A stretch of 62,912 nucleotides of DNA, filler included, from Craspedostauros australis (taxonomy: Eukaryota), in assembly GCA_030167865.1 (NCBI GenBank). It is 9 parts of 9 records of this genome, joined end to end, with 100 filler letters (N's around TTAATTAATTAA, not from the genome) between each part and the next. Parts side by side here need not be neighbours in the genome. Positions count along the whole stretch, not along the records: positions 31,492 to 33,481 come from JALAGF010000786.1; 8 more parts are not named here. One strand, given 5' to 3'. Below the pieces are notes generated by a model. It did not search any database. It saw only the letters and a program-made list of their open reading frames with translations, and was not told where the DNA came from. Made by a program: the position numbers and the translations under genes. Of the stretch, positions 1 to 62,912 are shown one piece after another; position 1 is the stretch's first letter; each line of letters begins with the position of its first letter.

Positions 1-175
1 AAATGTGAGATCATGCGCCACATGCTAACGTGTATTTAACGCGTACCAACCGAACGACATCTTCGACACCGTCTTCGTGACTGAGTACCATCCGATAAAT
101 AATCAAGAACATCACAGAACCTTCTGAGAAACAAGTAGGAGTTTCATGGGGTTCGACCCATACGACTCAAAAATG

Positions 176-345
176 CCTTGATGGGCTCATAAAACTTAAA
201 ATAAGGTCTAACCGGAAAGTAATTTGAATCATTATTTGGTTTTAGAATATGGGGATTATGAATATGTGGTTGGTTTGGATATCTGAGAAAAAAGGTGTTG
301 AGTCCCAGGACAAAGTGCAGGTCGACTCACTCGGGGGGCTCATAA
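176..345 (+). repeat. AT-rich ~154-bp repeat unit (copy A), inverted relative to 59014-59183
   Basis: 170 nt align ungapped to the reverse complement of 59014-59183 with 8 mismatches by manual count. GGGCTCATAA recurs at 183-192 and 336-345, 153 nt apart. Confidence 0.9.
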
Positions 346-961
346 GTGCAGAGACAGAAGAAAGGAATCGAAAGAAACGAGACAAACCAATCGAAAGTAG
401 GTTGGTGGGTCGAGAACAAAAAGAAGAACGCATCAACACACGAGGAACACAAGAGGAACACTGCTGTTGGCTCAAAGACAGAGAAACAGCCGTATTGGTG
501 GGAGTAGCACAACCACCAACATCGGCGACAACAGTGTTGAGTTATCGCGTCAGAAGAGGAAGAAGAACCCAAACAGAGCATCTGTTCGTGGGACAAAAAG
601 CTCGAAGACAAGGCAGACCTTCATCACATCACGTTACATTACATCACCTTCCACACACGCAAAAACAAGCACGCACACCAGTTCCTGCGCGATTGTTTTG
701 GTACGACACCTCCTCCTCGCCTTTTGTGCGCAATCAGTTCGATCAAACACTTTATCCGTATTCGCATTTGCGCGAGCCAGTGAGTGGAAAGCCCAAAACG
801 TTCTTCACCCATCACTCATCGTTCATCTGTCTCATAAAAAGTCAAACCAGACCAACTCAAAGCCAACACTCAATCAAACCAAACCACAACCCGCAAGCCA
901 TCTGACAATCGACCAGCCAACGCACCAAATCACAACCGATCATAACACATCCCCTGACAAC

Positions 962-1699
962 ATGAATCTCCTCGTTGAAAGCCCAATGGTTGCATCCAAC
1001 ATGCTCCCCCGAGGCCTGGCTCACAACAACGGCGAGAGCGCTGATGGCTACTCTCGCTTGTCGGCACCTCTCCCACCCTTCGCGAAGCGGCCAACTCTGA
1101 GCGCCGACATCAGCGGAAGCCTTCTCGACGATCTGCATCGATTCGCCGCGCCTTCGATGATCACCAGCAAGTCAAGGAGCGCACCCCTCGCACCATCCAT
1201 CTCAGCGCCATCATCATCGTCGCCATCGCCGATCGATACCGCAGGTCTCCTCAAGCTCTCCGGCATCTCACTGCTGGCACCCTCTTCCGAAGGGAAGGAC
1301 CAGAACAGCCAGGAGTCGCAGGTGTTCCACCAGGCCCTGCAGAGAATGCGCCAAGGCAGCGCCCTCGAACGACTGCGCAGCCGAAGGAGACAGGAGCTGC
1401 ACCAGATGGAGCAGAAGACACAGGAACACAAGCCACAGCACCAGCAGGCTTCGGCCCAGCAGGTCCCACCCGAGGTGAGATCCTCACCCAAGCGCGCAGC
1501 ACCAATCGACTTTGGCAGCGACAGCAGCCTCAGCGATGACAGCGCAAGCAGCACCGGAAGCAGAAAGAAGCGCCTCCTGCCAGCCGACGTCACCCACAGG
1601 GTGGTCCACCACATGACCAAATCACCGAGCACCGCAACCCTCGCACTCGGAGACGGCAAGCTACACAAACCAAACAGCGGCACGGCACGTTCCGCCTAA
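962..1699 (+). CDS. Hypothetical Ser/Pro/Gln-rich, probably disordered protein (245 aa)
   Basis: ATG at 962 follows an A/C-rich leader; GC3-rich codons; basic stretch RKKRLL; no recognisable domain. Confidence 0.55.
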   Translation: MNLLVESPMVASNMLPRGLAHNNGESADGYSRLSAPLPPFAKRPTLSADISGSLLDDLHRFAAPSMITSKSRSAPLAPSISAPSSSSPSPIDTAGLLKLSGISLLAPSSEGKDQNSQESQVFHQALQRMRQGSALERLRSRRRQELHQMEQKTQEHKPQHQQASAQQVPPEVRSSPKRAAPIDFGSDSSLSDDSASSTGSRKKRLLPADVTHRVVHHMTKSPSTATLALGDGKLHKPNSGTARSA

Positions 1700-2656
1700 G
1701 TCGTTTGGCTTGGGGACGCAAGTCTCGCCCATCAGGCGCCGCGCATCCCGCACTCCCTGATGGACCGCAGGACGAAAGGCAGAGGAGTTGAGACTGTTGA
1801 AGTTACGGTTGATCGAAATGACACAGCATTTCAGACGTACGTACTGTCTCCTTGAACGTATCGCCTCCTCGGCGCCCACACTCCTCTCTGGGACTGGCAC
1901 TGATGATGACAGCAGCAACACTAGCTGCAACAGCAACAACAACAAGAGCCACATCACACCATACAACCATAAACATACCACAAAGTAAAACTTGTCACAA
2001 TACAACACCATGAATCTACCACACAATCAAACTTGAAGTTCTAAGTATGTATGGCACTCCATTGTCCTCGTGGAGTATAACTGTTGCACGGGTATCTATG
2101 AGATGCTCCAGCTCAATTGCACTACTATTATCCTATGCTCTGATCCCGCCAAGACATGACGAGCGATGACTGGTGCCTCGTATCCCCTGCTCCTCCCTGT
2201 ACGACTACGACTACTTTGCTCATTCCTCATTCGTTCCCACCACGAAGGAGCGTTTGTCCATCATCTCTCGTCTCTCTCCTGTTGTTGCTACCTTGGTCGT
2301 ATTTGTTCCTTCGACACATTCCGCACGTATCAGCTATCGGCTTGTTTGTTCGTCCCGTCTGTGCGCCAACCGTTGCGGGATGTGCGTTCGCGAACGAGTT
2401 GACCATGGCGCTTTCTTGACTTTTCCACGCCGTTCCGACCAGCTCCAAACGTGGAGCCGCACGATCCACCGCTGCGTCCGGTTGGGAAGACATTGGGCAA
2501 GCGTGGATGTATGGTCGTGGGCTTCACAACGTCATATTCTATAATAGAATAGTTCATACCATACTTGTACCATATTATACTTGAAGCACACTTGGACCTG
2601 TAAATAGCATTGTGGCAGAGTGGAGTGGAGCGGAGTGGAGGAGCTGATCGTGGACC

Positions 2657-4444
2657 ATGTCGGAGGTTGCAGCGAACAGCTACGGGCTGGACTTCCTGCG
2701 ACGCGAGCACACGCTGAGCGAAGACGGACGACCACACCAGGCCTCGTCCCTGCCGTCCAACGGCGTCAACCGCGCGCTGTGGCGATCCAACGTCCGCGGC
2801 CACAGCGACAGCGACGACGATGATGACAACGACGACATCGATCTGGCCGCGCTCGTCGCCAACAAGCCGGATCTGGAGAAGCAGTTCATCGTCATCCACT
2901 TCCTGCAGGCGCATCGATCGTCGGGATGCCTCGCGCCCTCCGTCATCTACGAGAAGACGGGCGTCGATCTGCAGGAGAGCACGGCCGTGGCCGCCATGCT
3001 CAGGCACAATCCCAAGATCCGCGTCGAGCTCGAGCCGGATCCCGAGAACCCCTCCCTGCTCATCGAGACCTACGCCTACCAGGCAAAGTACAACCACGTG
3101 CGCGATCGCAAGACCTTGCTGGCGCAGATCAACCGCTGCAAGAACGGCGTGCCCATGCGGGATCTGGAGGATGCCTACGATGGCGTCGACGTCGATCTGG
3201 CGGCCTTGATCACGGCGGGAGATGTCGTCGCCATTGCCAACACGGAGGACAAGGACAAGATCATCTTTCCGCGCGGCGAGGTATTCCTCGTGGAGCTCGA
3301 TGGCATCGTGCAGATCGAGGGAATGGATTCGGACGATGATGATGATGACGATCGCAACGGTGACAACGGCGCGGACACAGACGACAAGGACAAGAATGGG
3401 AAGAAGTCAGACAAGGGCAAACGCCCGGACTCTGCTCTGTCATCATCATCGGCGTCTTCGTCGTCCGCCAAAGCAAAGGCCAAGGCGAAGGCCAAAGCCA
3501 AGGATGCCTCCAAGAACGGCTCTAAGAAACGACCGTACTCTGCAACTGCAGCAGCAGCGATTGCTGCCAGAAAGGCAAAGGCGAAGAAACGAAAGAAGAA
3601 GGTGCTTTCGGTGCGTGTGGATGTCGACCCGACGACGCAGATTCGACGCGGTGAAGCCGTGCAGGTCGCGGGCAGCTGGTTTCGGGTCAGCAGCGCCGTC
3701 AAGGAAGGGTCCTTGAAGGACCAGCCCACGCGTGCGCAGGCGCCCTTGTCCGTGGTGTCGTTGGCGGATCTGCCCAAGCGCAATGCGATCGATGGCTACA
3801 TTCGTGATCTCGACCACAACAACCTTCCCATCGACGCGGCGCTGCCCAAGGAGGCCGTGCAGAACTTGAAGAGCTCAAAGAAGGCCCGCGATGCGCTGCA
3901 CAAGCTCTCACATGGCCGCAGTGGTGGCGTCGCATCGCAGCTGCTCAGCAGCCACGCACATGCATCCAACCCCACCATGCTGGCGCAATCCTTCGGAACG
4001 GGAGCAGGCAACAAGATGCGCAAACGACCCAACAAGGGCAACTCCAGCACGCAGCAAAGCAAGCAGGACATCGCGATGGCCCAAAAGGCCGCTGCGGATA
4101 CCAACCTGCATCTCTACTCCCACGCCCGACGACACGGCTGCACCAAGGACGTGCGGTCCATGTACCTCGCCACGCGCTCTCTCGTCCCCGAATCCGACGC
4201 CGACGTGCACAATCTCCTGCGCAAGAACAAGCTCGCCGAGCCCGGCGAACAGCTGCGCCGACCGAGACTCAAGCGTAAGACCAACGTCGACAACGACGGC
4301 AAGCCGAAGAAGCGACGCTACTACGAGCGCAAGAATCAGCGCATGACCAATCTGCATCTCAAGGGCACAGAGATCGGTGCCATCTTGCAGCGGGCGTCGG
4401 AGAAGCAGCAGAAGGGAGAGTCGGTCGGAGATGGCGGAATGTAA
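2657..4444 (+). CDS. TFA2: General transcription factor TFIIE beta subunit-like protein with a large internal insertion (595 aa)
   Basis: LRHNPKIRV...YAYQAKYNHVRDRKTLLAQIN...GVPMRDLEDAY...KDKIIFPR resembles the TFIIE-beta winged-helix region. The basic C-terminal motif KKRRYYERKNQRMTNLHL resembles the TFIIE-beta tail. Confidence 0.75.
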   Translation: MSEVAANSYGLDFLRREHTLSEDGRPHQASSLPSNGVNRALWRSNVRGHSDSDDDDDNDDIDLAALVANKPDLEKQFIVIHFLQAHRSSGCLAPSVIYEKTGVDLQESTAVAAMLRHNPKIRVELEPDPENPSLLIETYAYQAKYNHVRDRKTLLAQINRCKNGVPMRDLEDAYDGVDVDLAALITAGDVVAIANTEDKDKIIFPRGEVFLVELDGIVQIEGMDSDDDDDDDRNGDNGADTDDKDKNGKKSDKGKRPDSALSSSSASSSSAKAKAKAKAKAKDASKNGSKKRPYSATAAAAIAARKAKAKKRKKKVLSVRVDVDPTTQIRRGEAVQVAGSWFRVSSAVKEGSLKDQPTRAQAPLSVVSLADLPKRNAIDGYIRDLDHNNLPIDAALPKEAVQNLKSSKKARDALHKLSHGRSGGVASQLLSSHAHASNPTMLAQSFGTGAGNKMRKRPNKGNSSTQQSKQDIAMAQKAAADTNLHLYSHARRHGCTKDVRSMYLATRSLVPESDADVHNLLRKNKLAEPGEQLRRPRLKRKTNVDNDGKPKKRRYYERKNQRMTNLHLKGTEIGAILQRASEKQQKGESVGDGGM

Positions 4445-6427
4445 ACCTGCGTCTTGCGCTCGATCAATTGCAGATTCCGCCATGGCACTGCAGCAGTTGC
4501 CATTGCGAAACATGGAGAAACTCAAATGGCGACGAAAACATGAAGGCAAATCAAAGATATAGAGACACAGAAAGGAGAACTGTGATAGGAAAGACGAACA
4601 TATTACTAGAATACATTTGGAAACTTGTACATGTACACATGGAAGTGCAGATACGTAGGAGCTACCCATGAAGTGCCGATGCTATTCCCCGAACCCGCCC
4701 TTTGTACTCGCCGCGGACGAGAACAAGGCACGCAAGAACCACATCGTGCAACATTGCGCTCTGGCGAATGACAAAGGAAGAACTAGAGGGCATGTAATGT
4801 GCACTCGCAGATGTGGCAGCACACACATGGAGTATCTCATTCCTACCTACTTGTCGTGCAGAGGATGATATTCTATTTTCCAGCCTCGCTGCCTGACCGC
4901 CGAAAGGAGTCTATCCTCATGCCCAGCGATGGAGAAGCTGAGATCTACACCGCGCGTGTTAGTACCAAAACAAGCACAACCCACGAATGGACACAACGCG
5001 GTGATATCTCCATGCCAAACAAGCCAGAAACAACATGGATTCAGAAAAATGAACACTGACTGTCAATTCTCTGTTGTATTCGTTCCATTATAGCTGTATA
5101 TTGTAATTTACCGCTGTTAACATCCGGGTCGTCGACCACCAGGGTGCTGAATAATTTGTCATATATTCAGTCTGTACAACGTTCAATAGTCGTGTTGGCT
5201 GAAACAAGACTTCAGCGCTCGAAGAGACAAAGCTACTTTTCTGGTCCTGACATCATGTGACGCCCACGTGGACCAGCAAGAGTGTAGAGAAGACTGCAAG
5301 AGCTTCACGACATACGGAGTGTAATCAAGGAACTCAATCAAGCTTGCCGCAGGTCGTGTGTGTTGTTCTCATCACGCCTCGCAGTCTTGTGCAAAACCAC
5401 GTTTGCGTACCCTGCATACGAGGTACGAGTGGAATACCGGAATGTTCACAGAGCGTGACTGTGTACGAGCATGGTAGACGCTGTTAGGCCCTCATCTTCG
5501 CTCTCGGGTCCGCAAGTGCGATGTTCGGATGGATGCTCTGCGCTCTTACAAGAGCGCAATTGTGGGTTTCGCGTTATCGTATGACCGACTCTACGCCCGC
5601 TCTCGTCGCCCAAGTACCGTGACATGAAGGTTCGAGGTATGCTCAGGATGATGTGAGAAGAGCACATGAGCTTAGAGTGTGCGAGTGTGATGCACCGTCA
5701 TTTGACAAACGGCACCCGACAAATTGGACAACGAGTGATTTCGGCGAGGGGCGTGTTTGCGATGTGGAGCCCAAGGAGGATGTGACTGAGAACTTCGACC
5801 TTTCACATTTATCGACATCGTCAACAAGACACAAACCAAGAGCACGTTTTGACCCAGGTTAAATGAAGAGGATACCGTCTATAAATACCCGTGTCGTTGG
5901 TGATGTCACAGTGTCACTGTGAAATCACCCCACCAAAACAAAAAAACTGCATCAACATCACACACGTCTCTATTTTTGCTCGCTGGTGCATGCAGCATCA
6001 ACGAAACCCACAACGAATTCTGTCGCTGTGGCGTTGACCACACGAAAACACGGGCATGCCTCGTGCACCGTCCCACGAGCCGACATTGGGGAAGAACTCG
6101 CAGAGTACATGCGCAAGTGCGCGCACGAGCTATTCCAGGAACTGCTCACGGGACATACGCGAACGGGGACAGAGGCACATGATGACTTGTGGTGGCACCA
6201 GTCCACAGCAAAATACGAGTACGAGTACGAGTACGAGTGCGAGGATAATGTGACAACAACGCAGAAACACACAGAAACACACACAACAACGAGCAGAGAA
6301 ATTCGACGAACCCCACAACGATGTCACAAAACCGGAGCAGAGCAAAGCAAGAACAGCCACAGCAGCAGCAACAACATCAGCACCAGCAACAACGATTACG
6401 ACCACGACGCAATCACCAATAGCAATC

Positions 6428-7399
6428 ATGACAGTCACCGAGATCACAGCCGTTCCCACTTCGCGAAGCCAATCGATGGAGCAACCACCAATGGGCAGGA
6501 GGGCCAAGCGACGCAGCACCCGCATCTCGTTCATTGTGGAGTTCTCGGCAGAGGAGATCGACGGCAAGGATGCCCCGAAACGCTCCTCCATCATCCAGGT
6601 GGAGTTCAACGAGGTGGCGGAGCGATCCGAAGGCATGATGCGGGCATTCGTTGCCGCGATGATCATGCTGATGGCGACGCTCACTGGCTACCAGGCGCAA
6701 TTGGCGAATGATGCACGCAGGGTCGAGATCGACAACTCCCTGTTCATACCTGGAGGTGGTGTCTCGGCCCTGTTCTACATGTTCGGTCAGCTCAAGAGCA
6801 TCCCGCGCGAGGAGCTGCTGAACCAGGTGAACGTGTGCAACTCGGCCGGGTGCGCGGCCTTGTTCGCTGTCCTCCTCGAATGGGAGGACGAAGATCTGCT
6901 CGACGTGGCGGCAGACATTCAGGGGAAGTACTTGGACGGCGAATACCATCGACAGGAGGTGTCGCAGCGTCTTTGGGATCACATCGTGGGCAGCATGGAC
7001 TTCGAGAATGACAATATCCCCGACTGGTTCTCCAACGTCCGTGTGCTGACCAGTACCTCCGAAACACTGCAGGCGGCCGGCGACAAGCCGCTCTCCGCGA
7101 CAGAAATCGCATCGTCATTATGGACGATGGAGTCGGCGATGCACACACCCACGAGTAAGGAGCACGTTGCGGACATCGCATTGCAATCGGCGTGGGTGCC
7201 GGTGGCGTTGGCCCCGGCCTTCCATCACAAGGGACACAACGACGGTGGATTCACAAGCCATCTGCATCCCAAGTGCACTCGATCCATCCCGTACATCTAC
7301 TCGTACGAGATGATGCGCTATTCGGCGGACCCCAGCATCAGCCGAGAACTGCAGGAGAAATTCATCGCCGCTGGGAGAAGCGGGAACCTCCCCAATTGA
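6428..7399 (+). CDS. Patatin-like phospholipase (323 aa) with an N-terminal hydrophobic anchor
   Basis: Motifs in patatin order: Gly-rich loop FIPGGGVSALFYMFG, nucleophile elbow CNSAG, SAWVP, NDGGF. Hydrophobic helix AFVAAMIMLMATL precedes the domain. Confidence 0.65.
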   Translation: MTVTEITAVPTSRSQSMEQPPMGRRAKRRSTRISFIVEFSAEEIDGKDAPKRSSIIQVEFNEVAERSEGMMRAFVAAMIMLMATLTGYQAQLANDARRVEIDNSLFIPGGGVSALFYMFGQLKSIPREELLNQVNVCNSAGCAALFAVLLEWEDEDLLDVAADIQGKYLDGEYHRQEVSQRLWDHIVGSMDFENDNIPDWFSNVRVLTSTSETLQAAGDKPLSATEIASSLWTMESAMHTPTSKEHVADIALQSAWVPVALAPAFHHKGHNDGGFTSHLHPKCTRSIPYIYSYEMMRYSADPSISRELQEKFIAAGRSGNLPN

Positions 7400-8312
7400 A
7401 GCACCATGACTGTGCAGGATTTAGACAACACGACAAGAGCAGAATCGATGAGAAGAACTGTCTCCGCGAAGATCACGAAACACGAGTACACACTCGGACA
7501 TGTACGAGTCACGCGTACACGAACACGCTACCCACCATACATACCAATATGTTCGGCGCATACGTACCGGTGCATAGATGCAGCAACACGAAGCGCGTGA
7601 TAGAAAAAAGTCATCGGAGGTGGTTCTGGAGGTACTGACAGGAGGCCACGCGTGACCCGCAACACCCAAAAGAACATACCGCACAGTCCATACAACCCCC
7701 GGTGCAGATAAAATTAGAGTACAAATAGCCACGAAACCCATTAAAGCCGCTAAGCCACCCAACCCCATTCGACTATTCAAGCGAGAAACCAACTTGGGTG
7801 TTTGTCCGGGCTTCCAGACAGGCGTAGTGGCATGGTTGTGGATGCTTGAGCATCAGATGACATCTACGAAGTAGAGACGTACACAAACACAGACGGATGT
7901 TTTCGCGAGGGTTCCGAAAACGAAGTTTGTGTGTTGCTGTCACGTTCGTTAATCACTGATGTAGATCAAGAGTCAATGCACAATTCATGTTCAGTGGGCT
8001 ACACTTATTGTACTTTGGTAAAGTTTGCTTCAATCTGCTTCACCTCGCTTCGTGTTGCAAGGTCATGGTACCTCTCTCCAGCCCAAGCGTTGTGACGTGT
8101 TGCGATGTGTTGTGGTAGGTATATGTACGGCATGCGATTGCGCTTTGCCTCCATTGGATGCAAGCGGCGCCATGGTCTGAGATTCACGATACATCTCAAA
8201 GATACCATTGGCGCCGTGATACGGGTGATGTGTTCATCCGTATGTTGATGTGTGTTGGCGTGTTCTTGTGGCGCATTGTGGTTGCGCATCGATGCACCAA
8301 GTGTCAACGTGC

Positions 8313-9959
8313 TTACTTCTGCACACCCTTCTCCTCGTCACTCTCGGCGGCACTGTCGTTCTCCTCCTGGTTCAGCTTGTTCATGGCAGAAGTCTCCATG
8401 CGAAGGGCAGACTCGAAGACGGCGGCGTCGGCCTTGCTCTCGCAACCATCGACCTCCTCGCGGAGGGTCTTGATGTTGGACAGGATGCCCTCGCGACGGA
8501 CGGAGTAAGACTCATTCTGTGACGCCAAGGCCTTCTGCATCTCAAGGTATTCCTGCGGGACCTTTCCGGCATCAGCCTTGTTGATAAGCACGTTGGTTCT
8601 CACATGCAGGTTGCGGTTGCTCTTGTGGTCTGGCTTCATGCCGGCGGCGCGCTCTTCTGGGGTGCCGATGTACACCTCATCAAGCTGGAAGCCAGAGACG
8701 GCCTTGTGGACGGAGGCAAGGACCCAGGCTCCGGAGCAGATACCGGTGGCTTCCAACAACAGACAGAACTGGAGGAAGATGTAGACGATTGGGTTGGAAA
8801 GGAAGGCGATGGGGAAGACGGATGCGACCAGCTGCCATGTGATGGAAGCGATGATGGTGGTGATGAGGGCTCCGAGAAGTCCGGTGTTGAAGAATTCCTG
8901 GGTGCTGTCGGAGACTCCGAAGATGTTCTCGCCAGTTCTGACCTCGACATCAACAGTGGTGACATGGGCGATGATGAAGAAGCACATGGTGACACAGATC
9001 TGTCATCCGATCATGAATCCTGGAAGGTTGCGTCCGTCACCGCGGAAGAGGGGCTCGCAGGTCTTGCGTGCCATCGGGTGGTCTCCACGCTCCTCCTTTG
9101 GAAGCTTGGCGACAGCGAAGAAGGCGATCTGCATACCCTCCAGCATACCCACGATGGACATGAAGAGGAAGAAGAGGATGACAGCAACTCCGTTTGGCAC
9201 TCCGGCCCACATGGTGGTCTTTCCATCGAAGAGGGCGACGAGGGTGACGGCCATGGCATAGCACAGGATGGCAAGGGAGACGAGGATGCGGCCCCAGTAG
9301 AAGAGGTTCTGGGCACCGTCACGTGGTGGTTCCTTCGACTCGATTTCCTTGCCGGATGCCCAGACGAAGAACATCTGGACGAGGTAGCATGAATGCAGAA
9401 GTCCGGAGAACTCGATGGCGAGGGCGACGTAGAGGGTGAAGACAGCAAAAAAGTTGTTGATGTAGTCAAGCATACAGAGGGAGGCGTTGACTTGGGAGTT
9501 GAGCTGTCCGGCTTGAGCGGTCATGAGGATCATGGCGGCTCCGGATCCGAGGAGGATCTGGATGATGATGTCTGGGAGTCCGAAGACCTCGGCATCGGCG
9601 AGCGGGGCACCGCACTGGTTGATGGTGAAGACCATGAGGAGGACCATGAATTGACGTCCCATGAGGTAGCGGTCGAGGTTGTCACCCTTGTGGGCGAGGG
9701 AGGTGCACTGGTGGGCGGTTGGGTGGGATTCGACGTAGAGGTCGCGGTCGACTGGTGGGAGACCGACGAGGGACCCCTGTCCTCCCTCCACCATGTTGAG
9801 CCAGACGAGGGCTGTGATCATGATGACGACGGTGACCACTGGGTGGACCTCGGACGAGACCTTGGTCTGCTCATTGAAGATGAGTCCGCAGACGATCATG
9901 ATCGAGAAGATGAGGAGTCCGGTGGAGTACACCGACTTGATGAGCTGAATGGGATCCAT
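8313..9959 (-). pseudogene. SIT: Diatom silicon transporter (SIT), full-length frame of 548 codons interrupted by one in-frame TGA at 9003-9005
   Basis: EGGQ, GRQ, CMLD and EGMQ motifs; fourth GXQ reads GGA-TGA-CAG. About 10 hydrophobic segments and a coiled-coil-like C-terminus. ORFs 9003-9959 and 8313-8987 share one frame. Confidence 0.9.
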
Positions 9960-10514
9960 CTTGCTTGTCTTTCTGTTTGTTGCTTTTGCTCTGGCTGTCG
10001 CTTCTTGTTGCTGTGATGCGTTGCAAAAGTCGCGATGGTTGAAATTGTGAGTGATGCAAAGTCAGGTTCGATGAATGCCGTGAAGGCATGTGTGGTTGTA
10101 CGTGGTCGTATGCAGTTGCACATAACGCATTGCTTTCGAAAATAACGGATGTTAAACGATCACATCGAGATGTGCACATGTTGCGCAGGAAGCGAGTTAT
10201 GAGCGTAGTTTTGACATCAATCCAGAGAGTGACTGCTCAACGCTCTACGAGTACAAGATGACGTTTGTAGAGTGGTCGATTGTGTATTGTATTCTTTGTT
10301 GTATTCTGTTCTATTGCGTGTATTCTATTGTATTCTATGTTCTATGTTCTATGGTGTATGGGGTGCTGTATGTTTGCTGTGTATATGGTTGCTGTATTGG
10401 TGTTGGTGCTCGGTCGTGATGAGACTCACTTCCTTGCGTGAAAAATTGCGTGTGGAGATGTGCGAGGATGCGTGAGGCTTCACAACAAGCCTCGTTGTGC
10501 TGCAGCGCACTTGT

Positions 10515-10803
10515 TTACGCCATGACGCTGTCATCCGAAGACTGAAGACGAGCCATGAAGAGGTCGGTCATGCGGTTGCCACCCTGAAGCTTCGCAGACT
10601 TCACGATGCTTGACACATCCTTGTCCCAGATCTCCTCGTAAGACTTGATCAGTCCGGACACTGGGCAGCGCTTCATGACGACGGTTCCGCTCAGGAAGCA
10701 CTTGGGCGAGAATGGACCGCGGAATGTCAAGTCCTCCTCGAAGCGGAAGGTCACGGCGTGCTTGGTCACCGAAAGGGTGTCCTCGATGAGTCGCGACTCG
10801 CAT
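10515..10803 (-). CDS. 3' fragment of a possible NTF2/SnoaL-like protein, truncated by a gap
   Basis: VTFRFEEDLTF...LSGTVVMKR...GLIKSYEEIWD has an alternating beta-strand pattern ending in ExWD; GC3-rich codons. Confidence 0.45.
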
Positions 10804-10903
10804 NNNNNNNNNNNNNNNNNNNNNNNNNNNNNNNNNNNNNNNNNNNNTTAATTAATTAANNNNNNNNNNNNNNNNNNNNNNNNNNNNNNNNNNNNNNNNN
10901 NNN
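10804..10903. other. Artificial contig-joining spacer N44-TTAATTAATTAA-N44 (first of eight)
   Basis: Identical 100-nt blocks also at 12434-12533, 27429-27528, 31392-31491, 33482-33581, 39276-39375, 60128-60227 and 61769-61868. The 12-mer has stops in all six frames. Confidence 0.97.
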
Positions 10904-11279
10904 GTTGATTGACAGGAAGAGCCTAGATGGATGGCTTCAAGACAGCGGCGAGTTGGATGAAGGACTCTCTGGTGATACCAACGAAGTTGTAGAACTCCAT
11001 AGCATCACCATGTTTGAGAATGTTTCGCCAGAAGGTACTAGTGTCACAAGAGAAAATCCCAAGCTCTAGTAGTGGCCTCTGCGCAAAGCAGTAGGCAAGC
11101 CACTGTGGAGGTAGTCAGCAACAGCGAACATGAGAAGACGCTGCAGCGCCATGAGTTTCTCATTTATTTTTATATCACAATGATTATAACTGTTAAGTCA
11201 TGCGCCGACGGGCTTTGATTCCGCCTCGTTTATTCAACATGATAGCATGCTGCGGAAACGGAGTGAAGCCGAGTGATGC

Positions 11280-11830
11280 CTAGTGTGTGCAAGGTGATAT
11301 TGTGGGACTGTTGGCTGGCATTGCAGACAGGTGATCCGATTGCGAGCTGGGGTCAGTGTCCTTTTGCTGGCACAGCTGGAGCATCCAATTGACGAGCACT
11401 ATGGGAGCGTGGGGGTGGCGTCTCCGAGACCTGATCTCATAGCTTGGGTCCATCCAGACAGTGCCACCATTTGATGTGAAGGGGGGCGCTCCCAAAGGGT
11501 TCGGAGCACCGCTGGGACGTCCGCAGGCAGTAGTGCTTGGAGTTGTAGGGCCTGCTCCTGGAGGAGCGCAATCATGTCCTTGGCTGTCTGCTCTGCCTTT
11601 GCTGAGTGGCGATCTTGCCATTGCTCCAGGGCTGTGTGCCAGAGTAGATTAGAAACACTGGGCTGCCAGTCACGTAGAAGGCAGGACGCTTGTCGGCGCG
11701 CTTGCTGTCCCATGGGAGGCGCATGCTCATGCCAAAGGGAGGCCTATCCACCCCATACTATGGCCATTCACCCTACTGCTGCCTGCTGTAGCTGAATATG
11801 TTTGGTGGGCGAATCATGGATGCCGGAAGG
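11280..11830 (-). mobile_element. Degenerate relic resembling the C-terminal region of a diatom non-LTR retrotransposon ORF
   Basis: Minus strand reads QQAAVG*MAIVWGG*ASLW...WQPSVSNLLWHTALEQWQDRH, a Q-x-x-[IV]GW...G...S-x-x-W...LW...W-x-x-R pattern with two Trp codons apparently turned to stops. Located on a short contig; boundaries approximate. Confidence 0.4.
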
Positions 11831-12860
11831 GGGGATGCCACCTGTGGAGATGCGTTCGAGCGCTGTGCACAGAAGCTGGGCAACTGGAGGAGGAGTAGTG
11901 GGCGGTCGCATGTGTCATGAGTTGCTCAGCGATGATGATGAGGATGGTAGAGGTGGCTACCTCATAGCGGCATTGGAGGAAAGAGGAGCAATCCATTATG
12001 ATAGAGCAGATGCCAATACTATAAAAGGAAACGCTAATCATACTACAACTCTTGGAACAAGCTATATGATGGAAGGGCACAGTGTGCATGAAAGATGGAC
12101 AAATAGCACATGTCGATGGTAGAAACAAGGGAGGAAGTAGAGGGTAGCACGACGATACATGCACAACAGAGGNNNNNNNNNNNNNNNNNNNNNNNNNNNN
12201 NNNNNNNNNNNNNNNNNNNNNNNNNNNNNNNNNNNNNNNNNNNNNNNNNNNNNNNNNNNNNNGAGATGAGATCTCGACGAAAAGTGAGAGTTGAGTTATG
12301 AACGCTCTTTTTGGGGCGTTCATAACTCAACTCCAGGATTTCATAATTGTTTCGATTGACGTTATACGCTCGTTTCGGTCCTGGTCACCCCCTGTTCGAA
12401 AGGTATCTTGTGTTCATAATGGAGTGATCTGATNNNNNNNNNNNNNNNNNNNNNNNNNNNNNNNNNNNNNNNNNNNNTTAATTAATTAANNNNNNNNNNN
12501 NNNNNNNNNNNNNNNNNNNNNNNNNNNNNNNNNCCTTACGGACGATGGCATGATCGAATCCATCACGGTCGCAAGAAACTGATTTGATACAAGTAGAATC
12601 ACCGGCGTCGTGAGCGCCTGGAAAAGGAGCGAGCACAAGATCTCTAGTTTCCAGCAGCCCGTGGAACAAGGAACCGTTTATGCGGTGAATAAAGATCATG
12701 TAAGGTAGAGCAGAATAACTCGCGTACACAAACTCAGCAAACTAGAGTGCTCCTCACGCACTGCTTCACTCGTCGTCAGGTGCTTCCACCCAACGCAGGC
12801 AAGCAATATAGTTTCTCTCCCTTCAGCCCGTCCCGTTGCCAACAACATGTCACGAGCACG

Positions 12861-14263
12861 TCATGATGTGCTCAAGAGACCTCTGCCATCACTGATGGTA
12901 CCGTTCAATATGGCCGCCATACAGGACATACCCGATTTCTTCGCTTTCGCACCGGTATATTCCGAGAAATGCTTCATGTTCATCTGCCGATACCCTCGCC
13001 AACGTTCGGCTGGTTTCATCGCCAACCTGTGAACGTACTCATTCTCATTTTTGGAGCTGCCCACCACACGGATGCTGCGATTCTGCGACCCGTGATACAA
13101 ACCGGCTTTGACAGGCTTAGCGCCCGCCATCATTGGATCGACGAGGATGCCCACATCCCATTGAAAGTCTTGCAGCGCCTTGTGCAACGCATGTGGTCCC
13201 GTTTTCACTGCTGCACCCATATTGAGCGTGTCGGATGCTTGCAAGAGATTGATGAGGCTGCGTTGCACGGCGTAGTACATGATGGGATGTTTGGGTGATA
13301 CGGCCATGAAGTACTGACTCAAGAGGCTGTACTGCTCCACAACAAAGAACCCGTCATCGGACCTTGCGATTGTGTGTTCATCGAATTCATTTGGTGCCGT
13401 ATCGAAGTCCGAATACTGCACGCATGCATGGATGGATGGATGGATGGATGGATGGTTTGGCAATGGTGTCCACAGAAGCAGAAGAAGAAAGCACGGATTC
13501 ATTGGTTGTTTAACGGATCCTCGTGTGAGAATGTGTGAACGGCGAATTGAATCAGAGCTTGACTCCGGACATGCGCAGGTTGACGTACCACACCGCCGTA
13601 CAACCAAAGGATCAGATAACGCCAAAGATCTGCCTTGAGTGTGGCATTCTTCACGCAGTGCTTCAACACTGATCGCAAGTGTGGGAATTCTGGGAAATCG
13701 ATGGTTTGGAAGACACGATCCATGGCGAGATCATCGTGGAAGTAATACGCGTATCCATCCAACTTCCAGCGCTTCGATACCTCGGCAAACGCAGTCGGGA
13801 CGCAACGGTCCTTGAATGTTTGATGGATGATCTTCGGTATCCGGGGTGATGGATTGGCTTCTTGCTGCTGCTGCTGTGTGGGATTCTCTATGTTCTGAAT
13901 ATAGTCCAGAGACTGCGTCGAGCACTTGGCACTGCCTGATCTTCCGCTTGTCGTCAAATCATGAAGAGATGGGAGGGCACCGGTGGACGAATACGTATAC
14001 GCCACCCTCGAGGCCCCATTGCGAGCATCTCCGAGCGACGATGGCGATCCATGCCCCGCATCCACGGACAACTGGGAGCCTTCTCGCGCCGGAATGCTGG
14101 CTTGCCGTAGCAATCGCAGCTCAGAAAGCATGCAGATGGTCAGCAGCGGCAGCAGTAGCATCGACCAGTGCATCCTGCGCTTGCGACATGTTGGCACTGG
14201 CAACCACGATGGTGGCGATAAGGACGGCTGTGATGATAGCGATGGCGGTGCCAATCTTGTCAT
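12861..14263 (-). CDS. GT32-family DXD glycosyltransferase, type II membrane protein; exons 14263-13589 and 13415-12861
   Basis: IPKIIHQT, YYFHDD and KADLWRYLILWLYGGV|YSDFD motifs. Phase-0 intron 13588-13416 (GTACGT...TGCAG) restores GGVYSDFD. N-terminal TM segment. Confidence 0.85.
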
Positions 14264-15346
14264 GGCTGCGCCGTCGTCATCGTTCGTTGCCGAGGGATCA
14301 ATGTGGAGATGCGAATGTGTGGAGGCAAGATCGCAGGTTGCTTGATCGCCTAATTCTTGCTTTTGTGTGATGGTTTGCGAACACTGATGTGGCATCCAGA
14401 TTGCCTTGCATGTGATACCCTCGTGGCTTTGCCTCTTTTGTGCATGCACGTGGTCGTGCGATGTTTTGCCTCTTGTGAGTGATGTCTCTGTTTGTGTGTT
14501 CCGGTCATGTGCTCGTCCCTGTGCAGAGAGCTTCCCTTCGCTTCTGTGTTTTGGAGTTCGGCGGATGTTTTTGCCACGATTTGGACTTTGAATGTTTGCG
14601 TGACGGCTTTGAAAATGTGAGCATGTGGTCGTACGAACGCTGCGCAATCTGCTTCCGAATGAAACCAAGAAGCGTCTCAACGGAATAGCGATGCCTAATT
14701 GAAGTGGGAATTCATAAGTACTTCGCGCGCGCCAAGAGATCAAATAAGACGGGATTGTAGCTTCACACATGAATAGCGAGTCGCACTATGGTAACAAACA
14801 GACGGGATGGCGCGCAACTTGGCGCTCCTCCTGATTGTCGGCACATTTGGCGTCGGATTAGACACAAAACTGAAACATCAACTGGCATCTCGTCCAACAG
14901 TGAAGGAGGCAGATCCGCGGTACACAAAGCCACACAAGAACGCAAAAGGGAGCAAACCACGAAGCAAAACAAGACAGAGCAAACGATCAGAGACAGCATC
15001 CTACCTGCCACTTCATTGCAATCCCATTCTGCCCTTCCATAGCAACAGCAACGGCAACAGCAACAGCAACAATAGGACTATCGACACCATCCCTGAATCT
15101 AACGGTCACTCAAAGTCTCTCTGCCATACGAGCTACCAGCACAAGACGAAACATATCCTCCCCAGTTCCACACTTGCTCGCACGTCCATTTCATCACCCA
15201 TCATCCACAACATCCATCCACTCCAATCTGAACCACATAACTCCGAGAAGAGGCTCCAAACAAGAGATATTCGAGATCATTCCGCATTGCAATAGTCGCA
15301 GAGAAGATCACTCCATATACCAACCACGAGGACAAGCACTGCAACA

Positions 15347-18341
15347 ATGACGCCAAGTTCACTGAAGAGATGGTCGCTGCTGGGGATGGTGATGCTCGCC
15401 ACGGCAGATTCCACCAATAGCGGGTCGCGAAGGTCAGCCTCGACTGCTTCGTTTTCCTCACCTTCTTTCTTATCATCATTCTCGTCATCATCTGCAGCTG
15501 CAGCTACAGCAACAACGTCGCCTCAGCTGCGATCGCGGAATCTGAAACAAGAAGCAAACCGGCTGCTGCAGGCAGACGACGTGGTGCCCTTGGTCAGCAT
15601 GAAGGACTTCGTGGAGTACTGCACAAGCGACATGCTCAGCGACGAAGTCGTCGCCGACGAGAGTATCAGCAACCTCGAGTTTGCCAACTTCATGGGCGGA
15701 GCCTGCAGATCTTTGGAGGGTGAGAACATCCCGGCCTTAGGTTGTCCGGATCCCGAGTTCACGGCGCTCTCCGTCTCGGTGCAGCTCACCTTCGTCTACT
15801 TCAACTGCCCCACAGACAGCGTCTTCGAGCTGTCGATGTGCCTCGACGATCTGGCGCTGGATGGCCAAGAATTTGGGTTTCCGTACGATCCCACCAACAC
15901 AACGAATGCCGAGAAGTCCGTCCTGGAGCTGTGCTGTCTCATGCTTCCCTTCGTCAACAACACGAGATTGACACCGCTGGAACGTAAGTTTATCATCAGG
16001 ATTGCCATTACTTGGATGCCTGGGCATACTGCACGGTGTTGCATTGTATTGCTGAAGTTGGGAAGGACAGTGGTTAACTGGTGCTGCCATTGAATGAAGC
16101 AAGGGATGAACCATTGGAAAAGTCATTGGTGCAATGAAATGGATTTGGGATGTGCTTGAGCTTTGGCGTACAGGACCGGATGAGGTTGTGTTTCAAGTGA
16201 GGAGTTCGTCATTCATTGTCGATTGCTCACACGTTGGAATGTACACATCTCACCTACTCTGTGCTTTTGGTTTTTGGTGATAACACACGGCGTTTTGGAT
16301 GAACAAAATACGCGATGGCGTGGCCACCACTATTACTATTCGGACACGCATTCGCTTCTCTCTTTGGATGATTAGGCGGAGTCTGTCCACTCGACTTGCC
16401 AAATGTGCCACTGTTACCAACCTTCCCCCCAACCGTCAAGGCAAGCGAAGCACCTTCGAGCATCGCACAGAACCCATCTGCGCTGCTGTCCGAGGCTCCC
16501 ACATCAACGCCATCTCCAACCGGAAGTGCAAGACCAACGACTGCCCAACCCACCAGCAAGCCAACCGGATCCGCCAAGCCTACGATGACAGCCTCACCAA
16601 CGGCGAGCGCGAGTCCGACGGGGGGCCCAACGGCGTCCATGCAACCAACGGCAACTACGATGCCAAGCGTCAATCCAACATCGTCGCAAAGGCCGACCAT
16701 CACGGCCGCGCCGACCGCAAGCATGCCACCCACAGGTCATCCAACATCTTCCATGCAGCCAACGTCGACCACGATGCCCAGCAGCGACCCAACATCGTCG
16801 CAAAGACCAACTATTACAGCATCGCCGACAGGAAGCATGCCACCCACAGGTCATCCGACAGCCTCGATGAAGCCAACCGTAACGAAGATGCCAAGCACCA
16901 ACCCAACATCATCACAGAGACCGACTCTGACAGCCTCGCCAACCGCAAGTGTAATGCCAACAGGTAAGCCAACATCATCCATGCAACCAACGTCGACCAC
17001 GATGCCCAGCATCAACCCGACGTTATCACAAGCGCCAACGTTGTCTGCGTCCCCGACCGAGAGCGCAGTTCCATCAGGCAGTCCGACGATTTCTCAAGAG
17101 CCAACGGCGTCCGCCATGCCCAGCATCAACCCGACGCTATCACAAGCGCCAACGTTGTCTGCGTCACCAACCGCAAGTGCAATGCCTACAGGTAAGCCAA
17201 CATCATCCATGAAGCCAACAGCTTCCAAAATGCCAAGCATCAACCCGACGTTATCACAGGCGCCAACAGTGTCTGCGTCCCCGACTGAGAGCGCAGTTCC
17301 ATCAGGCAGTCCGACGATTTCTCAAGAGCCAACGGCGTCCGCCATACCAAGCAGCGATCCGACTTCGTCCCAAAAGCCAACGATGACCGCATCTCCTACC
17401 TCGAGTGCCATGCCAACAGTCAAGCCAACTTCGTCCCAACGGCCTACGATGACAGCGTCTCCAACTTCGAGCGCACAACCAACAGGGAAGCCCACACAGT
17501 CGCAGAAGCCAACATTGACGGCTTCTCCAACTTCGAGCAGAAACCCAACGCAATCGCCGACATCGTCATCGAAGCCATCAACAAGCGCGGCGCCCTCCAC
17601 AAGCCTGAGACCATCGGCAAATCCGACCATGACCTCGAAACCTACCGGAAGCGTCTCACCAACAGGAAGTGCGAAACCATCTGCAACACAGCCACCCACA
17701 AGTTCGGTCGCGCCAACAGGTACGTCCGAGCCAACTGGATCCTCCTGGCGGGCGGTCACAGTATCACGGACGAAGTCATCGCAACCAACGGCCAGTCACT
17801 GCCTCAACCAAGCGACCGTCGCCATTCGCGTCAGCTGAAATTTCTTTGCCCCATTTGTCACTGCGCCACCCACTAACACCTTCCAACTTCTTCACCCACT
17901 CTGTCATTGCGTCTAACTCGCAACTTTCACTTCATTATCAACTGACACTCTCCTCAACCGATGACAACAGCATCACCGACAGGATCCGCAAAGCCAAGCA
18001 ACAGTGCCAGACCCACAGCTACGGCGAAGCCGACCGGCAGTGCGGTCCCAACAAGGGCACCTTTCATCACAACATCCGCCCCCACGCTCACCACAGCACC
18101 AACAGGGTCGCAGCAACCATCACCAGTTGCAGTCAACAGCAACGCTCCGCAAAACCAGCCCACAACCGTCCTACCACCAACAGGTGGTGGAGAACTTCCC
18201 ACGATCCCATCGCCAGGCAACCGGGCGATCGGTTCCGAGGACAACAGTATTCCACCCGGCGGCATCGCGGGGATCGTTGTCGGCGGTGCTGCATTCTTGG
18301 CTGTTGCTGGGTACATGGCGAGACGACGGGGTGTCGTGTAG
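15347..18341 (+). CDS. Type I membrane mucin-like protein (~783 aa): signal peptide, RXL sites, Cys-rich head, PT/PS-repeat stalk, TM; exons 15347-15983, 16376-17719, 17971-18341
   Basis: Both introns are GT-AG and phase-1 compatible. Signal LLGMVMLATA; RNL and RLL motifs; more than 400 aa of PTxSxxP repeats; TM GIAGIVVGGAAFLAVAGYMA followed by RRR. Confidence 0.8.
16500..17719 (+). repeat. Coding tandem-repeat array (Pro/Thr/Ser/Met)
   Basis: Recurring units such as MPSINPTLSQAPTLSASPT and ESAVPSGSPTISQEPTASA. Near-identical DNA blocks at about 17033-17115 and 17261-17345, 228 nt apart. Confidence 0.9.
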
Positions 18342-18659
18342 TTGTACCATGGTGCAGTTCATCACTTTCAGCATCTCCGTGAAGTGCTGTGCTCGATCGT
18401 TCGTCTTCGCTTATGCGCACATGGATGGATCAGGACTACTTGCAAAGATGAAAAGAGAGTGAGAACCTTTGGAGATGGTTGGTCACACGGATAACCATCC
18501 CAGATGCGACGGCAATGCCGCCTTTGCGAGGCACATGACTTGCGAGCATTGTGCTTCATACGAAATTAATCTGTACACTGTGGTTAGTTTTGTTTAGTTT
18601 ACTTTATGTACCATTAACACTTCTTTGAACAAAATGCTTCTCATTGCGATGACCAGTGA

Positions 18660-20258
18660 TCACACAACCTGTGTGTCAACGTCTGTGGCCTTCGATGCTG
18701 TGTCTGCCATCTCTGTGGAGACGTATTGTGTACGGTGAGATCGGAAACACCATTTCTTGCCTGATGCCAACAGGGCAGCCACAGCAAGCACGACGACTGC
18801 CACACCAAACACGAATGCGAAGATGTTCATTGTTTCGTCCGGTGATGATGGCGTGCTGCTTCGAACGCCCATCTGATCAAATGATTTTGCGTAGCATTCC
18901 ATGCCCTCTGGATACTTCTGAAGCGATTCCTTCAATCGTCTGTCGAGCATGTCAAACAATAGACCGGGTGGGCCGTCCCTCTCATCTGGAGTGAGGATGG
19001 TGCTGTTGGTCGTGTACTTGACGCTGGCATTGGAGAATGGCGGATCGAACTGGACCGGCACCTGTTGCAGCAGCACTCGCGGTTGCTTGAAAGTCTCGTT
19101 TCCCCTGTCACCCATTCCAAAGAAGACTGGGTAAATCAACGACATCTCCACGGATGGTGGTACATCATCAGAGGACACATGCGAAAAGTGCAGAGCCACA
19201 TTGGGTGGCGTTGACACGTACTTTCCCACAACGTCATCTTCGTTGCCAGATCGGTAGGGCCGATTGAGCTTCCAACGCAATCGCAATGCCGACGCCAATC
19301 GATCCAAATCGCCGTCGTGTCCGACGAAGATGGTCACCTTGGTGTCGTAGTGATCATCGATGTCTTGTGGGTCGCGCCGAGAATAAAAGCCGCGTCGCAG
19401 CGTGGAGAGGACGGCATTCGCCACGACGGATCCCACCGACGTCGCGCGGACGTTATCCACCTCCAGGATGCTGCGCGTCCACTGGATCCATTCTACCAGC
19501 TCGTAGACTTCGTCGGTTGTCAGATCAGGCAGGAAGGGCGGGTCGATGCCGCCGGCGCGGGAATAGAATGCGCATTGTGCGAACAGTTTGACGACGTTGA
19601 CGGGGCCGGCGAGTTTGGTGTAGTTGGATGAGGCGCTCAGCACGAGGTCCGTGCCCATATCCACTAATGAGCCGGCTGCCCCAATCCCGCCGCGCTCATC
19701 GAGGAGCCTAAGGACGTATCCCAAACCTTTGGGTGGTGGTGGCACCTTCTGCAATCGGTGTTCAACGTTGGCTTTGAGACGATCCGGCGTGTACTCTAAC
19801 TTGCAAAAGGGTTGATCCCCTTCGATTGGCTTGAAGACGACCTTATCGTACAGAAGATTTTGCATTCCCTCGATCCGCACGGATCCTGCCGCATACTTCA
19901 TGCCCTGCATCAGCGCGAAGGCGGTTTGGACATCACGTTCCGATTCGTCCGTCACAAACTGGATGCGGATGTTGTGCGATGGATCGAGGATCTTCGTCCG
20001 GAGAATCTCAGCGCCGATCTTCTGCGTCCATCGCAATCCCTGTTGTGTGCACCACATGCTCGGTGTGTTCCATCTTGGCATTGGACTTGCCGTGAAATTC
20101 TGCAACGGAATCTTCATCTTGACGTGCTCATCATCATCATCATCATCATCATTGTCGTTGTTATTGCGTCTGTTGCCATCCTGCCACAGGTTGACTTCGT
20201 CTTTTGTGGACCGAACGCAATGGCGCACCAAGAACACATGATGTTTCGTGGCCGTCAT
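18660..20258 (-). CDS. Histidine acid phosphatase/phytase (AppA/Agp-like) with C-terminal TM anchor; true start may lie further upstream
   Basis: LVRHCVRS is a variant of RHGxRxP; TDESERDVQTA fits the R-T-x-x-T-A region; FVGHDGDL carries the HD motif; TPP; hydrophobic IFAFVFGVAVVVLAVAALLA near the C-terminus. Confidence 0.75.
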   Translation of the reverse strand: MTATKHHVFLVRHCVRSTKDEVNLWQDGNRRNNNDNDDDDDDDEHVKMKIPLQNFTASPMPRWNTPSMWCTQQGLRWTQKIGAEILRTKILDPSHNIRIQFVTDESERDVQTAFALMQGMKYAAGSVRIEGMQNLLYDKVVFKPIEGDQPFCKLEYTPDRLKANVEHRLQKVPPPPKGLGYVLRLLDERGGIGAAGSLVDMGTDLVLSASSNYTKLAGPVNVVKLFAQCAFYSRAGGIDPPFLPDLTTDEVYELVEWIQWTRSILEVDNVRATSVGSVVANAVLSTLRRGFYSRRDPQDIDDHYDTKVTIFVGHDGDLDRLASALRLRWKLNRPYRSGNEDDVVGKYVSTPPNVALHFSHVSSDDVPPSVEMSLIYPVFFGMGDRGNETFKQPRVLLQQVPVQFDPPFSNASVKYTTNSTILTPDERDGPPGLLFDMLDRRLKESLQKYPEGMECYAKSFDQMGVRSSTPSSPDETMNIFAFVFGVAVVVLAVAALLASGKKWCFRSHRTQYVSTEMADTASKATDVDTQVV

Positions 20259-21210
20259 TGTCGTCGTCGTTGCTGCTTTGATTGTATTCTCTGTATTATA
20301 CGTCCGTAATTGATGCGAGAGTGATCTTGTAGGAAGAGTAGGAGCTCTGCTTGTTGATGAAGCTGATGTCACTGTTGTGGAGGAGCATTATGCTGACAGC
20401 ATCTGTGCGTGCATACAATGTGATGCTCCAGAGATTGCGTCTGCGAGTGCGGAACGATGATGACGTCGACCCATGCAACACAGAGAAGCACGAAGGACAA
20501 AGAAGGCGGGTAGCACAATCTCAGAGCACCTCTCGCCCGATTGTGTCGCTTCTCCCCATGTTGTTGTTCCGTTGTGTGGTTGTTTTGTGAGCGAGGAATC
20601 TGTTTGGAATCTTTCTCGGCATCACCTCAGGCTACAATCATGAGGGTAGAAACGATCATTTTTTACAGATGTTTGCAGCCCATTGTGGAAGACGAACAAG
20701 GGAGGGTGGTCAACTTGGCTGATGAAGTGCTCCACACAGACAGACAATCGTACGGATCAGTGGTTGCTTGCCAGAGCAGATAGAGGACCAGTAGAAGCCT
20801 AAATTTGGTGTGGTTAGCTAATGAATTGGTTGATGAATGGATGGATGGAAGTGCTCCTCTCGCTCAGTTGGGCGCAGCGATGTGCGTGTAGTACTCTGTC
20901 TGTAGAGAGAGTTCGCTGTGCTGCACCGAAAAGCGGAGGAGAAATGGGTGGTAAAAAGATCTTGGTTGCAATCGCGAACGACGATTACATCCAAACGGTG
21001 TTTCGAAGAGTGGAAGGGTGTTTCGTGGTGTTTGTTCCTTTTTCTTCTTCGAAGGTCGCCTGTTGCGATCACGCAGGCTGCGTGTTTGGGAATCAGTGAT
21101 TGGAAAAATGCCGCTTTGCTCTCACTCTCTCTTGATAGAACGCGACAGCTGCGGCTGGGCTCTGTCCTTGAACCGTGTTGGTGCCAGGACAGATCCTGAA
21201 AATGCAGAGC

Positions 21211-22065
21211 TCAGTGAAGCTGCGATAATGGTGCGCAGTTGGCAAGGAACTGTTCCTGCGGGATCTCCGACACCGGGATGCGCATTGTGTTGGTGGCCCT
21301 GTGCTTCTTGGGGGCATAGAGAATCAAAACGCCATTCATGAGATTGGCGGTGGCGCGCGATATTTCGATGACATCTGTGTTGATAGCAAACCGTCTGGAA
21401 AATCGTTGCTTCTTGCAGACTTGCGCGTTGCGATTGGCGTGCATGGGTCGGTGACTGCGGACGCCGGAGATGCAGAGCAGGTTGTTCTGCACGGCAACCT
21501 GCATGTCCTTGGCCAGGACGCCTGGGAGGTCCATGGAGACGTAGATGCTGGTCGAATCCTCTTGCACATCGATGGAGGGATGGGTGACGGGGTCCTCCAC
21601 GAGTTCTGCGTCAAAGTTGGTGAAACTCGTGCTGGTGCTGCTTGTGCTGCCATTGCTTGGATGCTGCCGTCGCTGTCGCTGCTGGTGGTTGGAAAACTGG
21701 GAGTTGGCAGCAGGCGTTGGCATTGGTTCCGATTCCATGACATCAAAAGGGTTGCGTCGTTTGTTGCGGCGCGTGGCATTGCCGCTGCTGTTGTTGCTGC
21801 GATTGCTTGAGTGTTGGTGTCTCTCGTCTTGCGAGTGTCGGGATGAAGGAGACGTCTGCGATGCTGGCATGTCGGCAGCCTCGTCGTTTGGGACAACGTC
21901 GAATGATGGCATGTTGAATGTGTTCGAGTAACAGTGCTTGGTTGGATTTGTGTTCGAGAATGTGCTGGAGCATGTGTCCATGTTCATGCTGCTGTCTTCA
22001 TGCAAGTACTGGTGTGGGGTAAGCAGTCCATGTGCATGTGCGTGCGTTGTGTGTGTCGTGATCAT
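21211..22065 (-). CDS. Small heat-shock protein (HSP20/alpha-crystallin domain) with a long disordered N-terminus; start uncertain
   Basis: IDVQED...VSMDLPGV...MQVAVQNNLLCISGVR...FSRRF...ATANLMNGVLILYAPK is a canonical alpha-crystallin pattern. Confidence 0.85.
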   Translation of the reverse strand: MITTHTTHAHAHGLLTPHQYLHEDSSMNMDTCSSTFSNTNPTKHCYSNTFNMPSFDVVPNDEAADMPASQTSPSSRHSQDERHQHSSNRSNNSSGNATRRNKRRNPFDVMESEPMPTPAANSQFSNHQQRQRRQHPSNGSTSSTSTSFTNFDAELVEDPVTHPSIDVQEDSTSIYVSMDLPGVLAKDMQVAVQNNLLCISGVRSHRPMHANRNAQVCKKQRFSRRFAINTDVIEISRATANLMNGVLILYAPKKHRATNTMRIPVSEIPQEQFLANCAPLSQLH

Positions 22066-23358
22066 GATGTCTCTATTGGTATTATACGATCGCGTAGTAT
22101 GTGCTGTTGGGTTGCGTTTGGGTTTGCGATGTCTCTGTGGATGAAACGGTGGTGGAAGGACGGATGGAAGAGCAAGGAGTCTCCTGGAGCAGTCGGAACA
22201 GGAACAAAAGGCTCCGATCGTGAATTGTGAGGAGGATCTCAGTTCGTTTCGTTTTTCTTCTTTCCTTCTTGGTCTCTCTCTCTCTTTCTCGTTGCGGTTC
22301 TTCGCGGAGTATTCTGGTCGTCTCGTGTTTCTTCCACCTCGTTGCTCCAAAAAACACTTTGTCGTTGCGGCAATTGCAATGTGGTGCTCTTCTCTTCACT
22401 GCTTCACTCTGATGTATCGCACCTGTTTACTGCTCTAATTTTGAGTTGATGCTGTTGATTAATTGATTGATGACACCTGCTGATTGCACGATGTTAACGA
22501 GACGCAGGGCATCCAGAGTGCCACCGATGATGCGCATCACGACTGCGGCTGCAATTGCACTCGCAAAAATGGGACTGCCTCGCGGTCTGTGGCGTCTTGG
22601 CGCACGCTCTCCACAGAAAAACGTCACAAGGATGGCGCGAAATTCGCTCGGCTGGAGGTTTGGGACACCAGACGGAACGATCTCTGCAATTCCGTTGCAG
22701 CGTCGCCCCCTTGTGGATTCTTGCGTGTCATTGCAGCTGTGGCACCAGTGATGGTTCGTTTGCATTTGCGTGCCAAGAACAAGTTCTCCTCGCCCACCTC
22801 GCCTCCTGGAGTTCTGATGCGATCTTCTGGAAGAAGGATCATGTCGCAAGATGACGTAAGCAATTAACGGCACTTGGACGTTTGAAATACAGACGGAGTA
22901 TTAGTTATTTAATAAATTCAGTGTTTTGGTCGATTCAGTCCTTTGGAGGACAGGAACTCGGACACGGACAAAATGTGACTACGGAGGTTCTCGCCGCAAC
23001 GAACACACATCATCCAGGAACATGATACGCTGCTCTGCTCAGCTCTGCTCTGCTGTGTGGTCGAGTGCTTCTGTGTATTCTGCGAGCGCTTCAACTCAAC
23101 TCAACTCAACTACTTGTCCTGGCCAGAGCAGTCCTACCAGCAATAGAGTAGAGAATGGTGTATCTTGTGTAGATTGTACTAGTACAGTTAATGGAACAGT
23201 TGTACAGTGTGCGAAATTCCTGCTCTCTCAGCAGCATCCGTGCTTTGAGCTCCTTCTCTTCGTGTGTCATCCGGAAGAATGGTATTGCACATGTGAATGA
23301 GTTGCTGCTCTGCGTGTTTCGTGCCATGCTACAATACCATGCACTTGCGGAATACTCC

Positions 23359-23386
<28 letters not shown>
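23359..23386 (+). repeat. (AG)n microsatellite
   Basis: About 14 perfect AG units. Confidence 0.9.
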
Positions 23387-23389
<3 letters not shown>

Positions 23390-23412
23390 TCTGCCCTCCT
23401 CTCCTCTAGAGT

Positions 23413-26400
23413 TTAGTACATGTGCAAGTCGTATGGGCCGATGTAAGTCAAGAGGACAGGGAGGAAGACGAGGCCGTGTCCCATTCCCAACAACACCAAG
23501 GAGATGAGCATGACGAAGAACTGCCAAAACAGCGTCGATGACGACAGTCCCAGGGCACAGAATGCGATGAGTGAGGACGCCCCACCCAGGAGGACGGACC
23601 CGCCAACGTGCTGCAGCACATGGCGCACACGATCCTCTCGTGACGCAACGCTACCATCAGCATTGCGGTTTGGCGCGTTGAGGTAGCCGTGGATGAGATG
23701 GACGTTGAAATCGACAGCTATGGGAATAGATGAAGCGGTGCGTATTGTGCCAGTGCATATGGATACGCGCACCACACAAGCATGAGAGAAAGGCGAACAC
23801 GAGACGAAATGGAACGGAATAGAGTACGTGGAGTACGGATACAGAAGAAGAAACAGGAATTCGTTGTGATGATTGTTTGGACACAAAGACAGAGAGGAGG
23901 GGACCAAAATGTGAGATCTTCGCTGAGTTTGGACGCAGCGGGTTATGCCTTCGTCGCCATTCGTATTTGTCTCGCAGCCCCCTTGCGAAGGAAACACAAA
24001 TCGATACGAAACATCCCGCATTTGCATTCACTTACCGAAGCCAACTGCCATGACCACAAAAATTACCGTCAACGAGTTGAGGGCAAAGCCAGCCCACGGA
24101 ATGACGCCGATGAGGCAGACATCGACCATGGCTGTGACCGTGACGGCGAGGAAAGGGCCAGACGGGTGCGGCAAAGCGAGGCTTGTAACGACCAGAATCG
24201 CAATCAGTCCAGCAACAAGCGTGTAGATCACAACCCTGTCCATGCTCACAAAGTGAGCCCAGATGAGATACCAGCGGGTCGATGTGAACATCTTGTCATC
24301 ACTGCTCTGCTGATTGAGCGGCTGCCGCGCTGCAATTTCGAGCTGCTTGGCGTAGATCCTCTCCTGGTATTTTGGTTCGTTCATAGTGATGTTGTACACG
24401 AATTCTGTTCTCGATGCTTCGATCTCTCCTGTGGTTGGGTTGCGCACCAAGTTGTTGGTGTGCACCCTTCCGTAGGACTCGATGGAGAGAAAGTCGTCCA
24501 AGGCTTCGTTGAATGTGCGACCTGGCATGTCGGCATCGGTCTCGTTGCGGTACGCCAAGAAATCCGTCAGCCAGAACGCGGCTGGAGGTCCAACGACGAA
24601 CGGATGATTGTGCACCATGTCGTCGATGAAGTCGTACATCTGCTTCTGGATGCTGGGGTCGGAGACATCGATGTCGCGGAAGTAGAAGTTGGAAAGACCG
24701 GCCAGAGCCGTCGGGCTGTACATCGGTTCGGCCTCGAGGAACTGATCGGCATAGGATCCCTTCGGGGTGAGCATAGTGTAGTCAAAGAGTTTCTCGATCT
24801 GCGTTGCGCTCCATACTGCCATCGCAAAGAGAACTGCGAATCCCATCAGCACTAGCACCTTCGTGATGGGGTGCAGGAGGATCTCGATGTACGTGTCGAT
24901 GACCTGATTGGTCCATGGCTGCTCGGCCACGTCGACATCGGGATCGGTGTTACGATTTTCTGGCTCGCGGCTCGGCCGAAGTGCCCGCGAAACAGCGTCC
25001 TTCACGTCGCCGAAATCCTGATTGACGGCCATCCTGAGACGGGACCTGCGGCCGAGCGGCTGGCGGTCTCCATGCAAATCGCCAAGGCCTTGGTCCATTC
25101 TGTTCCATTCCTCCTTCGCCGATACGCTATTGGCTGAGGAGTGTAAATTGTTGTCCTCGTCGCTTTCCGACGAGGCAGCGAAGTTGGATACACCTGTTGC
25201 AGATGTTTCTCCATGCCGTGCCACATCGTCGGGACGGTGCTTGACGCAGAAGAGGCAATCGTAGCGACGATTCAAGATACGGCGGTGGTTCAAGGACACC
25301 AAGGCCATGAAGAAGGTGATCTGGTACACGAAGTCCACGAAGATGGTGATGGCTGCGTAGATGCACATCCAGCGGATCGCTGGGATGTCGCACAGCGCGC
25401 CGATACCGAATGCGGCAACGTTCGTCATGGTGGTGGTGAGTATGGTCATTCCGGTCGCCGTGATGATCTCCTCGACCAGACCTTCCATCGAGACGTTCTT
25501 GCTTTCGCCGTACGTCATCTCGTTGAGCTGGCGCTCGTAGGCACCCCAAATGATGAAGGCATCGTCCAGACCGATGCCGAAGATGATGATGGGCAGGGCC
25601 AGGGTCAGCGAGGTGAATGGGAGCTGGAAGAGACTGCTGATGCCGTAGCCTGCCATGATGCTGAGCATGATGGTGATCATGGCTCCCAGGCCAAGGATGC
25701 CGCTGGAATGGACGAAGCGGGACTGTTCGACCTTGTGCTTTCCGAAGCGGGTGAAGATGAGTGTTGAGATGATGCCCATCAGGACGAACGTGCCGCCAGC
25801 CAGAGGAACATCCTTCAGCATGCCCTCCGTCACCGCCATCGTGATGGTCGTGGTCGTGATCGTCTCGCAACGGTAAACGTGGCCTTCGGAGCCTGCTTGT
25901 TGAGCCGTGACATCGGCACCAGTCTTCACCCAATGCCTGTCGAGGGCTTCGGCCTCATCTGTTATCTCCGCGTCGAGATTCATGTACTTTTCTTCCTCTA
26001 GCACATAAGGCACGAACAACTCGATTTTGTATGCATTGAGGAAGGACAAGGATGATTGGGCCTGCTTCTCGGCTTCTTCGTTGCTTGCTGTAGAAGCATG
26101 AACCGGTGACGGCGAGAAGATCCGGATTTGTGGCACACGCCAACCATCGGGGAAGTACTCTTGAGAGATTGTGTCGGAGAGATCCTGGTTGATCAAATTC
26201 ATCACGTACGCATCCGCGCCTTCGCTACCAGCATTGCTTTTGTCAATCGAGGCGGCCACGGACTCGATGTACTCCTCAAAGGCGGCCCTGTTGTCTGGGA
26301 GTCCCCAGAATCTGGTGACTCCAACGAAGATACAGAAATCTTGGTCACCGGAAGCAAGAGTGGTGTTCGCATCGCCAGTTTCTCCGATGTTCTCGTCCAC

Positions 26401-27222
26401 GTTCGCAGATGATGGATTATCCAACATGTACTGGCGAGGTATGTCGATGCACATCGCGCGATAGCCATCAGTGCGTTGGATCGCTTGGATAGCGTCGTAG
26501 ACATGGTTGATGCCATTGACCGAAAGGATGTTGTCGTCGGGGCTGTCCGTGTGGATGATCATGGAGGTAATGCGTCTCTTGGGGAAGGACGACGCAGCGC
26601 CAAACTGCTGCCTGTCCACCCATTCGCTGTCGCGCCTCGCCGGGCCGTTACGCGGCGCCCAGAGGGACATTCCATCGTTATCGACGTAGAAGGATCCCGT
26701 GAGAACGGAGATGCAAGGGATTGCGATGCTGATGATCGTGAGGAAGGCAATGCAGCAGATCGCGTTGTTGGTGGCCGCCAGAGCAAGCGGAATGATCACC
26801 TTGCGCATGATAACTCCATCGACTTTCATGATCCCGCGGGAATAGCGGTAGGCCATGGTGAGTTGTTTCACAGATCGGCGAACCAACGATTCGCGTCGTG
26901 GTCGGGCGCTGATGGGTGCAGAGCCATCCTCTTCTGCCATATCCCTTGGCGACAACGAGCGGCTCGACCTGAAGCTCCAACGCCACGAGGAGCTGGATCT
27001 CATGTCTTGGCGTCGACACTCGATTTCTCCACCTGTCTCTTCGTCACCGCCGTCGATCAGGTCCGCGCCGGCGAAGCAGACCTTGGCCTGGGCCTGGGCG
27101 TCAGTTTTTTGGTTGGACGACGCATCCGAAACACAGCTGTTGCTGCCGGAGCCTTCGAGGCTGGCTGTGCCGGTCTTGGCATCCGCTGTGGAGGCAGAAG
27201 GGATGGACGCTTTGTCTGGCAT
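23413..27222 (-). CDS. Patched/NPC1-like sterol-sensing-domain RND protein; exons 27222-24036 and 23717-23413
   Basis: Sterol-sensing motifs PIIIFGIGLDDAFII, TTMTNVAAFGIGA, IPAIRWMC, DFVYQITFF. Second half MAVGF|AVDFNVH and GMGHGLVFLPVLL joined by phase-1 intron 24035-23718 (GTAAGT...CATAG). Confidence 0.9.
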
Positions 27223-27528
27223 GGTGAGGGCTTAGGGTTCGTGCTGTTTTGGAGTATTGTGAAGTAGTATGCATGCACTGGTATGAGTATGGCACTGATA
27301 CTACGATCTGTGTCGACGTTTGGCAGATTGCTTCGAGTGTTGGAGGGTCCGGAATGTGCGAGAGCCAGTGTGGTACGGTGGATGATGGCGAATTGGTTGA
27401 CAGTACGAGTACTATGTGTCTGTAGAATNNNNNNNNNNNNNNNNNNNNNNNNNNNNNNNNNNNNNNNNNNNNTTAATTAATTAANNNNNNNNNNNNNNNN
27501 NNNNNNNNNNNNNNNNNNNNNNNNNNNN

Positions 27529-29226
27529 TGGCCGAGCATTCGATGCAAGTTCACCGCGCTGATCTCCTTGGATGGGTTCTTGACGATGGCTGTGCAAGCC
27601 TTGTCGTCGTTCATTGGCATGATGGGATGCATCTGCACTCCCGTGATGAATCCGTTGGCTGTGGGGAAGACTCGGTCGAATACGATCTTCGTTCCGGATC
27701 CGTTGATGATGTCCATCAGNNNNNNNNNNNNNNNNNNNNNNNNNNNGTTGTACAGAGCCTTGTTCGTGGAGAAAAGGTTCACCGCCATTTTCGGTGTGTA
27801 CTTCACGTCATCGAGCCGGATGATGTGGCCAGTGTTGTTTTGTTGCTTGACCTTCAAGCGAATGGAACCCATTTTGGGAGAGTCCAGCTTCGTACTGTCT
27901 CCCACTTGGACGAAGGACTTGATATGCCGCACGTTGAAGAGGGCCGTGTCTGAATTGACGATGTGACACGAAGCTCCGCTGTCAGCGAGCCAGGTGTCCT
28001 TGTTGACCTTGTCCTTGTATCTGGTGCTCAGCTCGTGGAGCTGATCTACGGCTGCTGCAGCTATCTCGTCGTCAAAGCTGTCATCGTCGTCGTCTTCGTG
28101 AGCTCCATCTTTGTTGTATGGATTGTGGTGATTCTCATCATTCATGTCGTCGGGTAGTTGTGCATAGTCCGATGGAACTGTGCTGTTTCGATGAGTTCTG
28201 GTGACTGGATCGAAAGGTGTTACTCGTGGTCGCTCACGCAGTAGCACGCACATACACCCTCCAAGGATGTAATGCAGATCCGTCTCTGGGATCGTTTCTG
28301 TGTCTTCTGCTTCCAACAGTCGATTGATGATGACTGAGTTGGCGAGAATCTCTTCAATGGATCTGAAGTTCACAGACAGAATGGATCCCATCATGTTCAC
28401 CCATATTGGCATGAATGCTCCTTCTGGAGTTCCTGAGAACATCTCCACTCCCGCTGCCATCACAGCGTCGAAAATCAGTTGCTTTTGAATCGTCAATGCT
28501 GTGGCCGCTCCGTAGGGGATTGTGTCATGTTGATGGATTTGACTCGACCTGTTGGGATTCCCGACTGGTGGGAATTGGATCCCTGTCGGATAGACGACAC
28601 GCTCGTTCGGATTGAAACTGTCGTCTGGGTGATTTTCTGTTTCATCACTATCGTCTTCATCGAAGATACCCGATCTGTTATTCCCTGCCGCTGGAGCGGG
28701 CGGCGCCGCGCCGCCATTCGTTTCATCTCGGCCTCTGTCATTCTCGTTGGGTTCGTCGCCATCTTCTTCACTCATGGCCTCCTTGATGTCGCTATCGATG
28801 GCCTCGTTGCCCATCTCAGCTCTGTCGCCGTATGGACCGATCAGGTCGTTCGCGTTGAAGCAGCATTCGTAGCTCACTTCGCGTCTTGGATCCACCTCGT
28901 GGATGATGGGCTCTTCGCTGAGCCACTCCGGGACGATCTCATCGTCCTCCACTTCGTTGTCACTCCCGATGTACTCGAAGTTATCGAAGAAGGAGTCTTT
29001 GATGTAGTTGTTGGACACCAACATGCAGAGCGGCATGTCCTTCGCCGAGAGTACCATCTCGTGTCCGCTCTTGTCGTGTCCTTCCGTTGCTGTGTTGGCC
29101 TGCTCGTCGGCCTTCTTCTTCTTGTTGAACTTTTTCTTTCGGCACTCCGCCTCGCGATGTCCGAAGATGCCGCAGTAGTTGCACTTGCCGTTGAAGCCGC
29201 TTCCCTTGTTGCGCTTTCCGTTCATT

Positions 29227-29258
<32 letters not shown>

Positions 29259-30503
29259 GCTGTTGTTGTTTTTCTTGTTGTTTGATTTCTTGCGTTCTGG
29301 GCAATCGGCGGATCTGTGACCATACACACCACAGTTGTGGCAGGTCCCCTTGAAGTTATCGGTGCTCGTGAAGCCGGTGTCGTTACTCTTCGTGTTACTG
29401 TCTTGGAAGTCGTCGATGTACGCCTTGCCTCCTTGATGAGTGGCGTATGCAGTGCGGAGCACTCCTCTGATTGCGTTGATGGTAACCAGTTCCGGATTAA
29501 ACGTGAGTTGGTGTTGGAAGTTCACGATGTGAGTTCTGTATTCCACGCTCACCGTGCTGAGGATCTGCATGATCATCTCTTCGTCTGTGATCGTGTACTT
29601 GACATCGTGGAGACGCGAGCGTAGGCCCTCGAGTCGCGTGATGTAGATGTCAGGGTCCGAGTCTCTCTTCATCTTTTCGTTGTTGAATTGGCGCTTGAGT
29701 TTGATCTTCGTTGCTGCATCGGATGGACGGAACTTCCCTGCGAGAACATTCCACGCTGCATGTGGATCTCCTTCGGGATAATCGTCGGAGACGCATTGGT
29801 TGATGTACTGGATGGCCTGCTTGCCTTTTCCTTTCTCCGCATCCATCATGAGGATCAGATTGCTGAAGCAGTCGCATCCCAGTTCGTAGATTTCCTTCAT
29901 CGCTTCCTTGGCATCGTCGACGGCTGCCTCGATCTCACTCACTGTTGGGATCTTCGTCTTGCCCAACATCACATCTCTCGTCTTCTGTGTACGAGCATAT
30001 GCCTTTGCTTGGGACTCCCATGTGCTATAATCCTCTTGTTCACCACTGAATATCGGCGCCTTGATGCGTCGCTTGTTCGTGTTGGCTGGTGTCACCATGT
30101 TGATTCGTTGTTTCGTTGTTGGTGCGCTCGCGCCCTTGATTTCCGTTTGTTTCTGTGTTGTCACTTTTTCGATTTTTGCTTGTTGTTGCGCGGAGATTGT
30201 TTTCGTCACAAATTCTCCTCCTGGTAGTGTCTCACTTTTCCCACTCTGTTTGGCTGTGCGAATGCTCTCCGTCACACCAGTCTCCTCTTGCTTGATCGCC
30301 TTGAGGATCCTCTCCTTCTCGTGATGTAGTCTTGCAGACCGTTCTTCTTCGGTCTTGTCGATTGCGCTTGCCTCTGCGCCTGATAGGACAGTAGCCGCGG
30401 CTACTTCCTTCTGCTCTTGAAGTTGAGTCTCACTCGCACCTTCTTCTTGCTTGATAGCCAGTTGGGACAGAGGGATGTCTTTCAATTCCTCTTCCTTGCT
30501 CAT
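27529..30503 (-). mobile_element. Ty1/Copia (CoDi-type) retrotransposon gag-protease to start of integrase, truncated by a gap
   Basis: Gag FSG...YSTW and DPDIYITRLEGLR; two CCHC knuckles (CHNCGVYGHRSADC, CNYCGIFGHREAEC); protease WLADSGASCHI; DVKYTP...NLFS; pre-integrase LHRMLGH. Confidence 0.93.
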
Positions 30504-30612
30504 TCAGCCTGCTGCTCTTGAATGATGTTGTCTTCCTTGCACGATCCAATCCGCAGGTTTGCCCTGATCTATCGTTTATAAAAGTATTGGCAAGTTCCGT
30601 GAACGGATACCT

Positions 30613-31149
30613 TGCGATCGTGGAAGATGGTGTTGTTGTTTGGTGCTGATTCTCTCTGCTATTTCATTATGCTGCTACTCCAATCCGCTTGGTGTACTCT
30701 GTTGCTTCGACTGATGCTCTTGGCACATCTGTTCGATGGTCTGACTATGAGTCGGTACACAAGATACTCTCTTACTCTTGCTTGTGTTCTCTCTCTCTCT
30801 CTCTCTTGGTATTGCGTGTTCACACCATGCAATATTCTGTATTCGATGCATACTCCGCATTTCGTTATCTACAAGCTCACTACTCCATGAGTAATTGTCA
30901 ATGCACCCACACTGTATTCCTCCTTGCATACTTATGATCTTGATGTCCCTTGGTCATTGAATCTTTGCCTTCTTGATCTGATGTGGAGACAGATGCCAAT
31001 GTGGTGACACAATGACATCTTGTTGATGTCAGCTGTCAGATTCCAAGGTCCTTGTCATTCCACATTCCATTGATGATGCAATGGGTCAGCAAGGGTATCG
31101 TCATTTGAGGTTTAGTTGGGAAGTATATCAAGCCTGACTTGATATCACA
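30613..31149 (-). repeat. Candidate 5' LTR (~537 bp) of the Copia element
   Basis: On the minus strand it begins TGTGAT and ends ATCGCA (imperfect terminal inverted repeat, TG...CA), followed by PBS-like AGGTATCCG about 100 nt before the gag ATG. No 3' LTR is available for confirmation. Confidence 0.45.
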
Positions 31150-32059
31150 TGTTTTGTTGATGGATGGACAGACGATGTTCCTCATAATCTCAGAAATCCG
31201 TGCTTACAGATTTCCTCCAGAAATTCAGTTCGTTTTCGTGTGTTCCATTTCATGATGTGATGTTGGCAAATCACAGTTCACTATTGACACGAATGTAGTT
31301 GTACCATCTGTACATGAGTAAAAAGAAAACGGGTGAACGATGCACATACACGAATGTACATCTCGACACAGGTGTCAATGATATCTCTACANNNNNNNNN
31401 NNNNNNNNNNNNNNNNNNNNNNNNNNNNNNNNNNNTTAATTAATTAANNNNNNNNNNNNNNNNNNNNNNNNNNNNNNNNNNNNNNNNNNNNGTTATTTTT
31501 GTGTCGTGAATGGTGTGCGTCGTGGAGCCATCGCGTTGTGTTGTGCCGCTCTGGTCGGAAAAATTCCAGCCAAACCACACACAAAAAACGCTCCAAGGCC
31601 TCAACTGCATCGATCGGAGCGCCAGCACAATCGGTGTGTGTCGCACAAACCAATCGAATGGCAAAGGCTCCTCTTTGTTGGTACCGCACTCGTACATCTG
31701 TACCACATCGTGCCATGCCAGTATTCCACTTTCTCTTCATCACACATGTGCAACCCTCGCGATCGTTGCTGCCATCAAGTCCAAGCGTCTGTACTCGTCA
31801 CTGGAGCACCAACGATGCATCCTCTGATCATTCATCTCTGCTCGTGCCCTGCCGACGGCGCTGCCACTAGCACAATCGTCATGTATTGGTAGAGTAGAGT
31901 AGAGTAGAGTAGAGTAGAGCAGAGCGCAACGAATCCACACCATACAATGCTCGTATGCTATACTATGCTGTGATGTGATGTGCCAGTGCAGCTCCTATAA
32001 TACGATACATACGACTATGTATTATGCCCATTGTATCCACTGTGCCTTTCTTGTGTAAT

Positions 32060-33481
32060 CTACCTATTCCACCACAGTTCGGAGGCATCCAGATGACGAA
32101 CGTTAGTGATCTTCGTGCAAATCATGATGTTGCGCTTGGTATCGTACGCGGTGTGATAGCTGGGTGACAGCCAGCTGACATCGACCTCGTCAAATCCACA
32201 TTCGATGAACCATTCCGTCGTCTGCGTGCTGAGAACGAAGACGCAGGACGCCCCCTTCTGCAGACACAGACATTCCATGTAGCCAAGCATGGCATCACCA
32301 AGTCCTTGCGCGCATTAGCTGCGATCCACGACGAGGCACGCGATCTTAGCGAACCTGTTCTCCAACATCTTGAGCTGCCCAAACACCACGACGAGGTCAT
32401 TGCGCGTGTAGACGTGGTATGAGGATAACATTTTTCTAACATGGCCTTTGGCCGATCCACTAGCGTTCCCATCTGGATGAGCGGTGTGATGAGCTCATGG
32501 ATGGCACTGATGTCCTCGATCTTGGCCTGGCGGATATTGTTGTAGAGTTCGCGAGAGAGCATGGTGCCGCTGCTGTCTTGTGTGCACAGCTCCTGCAGCA
32601 ACGCCCCATGCCGTGGTGAGATGATGTGCGCACGTCAGACGCCCTGCTCAAGTGCATACATTGCCCAGCCGATCTTGATGAGCTTGTTGCGCTTGGCGCT
32701 TTCCTGGGGACAGCTCTCGCCTAAGGTGACGAGACCGCGCTTGTGGACGTCGACAGTGCGGTGTCGCAGCAGGTTGTGGGCGTCCTTGACGCGCAGATGA
32801 TGGATCTGCTTGCCATGGACATTGTGCCACAGCTGCACGTTGCCTTCTGTGAAGTAGATGATCTTGCTCGCATCCATGGCACCTGCGACCGAGCCTGCCA
32901 ACTTTTGGAATTGGCATTGAAGACTTCATTGCTGGGGCTGATACCCCATGTTGTGAGCAGGACGATATCGCAGGAGTTGTGAACCAGGCAGATCTTCTCG
33001 ATGTCGATGCGGCGCGCAAATCCTGTGGATATAGAATCGACACCATCAAGGATGTTCAATGGCTGCGCCGTGTTGATAGGATCCATTTGGTGGGGACTGC
33101 TGGTGCCGGTGCTGGTAATTGCCATTGCCATTCGATTGATATTCCGAATCGAAATGCGCGGTCTGCTTCGACAATGGCATGTGCAAGTCGTTGGCATCCT
33201 GCATGCGCAATGATCGTGCCAGATGACGTTCGATCTTGTATCGGATATATCCCACCACCTCCTTGACGACGCGCAACGCATCACGGTCTGTGACCGCCAC
33301 GCCACGATGCCAATCCTGCCCCGCGATATGTTGCTGCAGCTGGTAACAGCATCCTGTGACGATGATGATCTTGAGGCTCAGCAACCATGACAACACGATG
33401 TCGTTCATGAGGTCCTGCAGGAAGTTGGCATCCTGACCCTCCATGAGATCGCCCAGATTGTGGAAGACAACCAGGGTGTTG
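32060..33481 (-). pseudogene. argA: N-acetylglutamate synthase / amino-acid N-acetyltransferase (ArgA-type, kinase-like + GNAT domains) pseudogene, 5' truncated by a gap
   Basis: LDGVD..TG..RRID, ASKIIYFT, GV*RAHII, GALLQEL..DSSGT, IRQA..EDI..I.ELITPL...GTLV.R, FVLSTQT.EWF motifs. Stops at 32635-32637 and 32315-32317; frameshifts near 32430, 32905 and 33080. Confidence 0.88.
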
Positions 33482-33647
33482 NNNNNNNNNNNNNNNNNNN
33501 NNNNNNNNNNNNNNNNNNNNNNNNNTTAATTAATTAANNNNNNNNNNNNNNNNNNNNNNNNNNNNNNNNNNNNNNNNNNNNACTCACAAATAAACATCAA
33601 GAGCTCCGACCAGGGCACGAAACAACGGGCCAATACGTCTTTCGTAG

Positions 33648-34079
33648 TTACTTGCACTGTTTGACTTGATCGACGACTACGACTTTGATCCGAATCGTCT
33701 TTACAACGGTCTCGGCGTCAATGATTGGAAGAACGCCAACTACGACCTCACGACGGACTCGGAATCGGTCGTGCCGGTGTGTTCGAAACATGCCTATCCG
33801 ACGACTGATATGACGGACGATGCCGTGTGTTCGCGCGTGACTGCACCTGGCAATGCGACGATGGCGCCGACTACATTGTCCAGTGAAGGACCCACGCAAG
33901 CGCCGGATGATTTCAATGTGACATCGCGGTGCGCTGGTGCGGGACGCAAGTTGCAGGCTGGTCAATCGCGGTGCAATCCAGATGCGGATAGTGACAGCAA
34001 TGATGGATCGGACGCGACACGCATGGTGACATCGTGGTTGTTTGCGGTGATGGCCTCATTCGTTGTTCTTGGAATGTAG
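33648..34079 (+). CDS. 3' fragment of a secreted, probably GPI-anchored protein
   Basis: PT-rich linker, RKL motif, and a small-residue site (GSDA) followed by the terminal hydrophobic tail WLFAVMASFVVLGM. 5' part lost in the gap. Confidence 0.5.
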   Translation, partial: LLALFDLIDDYDFDPNRLYNGLGVNDWKNANYDLTTDSESVVPVCSKHAYPTTDMTDDAVCSRVTAPGNATMAPTTLSSEGPTQAPDDFNVTSRCAGAGRKLQAGQSRCNPDADSDSNDGSDATRMVTSWLFAVMASFVVLGM

Positions 34080-34423
34080 CTCGTCAAGTACTCAACAACG
34101 TGCGAACGAACAAAGGAATGGATAGTTTACGGAAGCAATGTTGGGTTGAGTGTATTGAACTGAAGATAGTACTCTAGTATAGTTTTAAGTGTAACGTAAC
34201 CTTGGTTGGCATGCCAGTTCGTTGGCACTGATTATGTGATTGTTACTGTTGCTGTTGAGGGTCTCGAGTCATGCTGATAACGGCGCTGCGGTTCTCCTTG
34301 CTGCTGCCGTTGCTCAACCATGATTGATGTATCCAACTCCTCGTTGCGTGATCTTAACGTTGCAATTGGAGTAGATTGGAATGCCTCGCCCTGGATGATC
34401 CAGTCATCCAAGCACAACTATGC

Positions 34424-34894
34424 TCATCGCGCCTTATGCGCCGCGATGACACGCTCAGCGCGGCTCAAGAAGTTGTTCTTCTCCGCAGTCGTCACGATGC
34501 CATTGCCGACATGCTCGCAGATGATCTCGTCGATCTTGCGACACACCGCATAGTCTTGGTCGGCGCGCACCGACGCTTTACTCATCACCGAGCTGTTGCT
34601 GAACTGCATCGCCGAGATGCTGGTAACCTTCATCGGACTCTGCTTCGCAGACTTGCGCGCGCGGCGTTGCTCCAGTTTCACCCAACGTTGATCCAACGTG
34701 CAGCTGGAGAGGCGCACCGTGGCGACTTCGTGGCACGTGTCGTTGCGCAAGAAGCGGATATCCAGGCTCTTGCCTCCGCCGCCAGGATGGCGCAGCACGA
34801 TGGCGGGGCGCATCTGAAAGCGGCTGGAGTTGACGATCACTTGGGCGCCGATGGGGAAGTCGGCTTGGGTTGGGTGTTGGGTGCGGTAAGACAT
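34424..34894 (-). CDS. Hypothetical basic protein (156 aa), possible N-terminal SH3/Tudor-like barrel
   Basis: ATG in GCCATG context after an A/C-rich leader; GC3-rich codons; FPIGAQVIV...AIVLRH...LDIRF pattern. Confidence 0.5.
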   Translation of the reverse strand: MSYRTQHPTQADFPIGAQVIVNSSRFQMRPAIVLRHPGGGGKSLDIRFLRNDTCHEVATVRLSSCTLDQRWVKLEQRRARKSAKQSPMKVTSISAMQFSNSSVMSKASVRADQDYAVCRKIDEIICEHVGNGIVTTAEKNNFLSRAERVIAAHKAR

Positions 34895-35566
34895 GGCGGT
34901 TTGCGTGTGTACGTATTATATGTGTGTGTGTGTGTTTGTTTGTTGAACTGGTTGGCTTCTAAAGTCAAGTGAATTGGAAATTGTGAGCAACACATCACTC
35001 TGCCAACTTTGTTTGGTTCACTTCATTTCATCGCAATCTGTCGTAATCTGTCGCAGTCTATCGAATTCTGTCAACATGTTCATGATCGCTCTTCGGTCCT
35101 GCATTCCATTGTTACGCCCATCGCTCATCTCAGCAACATGTGATCAGAGTCGACATCCATCAACCCTACTAAGATCGCGTTGACCACGACGTTGCAGGAT
35201 GATCATCTTTGTGGGTTTGGTGACAAGCAGACCTGGATCGCCAATGAGGTTCTGCATCCGACAACAACAACAGCAACGACGGAGACGACACGACATGTTT
35301 TCGCCGAAACCGGAGAACTTTGCGTCAAATACGTGACTGAATAATTACACAAGACTGAATCTGGAAGTAACCATGTCGTGGTATCATGCTGAGAACAACG
35401 ATACTACTCCATTGTGTTTGAAAATCGCCAAAAAAAACGGCTGGATTGATGTTGTTGACAACGTGCGCAGGAATGCACCTGCACAAGTCGCAATGGCCCC
35501 ATTGAGAGATTCCATAAAAGTATCTCCTCCATCCCCATTCTGCTTACAAGCAACGGCATCATCACC

Positions 35567-37072
35567 ATGACGACGACAGCGACGACGACGACGATGACGG
35601 GATCCGCAAGCACGAAGGCCAGCCTGGTGATATGCAGTTTGGTCCTTGTTGCCATTGCAACGTGGAGCAGCGAGAGATGGATGCTGGCTCCTTTTCGCGC
35701 TCTGCAGTCAACGAATACCCTGCAGCAGTCTGCCCGCGATGCAACTGTGTTGGATGCTATCAAAGCAGATGACGCGAGGGATGCCGCCGATGCGATTGTG
35801 GATGGGGCTGTTGTTGCAGAAACCACCACAAGCACAGTCGCAGCCACAGCTGCAGCCACAGAAACCGCCAATGCTGCCGCTGTTCCTTCAGAGACCGCCG
35901 AGCAGACGAGCGATGAAGCACCCACAGAAAGGCTGCCCGTGCGCACGGAGACGAGGATAGACAGGTACTGCCTCGGTACGGAATACGACGAGCCGCGCAC
36001 GGTGCAGTACGATCCCGATGTGACGCTCGATCTCAAGGTCCCATTCTACGTCTACGACAACGAGCTCAACATGGCCAACATGACGTCGTGCGGCGAGCCC
36101 ATCGGCAGATCGTGGTATACGTACTTCAAGCACGCCGACGACTACTGGCTGCTGCAGAGCGCGCTGGTGCATCCCATGCGCACGCACGATCCCGAGGAGG
36201 CCAAGCTCTTCTTCGTGCCGACGTTGATGAACGCGCTGTGCGATTCCTTCATTTGGTATAATCGATATTACTGCATCCATGATGGCAAGACGTGCTTCGA
36301 TAAGACGGTGTCGCCGCATGTGGGCTTCGACTGGGTCGATCAGGCGCTGGGGCGCTCCGAATACTTCCAACGATCCAAGGGCGCGGACCACATCCTCGTG
36401 CTGTCGCATTACTTGACGCAAAACATCGGCCCGTTCTTCATGGACCTGGAGAATCTGATGCTGTGCAACCGCATCACGTTCCACAACTTCGCGCAACGAC
36501 GTGAGAACAGCCAACTACCCCCGCGCTTGGAAATGCCGCATCTCTACATCGCCAACAAGGACGGCTGCAAACCCACAACGCCGGGCCAAAAGAATGCCGA
36601 TTTCGCCATGATCGCCAGCCTCAAACCGCACGATCCCAACTTCCGCGATCGCAGCAACGTCTGCAACTGGCTCAAGGACGGCAACTACTCCTACGACGTC
36701 TGCGGCAAAGGCGACATGTGTCCCTACCTCGCCGACGCCAAATTCGGTCTCCACGTGCGCGGCGATGACGTCGGCGCCCACCGCCCCTTCGAAACGGTCG
36801 CCAGCGGCACGGTGCCCCTCTTCACGTTGATGGAACAGTACGACCTCATGCCGCCATTCGCGCCGTTCGAGGAAATGAGCTTCTTCGTCAACGTCTCGAC
36901 GCCGGAGACGTTCCATGCGTCGTTGCAGGCCGTGCTGGCCGTGTCGGACGAGGAATACAATGCCAAGTTGGCCGCCATTGCGAAGTACGCCAACTTCGTT
37001 GACGTCAAGACGGGGGTTCCCTTTGATGCGTACATGACACATTTCGCGCGGGGGTTGAAGTTGCAAGACTGA
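35567..37072 (+). CDS. Exostosin-family (GT47) glycosyltransferase, type II membrane protein (501 aa)
   Basis: FYVYD, RTHDPEEAKLFFVP, YFQRSKGADHILV, AKFGLHVRGDD and ASGTVP motifs; N-terminal TM and Ala/Thr stem. Confidence 0.9.
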   Translation: MTTTATTTTMTGSASTKASLVICSLVLVAIATWSSERWMLAPFRALQSTNTLQQSARDATVLDAIKADDARDAADAIVDGAVVAETTTSTVAATAAATETANAAAVPSETAEQTSDEAPTERLPVRTETRIDRYCLGTEYDEPRTVQYDPDVTLDLKVPFYVYDNELNMANMTSCGEPIGRSWYTYFKHADDYWLLQSALVHPMRTHDPEEAKLFFVPTLMNALCDSFIWYNRYYCIHDGKTCFDKTVSPHVGFDWVDQALGRSEYFQRSKGADHILVLSHYLTQNIGPFFMDLENLMLCNRITFHNFAQRRENSQLPPRLEMPHLYIANKDGCKPTTPGQKNADFAMIASLKPHDPNFRDRSNVCNWLKDGNYSYDVCGKGDMCPYLADAKFGLHVRGDDVGAHRPFETVASGTVPLFTLMEQYDLMPPFAPFEEMSFFVNVSTPETFHASLQAVLAVSDEEYNAKLAAIAKYANFVDVKTGVPFDAYMTHFARGLKLQD

Positions 37073-38161
37073 GTAGAGGAGGTTGTGTGGTGTGTATGTG
37101 ATACTGTAGGTACATATAATGAACATATTAGTAGCAGTAGGAGTGGACTTTCGCTTGATTCGTTATATTAGACGTAAAATGAAAGTACAGAAGTAGTTGT
37201 TCGCGAGTGCGACAACAGACATCGAACAGATGCCGACGCAGAAAGCGAACACGACAACGCACAAAATCATCATCATGAGAGAAAGGCACCACCCACCAAT
37301 TCTCGCAGAATCCGCAACAACGAGAAAGGCAGGAAGCGCGCCAAAGTGCCATCGGATTGCATCGTGGATCATCTTCGCAGAAGCAGGTCGCACAAGTGCA
37401 GCACAAGTGCAGCACAAGTACAGCACAGTACGAGGCAAGGGTGACACGGACAGAGGGAGCAGCGACGATACCAGGTGAGGCAAGCAGAGGGGCACAAAAA
37501 CGCAAGTCTCAGCAACAAAAGAAGGCACCGCTGACAGCAAGAGCCACGATTTCCCCCTCTCCCTCTCTATTCTCGCTGGGCCGTCCCATCTGCCAAGCTG
37601 ACGTCGTCTTCGACTCGAACGACGTGGGTCGGCGTCGTGCTTCTGTGCACGTCCCTGCCGCTCGTCGTTGCGTTGGCATCGCTGTTGGCTCCGCTCGGTG
37701 CAAGATCGTTCGCAGCACTGCGGGCCGCATCGGTCTCGGAATTCGCGCCGGCCTTGGAGGAAGTCTTGGCCTCCGAACTGGATCTGCTGGACGCGTTTGA
37801 GATCCAGGCCAAGCAGATCCCGCGCAGGTCGCAGCAGGCGCAGACCGGCATCGTCCTGCAGTGCAATCCGGCCAATTCGAGGTTGCAGCAGTTCGTCCAG
37901 CCGACTTGGCAACGCCAGCGCCATCTGCCGCATTTGGCGCATCACGACTTCATTCCCACAGCTTCCACGGTCCATTCCGCACATATCGGTTTCACCGCAA
38001 CTCCCCATCGATTCAACACGTGCGAAGGCGGCAACAACATTGCGGAGCCTCCTTATACCAACAATTATATCAACAATCAAGCAGGTGCAGAGATTGCAAC
38101 TCACGGGCACGAGAAGCCAAAGGCGATCGATCTGGCCAAGATCCTGCGCACGCACAGCAGC

Positions 38162-39275
38162 ATGGCGAGCCTCACGCCCCTCACGACGAACGACCGCGAC
38201 GACAAGTTCTACAAACGCCTGCAGCGAAACTACGAGACGGTGCAAGCGTGGGATGCGAGTCCCGAGCTGCTGCAGCAACGCCGCGAGGAGCTGCCGTGGG
38301 AGTTCCTGCGCACGGGCCATGGCATGCCGGACCTCGATGGCACCGTCGCCGAGCAGCACAAGGGTCATTCGCATCTGGTCGCGCTGCAGCGCCTCGTGCG
38401 GTGGTTCCAACAGTCCATGACGTGGGTCAACACGCCGCCGTGCGTGGATTGCGGGTCGGCCAACTGCAAGCTGGAGAAGATACGCGGCCCCGTCACGCAG
38501 GAAGAGCGCATGCATCAGGCCAACCGCGTCGAGGTCTATCGCTGCGGCGACTGCAACTCCACCAACACCATCTTTCCAAGGTACAACAACGTCACCAAAC
38601 TCTGCGAAACGCGCAAGGGCCGTTGCGGGGAGTACGCCAACCTATTCGGCCTCACGTGCCGCGCGGCGGGATTTGAGACGCGCTACGTCCTGGACGTCAC
38701 GGACCACGTCTGGACGGAGTGCTACATTCCCTCGTTGGAAGAGTGGGTCATGGCCGACGGCTGCGAGGGCATCATCAACGAACCCGGCATGTACGAACAC
38801 GGCTGGGGCAAGCAGGGTCTGTGCTACATGATCGCCATGGGCATCGATCACATCCTCGACGTCACACCACGTTACACGCGCAACTTCCTGACGCCCGCAT
38901 TGCAGGCCGCGCGCCGCAATCACACGTCGTCCGAGTTGGTCAGCACGCGGCTGCTGGATCATTTCAACGCGACCTTGCAAAACAATTTGACGCAAGCGCG
39001 GCGCGATGAGCTCCACGTGCGGCGGCAACGCGAGATGCGGGCCCTGGAGGTGTGCCAGCAATCGACGGCGTGGGATCGGCAGCAGCAGTACAATTTGGGA
39101 CGCATCAGCGGATCGCTGGAGTGGAAGCAGTCGCGGTCGGAAGATGGGGGCCAGGCCTCGCACGAGGATGAGGATCACGGTGCGAAGATTTACGGATTTC
39201 AAGTCGAATCCTTCGTGCCGCAGCAAATGATGACGGCGGAATCCAAAAAGACCATCACGTTGTCCGTGCATCATC
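38162..39275 (+). CDS. PNG1: Peptide:N-glycanase (PNGase), 3' truncated by a gap
   Basis: LVRWFQ.SMTWVN; Zn ligands CVDC and CGDC; FPRYNN...TRKGRCGEYAN (catalytic Cys); DHVWTE (His); DGCE (Asp); YEHGWGK; DVTPRY. Confidence 0.93.
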
Positions 39276-39775
39276 NNNNNNNNNNNNNNNNNNNNNNNNN
39301 NNNNNNNNNNNNNNNNNNNTTAATTAATTAANNNNNNNNNNNNNNNNNNNNNNNNNNNNNNNNNNNNNNNNNNNNTGGAGGTCGGAATGATATTTGACCA
39401 CTCGGATCCCCAATTTCGGTGGCAAGTTTGGAGAAATCTGGTTCCAACACCTGCGTCATCGTGACGTCAGCGATGGTTGGAACACTTCTTTGGACCAATC
39501 AGAATAAGAAAACATGGCAATCAGAAGCCAAAAACGTCCGTGAATGATGGGGGTGCTTGATGAATGGCATCAGTGCTCACCGAGCAAGAGAGCAACAGAC
39601 ACCAAACTTTAGTTTTGTATATATAAACGCCATATGATGCTACTATAGAGAGACGAGTACAGGATGGTCCATACGAGCTAAGTCCGGAGAGTTTAACTTT
39701 GGTTGATGCTGTTTTTGGCCTTTTTTGTTCGGGACTTACGTAGAACGTGTACCACGATCTACACGACATTATTCT

Positions 39776-39819
39776 TGTAACCAACTGTAACCAACTGTAA
39801 CCAAAAAAATTGGTTACAG
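39776..39819 (+). repeat. Three direct TGTAACCAA repeats plus one inverted copy forming a hairpin
   Basis: TGTAACCAA at 39776, 39786 and 39796; TTGGTTACA at 39810-39818. Confidence 0.85.
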
Positions 39820-42800
39820 CCGGCTCTTTGAGGCACTAGTAGTCAACCGCTCTGCCATTTCAGAGCCGAGGGATTGGTTCGCAAATCGCCGAAGGACGGT
39901 GGCAACACGTAACGTGGTGAGACAACAGCAACAGGAAGAGAGATAGAAGGAGAGGAACTGCGACAGCAACGACAGCGCCGGCAACAGGAAGAGAGTGGAA
40001 CAGCAGAAACATCCATACGACGACGTACCAAATGTAGCTCGCTTGCTCGACCATAATCGTAATCGTAGTCGCACTTTGCGCACTCTGCTCCGCTGCCCAA
40101 CGGTACCAAAGCCGACAGCGGCAACAACAACACAGGATGACGAGTAGACTCGCGAGGGAAGGATGACAAGAAGACAGGCGCAAAGGACGAGGGCCCAACA
40201 TTCCAGCGAACTGCAATTGACACGATGATCAGTTCCCGTCCTCTCCGCACTACTAAAGTTGTGCCATCCCATGGATGAAAGCGCCATTTGATGTTGGTCG
40301 ACGTGTTTCCTGTTTCGCCCGCTCTTCTGCCTGTACGTGCGCTTTTGCGAGTATGGAGGAGTGTCGTGACAGAAACCTCGACAACCTGATCCTTGTCATT
40401 GGTGCCGCGCATTCCCGCAGACTGTGTCCAAAAACTTCCAGACAGGCATTGAATTGTACCTCCCGGATCGGTCATTGGAGAGCGCGAGTAGCGCTCGTAT
40501 TCTTGTACTCTTAGCCGCAACAACAAGTTCTTGCAGCAACGTCACAGACGCACTCCAGCTTGTGCATTCGACTCGACGCGGCAAGGAATACCCCGCAGCA
40601 TCCCCATTTCAACTACTTCGTGTTTCGCGAGGATGCACAAAATGGCGATCCAGGTACATACCTACGAGCCATACGAATCATGGTTGACGACATGTTTTGA
40701 TAATTCTCCGTGTTTCTACCGGTGGTAGGAATCGCTCGTGGGCGGAGCCGTTGGGCTATTGTGAAGCCACCTTCTGAGCGGGGATGACCTAAATGCCGTT
40801 TCGCCACCCATCGAATATTAACGGTTTCGACGCGGCGGTTTTTTTGCGTTCCGATGACAAAGTTTATACCTCTGCACGTTGACACTAACCACTTATTGCA
40901 TCACGAATGACCATGCATTCTCTGGATGGTTCGTAGCGGCGTCATCTACGTACGTGTCTACAGGCCAAAAGGGCAGCACAAACACATCTTTCGGGCACAA
41001 GCACCGTCCTCAACGACCGGAGAATAGTGATGTGCGTGGTGTGCCTGGCTGTGCTGCGTGAGCGCTGTGCTGTGTGGATGAGCAGTGTTGGCGTTTTCTG
41101 AGCGTTTGGCCACTACAGGGCAGAACGTCAATGATGGTAATGACAAACAACGAACGGACGTTGGTGCTGAAGCACCGTGGGGCCCTTTCGCATCGCGTGT
41201 TAGTAAGAAGGCACCAACCGTGCGAGGGATGAGCACACCACACGTGGACGGCGCCTCTCTCCCAATTCATACCAAAAAGAGGTTACTTCAACACGAAGGT
41301 ACCGCACACAGAAGTGCTACGGCAAAGACGGAGCACATACAACAGGTAACAGACAACACAAACAACAAACAGCTCAGACAGCACAGACACGAACCCGCCA
41401 CGGAGGCCAAGAAGAGTAGAGCAGAGCAGAGCAGAGTAGACCTGAGTCGAGCAAAGGGGAACGGAGGAAACACAAACTCCATCACCAGGGCCTTCGTTGT
41501 CTCGTGATCGTCGTCGTGACCATCGTTGTCTTGGTTGTCGTTGTCTTGATTGTCGCGGCTCCGACATCATCCACGCCAAAGCCCAACCTTTCGCCATCAT
41601 CGTCGTCGCTGCGGATTGTCGCTCGGCCATTCTTCCATCCTTCATCCACCGCACCACACGGCACCGCGCCAAACGAAACGAAACGAAGCAACCAGCGTCC
41701 ACATTCGAATCCAGCCCAGCCAAGCAGAGGGGTGCCGCGAGGAAGCAAACAAGCAAGTAACTCGCTATTCAGCCTCTCTTGTGGTGTAAAGCTCTACCTT
41801 TATTCTTGGGAATCACACACACACACAATCGGACTCGCACGGTGCACATTTGCGTCTACAACACAGATTCGAACAGGACGAAATCGGCAGAGGCAACAAC
41901 GACGGCAACAACGACAGCAAAAGTACCACATTGACTCAACAGCCACATCAGGAGGACCAACATCGGCAGGGCAAGGAATACAAGCAGAGTACTCAAGTCA
42001 GCTCAAGTCAGCTCAACTCAACACAAGCACACACACATCCAATACCCAATACCCACGGACAAAGGGAGATACTGGTGCGTCCACCAAGAACAGCCAAACA
42101 CACTCAAACGGCGCTTGATCGCACTCTCAGTGCTATGCTGTTGCTGCTGCTGTTCGATTCAATTGCTTCATTGCATACATTCGGGATGTGGTGAATGGAG
42201 AATTGCTTGGCTACACAACCACGAAACAGCCTTGATCTGGGGTCGTATCCACGAGTGTCGTCAGCTCATCGTTGGCCGGACACCACAGGCTAATGAATCC
42301 GTTTGTTGGCCACTCGGGATGTAACTGTCCACCGCCCAATGTCATAACTCACAACTCCTCAACTCCCTTGCACATCGATATCTGTCACTTGGGTTACCAC
42401 GCGCGATGTCGTCTCATGTCTGCGTTGCTGGACTTTGGCGATCATGGCATCGTATTGCATCACATTGCATTGCATCACACGGCGCCGCAACGCATCACAT
42501 GCTACTGCCTGTATGCAACGCGTGGCACTTGGAACGAATGCATCACCCACAAACAACGCACTCACACACACGCACACGCACACGCACACACATGTGCACA
42601 TTCGTCCGTCCGTGCCATCCATCGACGCATGTTATGGCGCGTTGCGATTATGGTACGTTCTGGGTGGGCTGTGGGCGTCCGTTGCTCGAAATCCACCTTC
42701 ATCATCAAAACTGTTGGCTGCGCACGTTGTCGGCCATTCTTTTTGCACTTTGGTCACAAACATCTTCGCGACTGCGCGCACGACTGTTACCGTAACCGTT

Positions 42801-43396
42801 CTCGTGTTCGTTCCCACTCACGTTCGTGATGATACTGCCTGTGCCTCTCTTCTGCACAAACGCAATCTGCTTTCCCTTGTTTCTCATGGTCCATCGCCTT
42901 CTACTCGACTCATGCCCCCATCATACTCGTATGCACCATGCCATACATGTACTCAATGCATCATACTCTCCACAACCCACTTGTGGCAATAGGTCGACCA
43001 TCACAAACACAAACACATGCACACACACAAACACGCATTCGCCAACATATACTCCGCAACCACTCTGCAACCACTCTGCAACTTCCATTGCTCGTACGCC
43101 ACACACATTCACTCATACAGCAGGCAAGCGGATCCGCAGGTCAACATAACCACTGTGGTTCCGACTCCGTCGAATGGGTGCGCGGTCTGTAGGAACAAGC
43201 CACTTTTGTTGCTCCAGTTTGCTTCGTTCCCTTCCGCTCTGGTCTGTTTCAAGGGTCAGCCCGATCAGCCGACAGGCCTTGGAACAAACCGAATCGAAGA
43301 AGGACGAAGAGGAGCGCATTTTTTCCATCGATCGATCCATCCATCCCTGCATCCACCCTCAATCTCGATCAGTGAGGAAAACTACGACCAATCATC

Positions 43397-46300
43397 ATGG
43401 TGGGGAATTCACCAGTGAAATACAAGAAGGCCCCACAGGCACCCAGGCGTTTCAAATCTTCCTACATGTTCTTCTCCAGCGAGAAGCATAAGCAGATACG
43501 GAAGGAGCTGTTGGAGAAGAATGAAATGGAAAAGGTACGTCACATCATCGCATGCCCAGCGACATTCGATGGGACAGATTGTTTCTTGATGGCAACAATC
43601 GTTTTGACCTTTGTCGCGATCTGCTTGCGCATGCCAATCAATCGCTTTAGGCGCACCAAGATCTCCCTGCGCGCGTTCATCGGGGTTTGTGCTTACGGGT
43701 GCGTTTGCTTTGCGTTGATGTTTGTGTCAAGAAATACACACAGACCTGGACGATGAAAGATTCCGGGACGACCCAAATCGCGACACATTCTCGAAACCAG
43801 CTGTCGTGTCGCCAAGCACCGATACCCACGCGCAAAAGCACGAACACGCACAAGAACATCAGTCCGCAAACCACGTAGCGTTCACACTTGGCGTATTTGC
43901 GCATACTGATGACATCCTCGCATGGACGAACACCCCACTTGCACTTTTACTCGCACTTACGCTTGTACTCGCACATGTGCGATACAATACAATGCAATTC
44001 AATGCACTACTTATTCACTACGTCTCACAATCCACATTCATGTTCCTGTTCCTTCATCACTGCGTCCACATCCACATTTACATCTGTACTTGCCTTGGTG
44101 CATCCTTTCATGTGCTTCTGTTCACATCTGCTCGTACGTGATGACATATCACATTCTACCATGCTCCTTTCATTGCACGTATACATGACATGTACATGCA
44201 CAACCAATCCAATCACTCTACTCTGCATACATATGATGCTCTCCACCTGCGTTTCGCAATCGTGGACGACCGTCTCATTGGCGCCTGCACAATCAATAAA
44301 TCATCGCAAACACAATCGCAAACGCAAACATCTACGCTTGTATCTGCACCTGCATCCGCACTTGCTTTCGGACGATGAAACGAACAGATCCAGACGACTG
44401 ACATCGCCAAGATGGTGTCAGCAGCATGGAAGGCTTTGCCAAGAGACGAGCGTGATCGCTTTGACGAGATGGCGAAGAGGGATAAGGCACGATACGAGGT
44501 GGAAAAGAACATGTACACAGGTCCATGGAAGGTTCCAGCAACGCGACGTCCGTCCAAGGACCCCAACGCACCGAAACGACCCATGTCGGCCTTCTTGGCG
44601 TTTTCCAACTGGAAGCGTCCCGAAGTGAAGCAGCAGCACCCCGGGATTGGTTCGACTGAGATCTCGAGGATACTGGCGACCATGTGGAGAGCAGCCCCAG
44701 AGGAGGAACGCAAGCCATTTATTGAGGAGGAGGAGAAGTTGCGGGAGGCCTACAAGGAACGCGCGGCGGAATTCAGAAAGAAGCGGGACGACAAGAAGCA
44801 AGCGGAACGCAAGCTCCGAGAAGATAACGCTCACCGCATCGCAGAGGCCACGAAAAACGGAAACGTGCCGATCTCGATGTACCTGGGGCATTCGTCACAT
44901 CACGCGCATCAAAATTACTCATCGCACGCAGCTGCTGCACACGCGGGACATCCCGCACATCAGTACAATCCATACCAGCCATACAACAACACCGTGTCGC
45001 AGCGCCCTCCGACGCATGACGGAAGCTCTGGATCAGCCAATGGCGCGTACGCTGCACACCATCATCACACTGCCCCGCTTCCATATGCATCCCACCACGC
45101 TGCTGCTGTCTCCTCCTCGAATGCAAATGCAACAGCGGCGGATGGATCGTTCCTATACTACGGACACCCGTACCACAACGGCAATACCCCCGCTGGAGCT
45201 TCGTACCATCACGATGAATCCGCCTACAATCCTGTGATGCATCATGCTGGGTCGCTACCAATGGACCCGACGGCGTCATCGTCGTCATCGTATCGTGCAG
45301 AGCAGCAGGGGTTCTACTATGGTAATGGCGCTCACAACAACAACGGCAGCAACACCAACAACAATGCGCATCCCAATGGGACGCAGATGGGGAATAACGC
45401 GGGCGGCGGGAGTGGCAACAACGATGTATCAGCAGCCATAGCAGGAGCAGCAGCAGCAGGTATGGAACCCATGCACAAAGATGGGTATGGGAACAGCCAC
45501 GGATATGCTCACGGACATGATTACAGGTCCGGATATGGAGCAATGCAAAACAACTCGCAAGGCCACGATCAACGGCATGACCGAGACGACCATCGTCAAC
45601 CAGGGTACGGTGGTGGCCCATCCTCCCAACACGAGGATCCGGGATCTGCTCACTATCAACCGTACTACCCACCGATCGGAACGAGCGCCTATGGCCCACC
45701 GGCTCCCCCGCCACTGCCGGGATCGATGTCCACGCACCAAGCATCATACGATGGTAAGTACCAGTATCATTCGCATCCACTTCGAGAGGGCTTGTGATCC
45801 AAGTGCGCATACATACGCATTGGATACCCAAGACTCATCTCACTTGGGGATGTATTGAAGCGGTCAGCAATGATATCCGACTCGTAGTAACCGTGCGGTT
45901 GAATTCGTATGCGACGTGGATCGTTCTTGGAGCACAGGTACGGCGCGTTGGAGCTCCACCCTGCACCCTCTCATATTGTCGCTTACCATCCCTTTCCTTC
46001 CCACATGTAATGGTGCTCTCTTGTCACATCGCACATTATGACGCTGCTCAATACCATGCTACTGCTGCTCTGTACCATGTGTCTCATGGCATACGTATCA
46101 CCATCTTGCGTCATTCATCAGATGGTAGCATCCACACCGGCAACAATCACAATGAGAACAATAACATCAGCACCAACAGCAACAGTTCAGGACAACGCAA
46201 TTATTTTCCTGATCACAACTCGATGTTGCACATTGGGGGCAAGTACGGGAATCTACCAGCGGCGGATGATCCCTCGTTCATACACGGCAATGGTACAAAT

Positions 46301-46867
46301 CATCATGGAGGCAACAGCAGAGAGCATTCGTCATCTTCCAACGGCGTTGCACATGTTCATGAAAGGACCCATCCACACCCCTACCACGACCAACAAGACC
46401 ACCGCCAGCAGCTGCATCGATCAAAGGACCATCAGCAGGACTATTTCGCTTCGGGAGCGCGTTATAAAGATGATAATGCTGCCAAGTACGAGGACAACGG
46501 CGATGGCAACAACAACAACCACAACCCTGAGAGTCCTACTCAGGCCCATGACTACAGATTGGCGACGAACGGCAGGCAGGGATCAATTTTGGAACACCAC
46601 GGCATGGATCAGGGTAGGAACATGGGGTTGCTGCCCACTCATCCGCCATCTCCGTTGGCCAGAAGCAACCAAGTTTCGGCGTCCACAGTAGCATCAGCTC
46701 CAAGATCGTTTGAACCGGAACCCATCCATCGTCACGACCAGACGCAAGATGGCCTTGTCGCGTCGGATGCGAATGGTGTATTACTTCCGCAGTATGGCTC
46801 CGAAGAAACGGGATCGCAGGCACCGAACGGTCATGGACCAACAGAATACGACAAACGAAGTTTCTGA
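43397..46867 (+). CDS. Double HMG-box protein with a long low-complexity tail (~749 aa); exons 43397-43534, 44388-45753, 46122-46867
   Basis: Box 1: APRRFKSSYMFF...IAKMVSAAWKAL...DKARYE. Box 2: KDPNAPKRPMSAFLAF...EISRILATMW. GT-AG introns in compatible phases 0 and 1; the third exon is less certain. Confidence 0.85.
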
Positions 46868-48253
46868 ATAGCGTGGCAGCACCAGCATGCCAACAATTCA
46901 CAACCATGCAACCAGTCACCCAGACGAGAAGTGGACAAAGGTCGCTGAAGCAGAGCACAGCGCGCACCTGATTCCAAATGCGTTTTCGGTTTGATCATGA
47001 CCTGCCACAGAGGCATCCACCATACTCTCCGAGTACGATCTAGGCCACACACTGAAGCAGGAATGGACCAAGTGTTCTCTCGTAGTCTCTATCAGTAGAG
47101 AGAGAGAGAGAGTCTGCGGTCTAAATGATAGAGGACTTTCGCAAGGCTCTACACTGGTGCTTGCTAGTACGTTTTTTGATGCAAACACGACGAAGCGTCG
47201 TGCGCTTTGTGCGTTCTCATCTGTTTCCAAGCCAATTAGCCTTCGCACATTTACTCTTCACATAGATGCGCAGAACACGCAAGTTCCTCAATCGGCGTCA
47301 TCAATCATCACGGACAAAACACATTTCCGAACGTGCACATTCGCGATTGTTCGTATCGCCCTTTGTATTACCCCACAACTGCCCCCAAAAGGTGCAAACC
47401 GGACTCTTCGCGATCGGAAACCAGGCCTGCCACCACGGACGCAAGAAATGAAACCGCTTTCGCTGGAGTGGAACAACAGGACACGAATAAGGTCACGAGT
47501 CGAACCAAACTAACTTGTCCATCAAAACGTGTCCAATTTGTTCGCCAGCGAATGCGGGAAACTGGTGATGGTGTCGTACAACTATGCAAATTTTCAAACT
47601 ACACCTAGTAGAAACGAACGGGCAACGTTGCGTCCGATTACTTGTTCGTTCATTGTATGGAGCGTTGTCTGGCTCGATCGGCACTTCAGAGAATGGGGTG
47701 TTTTGATTGGTTCACATGTCCCGTTGAGATGTTCGATCACTTCGACATAATCAAGGGTGTCCCCCTCAATCTTCAGACTTGTTGTGGGTTTCTTTGCAGG
47801 ACTGGATTACAAGACTGGCCGAAAACCGAATCCGACCAATTGGATTGCATTTCGCCCAATGACGGCGAACGACCCAGAAACGCCTTCGCGTTGATGATCG
47901 TTGCGCCAATCGGTCGATCTTCGCTGGTGCTGTCGCGTTCGTTGAGTTTTGCGTTCCGTCAGCAGTCTTGCGCGCGTTTTTACTGTTTGGCAAGATGCGA
48001 ATCCTCCAACCACGACAAACAACACCCAACACGAGTGAAAAGGAGGCGTGGAGCGTTCGTCTCGTTTCATTCATCATTTCAGGTCAGGTCGGACCAACGC
48101 CAGTCCAGGTCTAATACAATACATCCACGCTGCACCTGCAGACGGAGAGATCAGAAGAGCGAGAGAAGCAACAGCAGACACACTCGCAGCAACACTCGTG
48201 CGAGCCTCGTCATTGCACGACAGGCACCACCTATTAAACTATTAAACAGCAAG

Positions 48254-50279
48254 ATGGAGGTTGGCGGCAACAATGGAATGCTGACGGTTGCTGCCACTGT
48301 GGCGGGCGCCTTCGCTCTTCTGTGGTACTTCCTGCTGCGTCCGCGCACGGGAGGCAAGGATGCTCCACCATGCTGCACGTCGTCCCCGATGAACAACATT
48401 CCCGTCTTTGGCGTCCTCGCGGAGTTCCTCGCACATCCCAACGACATGATGAAGCGATGCCACAAAGATTATGGCAACATCTTCACGATTCCCGTGCGTA
48501 TCATGCCAATCCTCGTGCAGCACCCCTCTGCGTTGTGTGCGCCTCTGAGTGCTCTATTGGAGTGCTCCGTCGCAGCTTGGGGTCTTACATTGCACACTGA
48601 TCTGCGTGGATGGATGGACAGATCGATGAATAGAGGGATAGAAGGATGAATGTACCGATGTTTCCATTGCGGCGGGGTGGCTTGATGAAGTCATGAAGTC
48701 GAGAAGGCAGATGCTCAGCAAACGAATGTTCGCTTTCGCCGCGAATTCCCGCCATCAGCTTCCGCCAGAGCACGACTCCAAAGAGAGCACAGGAATGGCA
48801 GTGGACGGGCATGCCTCCACTATCAGATACCCCTGATGCGAAACATTGCACCGTGCACCATCACGCACCGTTCTTACTTCGTTGCTGCCATCCGACCCAC
48901 ATCATCCTCGATGCACTCATTTCGCCCTTCTGTTTCTCTCTCTCTCTCTGCTCCACCATCTCCATCATATATCCAATGAACCGATTGGACCGATTGGCCA
49001 ACAGATCTTCCACAAACGCCTCACCTACCTCATTGGTCCAGAAGCCCAGCAGCTCTTCTTCACAGCACCCGACGAGGTCCTGTCACAGGATGAGTGCTAC
49101 GATTTCATGCAGGCTGTGTTCGGTCCAGACGTTGTGTACGACGCCACCAAGAGGAACCGTCAGGTCCAGTTCCAGACGATGGCCAACGGTCTCAGAACGA
49201 GCCGCATGAAGACGTACGTGGAGAAGGTCAAGTACGAGACGGAGCTCTACTTCAAGGAGCACTGGAATCTGGCCGATGGAGAGACCAGAGTCGTCGATAT
49301 CTTCAAAGACATGTCAGAGCTCACCATCCTCACTGCATCCCGCTGCCTGCACGGAGACGATGTGCGCCAGCACATCTTTGCAGACCTCCAGCGCCTGTAC
49401 CACGACCTGGATGCCGGTCTCACCCCTCTCACCACCATCTGGAGGCACGCACCCACCGCCCAACACGCCAGGCGTGATGCCGCACGCAAGGAGCTGGTCG
49501 AACTCTTCACCAAGGTCATCAAGGAGCGTCGCTTGTACCCAGAGCGCAGCGATGGCACCGACATCCTCAGCCTCTTCATGGAGATCAAGTACAAGGACGG
49601 CTCGTCCATCACGGAGGAGCAGGTCACAGGCCTGCTCATCGCGCTTCTATTCGCTGGACAGCACACATCCTGCATCACCTCCACGTGGTCCATCCTCTAC
49701 CTGCTGCACAACCCTGCCATCTTGAAGCGTGTCGAGGAGGAGCAGAAGAAGCTCAACGTCCCAACGGGCAAGAAGAAGGATGCTCTGCTCAACGAGGTCA
49801 AGCTTGATCTGGATGTCGTCAACGAAATGGAGCTGCTGCACAATTGCATGCGTGAGGTGTTACGTCTCTGTCCAACCTTCATCATGTTGCTGCGCAAGGC
49901 CTTGAAGGATATCGATGTGACCGTCGATGGCAAGAAGTACACCATCCCCGAGGGTGACATCGTCGGCGTCTCGCCAACCATCAGCATGCGGCTGGAAAGC
50001 ACCTTCCCGAATGCGGACAAGTTTGATCCTGACCGTTACGGACCTGGACGTGAAGAACACAAGATCCCCTACGCCTACATGGGCTTCGGCGGTGGCAGGC
50101 ATTCTTGCATGGGCCAATCCTTCGCCTTCATGCAGGTCAAGACGATCCTGTCAGTGCTCTTCAGCAACTACGAGCTCACCCCGTACGCCAAGACCTTGCC
50201 TCCCGTCAACTACAAGGACATGGTGGTCGGACCGGACGGAGACTGCCGCGTTACAATCACCAAGAAGAAGGTCGTCTGA
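48254..50279 (+). CDS. CYP51: Sterol 14-alpha-demethylase (504 aa); exons 48254-48493 and 49005-50279
   Basis: VFGPDVVYD, TASRCLHG, YHDLD.G, I-helix LLFAGQHTS, EVLR and heme motif FGGGRHSCMG. Phase-0 intron GTGCGT...AACAG; N-terminal TM. Confidence 0.95.
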
Positions 50280-51318
50280 GCCGCCTTTCCACAGCATGTC
50301 GATTCAATACAACATGGTACTGTACTTGAGCATAATATCCCGTTACACGCCATTGCCACGCTACGCATCCGCTGTTGGTGTGTCAAGTAAAGTAGCATTG
50401 GCAATCTCATATAATATCACTATTGCAATAATAATCCATAGATTGGAGCGATAGCAACAGGTGTCAGCTTTGTCATGGACGAAAGCGGTGGTGAGTCAAA
50501 CCTGAACATCGTTCTCGATGCATCAAAGGCCCACGATCGTGGCATCACGTTGGCTTCGGATTTGTGCAGAGGTACCAACCCACTTCACTCCAAACCCTGT
50601 GCCGCATTCTGCCGTACGTAGTCAAAAACGCGCCACAGGTAATGCGTCACTCCGAACGAGATGTCATGTTGCGATCTATTGTATTGTAATAATAGTACTA
50701 TATCACATCTTCAATCGCTTTGGTTGTTGCGTAAATGTCTCGAGAGTCAGGAATTGACGCATCCCACGTTTGAATGTGTTCCCATCGGTGGTACCAGCAC
50801 TCGATGGGCATTGCGTTGGTTTGCTCTTGAAGTCATGGCTGAAATATGTACATGCGTGATGTTCGATGGTATAGGTTTGTGAGGAGGCAGTCCGCCATTG
50901 TTTCACCAAGGAGCACATTTCCCATCACGATCCTCTTGGCTTGGACGAATCGATGGTGGTGATCGTGCAAGAGGCAAAGGTCCACTATCCGTCCACAATA
51001 GTCATCTACTTGTCGCCTCTGCCTGTTGTCCACAGTGTCTATCTGCTTGTCTACCTACTTGTCTACCTGTCTGTTGGTTCGATCGTTTGTGCATGCGAGG
51101 TAGCGTCCGAAGAATCATAGGTTTGGTATGTGCCCATGCTTGCAGTCGTGCATGTGAGTATGAGTATGCGCTTTGCGCGAAGCACTCAACCCACCCTTGC
51201 TTTCACGCCATCAAAGGCAAACAACCATGCTGGGTTGCACGTTGCATCAAGCAATCGTACGAGTATGCAGAGCACTCAACTCGATCCCGAACAGTCGCAG
51301 CACCTGACCGCCGCTCCT

Positions 51319-52113
51319 TCATTTGGTTCCGCACCCCAAGTTCTTTCGCAGCGACGGCGACACCGTCTTCTCGCCGACATACAATTCCAGCACGCCGCGT
51401 GCCAAGACGGCATCCTGCACCTGACCGAGGTACTTGTCTCGGACGGTGATGATGATGGTATCGCGTCCCTTCCACTCCAACGTCATCTGCTCGCGCTTCT
51501 TCATCTTGCCCTCTTCCATCATGCCATCGACGATGATATCGTACAGCTTCTTCTTGACGTCCTCGGCGGCGTTCTTGACCTGCGACAGCGCCTCGGCGAT
51601 GCGTTCGGGGCCCACCGTCATGCTGAATTGCATGAGCACGGCCTTGGGAGCGGTGGAATCCAGGATGTTGTCGGTGCAGGATTTGAGGGTGCTGTCGGCG
51701 CTGGACTGCAGCGACTTGACGACGGGCGCCGACATGTAGAGACCCAGCGAGTAGACGTTGAGAATCGCCAGCTTGCGCGTGCCGACTCCCATGAGGGCGA
51801 GCGACGGGCGCTTGGAGACGTAGAAGGGGAGGGTGGACGGGAAGGCCAGGCCCGTGGAGGAATCCGTCTGCGCGTTCTCGTCCTCGGCCACCATGGCCGC
51901 GAATTTGGCGATATTTTGTATGGACGGTGGCGGAGCTGAGGAGGAGGAGTCGCTGGTGGTGGCCGAAGTGCCGGTCGAGAGCGTGTGGAACAGATCCACG
52001 ATCGTGGAGGACGGGGCGGTGGATCCGGCCAGCATGTTCTCGCTGTAGGTACCGGCGTGGAAGGCCAGTAGGGCCACCAGCACCATCGCGATCAGATCAG
52101 AGAAGCTCAGCAT
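51319..52113 (-). CDS. Chalcone-isomerase-fold protein (fatty-acid-binding type) with an N-terminal signal/anchor (264 aa)
   Basis: TGLAFP, LMGVGTRKLAILNVYSLGLY, LARGVLELYVGEKTVSPSLR. Confidence 0.85.
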   Translation of the reverse strand: MLSFSDLIAMVLVALLAFHAGTYSENMLAGSTAPSSTIVDLFHTLSTGTSATTSDSSSSAPPPSIQNIAKFAAMVAEDENAQTDSSTGLAFPSTLPFYVSKRPSLALMGVGTRKLAILNVYSLGLYMSAPVVKSLQSSADSTLKSCTDNILDSTAPKAVLMQFSMTVGPERIAEALSQVKNAAEDVKKKLYDIIVDGMMEEGKMKKREQMTLEWKGRDTIIITVRDKYLGQVQDAVLARGVLELYVGEKTVSPSLRKNLGCGTK

Positions 52114-53096
52114 CTTGCGTTCGATTGAATTCCTCGTTGTCGTTGTCGCTGTGCATGCAACGCGAATGTGGATTTCTGTATTTGTTGTGGATCCAAGTAC
52201 TCTTATGTGGCTCAATCGATGAATTGACAAACGCCTGTCCAGTGATGAGATGCGGATGCGGCCGGAATGAATCGTCGTCGTCGGAGGGACATGCGAGATG
52301 CCGATGTCTTCCCCAAAAGTTTGAGATCCATGTGTTTTTCCGCTTCGTTTGGTGGCCATGTGGCCTGTTTTGTTGGGCACAACATGACGGATCGGGGTGG
52401 CGAAATTAGGCGACCGGCGCAGTTACGTGTGGCGTTGTTCCGGATCCAAACTTCAAAAGGGATCATTTTTGGAGAGACGGACAGGCGTTCACTCGTGGAT
52501 ACGAAAGCAGACAACGAGAATGTCACACACGGTGACACAGACAAACGAATTGCGTTGAATGTTGGAACAAGGTGTATGGAAGCCTATTGAGTAAATCTAG
52601 ATATGGGGATCGTGATCCAACCAACACTGCGTAGTCGTACTGTGTCCTTTGTAGAGAGAGTACAGTTAGATGGACGACAATGACGAGGGCCTGCGATGAT
52701 CGTCACAACCGATTAGAGGAGACTAAAATGATTGGAGAGATGTTGTGATGCAGGGAGAAGTATGGCTCGTGGGAGAGGGTGCGCCTACTGTTCATGTGAC
52801 GTTCACTTGGCCATCGCTTGTGTGTTCGCATCTGTGTGTCCGCGTCGAACCTGATGCCGAAATTCTCTGTTGGTGGCGAAGATACGAACCACGCGCCAAG
52901 CGGAACAGACAAAGGCCGAGGAATCAGAAGCATGGCACACAATTCCGAAACCGGGAGGCAGCTCACTGGAACAACCCCAAGCCGTTCCTTCCTGCTTCGT
53001 CGTTTCCGCGTTGGCTGCTCTCCAATCCAATCCAATACAATACAATCTCATTCAGTCAGCACAACACAGCACAACATAACACAGCACAGGACAACC

Positions 53097-54101
53097 ATGA
53101 GTGTGCACGAGCACTTTGCAGACATCGCGGAGGTCCGCGAGGGTCGTTCCCTGTTCGTCCGCTGCCTCTCGATCGGCACCGAGAAGCTCTCGGAGACCAC
53201 CCTCAATCTGGTCTGCGTCCATGGCACCGTGGGCGCCTGCAAGCAGTTCGATGACTTCTGGGAGCCCCTGTCCGCCAATCTCTCCGCGACGCCCAACCAG
53301 AGCCTCAAGTTGGCCGTCTGGATGTTCGACTCTCTGGGCTGCGGCAGAACGCCCGTCCCACCGCGCAACGCGACTTCCGCGGCAGACTTCGCCGACATGG
53401 AGATCGAGAAGGACATCCACGCGCTCATCACTGGCAAGGTCGACACCACGAAGCCCGTCATCTTCATGGGACATTCCTACGCGCCGCAAAACATCCTCAA
53501 GGTGGTGCGGGACTTTCCCGTCATTCGCAAGGTCACGGCGGGATTCATCCTGTGCAACACGGGGTTCATGGGCGATCATTCCGACCTCGTCAACGGTGGG
53601 CCGTCTATCTTCAAGCTTCCGATCTGGCTGCTCAACTGCATGCAACCCATACTCACGAAGTCGTTCCTCGAGATGGGGTTCTCGCCGGCCGCCAAGCCGG
53701 AGGTCCTGGAGGCTGCCAGGATCGATAGCAACAAGAATGACATGCTCATGTGCCGGTATTACTACGGCGCACATATCTGGTTGACAGAGGACGAAGCGAA
53801 GGCGATCGTTACCAACCTCGCAGCGGCCGGAAGTGGCGCCCAGAATGAAGATGACGCCGCAAACGAGGAAAGCTCATCTCCACCTCCTGCGACGCCGACG
53901 CCTTCCCTCGTCCTGCATGGCGTCGATGATCAGCTGGTCCCGATCCGTTGTGGCGAATTGGTGGTGAAGGCGCTGGATTGCGCGCAACCCCTGGTGGCCG
54001 TCGATGACGCGGGGCACGAGATTTTTGAAGAGCAACCGGCCTTTGTGGCGGAAAGTGTTGCCAAGTTTCTGCTGGACAACTTCGGTTCCTCGACGAAATG
54101 A
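53097..54101 (+). CDS. Alpha/beta-fold hydrolase (334 aa)
   Basis: CVHG oxyanion motif, FDSLGCGRT, MGHSYA (Ser), LHGVDDQLVP (Asp), AGHEIFEEQP (His). Confidence 0.9.
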   Translation: MSVHEHFADIAEVREGRSLFVRCLSIGTEKLSETTLNLVCVHGTVGACKQFDDFWEPLSANLSATPNQSLKLAVWMFDSLGCGRTPVPPRNATSAADFADMEIEKDIHALITGKVDTTKPVIFMGHSYAPQNILKVVRDFPVIRKVTAGFILCNTGFMGDHSDLVNGGPSIFKLPIWLLNCMQPILTKSFLEMGFSPAAKPEVLEAARIDSNKNDMLMCRYYYGAHIWLTEDEAKAIVTNLAAAGSGAQNEDDAANEESSSPPPATPTPSLVLHGVDDQLVPIRCGELVVKALDCAQPLVAVDDAGHEIFEEQPAFVAESVAKFLLDNFGSSTK

Positions 54102-54885
54102 TGCTGTGACAAGCGCAGAGTTCGATTGGTGCAAGTGGGCGTGCGGTCATGGGTATGGGCATGGGCATACGTTGGATCGCTCCTGCAACGAGCGCACGGG
54201 AGGCAAAGTATGTCCATGACCCCCACAACCTGTTCTCTCCAATAATATTATACTTCAACTAATAGTGCATTCAAGCAGAACATTGTCAGTGTACGTTCTC
54301 CACGTACTCCACACATGGCACAGGCAGGTCGATTGGAGAATGACGGTGTTGTTGTGCGCAAGATTTCAGAGATTTCGTTGCTGCAAGTGTCACAATTGTT
54401 GTTGTAGTCGTACGCACTTGCTATGCCCGACTCTCCTCCAACCCAGGCACCTATTATACTTGTTGTTCGTACCTGAAGCTCATGTTACCTGCTGTGTCAA
54501 GAGCGGCAACAACAACAAATCGTGGATCAGTCACCAGATCGTATCCATGACTGGCGAACACGAAGTCACGTGTTGGGTCATCAAATTCGTGAACCAAACG
54601 AGAAAGCAACCAAACAACAAATCACATGACACAGGCGCAATGTCGTCGATCATGGGCTGTCCGAGCTGATCGTAGTCGTACGCAATGGCCGATACATCTC
54701 CTCGAGATGATTCTTCTATGCATGTTGCAGGCCACAGTTCATTTGCATCTGCATCTGCATCTGCACCCATAATACTTGGAGAACAATGACATAGCATCGA
54801 GCTGCTCAACCACAATCGCATCGTGACTCGTCCGATCTACGTATTAGTACAATAGATCGCATTAATTCGGAGGTCTTCAGAAGAC

Positions 54886-57189
54886 ATGACCCATGTCCGT
54901 CAGAAGCGTGGGACGAGCGCCCGAACAACTCTCGTGTTGGGTCTGACTGGTGTGGGCCTGCTCTTCTGCATCCTCCGCGTCTACCGTCGCCATCTCGACG
55001 TCTTTCCTGGATCAAACTCTCCCAAGGATCTGGAGGTTGATCATGAACATCTCCGACACAACGACCAACAGCCGTCACAACGCGTCGCACCAGTACTGAA
55101 TCGGGATCGATCCAATGGCATTGCCAACGACAGGACCAATGGCAGTACCGACAATGAGAGGAGCGTCCATCCAGCCTCCGATCTTCAGCAACCGTCGGAC
55201 GCCGCCGGCCTGCGTCAGCACCCTTACCATCTACTCTGGGGAATCCAGAGCACCGACGACGAGAAGGGAAGGCAACGGCGCTCCGCATTGCGCCAAACCT
55301 ACCTCGATGATGACAAGGTGTGCAATTGGTTGGAGTATATGAACGCGAATGGACATGGCATTGTGCCTTCCGCAGATGCAGTGGCATCCAACATGCATGG
55401 AAGCAACAGCGACGGCGTGCCACACAACAGCACACCGTTAAGCTACGATGCATGCGTCATGTTCTACACGTTCGTTGTTGGCGCGGATCCATCGCGATCA
55501 TCACCCCTACGAGCATCAACCGTATCAGCCAACAGAGGGACTCAGTCCGCAGGCGTGCCAACGCGTGAGGCGGATGTCATCCACGTCGACACCAAGAAGA
55601 GGGGCAAGGTCGCAGCTGCAATGCAAACATTCATTCAATGGTATCACCACGCCTCAAGACATCCTGGGACGGAAGACGGTGGTGCAACGATCTATGTTGG
55701 ATGTGCCTTGGATGACACGTTGATTGCCACCGATCTCCTGCATCGGACCCTTTCGAATCACACGCTCCAATATTCGCAACCGCAGAACAATCAGCAGACA
55801 AAGGCAACATCACCCATCCAGGATACCATGTTCGTCACTCGCTTCGTCATGGCTCAGCCCAAGAAGAAGCCTCGGTATTGGATCTTATCCCAAGATGTCG
55901 TCCGCTCCATCCTTCCCTCGAAGTGTGTTACAGTCCTCTTCCAGCCCAGATCGGATGCGTCGTCGGATCCAATCAAGCTATTCGCCAAACGACTCCAGTC
56001 ATGCCATCCCAGGCCTTTGCAGAAGATCACCATCCCATGGCAGTTCAGCCAGTTCACGATGCACGATGTCCCGTCACCTTCCTTGTCATCCCCACTGCTC
56101 CAAATAGACGACGACCCCGCCATCCTGCTGGAGGACTGGCCGCACCTCCGACTCTACATGGATCAGTTTGCGCACACTGCCTGGTCCAAGGAGATGCATG
56201 ACACGTCCATGATTGACACGCTCCAAAAGCTGCGCATTGCTTTTACTGATATCCCGCCGCCACCGCATCCATGGAGCAAGTATCAAACTGCCCTGAGCAT
56301 TGACGATAACAGCACTAATGTGACATCCAGCGCGGCCCAACCGCAACAGGTGATCGCCATTTCTGCCAAATTCGGAGCCCATGCCAAGTTCGCTGCGGCC
56401 GCTCGTAAGATAGCAAGGATTATCCACAGCACCTGCCTATTTCAGGAATCGCAGATCCATACCTACGACACATTTCTGCCATACATGATGGACGACATGC
56501 GATTCCAGCAGCACTTGGCGTTCCTCAACAGCACCGCTGCCGCCATGGACAACGTCAACGACAACTCTCATCGCAATCCGTACTCAGGTGCGCGAGGCGG
56601 AGGTTATTGGTTCTGGAAACCGCTGCTGATCCAACACCACATGCGCGATCTGAAGGACGGCGATTGGATCGTCTACAACGATGTGGATACGCATTCTCAC
56701 TTCCAGTTCCTGCCGCAGCTGGTCGCCACCATGGACGATCGCAACGCTGATTTCGCCATGTCGAAGGTCGAATTTGCAGAATCCGAATGGGTCAAGCGGG
56801 ACGTCTTCATCCACTTCTGCGAGCAGGACGGTGGCGGAAAGAGAGCCACGCAGCAACAGCACCAACATGGTGCATCGAATCAGTACTACGCGGCATGGTT
56901 GGTGCTTCGCAAGACGCCGGGCACAGTCCAATTCATCGATGAATGGGTGGATGCCATGGCGCACTACGATTGGATCAACGATACGCCCAGCAAGCTTCAC
57001 AAGGAGCTGAAGCAGTTCCAAGAGCATCGCCATGACCAGTCAATCCTAAGTCTTCTCATGAAGTGCAGGTTCCAGGAGCCCCGCAAGCAGCACTTTCGGT
57101 GGGGAATGGCAGTGCCGTCCACTCAGCAGGTGTACATGTTTGATTTGGGCCAGAGCACAGTCCTGTCATTGAAACAGATCAGAGCTTGA
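54886..57189 (+). CDS. Type II membrane protein (767 aa) with a degenerate GT31-like module and a C-terminal glycosyltransferase-like domain
   Basis: N-terminal TM. Module 1: RRSALRQTY, YTFVVG, EADVIHV, YVGCALDDTLI. Module 2: RGGGYWFWKP, GDWIVYNDVD, WVKRDV, FQEHRHDQSILSLL. Confidence 0.7.
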   Translation: MTHVRQKRGTSARTTLVLGLTGVGLLFCILRVYRRHLDVFPGSNSPKDLEVDHEHLRHNDQQPSQRVAPVLNRDRSNGIANDRTNGSTDNERSVHPASDLQQPSDAAGLRQHPYHLLWGIQSTDDEKGRQRRSALRQTYLDDDKVCNWLEYMNANGHGIVPSADAVASNMHGSNSDGVPHNSTPLSYDACVMFYTFVVGADPSRSSPLRASTVSANRGTQSAGVPTREADVIHVDTKKRGKVAAAMQTFIQWYHHASRHPGTEDGGATIYVGCALDDTLIATDLLHRTLSNHTLQYSQPQNNQQTKATSPIQDTMFVTRFVMAQPKKKPRYWILSQDVVRSILPSKCVTVLFQPRSDASSDPIKLFAKRLQSCHPRPLQKITIPWQFSQFTMHDVPSPSLSSPLLQIDDDPAILLEDWPHLRLYMDQFAHTAWSKEMHDTSMIDTLQKLRIAFTDIPPPPHPWSKYQTALSIDDNSTNVTSSAAQPQQVIAISAKFGAHAKFAAAARKIARIIHSTCLFQESQIHTYDTFLPYMMDDMRFQQHLAFLNSTAAAMDNVNDNSHRNPYSGARGGGYWFWKPLLIQHHMRDLKDGDWIVYNDVDTHSHFQFLPQLVATMDDRNADFAMSKVEFAESEWVKRDVFIHFCEQDGGGKRATQQQHQHGASNQYYAAWLVLRKTPGTVQFIDEWVDAMAHYDWINDTPSKLHKELKQFQEHRHDQSILSLLMKCRFQEPRKQHFRWGMAVPSTQQVYMFDLGQSTVLSLKQIRA

Positions 57190-58163
57190 GCAAAGCTGGA
57201 TAATAATCGGATGAACGTGGTATGATGAAGTATGATATGTACGAATAGTACAACTATGTACTCGTTGCGTGTTCGAAGGTGATCTTGGAATCGATGCGAG
57301 GAGCAGCTTCATCTTCCGCCTTCAACCCATCGAAATACAATAGAAGCTATGGTAAATTATTATTTTATGTTGTAAATGAATCGCACGGAGTCGACGGTTC
57401 CAGGATGGACGTAAATATTGGCGTTCAATATTGACGATCTTTTTGAACCGAATAAGTGTCACATGTGACATGATTCAAAATGACCATCCAAGTCTCTTGA
57501 ATCGTTTTTGTCAACACCAAGACCCACAATTCACCGATTTTGTCGATGTGACATGAGAATGTCCTTTTTCGTTCTGTCTCGCCCAAAGAATCTCCGACAC
57601 ATGCCGACTGCCATCTGTGATGTCGTGCCACAACATGTGTGAAAATGAAAACCGTTTTTGTCGACATTTCAAATGTTGTTGAGACGGGTCAAGACAGGGA
57701 AAGGACATTGAGATCGAGCCATAGTTACGGTCTTTCGCCCAATCAGATTCCGTTCATCAACGATTTTAATTATGCAAGCTCGTGGCCCAGGTTGTTCGGT
57801 GGGTCGTGGTTGTTCGGTCGCCAAGTTTCGCGGTCTGTTGCGTTCAGACGAGCATCGCGCGAAAAAGATGCAGGGCAGCCGTGTTGTTACTACCGGTTTT
57901 GTACTGGTGTGTTCCAGTATCGTCGTGTGTGTGTGTGCTTGGCGACGGCGAGCACGGTTGTTGGTTGCCTTGTTGCCGTTTCTCCTCGTCCAAGCGGCAG
58001 CGCGAAAACGGAGACTTCACCCTGTCGTCGCTTTTCTCTCCGACTCAACCATAATCAAAGTACTCTGCATAATCTGCTGCATACTTTCCATACCGTCCAT
58101 ACTCGTCACACGTCCCACACCATCCGCTTACCCGCACGCTACAGTCAACACAGATATCCCAAC

Positions 58164-58325
58164 ATGAAGGTCATCCAAGCAATCACCCTCCTCGTCGTCG
58201 CCATGGTCGGCGCAGTGTCCGCCATCGATGAAGAGCTCACCGTCGCCGTCCCGCGCCGTCAGCTGAAGACATTCAACCCAGCACACAAGAAGGCCAAGTA
58301 CTATCCAGGCATGGAGGGCGTGTAA
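58164..58325 (+). CDS. Small secreted peptide precursor (53 aa): signal peptide, acidic pro-region, RQL site, Lys/Tyr-rich peptide
   Basis: MKVIQAITLLVVAMVGAVSA-IDEELTVAVPRRQL-KTFNPAHKKAKYYPGMEGV*. AACATG start context, A/C-rich leader, mostly C/G-ending codons. Confidence 0.7.
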   Translation: MKVIQAITLLVVAMVGAVSAIDEELTVAVPRRQLKTFNPAHKKAKYYPGMEGV

Positions 58326-58859
58326 GCCTGACGCTCCTCTGGATGTTCTTGCTGCGTGTGCAGACACAAGAGCCGCACGCGTACCATCTGAGAGCCGAAC
58401 GAGGGAGACGGAAGCACGGTGCGCAAGAGTCGAAACGATCCATTGCGGCACGTGCCCTAGACTGCTGCACAAGTCTAGTTACGATTTCGCCAGCATACAC
58501 GCGAACACGTTCCTGGCAGTAGCAACAACGATGGCAATCTCCGTGCAGAACATTGGCCGAGATCTTATGAAGATCAGGCGGCCACACGTGGCCGTCTTCA
58601 TCCGGACCAACTATGGCGACGGTGAAAGCCGAAGCTCGTCGTTGCAGCAACCAACAACGCCACCCTTGCGGTGGATTGTGAACAGTGTAACAATGAACCA
58701 ATAGACACTCTATATGATATTACATGGAATCCGTGTGCTCCACTCCACTCTACCGTTTGTATGAGCGCATTGCGCAGCGCCCTCTTGTCACGCACGTTTA
58801 TCACTCTATCATAGGGGAAGGGAGTTTGCGGTTGATTCGTTGATGTACCAATACTAGTA

Positions 58860-59183
58860 TTATGAGCCCGATCAGCGAGTCGACCAACTGTTTGCAATCA
58901 ACATTCCATATTTTTTTCCCGGATTTAAAAACTAAGCTCATATTCATAATCCTAGTAGATCTAAAACATATACTGACCCATTTACGATTTCCGGTTCCTC
59001 CTGTTTTTACCTTTTATGAGCCCCCCGAGTGAGTCGACCTGCACTTTGTCCTGGGACTCAACACCTTTTTTCTCGGATATCCAAACAAATCACATATTCG
59101 TAATCCCCATGTTCTAAAACCAAATACTGATTCAAATTACTTTCCGGTTAGACCTTATTTTAAGTTTTATGGTCCCATCAAGG
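58860..59183 (-). repeat. Tandem pair of ~154-bp AT-rich units (diverged 58860-59013; conserved 59014-59183)
   Basis: Both units share TTATGAGCCC, GAGTCGACC, TTTTTTC.CGGAT, CATATTC.TAATCC, TCTAAAAC, ATACTGA and TTTCCGGTT in the same order. The second unit is about 95% identical to 176-345. Confidence 0.88.
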
Positions 59184-60227
59184 TGCTAATTTTTAGACTG
59201 ATTTAGGGACTCAGCCTTTGACAGACGACTACATCGATCCAATTTAACCCTTTGCTGTTCTTTGTTTCAGCAACTTTGTTCCGATTTTGAATTGTTTAGT
59301 CTCTTTTTCAGGTGTTCGGATGAGACCATCCAACAGTCCATCAACGATAGCACTAGTTGTAGAATGTTGGGGGAAGCGGCGAATGCGTGTTTACATGCAT
59401 TCAACCATGTACTAGCCCGATCCGTCATCGGCGTCACGCAACTAGATACTTCGTCATGAAACACCAATGATATCACGATGCGCAACATCAGCAGGTCTGC
59501 TTCTTCGTGGCGAAGTGGTTGAGTGGGGTTGGTACTCCTGGAGTGTTTTGTGTCGTGGTCTTTTTGGACAGTACGTACAATTGTTGGTAAATTTCCACAT
59601 CCCCCAAAATGTGAGGCTGGTCGAGAGTGGCAAACTCGACACACCAAGATGAAAATGGAGCCACACCAAAAAAATACCACAATGGCCGTCCAACGGTATG
59701 CTTGGCGCCGCAACAACCAGCCGGCCAATTCAAGATTCAAGCATATAGCCGTCACCGCCATGCAACCCTTGGTGGGTGGACGAGCGGAGGCGGGAAGAGG
59801 GGTTGATTTGGGGCCGTCGTAGGCCCCAGAAATACGGCCACAATTTGGCTCCAAATCGGCTCGTTGGTTTTGGCCTGTGTGTGCCACACACAGGCCATAT
59901 CAGCGCCTATGGATGCACAAGATGCCTCAAGGAGGCCAAGACAAAGGCACCCTCGAAGTTTGAGGCTCGCGGAGCACCGGGAAGGTGTCCGCGCGGAGGC
60001 AAAGGTGGTCTTGAGGAGTTTTGGTTGGGGCTCGCGTGGCACTGGTCGCGTGGCTTTGGCGGTGAGGGGCGATGGGACGACGCCCCTCAATCGCCAAGCC
60101 ACCCATACAAGGTGCGTGCGACATCAANNNNNNNNNNNNNNNNNNNNNNNNNNNNNNNNNNNNNNNNNNNNTTAATTAATTAANNNNNNNNNNNNNNNNN
60201 NNNNNNNNNNNNNNNNNNNNNNNNNNN

Positions 60228-61768
60228 TCAGCATGGAACAATGCAGAGCACTACGACGCGTGCTTGCGACTGTACCACGCTCGATGTGATGTGGAGCTGT
60301 CGCTGAGCCACTTCGAGGCTGGGTACAAGCTCGGCTACGAAGTGTTGGACAGGGCTCGGTCGCTTGAGGACAAGCTCCCCACGTACTTCGCGATGGCCAA
60401 GGCGCTGGGCAGGGAAGATCGTCATCTGGACGCCCAGCAACTCGACAAACGAGCGCTCCGAGCGATGAAAGAGTTCCCGAAGAGATGGCACTTGCTGCGC
60501 AGCGCCAAGATGCTGCTGGATATCAAGTCGTTCCTGAAGAAGAACACGAACGAGCAGATCATGTCCTTGCCGCTCATGACAGATCCGGGTCAGATCTACA
60601 GCATGAGGATCGGCACCGACTTCGGCATTCGCTCCAACCTCATCCGCAAGGTGGTTCCGTACCTCTTCAATCTGTTCAGGACGATTCAGTGTACCATTCG
60701 GTACGGCATCACCGAAGACGCGGCACCTGCTTTCGGGGCCTATGGTGTTATGATGGCCATGACAGGAGACCAAGCGATGGCACAACGCTGTGCCGATCTT
60801 GCAACCGCAGTCATCGATAAAACCAACGGAAAGTCGAAGAGTGCGATTGTTTCCATCATCAGAACCAACTTCATCTCATCGTTCAACTCTCCTTACCTAG
60901 ACTTGATGCGAGAATGCCGGCAGGGATATAATGATTCGATGGAAGTTGGGGAGTTTGAGATGGGCATCGTGAACTACCAAATCACTATCATGCTGGGTTT
61001 TCAGATTGGAGGCGCATTGCCTCCTCTGATCAAGGCAACACAAGGAGTGCTTCAAAAAATCGACATCCATCAAGTTCGTTCCATGAGCAAAGTGGCTGGG
61101 ATATTGGCCCTGCTGTTTAAGTGGCTGACTGGTGACGAGGCGATCCCATGGCAGGACTTCGAGGCTGAAGCCGCACGAGGTCTCGACAAAGAGTCATTGG
61201 ATCCATCTGAGGTTCCAGCAGATTTGATAAACTTTTATGCTCGGGAGTGGACCCTTGTATACCATCGGCGGTACGAAACTGCGGAACGCCTCTTCGACTC
61301 ATTTGACTTCTTTGCTTCCCAAGACCAAACCTATCTGATGGTTATGGCCTCACCCTTCTTCGCAGGCCTGATCGCGGCGGGAAGGTACAGAGAGACAGGA
61401 CACCGCCGCCATCTCGCAACCCTGCGCAAGTCCATCAAGACCCTCCGCAACATCGGCAAGACCAGAGGAAGGAACTGGATNCACAAGGCATTCTTGCTCG
61501 AGGCTGAAAAGCGCTCGATCACTATCAAGAACAAGCGCCATTCCAGAATCCAGAACGCGTACAACCTGGCGATCGTCACCGCCGCGCAATCTATGTGCGT
61601 CCATGATGTAGCTCTCGCCTGTGAGCTGGCAGGCGAGCACTATGCTCAGAACGATGCCCCAGACCTGGTCAGCGACTACTTCGACAACGCTGTTGATCAC
61701 TACACAGCATGGGGATGCAAGACCAAGGTGGATGACATCAAGGAACGACGTGGCCAATTCGTCACCAC
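60228..61768 (+). CDS. C-terminal helical/TPR-like region of a COG3899-like STAND ATPase; partial at both ends
   Basis: Long uninterrupted frame with RYGITEDA..AFGAYG, SMEVGEFE, LLEAE, AYNLAI..A and DVALACELAGEHY...AVDHYTAWGCKTKV. Confidence 0.7.
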
Positions 61769-61868
61769 NNNNNNNNNNNNNNNNNNNNNNNNNNNNNNNN
61801 NNNNNNNNNNNNTTAATTAATTAANNNNNNNNNNNNNNNNNNNNNNNNNNNNNNNNNNNNNNNNNNNN

Positions 61869-62579
61869 AGACGAGAAAACCATCCGCGGTCTCATTTGGT
61901 CGTACCTGCCGGCCATTCAATCTCTGCTTCCAAACAAGGTAAGTGAAACAAAACTCATACTGGAGCGGATATTTCATGTGCTTTGCTCGAGCTGATCCTC
62001 TCATTCCAATATTTCTTTCCATTCATTCCGATCCCTCATCATCAGGTCATCTGGCCACCAAATACAGCAGAGCTCACAGGAGATGACAAGCACTTCATCA
62101 TTACTGTTGACGGTGTTCATATCAAGATCCACGAACCGAGGATGGATCCAGGAGCAAAGTGGTACTCCCACAAGTCGCACTCGGCCGGACTGACATATGA
62201 GCTTGGGATATCACTCACAGAGAGCAAGCTGGTGTGGATCAATGGTCCATTTCCGGCTTCAACTTCAGATCTTGTGATGTATCGCAAGCCAGGCGGTCTC
62301 AAATCCAAGATCCCACCAAATGCCCTGGTGATTGCAGATGGGGGGTACAACAACGAGCCCACAATCAGTGCCCCAAATCCGTGCGATTCTGCTGCTGTGA
62401 GGAAGTTCAAGAACAGAGCAAGAGCACGGCATGAGAGCTTCAACGGGAGGATAAAGAATTTCAGGGCACTCGCGGGCGGCTACCGGAACCAACTGCACAA
62501 GCATCAGTGCTTATTTGAGACATGCTGTGTTCTGATTCAGTATGAGCTCGACAATGGGCACCCGATATTCGATATCTAA
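61869..62579 (+). mobile_element. PIF/Harbinger-like DDE transposase, 5' truncated, with intron 61939-62045
   Basis: Triad in TVDGVH, IADGGY and RHESFNGRIKNF; WYSHK and WINGPFPA motifs. Phase-0 intron AAG|GTAAGT...CATCAG|GTC joins the frames. Confidence 0.88.
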
Positions 62580-62645
62580 TGGTAATGCAGGTAGAGAACT
62601 GTAGTTGATAACTGTTCCAAATACTTCATGTTACTAATTGGTTGT

Positions 62646-62912
62646 TTAGGCATGAGAAAAGAAGTCTGCGAGTTCATCATCAAAATCCTCAGTCTCACTG
62701 TCACTGTTGCCGTCACTGCTGGGAAGAGTCGTGTTGACTGCGAAGTCGATTGCTGCAGGCTTGCCGTCCTCGACAATCTCTTGAGACTTCATCTTCTTTG
62801 GACTATTATGGGCACCCGTCATGGGAGGAGAACGCTTGAGATGCTGCCCTGGGTCGCCCATGATTGTATCTGCTCTGCGGTTCGAATCCGGAGGGGCGCC
62901 ACAAGCAACAGC
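62646..62912 (-). CDS. 3' end of an ORF convergent on the transposase (acidic tail), possibly the second ORF of the element
   Basis: Frame ends DSETEDFDDELADFFSHA*, 66 nt from the transposase stop. Confidence 0.35.
   Translation of the reverse strand, partial: AVACGAPPDSNRRADTIMGDPGQHLKRSPPMTGAHNSPKKMKSQEIVEDGKPAAIDFAVNTTLPSSDGNSDSETEDFDDELADFFSHA

Follow-up and report, generated by a model that had tools for sequence, protein, structure and literature searches.

In fungal repeat-induced point mutation (RIP), C:G>T:A transitions dominate the divergence and strip the DNA of the target dinucleotide, mutation strikes both members of a pair, the original gene among them, across the region of homology, gene duplicates of close similarity are not kept intact, and the mutations come in bursts tied to the sexual cycle; MIP methylates without directly mutating. 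Gene capture by transposons with terminal inverted repeats (TIRs) has been described mainly in plants. According to Gisby and Catoni (2022, PMC8903248), the Pack-Mariner elements of rice and maize are bounded by TIRs, use a TA target, carry host gene pieces between the TIRs and are mostly low in copy number, and Pack-TYPE elements are defined as non-autonomous. In diatoms, CG methylation has been shown (PMC5124317, PMC9998398), loss of DNMT5a strips this methylation and releases transposons (PMC9998398), and in mutation-accumulation lines of P. tricornutum no dinucleotide mutated more readily than CG, without a bias towards either coding or intergenic sequence (PMC6604790); an Emiliania study (PMC7486954) reports no CpG excess. 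Here, we describe a decaying argA gene that is a passenger in a high-copy mariner-type element of the diatom Craspedostauros australis, an element that keeps its transposase sequence and captures genes serially. Our search of the literature outside subscription journals found no report of mariner gene capture in diatoms, and its matches on CpG depletion in diatoms included none on diatom transposons.

The window, that is, the whole stretch of DNA analysed, is 62,912 nucleotides long and comes from assembly GCA_030167865.1. A preliminary description had read positions 32060 to 33481 as a broken argA (NAGS) copy, and its similarity to an intact gene together with its stops and frame breaks bears this out (Table 1). 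The copy is transposon cargo. It lies on a contig of 1990 bases (C786, window 31492-33481) with an N gap on either side, and its 5' part runs into one of the gaps. A DNA search of the genome itself found pieces of this copy on 23 contigs.

Table 1. Coordinates of the argA cargo copy, its lesions and its surroundings in the window.
Feature	Position	Strand	Remarks
argA (amino-acid N-acetyltransferase) pseudogene	32060..33481	-	85-86% identity to intact C2141; parent codons about 360-891
Premature stop CGA>TGA	32635..32637	-	CpG transition; common to sister copy C5216
Premature stop TAC>TAA	32315..32317	-	transversion, not CpG; common to C5216
173-bp frameshifting deletion junction	33073..33074	-	ACA microhomology; conserved motif lost; common to C5216
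1-bp deletion in T run	32901..32902	-	confined to near-identical trio C786/C128/C3941
1-bp deletion	32429..32430	-	in 4/5 distinct transposon-borne copies (window, C5216, C6448, C5227)
Captured 3' flank of parent argA gene	31643..32059	-	matches L013:3726-4125
Element-side spacer, convergent transposase to cargo	31492..31642	.	in cargo-bearing copies; no homology to parent locus
Assembly gap; transposase-bearing left part of element expected	31392..31491	.	C128 has transposase 3' end here
Assembly gap; rest of argA and right terminal repeat expected	33482..33581	.	C3941 and C919/C920 tile across

The preliminary description had proposed looking for an intact argA paralogue in the same genome, and one is present. 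Contig C2141 (L013:4126-6798) carries an 891-codon frame, open from stop to stop, that matches PF00696 and PF00583 and includes an N-terminal part missing from the other argA copies. The closest relatives of its product are amino-acid N-acetyltransferases, at 77% identity. A protein search of the genome found no further whole argA, only a distant paralogue of 37% identity on C1869; this argA-like gene (L029:2454-4595) has a 714-codon frame with an AA_kinase match and no acetyltransferase match in that frame. Differences found only in C2141 comprise 14 synonymous changes on about 321 sites and 10 non-synonymous changes on about 1059, and these proportions indicate selection on C2141. In run X1, which is RNA only by our guess, two contigs match C2141 with no differences over 383 and 152 bases; they are the only cover of the parent in that run, and no letters specific to the transposon copies were listed. 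We take C2141 to be the working argA copy, on the strength of its open frame and of the selection on it, with expression only suggested. Its product departs from residues that are nearly invariant in 120 homologues (E435V, V439I, F441Y, S554T, F558M, K699R, R811H and N864D), and it contains an insert of about 75 residues rich in Gln, Ser and Asn.

Five lesions break the frame of the window copy, namely one CpG stop, one transversion stop and three deletions. The most widely shared of the frame breaks among five distinct argA copies is the 1-bp deletion at 32429/30, and the fifth copy has a 1-bp insertion of its own. Changes common to the window copy and C5216 comprise 44 synonymous and 61 non-synonymous or stop changes, against 14 and 10 for those confined to the parent. 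We considered whether the copy could be a retrocopy with a lost intron and discarded this, because the 173-bp gap, a deletion with ACA microhomology, shifts the frame and takes out a conserved motif, and because the parent reads through this stretch in an open frame. It is extremely improbable that the lesions are assembly or sequencing errors, even though the contig is short and lies between two N gaps, and the deletion at 32901/2, in a T run and seen only in three near-identical contigs, could itself be a homopolymer error. Both stops, the 173-bp deletion and the deletion at 32429/30 recur in C5216, which is 96% identical to the window copy and lies in a 43-kb contig, and the deletion at 32429/30 is found in C6448 and C5227 as well.

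Both ends of the window element fall in gaps, so that linkage there rests on near-identical contigs. C128 has one difference from the window copy in 1422 bases and continues into the transposase 3' end; C3941 has none in 1376 bases and overlaps C919/C920 at 100% up to the TIR and TA. The window copy, C128 and C3941 may be one collapsed repeat, and for this reason we count five distinct whole-argA copies.

The transposon copies and the parent diverge at about L013:6094, beyond which the copies join a common end. At the other side, beyond 400 bases of captured 3' flank, there is the spacer and then a convergent ORF. The common end gave 207 first-look candidates and the 5' part of the ORF gave 240, and the best 40 of each were scored. 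An empty element of about 4.75 kb (TA, a TIR of about 55 bp, the ORF, the TIR, TA) is complete in C3077 and C913. The TIRs have adjacent arms of 27 and 30 nt, 90-93% complementary to their counterparts at a distance of 4.7 kb. TA stands directly outside 31 of 33 TIR-core matches, read by eye, with flanks that differ; of the remaining two, one has TG and the other belongs to a copy that a nested insertion has cut. Matching TIRs with TA at both ends were found in C3077 and C913, which are empty, and in C1205, which is loaded.

The transposase ORF of C3077 is open over 899 codons. In an alignment of 18 sequences D453, D616 and D655 are invariant, with 38 residues between the last two and 39 to the non-invariant D656. 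The query itself had no Pfam match and no meaningful PDB profile match, and a search of shorter proteins with the alignment found no match; the Tc3 helix-turn-helix (HTH) model PF01498 was weakly matched by 7 of the 18 members (best E 2.8e-4), and an atlas lead pointed with high confidence to DDE_3. Seventeen related proteins were found, one of them from the diatom Epithemia. By the features listed in PMC7325037, the element is, judged on its sequence, of the IS630/Tc1/mariner type: a TA target duplication, TIRs and a DDD/E transposase with an N-terminal HTH are all present. The described group that it comes nearest to by motif, and of which it may be a member, is the DD39D PlantMar group (PMC7325037), with which it shares the TA duplication, the TIRs, the DDD triad, an empty element of 4.75 kb and, in homologues, the Tc3-type HTH; the diatom element differs in its spacing of 38 residues from the second to the third invariant Asp, its TIRs of about 55 bp, a long C-terminal tail and the lack of a Pfam DDE match.

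Copia-type elements lie close by. The window contains a Copia LTR retrotransposon at 27477-31368 (-) with gag, a zinc knuckle and a protease domain, whose 5' LTR ends 23 bases before the gap adjoining the argA contig, and LTRs related to it adjoin the mariner transposase in C170 and C5377. Capture of argA by the neighbouring Copia element was rejected, because the flanks that all copies have in common are ends of the mariner element, and the neighbours of the Copia LTR differ between C170 and C5377. Insertions of the mariner family were also observed elsewhere: in C460 (L032:1200-1296) one has entered a second family copy at a TA within its terminal repeat, and in C5611 one adjoins a 1757-codon ORF of tandem ankyrin-like repeats (L015:2-5272).

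The cargo has the transposase 3' end on one side and the right TIR on the other, with argA facing the transposase, and the captured part of argA runs from about codon 236 onward and takes in 400 bp of 3' flank. In sister subfamilies, stubs of argA are retained on either side of other sequence. A PCMT fragment (PF01135, E 2.3e-4) is carried by C4806, C5311 and C5332; a PT-repeat ORF by C4461, C2666 and C1296 (best 40 of 105 candidates scored); and a Ser/Thr-rich ORF by C1205, C5091, C5931 and C5945 (23 of 23 candidates scored). Free parents of these three cargoes were not identified among the scored matches. C1205 is a fully assembled loaded element of about 8.9 kb with matching ends and TA, a stop in the transposase and a stub of the argA 3' flank; no element was seen that is assembled in full with argA whole and a TIR at either end. 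Since the stubs are common to the sister subfamilies, argA was probably captured first, which fits the model in PMC8903248 that more internal cargo is newer.

The element resembles Pack-Mariner as described in PMC8903248: in addition to the TIRs, the TA target and the host gene pieces, both hold sequence drawn from two or more loci, with newer cargo more internal. Here the captured sequence includes argA, with an identified parent, and the PCMT piece. The diatom element differs from the Pack-TYPE definition in that its cargo-bearing copies keep transposase sequence (with a stop in C1205), and it differs from the mostly low-copy plant elements in being a high-copy family whose cargo consists of nearly complete genes, kilobases in length. 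By retaining transposase sequence and swapping kilobase cargo at one site, such a mariner offers a route to gene duplication in diatoms. Such cargo is also a trap for annotation, as it makes argA look multi-copy. The proposal of the preliminary description that the gene had been duplicated or captured by a transposable element was thus right on the second count.

The same description had attributed the destruction of argA to CpG-directed hypermutation and had suggested tabulating substitutions by dinucleotide context. Taking the present-day parent C2141 as ancestral, we counted 190 substitutions in 1416 aligned bases of the window copy. Transitions were enriched at CpG, at 57 of 261 positions against 34 of 563 other C/G (3.6-fold, Fisher p=1.2e-10); there were 44 A/T transitions on 592 positions and 55 transversions. 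Sorted by 3' neighbour, C>T changes numbered 12/225 at CA, 16/185 at CC, 57/261 at CG and 6/153 at CT, and an excess of T>C at TA was not found in the copy (TA 4/53, TT 8/105). Sixty of the 130 CpG dinucleotides of the parent are changed in the window copy, against about 21% expected from other C/G, and 70 are kept. The enrichment therefore holds; the claim of destruction by CpG hypermutation does not, since CpG transitions make up 57 of the 190 substitutions (30% of the divergence; all C/G transitions, 91/190) and one of the five frame breaks, the TGA, and the CpG observed/expected ratio (o/e) of the copy is still 0.93, where the corresponding span of the parent has 1.03 and the window as a whole 1.01.

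Ten departures from the ArgA consensus had been offered as examples of CpG change. Against the parent, six are CpG transitions (GVRRAH, with CGA>TGA at 32635-37, GCCYQ, MECLC, FIECGF, TQD and TRND). Two more, YKIER (parent TAT GAG, window TAC AAG) and DSSG (GAT GGC against GAC AGC), are plausible by inference, as they fit a CpG lost in opposite directions, although no examined copy has CG at either place. LLSLK is not a CpG change (CTG GGC>CTG AGC), and ENRF is of CpG type but is common to the intact parent too.

The distribution of the changes bears on a RIP-like system, for example one dependent on DNMT4/RID, in which duplicates would be recognised by homology, their CpGs mutated in bursts and duplicated genes silenced. 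The CpG changes of the window copy are strand-symmetric (29 C>T, 28 G>A) and scattered, and they accrued stepwise over many branches. With the direction of change judged by which observed copy departs from the rest, changes shared by the window copy and C5216 were 32/257 at CpG and 21/562 at other C/G, those of C5216 alone 12/190 and 7/575, and those of the window copy alone 5/169 and 7/583 (p=0.15). One copy is strongly skewed, as RIP would have it: C5227 has 14 CpG transitions among 21 private changes (14/231 at CpG against 1/577 elsewhere, a 35-fold rate ratio), which differs from the window copy (5/21; p=0.012). Over all five copies, the heterogeneity of the CpG share has p=0.08. An excess of C>T in a single dinucleotide context of repeated sequence is indeed common to fungal RIP/MIP and to this locus; here it is weak and gradual and accounts for a minority of the divergence, AT is not enriched (GC 54% in the copy, 57% in the parent), the original appears to be spared and large gene families are tolerated. 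Thus none of C>T dominance, loss of the target dinucleotide and intolerance of duplicates was found. The parent frame is open and its CpG o/e is not lower inside the duplicated part (1.06) than outside (0.87-0.93), and the 899-codon transposase frame is open too. A single-domain DNA methyltransferase gene on C358 is a candidate for the enzyme of such a system, and diatom DNMT4s may group with RID according to PMC9998398, the sole diatom paper that our literature search on diatoms and repeat-induced point mutation found. On balance, we reject RIP/MIP as the reading of the argA decay, because the CpG excess is modest, is shared by all repeats tested and leaves the parent apparently spared, and we regard a RIP-like system in this diatom as very unlikely.

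The comparison was extended to other duplicates, as the preliminary description had also suggested. Direction-free CpG odds exceeded 1 in all of the 21 duplicate pairs, which share sequences and are not independent, with a range of 1.6-4.2: 2.1-4.2 for argA, 1.8-2.1 for the transposase, 1.8-3.1 for the silicon transporter (SIT), 2.4-3.4 for other cargo and 2.0-2.5 for NPC1-like paralogues. This excess across all pairs is what a RIP-like system would also produce. The argA cargo is therefore the upper end of a general pattern and not a special case. Changes found in single copies gave CpG rate ratios of 5.4 for argA (49/992 against 35/3831; six copies, one of them the parent), 4.7 for the transposase (25/502 against 29/2729; ten copies), 3.2 for the argA 3' end (13 copies) and 2.6 for a SIT exon (33/768 against 44/2688; eight copies), the last rising to 4.1 at synonymous sites. 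The persistence of duplicates here speaks against RIP as well. There are 83 SIT candidates, of which the best 40 were scored and were 81-94% identical; six of the eight copies of the tested exon have no stop and two have TGA. A gene like NPC1/Patched at window 23414-27300 has a second copy of 98% identity, and both have an open frame of 1067 codons. The idea of a RIP/MIP-like system that silences duplicates is therefore not sustained, as the same modest excess is seen in transposases, silicon transporters and the intact NPC1-like pair.

All of the pairs tested are duplicates, so repeat-targeted methylation is not separable in them from genome-wide CG mutability. When ordinary genes were searched for a second copy in the genome, window 44000-52500 yielded none and 13000-27300 only NPC1-like copies. 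It is possible, though we think it the less probable case, that CG is simply the most mutable dinucleotide throughout diatom genomes and that argA displays this only because selection no longer acts on it, without any need for methylation specific to repeats. The mutation-accumulation lines of PMC6604790 point this way, with neither coding nor intergenic sequence favoured, as do the odds of 1.6 in the intact NPC1-like pair (27/64 transitions, p=0.049) and the parent itself, which has TG/CA where a copy (C6448) has CG at 16/266 against 2/231 for TC. Yet the NPC1-like odds are the lowest of the 21; transposases are CpG-depleted (o/e 0.73-0.82), whereas most genes are not (of eight window ORFs at 0.85-1.22, six are at 1.02-1.22 and two at 0.85-0.87); and the CpG share differs between copies. 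Furthermore, a native-looking SIT on C4517 has private transitions at 3/98 CpG positions against 15/367 others, and a DNMT5-type gene is present.

That gene, on C574, encodes DNA_methylase, SNF2 and Helicase_C domains in that order, with a Tudor-like domain. We take this order to be the DNMT5 layout. It is one of five loci with cytosine methyltransferase matches (C358, C574, C6552, C5116 and C6677), which comprise the single-domain locus (C358), the DNMT5-architecture locus (C574), two that look DNMT2-like by eye and one that is interrupted. With the studies of DNMT5-dependent CG methylation (PMC9998398, PMC5124317) and of P. tricornutum CG mutability (PMC6604790) our data share a CpG transition excess that is strongest in repeats and a gene of DNMT5 architecture; those studies used methylomes or mutation-accumulation lines, whereas ours concerns another diatom and works from the divergence of copies.

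We therefore favour passive deamination of 5-methylcytosine (5mC) over both a RIP-like system and CG mutability alone. In the course of events that we propose, a Tc1/mariner-type transposon evidently took up most of the host argA beside its right TIR, and the loaded element then amplified. In later derivatives, the middle of argA would have been swapped for other sequence with edge stubs left, a structure that is seen in the copies and an order that we infer. The cargo, evidently freed from selection, was broken by deletions and stops, and it gains C>T at CpG at three to five times the rate of other C/G, as do the adjacent transposase and other repeats. The likeliest cause would be that a DNMT5-type enzyme methylates repeats and the resulting 5mC deaminates passively, in addition to genome-wide CG mutability, and the presence of the DNMT5-architecture gene makes this likely. 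C2141 would meanwhile have stayed the working copy. As a whole, this account of a mariner-captured argA that decays with a CpG excess, drawn as it is from sequence comparison, is in our judgement probably correct. The CpG excess itself is expected biology, and the dozens of element copies form a natural series for measuring the rise in mutation from DNMT5 methylation.

The parent may not have stayed wholly untouched. The TG/CA found in it where copies keep CG suggests CpG loss on the parent side too. Transitions confined to the parent number 5/231 at CpG against 4/577 at other C/G (p=0.13), and the CpG-type replacements in its product are R656Q, E672K and G793R, with V439I and R811H common to the copies. 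Of 216 conserved columns, the product has a residue other than the majority one at 10, where the homologue median is 4 and 4 of 120 homologues have 10 or more. C5611 sides with the parent against the other four argA copies at 13 sites, from window 32569 to 32200, a tract that we read as recombination or gene conversion among copies, in either direction. Homology-guided CG methylation might thus spill from the transposon-borne argA onto the sole working argA and erode it, with exchange of tracts between copies, but we consider this improbable. If it were true, methylation spill-over would constitute a mutagenic system, weak and directed by homology, that acts on the host genes of a diatom, one in which a transposase-bearing mariner is included as a platform for serial gene capture.

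Several other repeated sequences were observed. The SIT family is very large, with members at window 8300-10100 (-) and on C5396, C4966, C2081, C1462, C1544, C4517, C2001, C6661 and others, while PMC5124317 gives six SIT copies for Cyclotella cryptica. Several of the copies found here belong to a multi-kb unit that is itself repeated and also holds an ankyrin gene and a gene of 311 aa, and no link of SIT copies to the mariner element was seen. In the NPC1-like pair, all 88 differences are confined to the opening 1.1 kb of an alignment 4 kb long, and this gene also has two partial contigs at 100% and a group of paralogues at 69% (among contigs C3422, C6648, C3770, C3836, C3837 and C5904). Window segments 39400-39850, 59014-59300 and 59617-60127 are ends of other repeat families (best 39 of 408 candidates scored), and the last of these is 67% like sequence inside the PCMT-carrying element on C5332.
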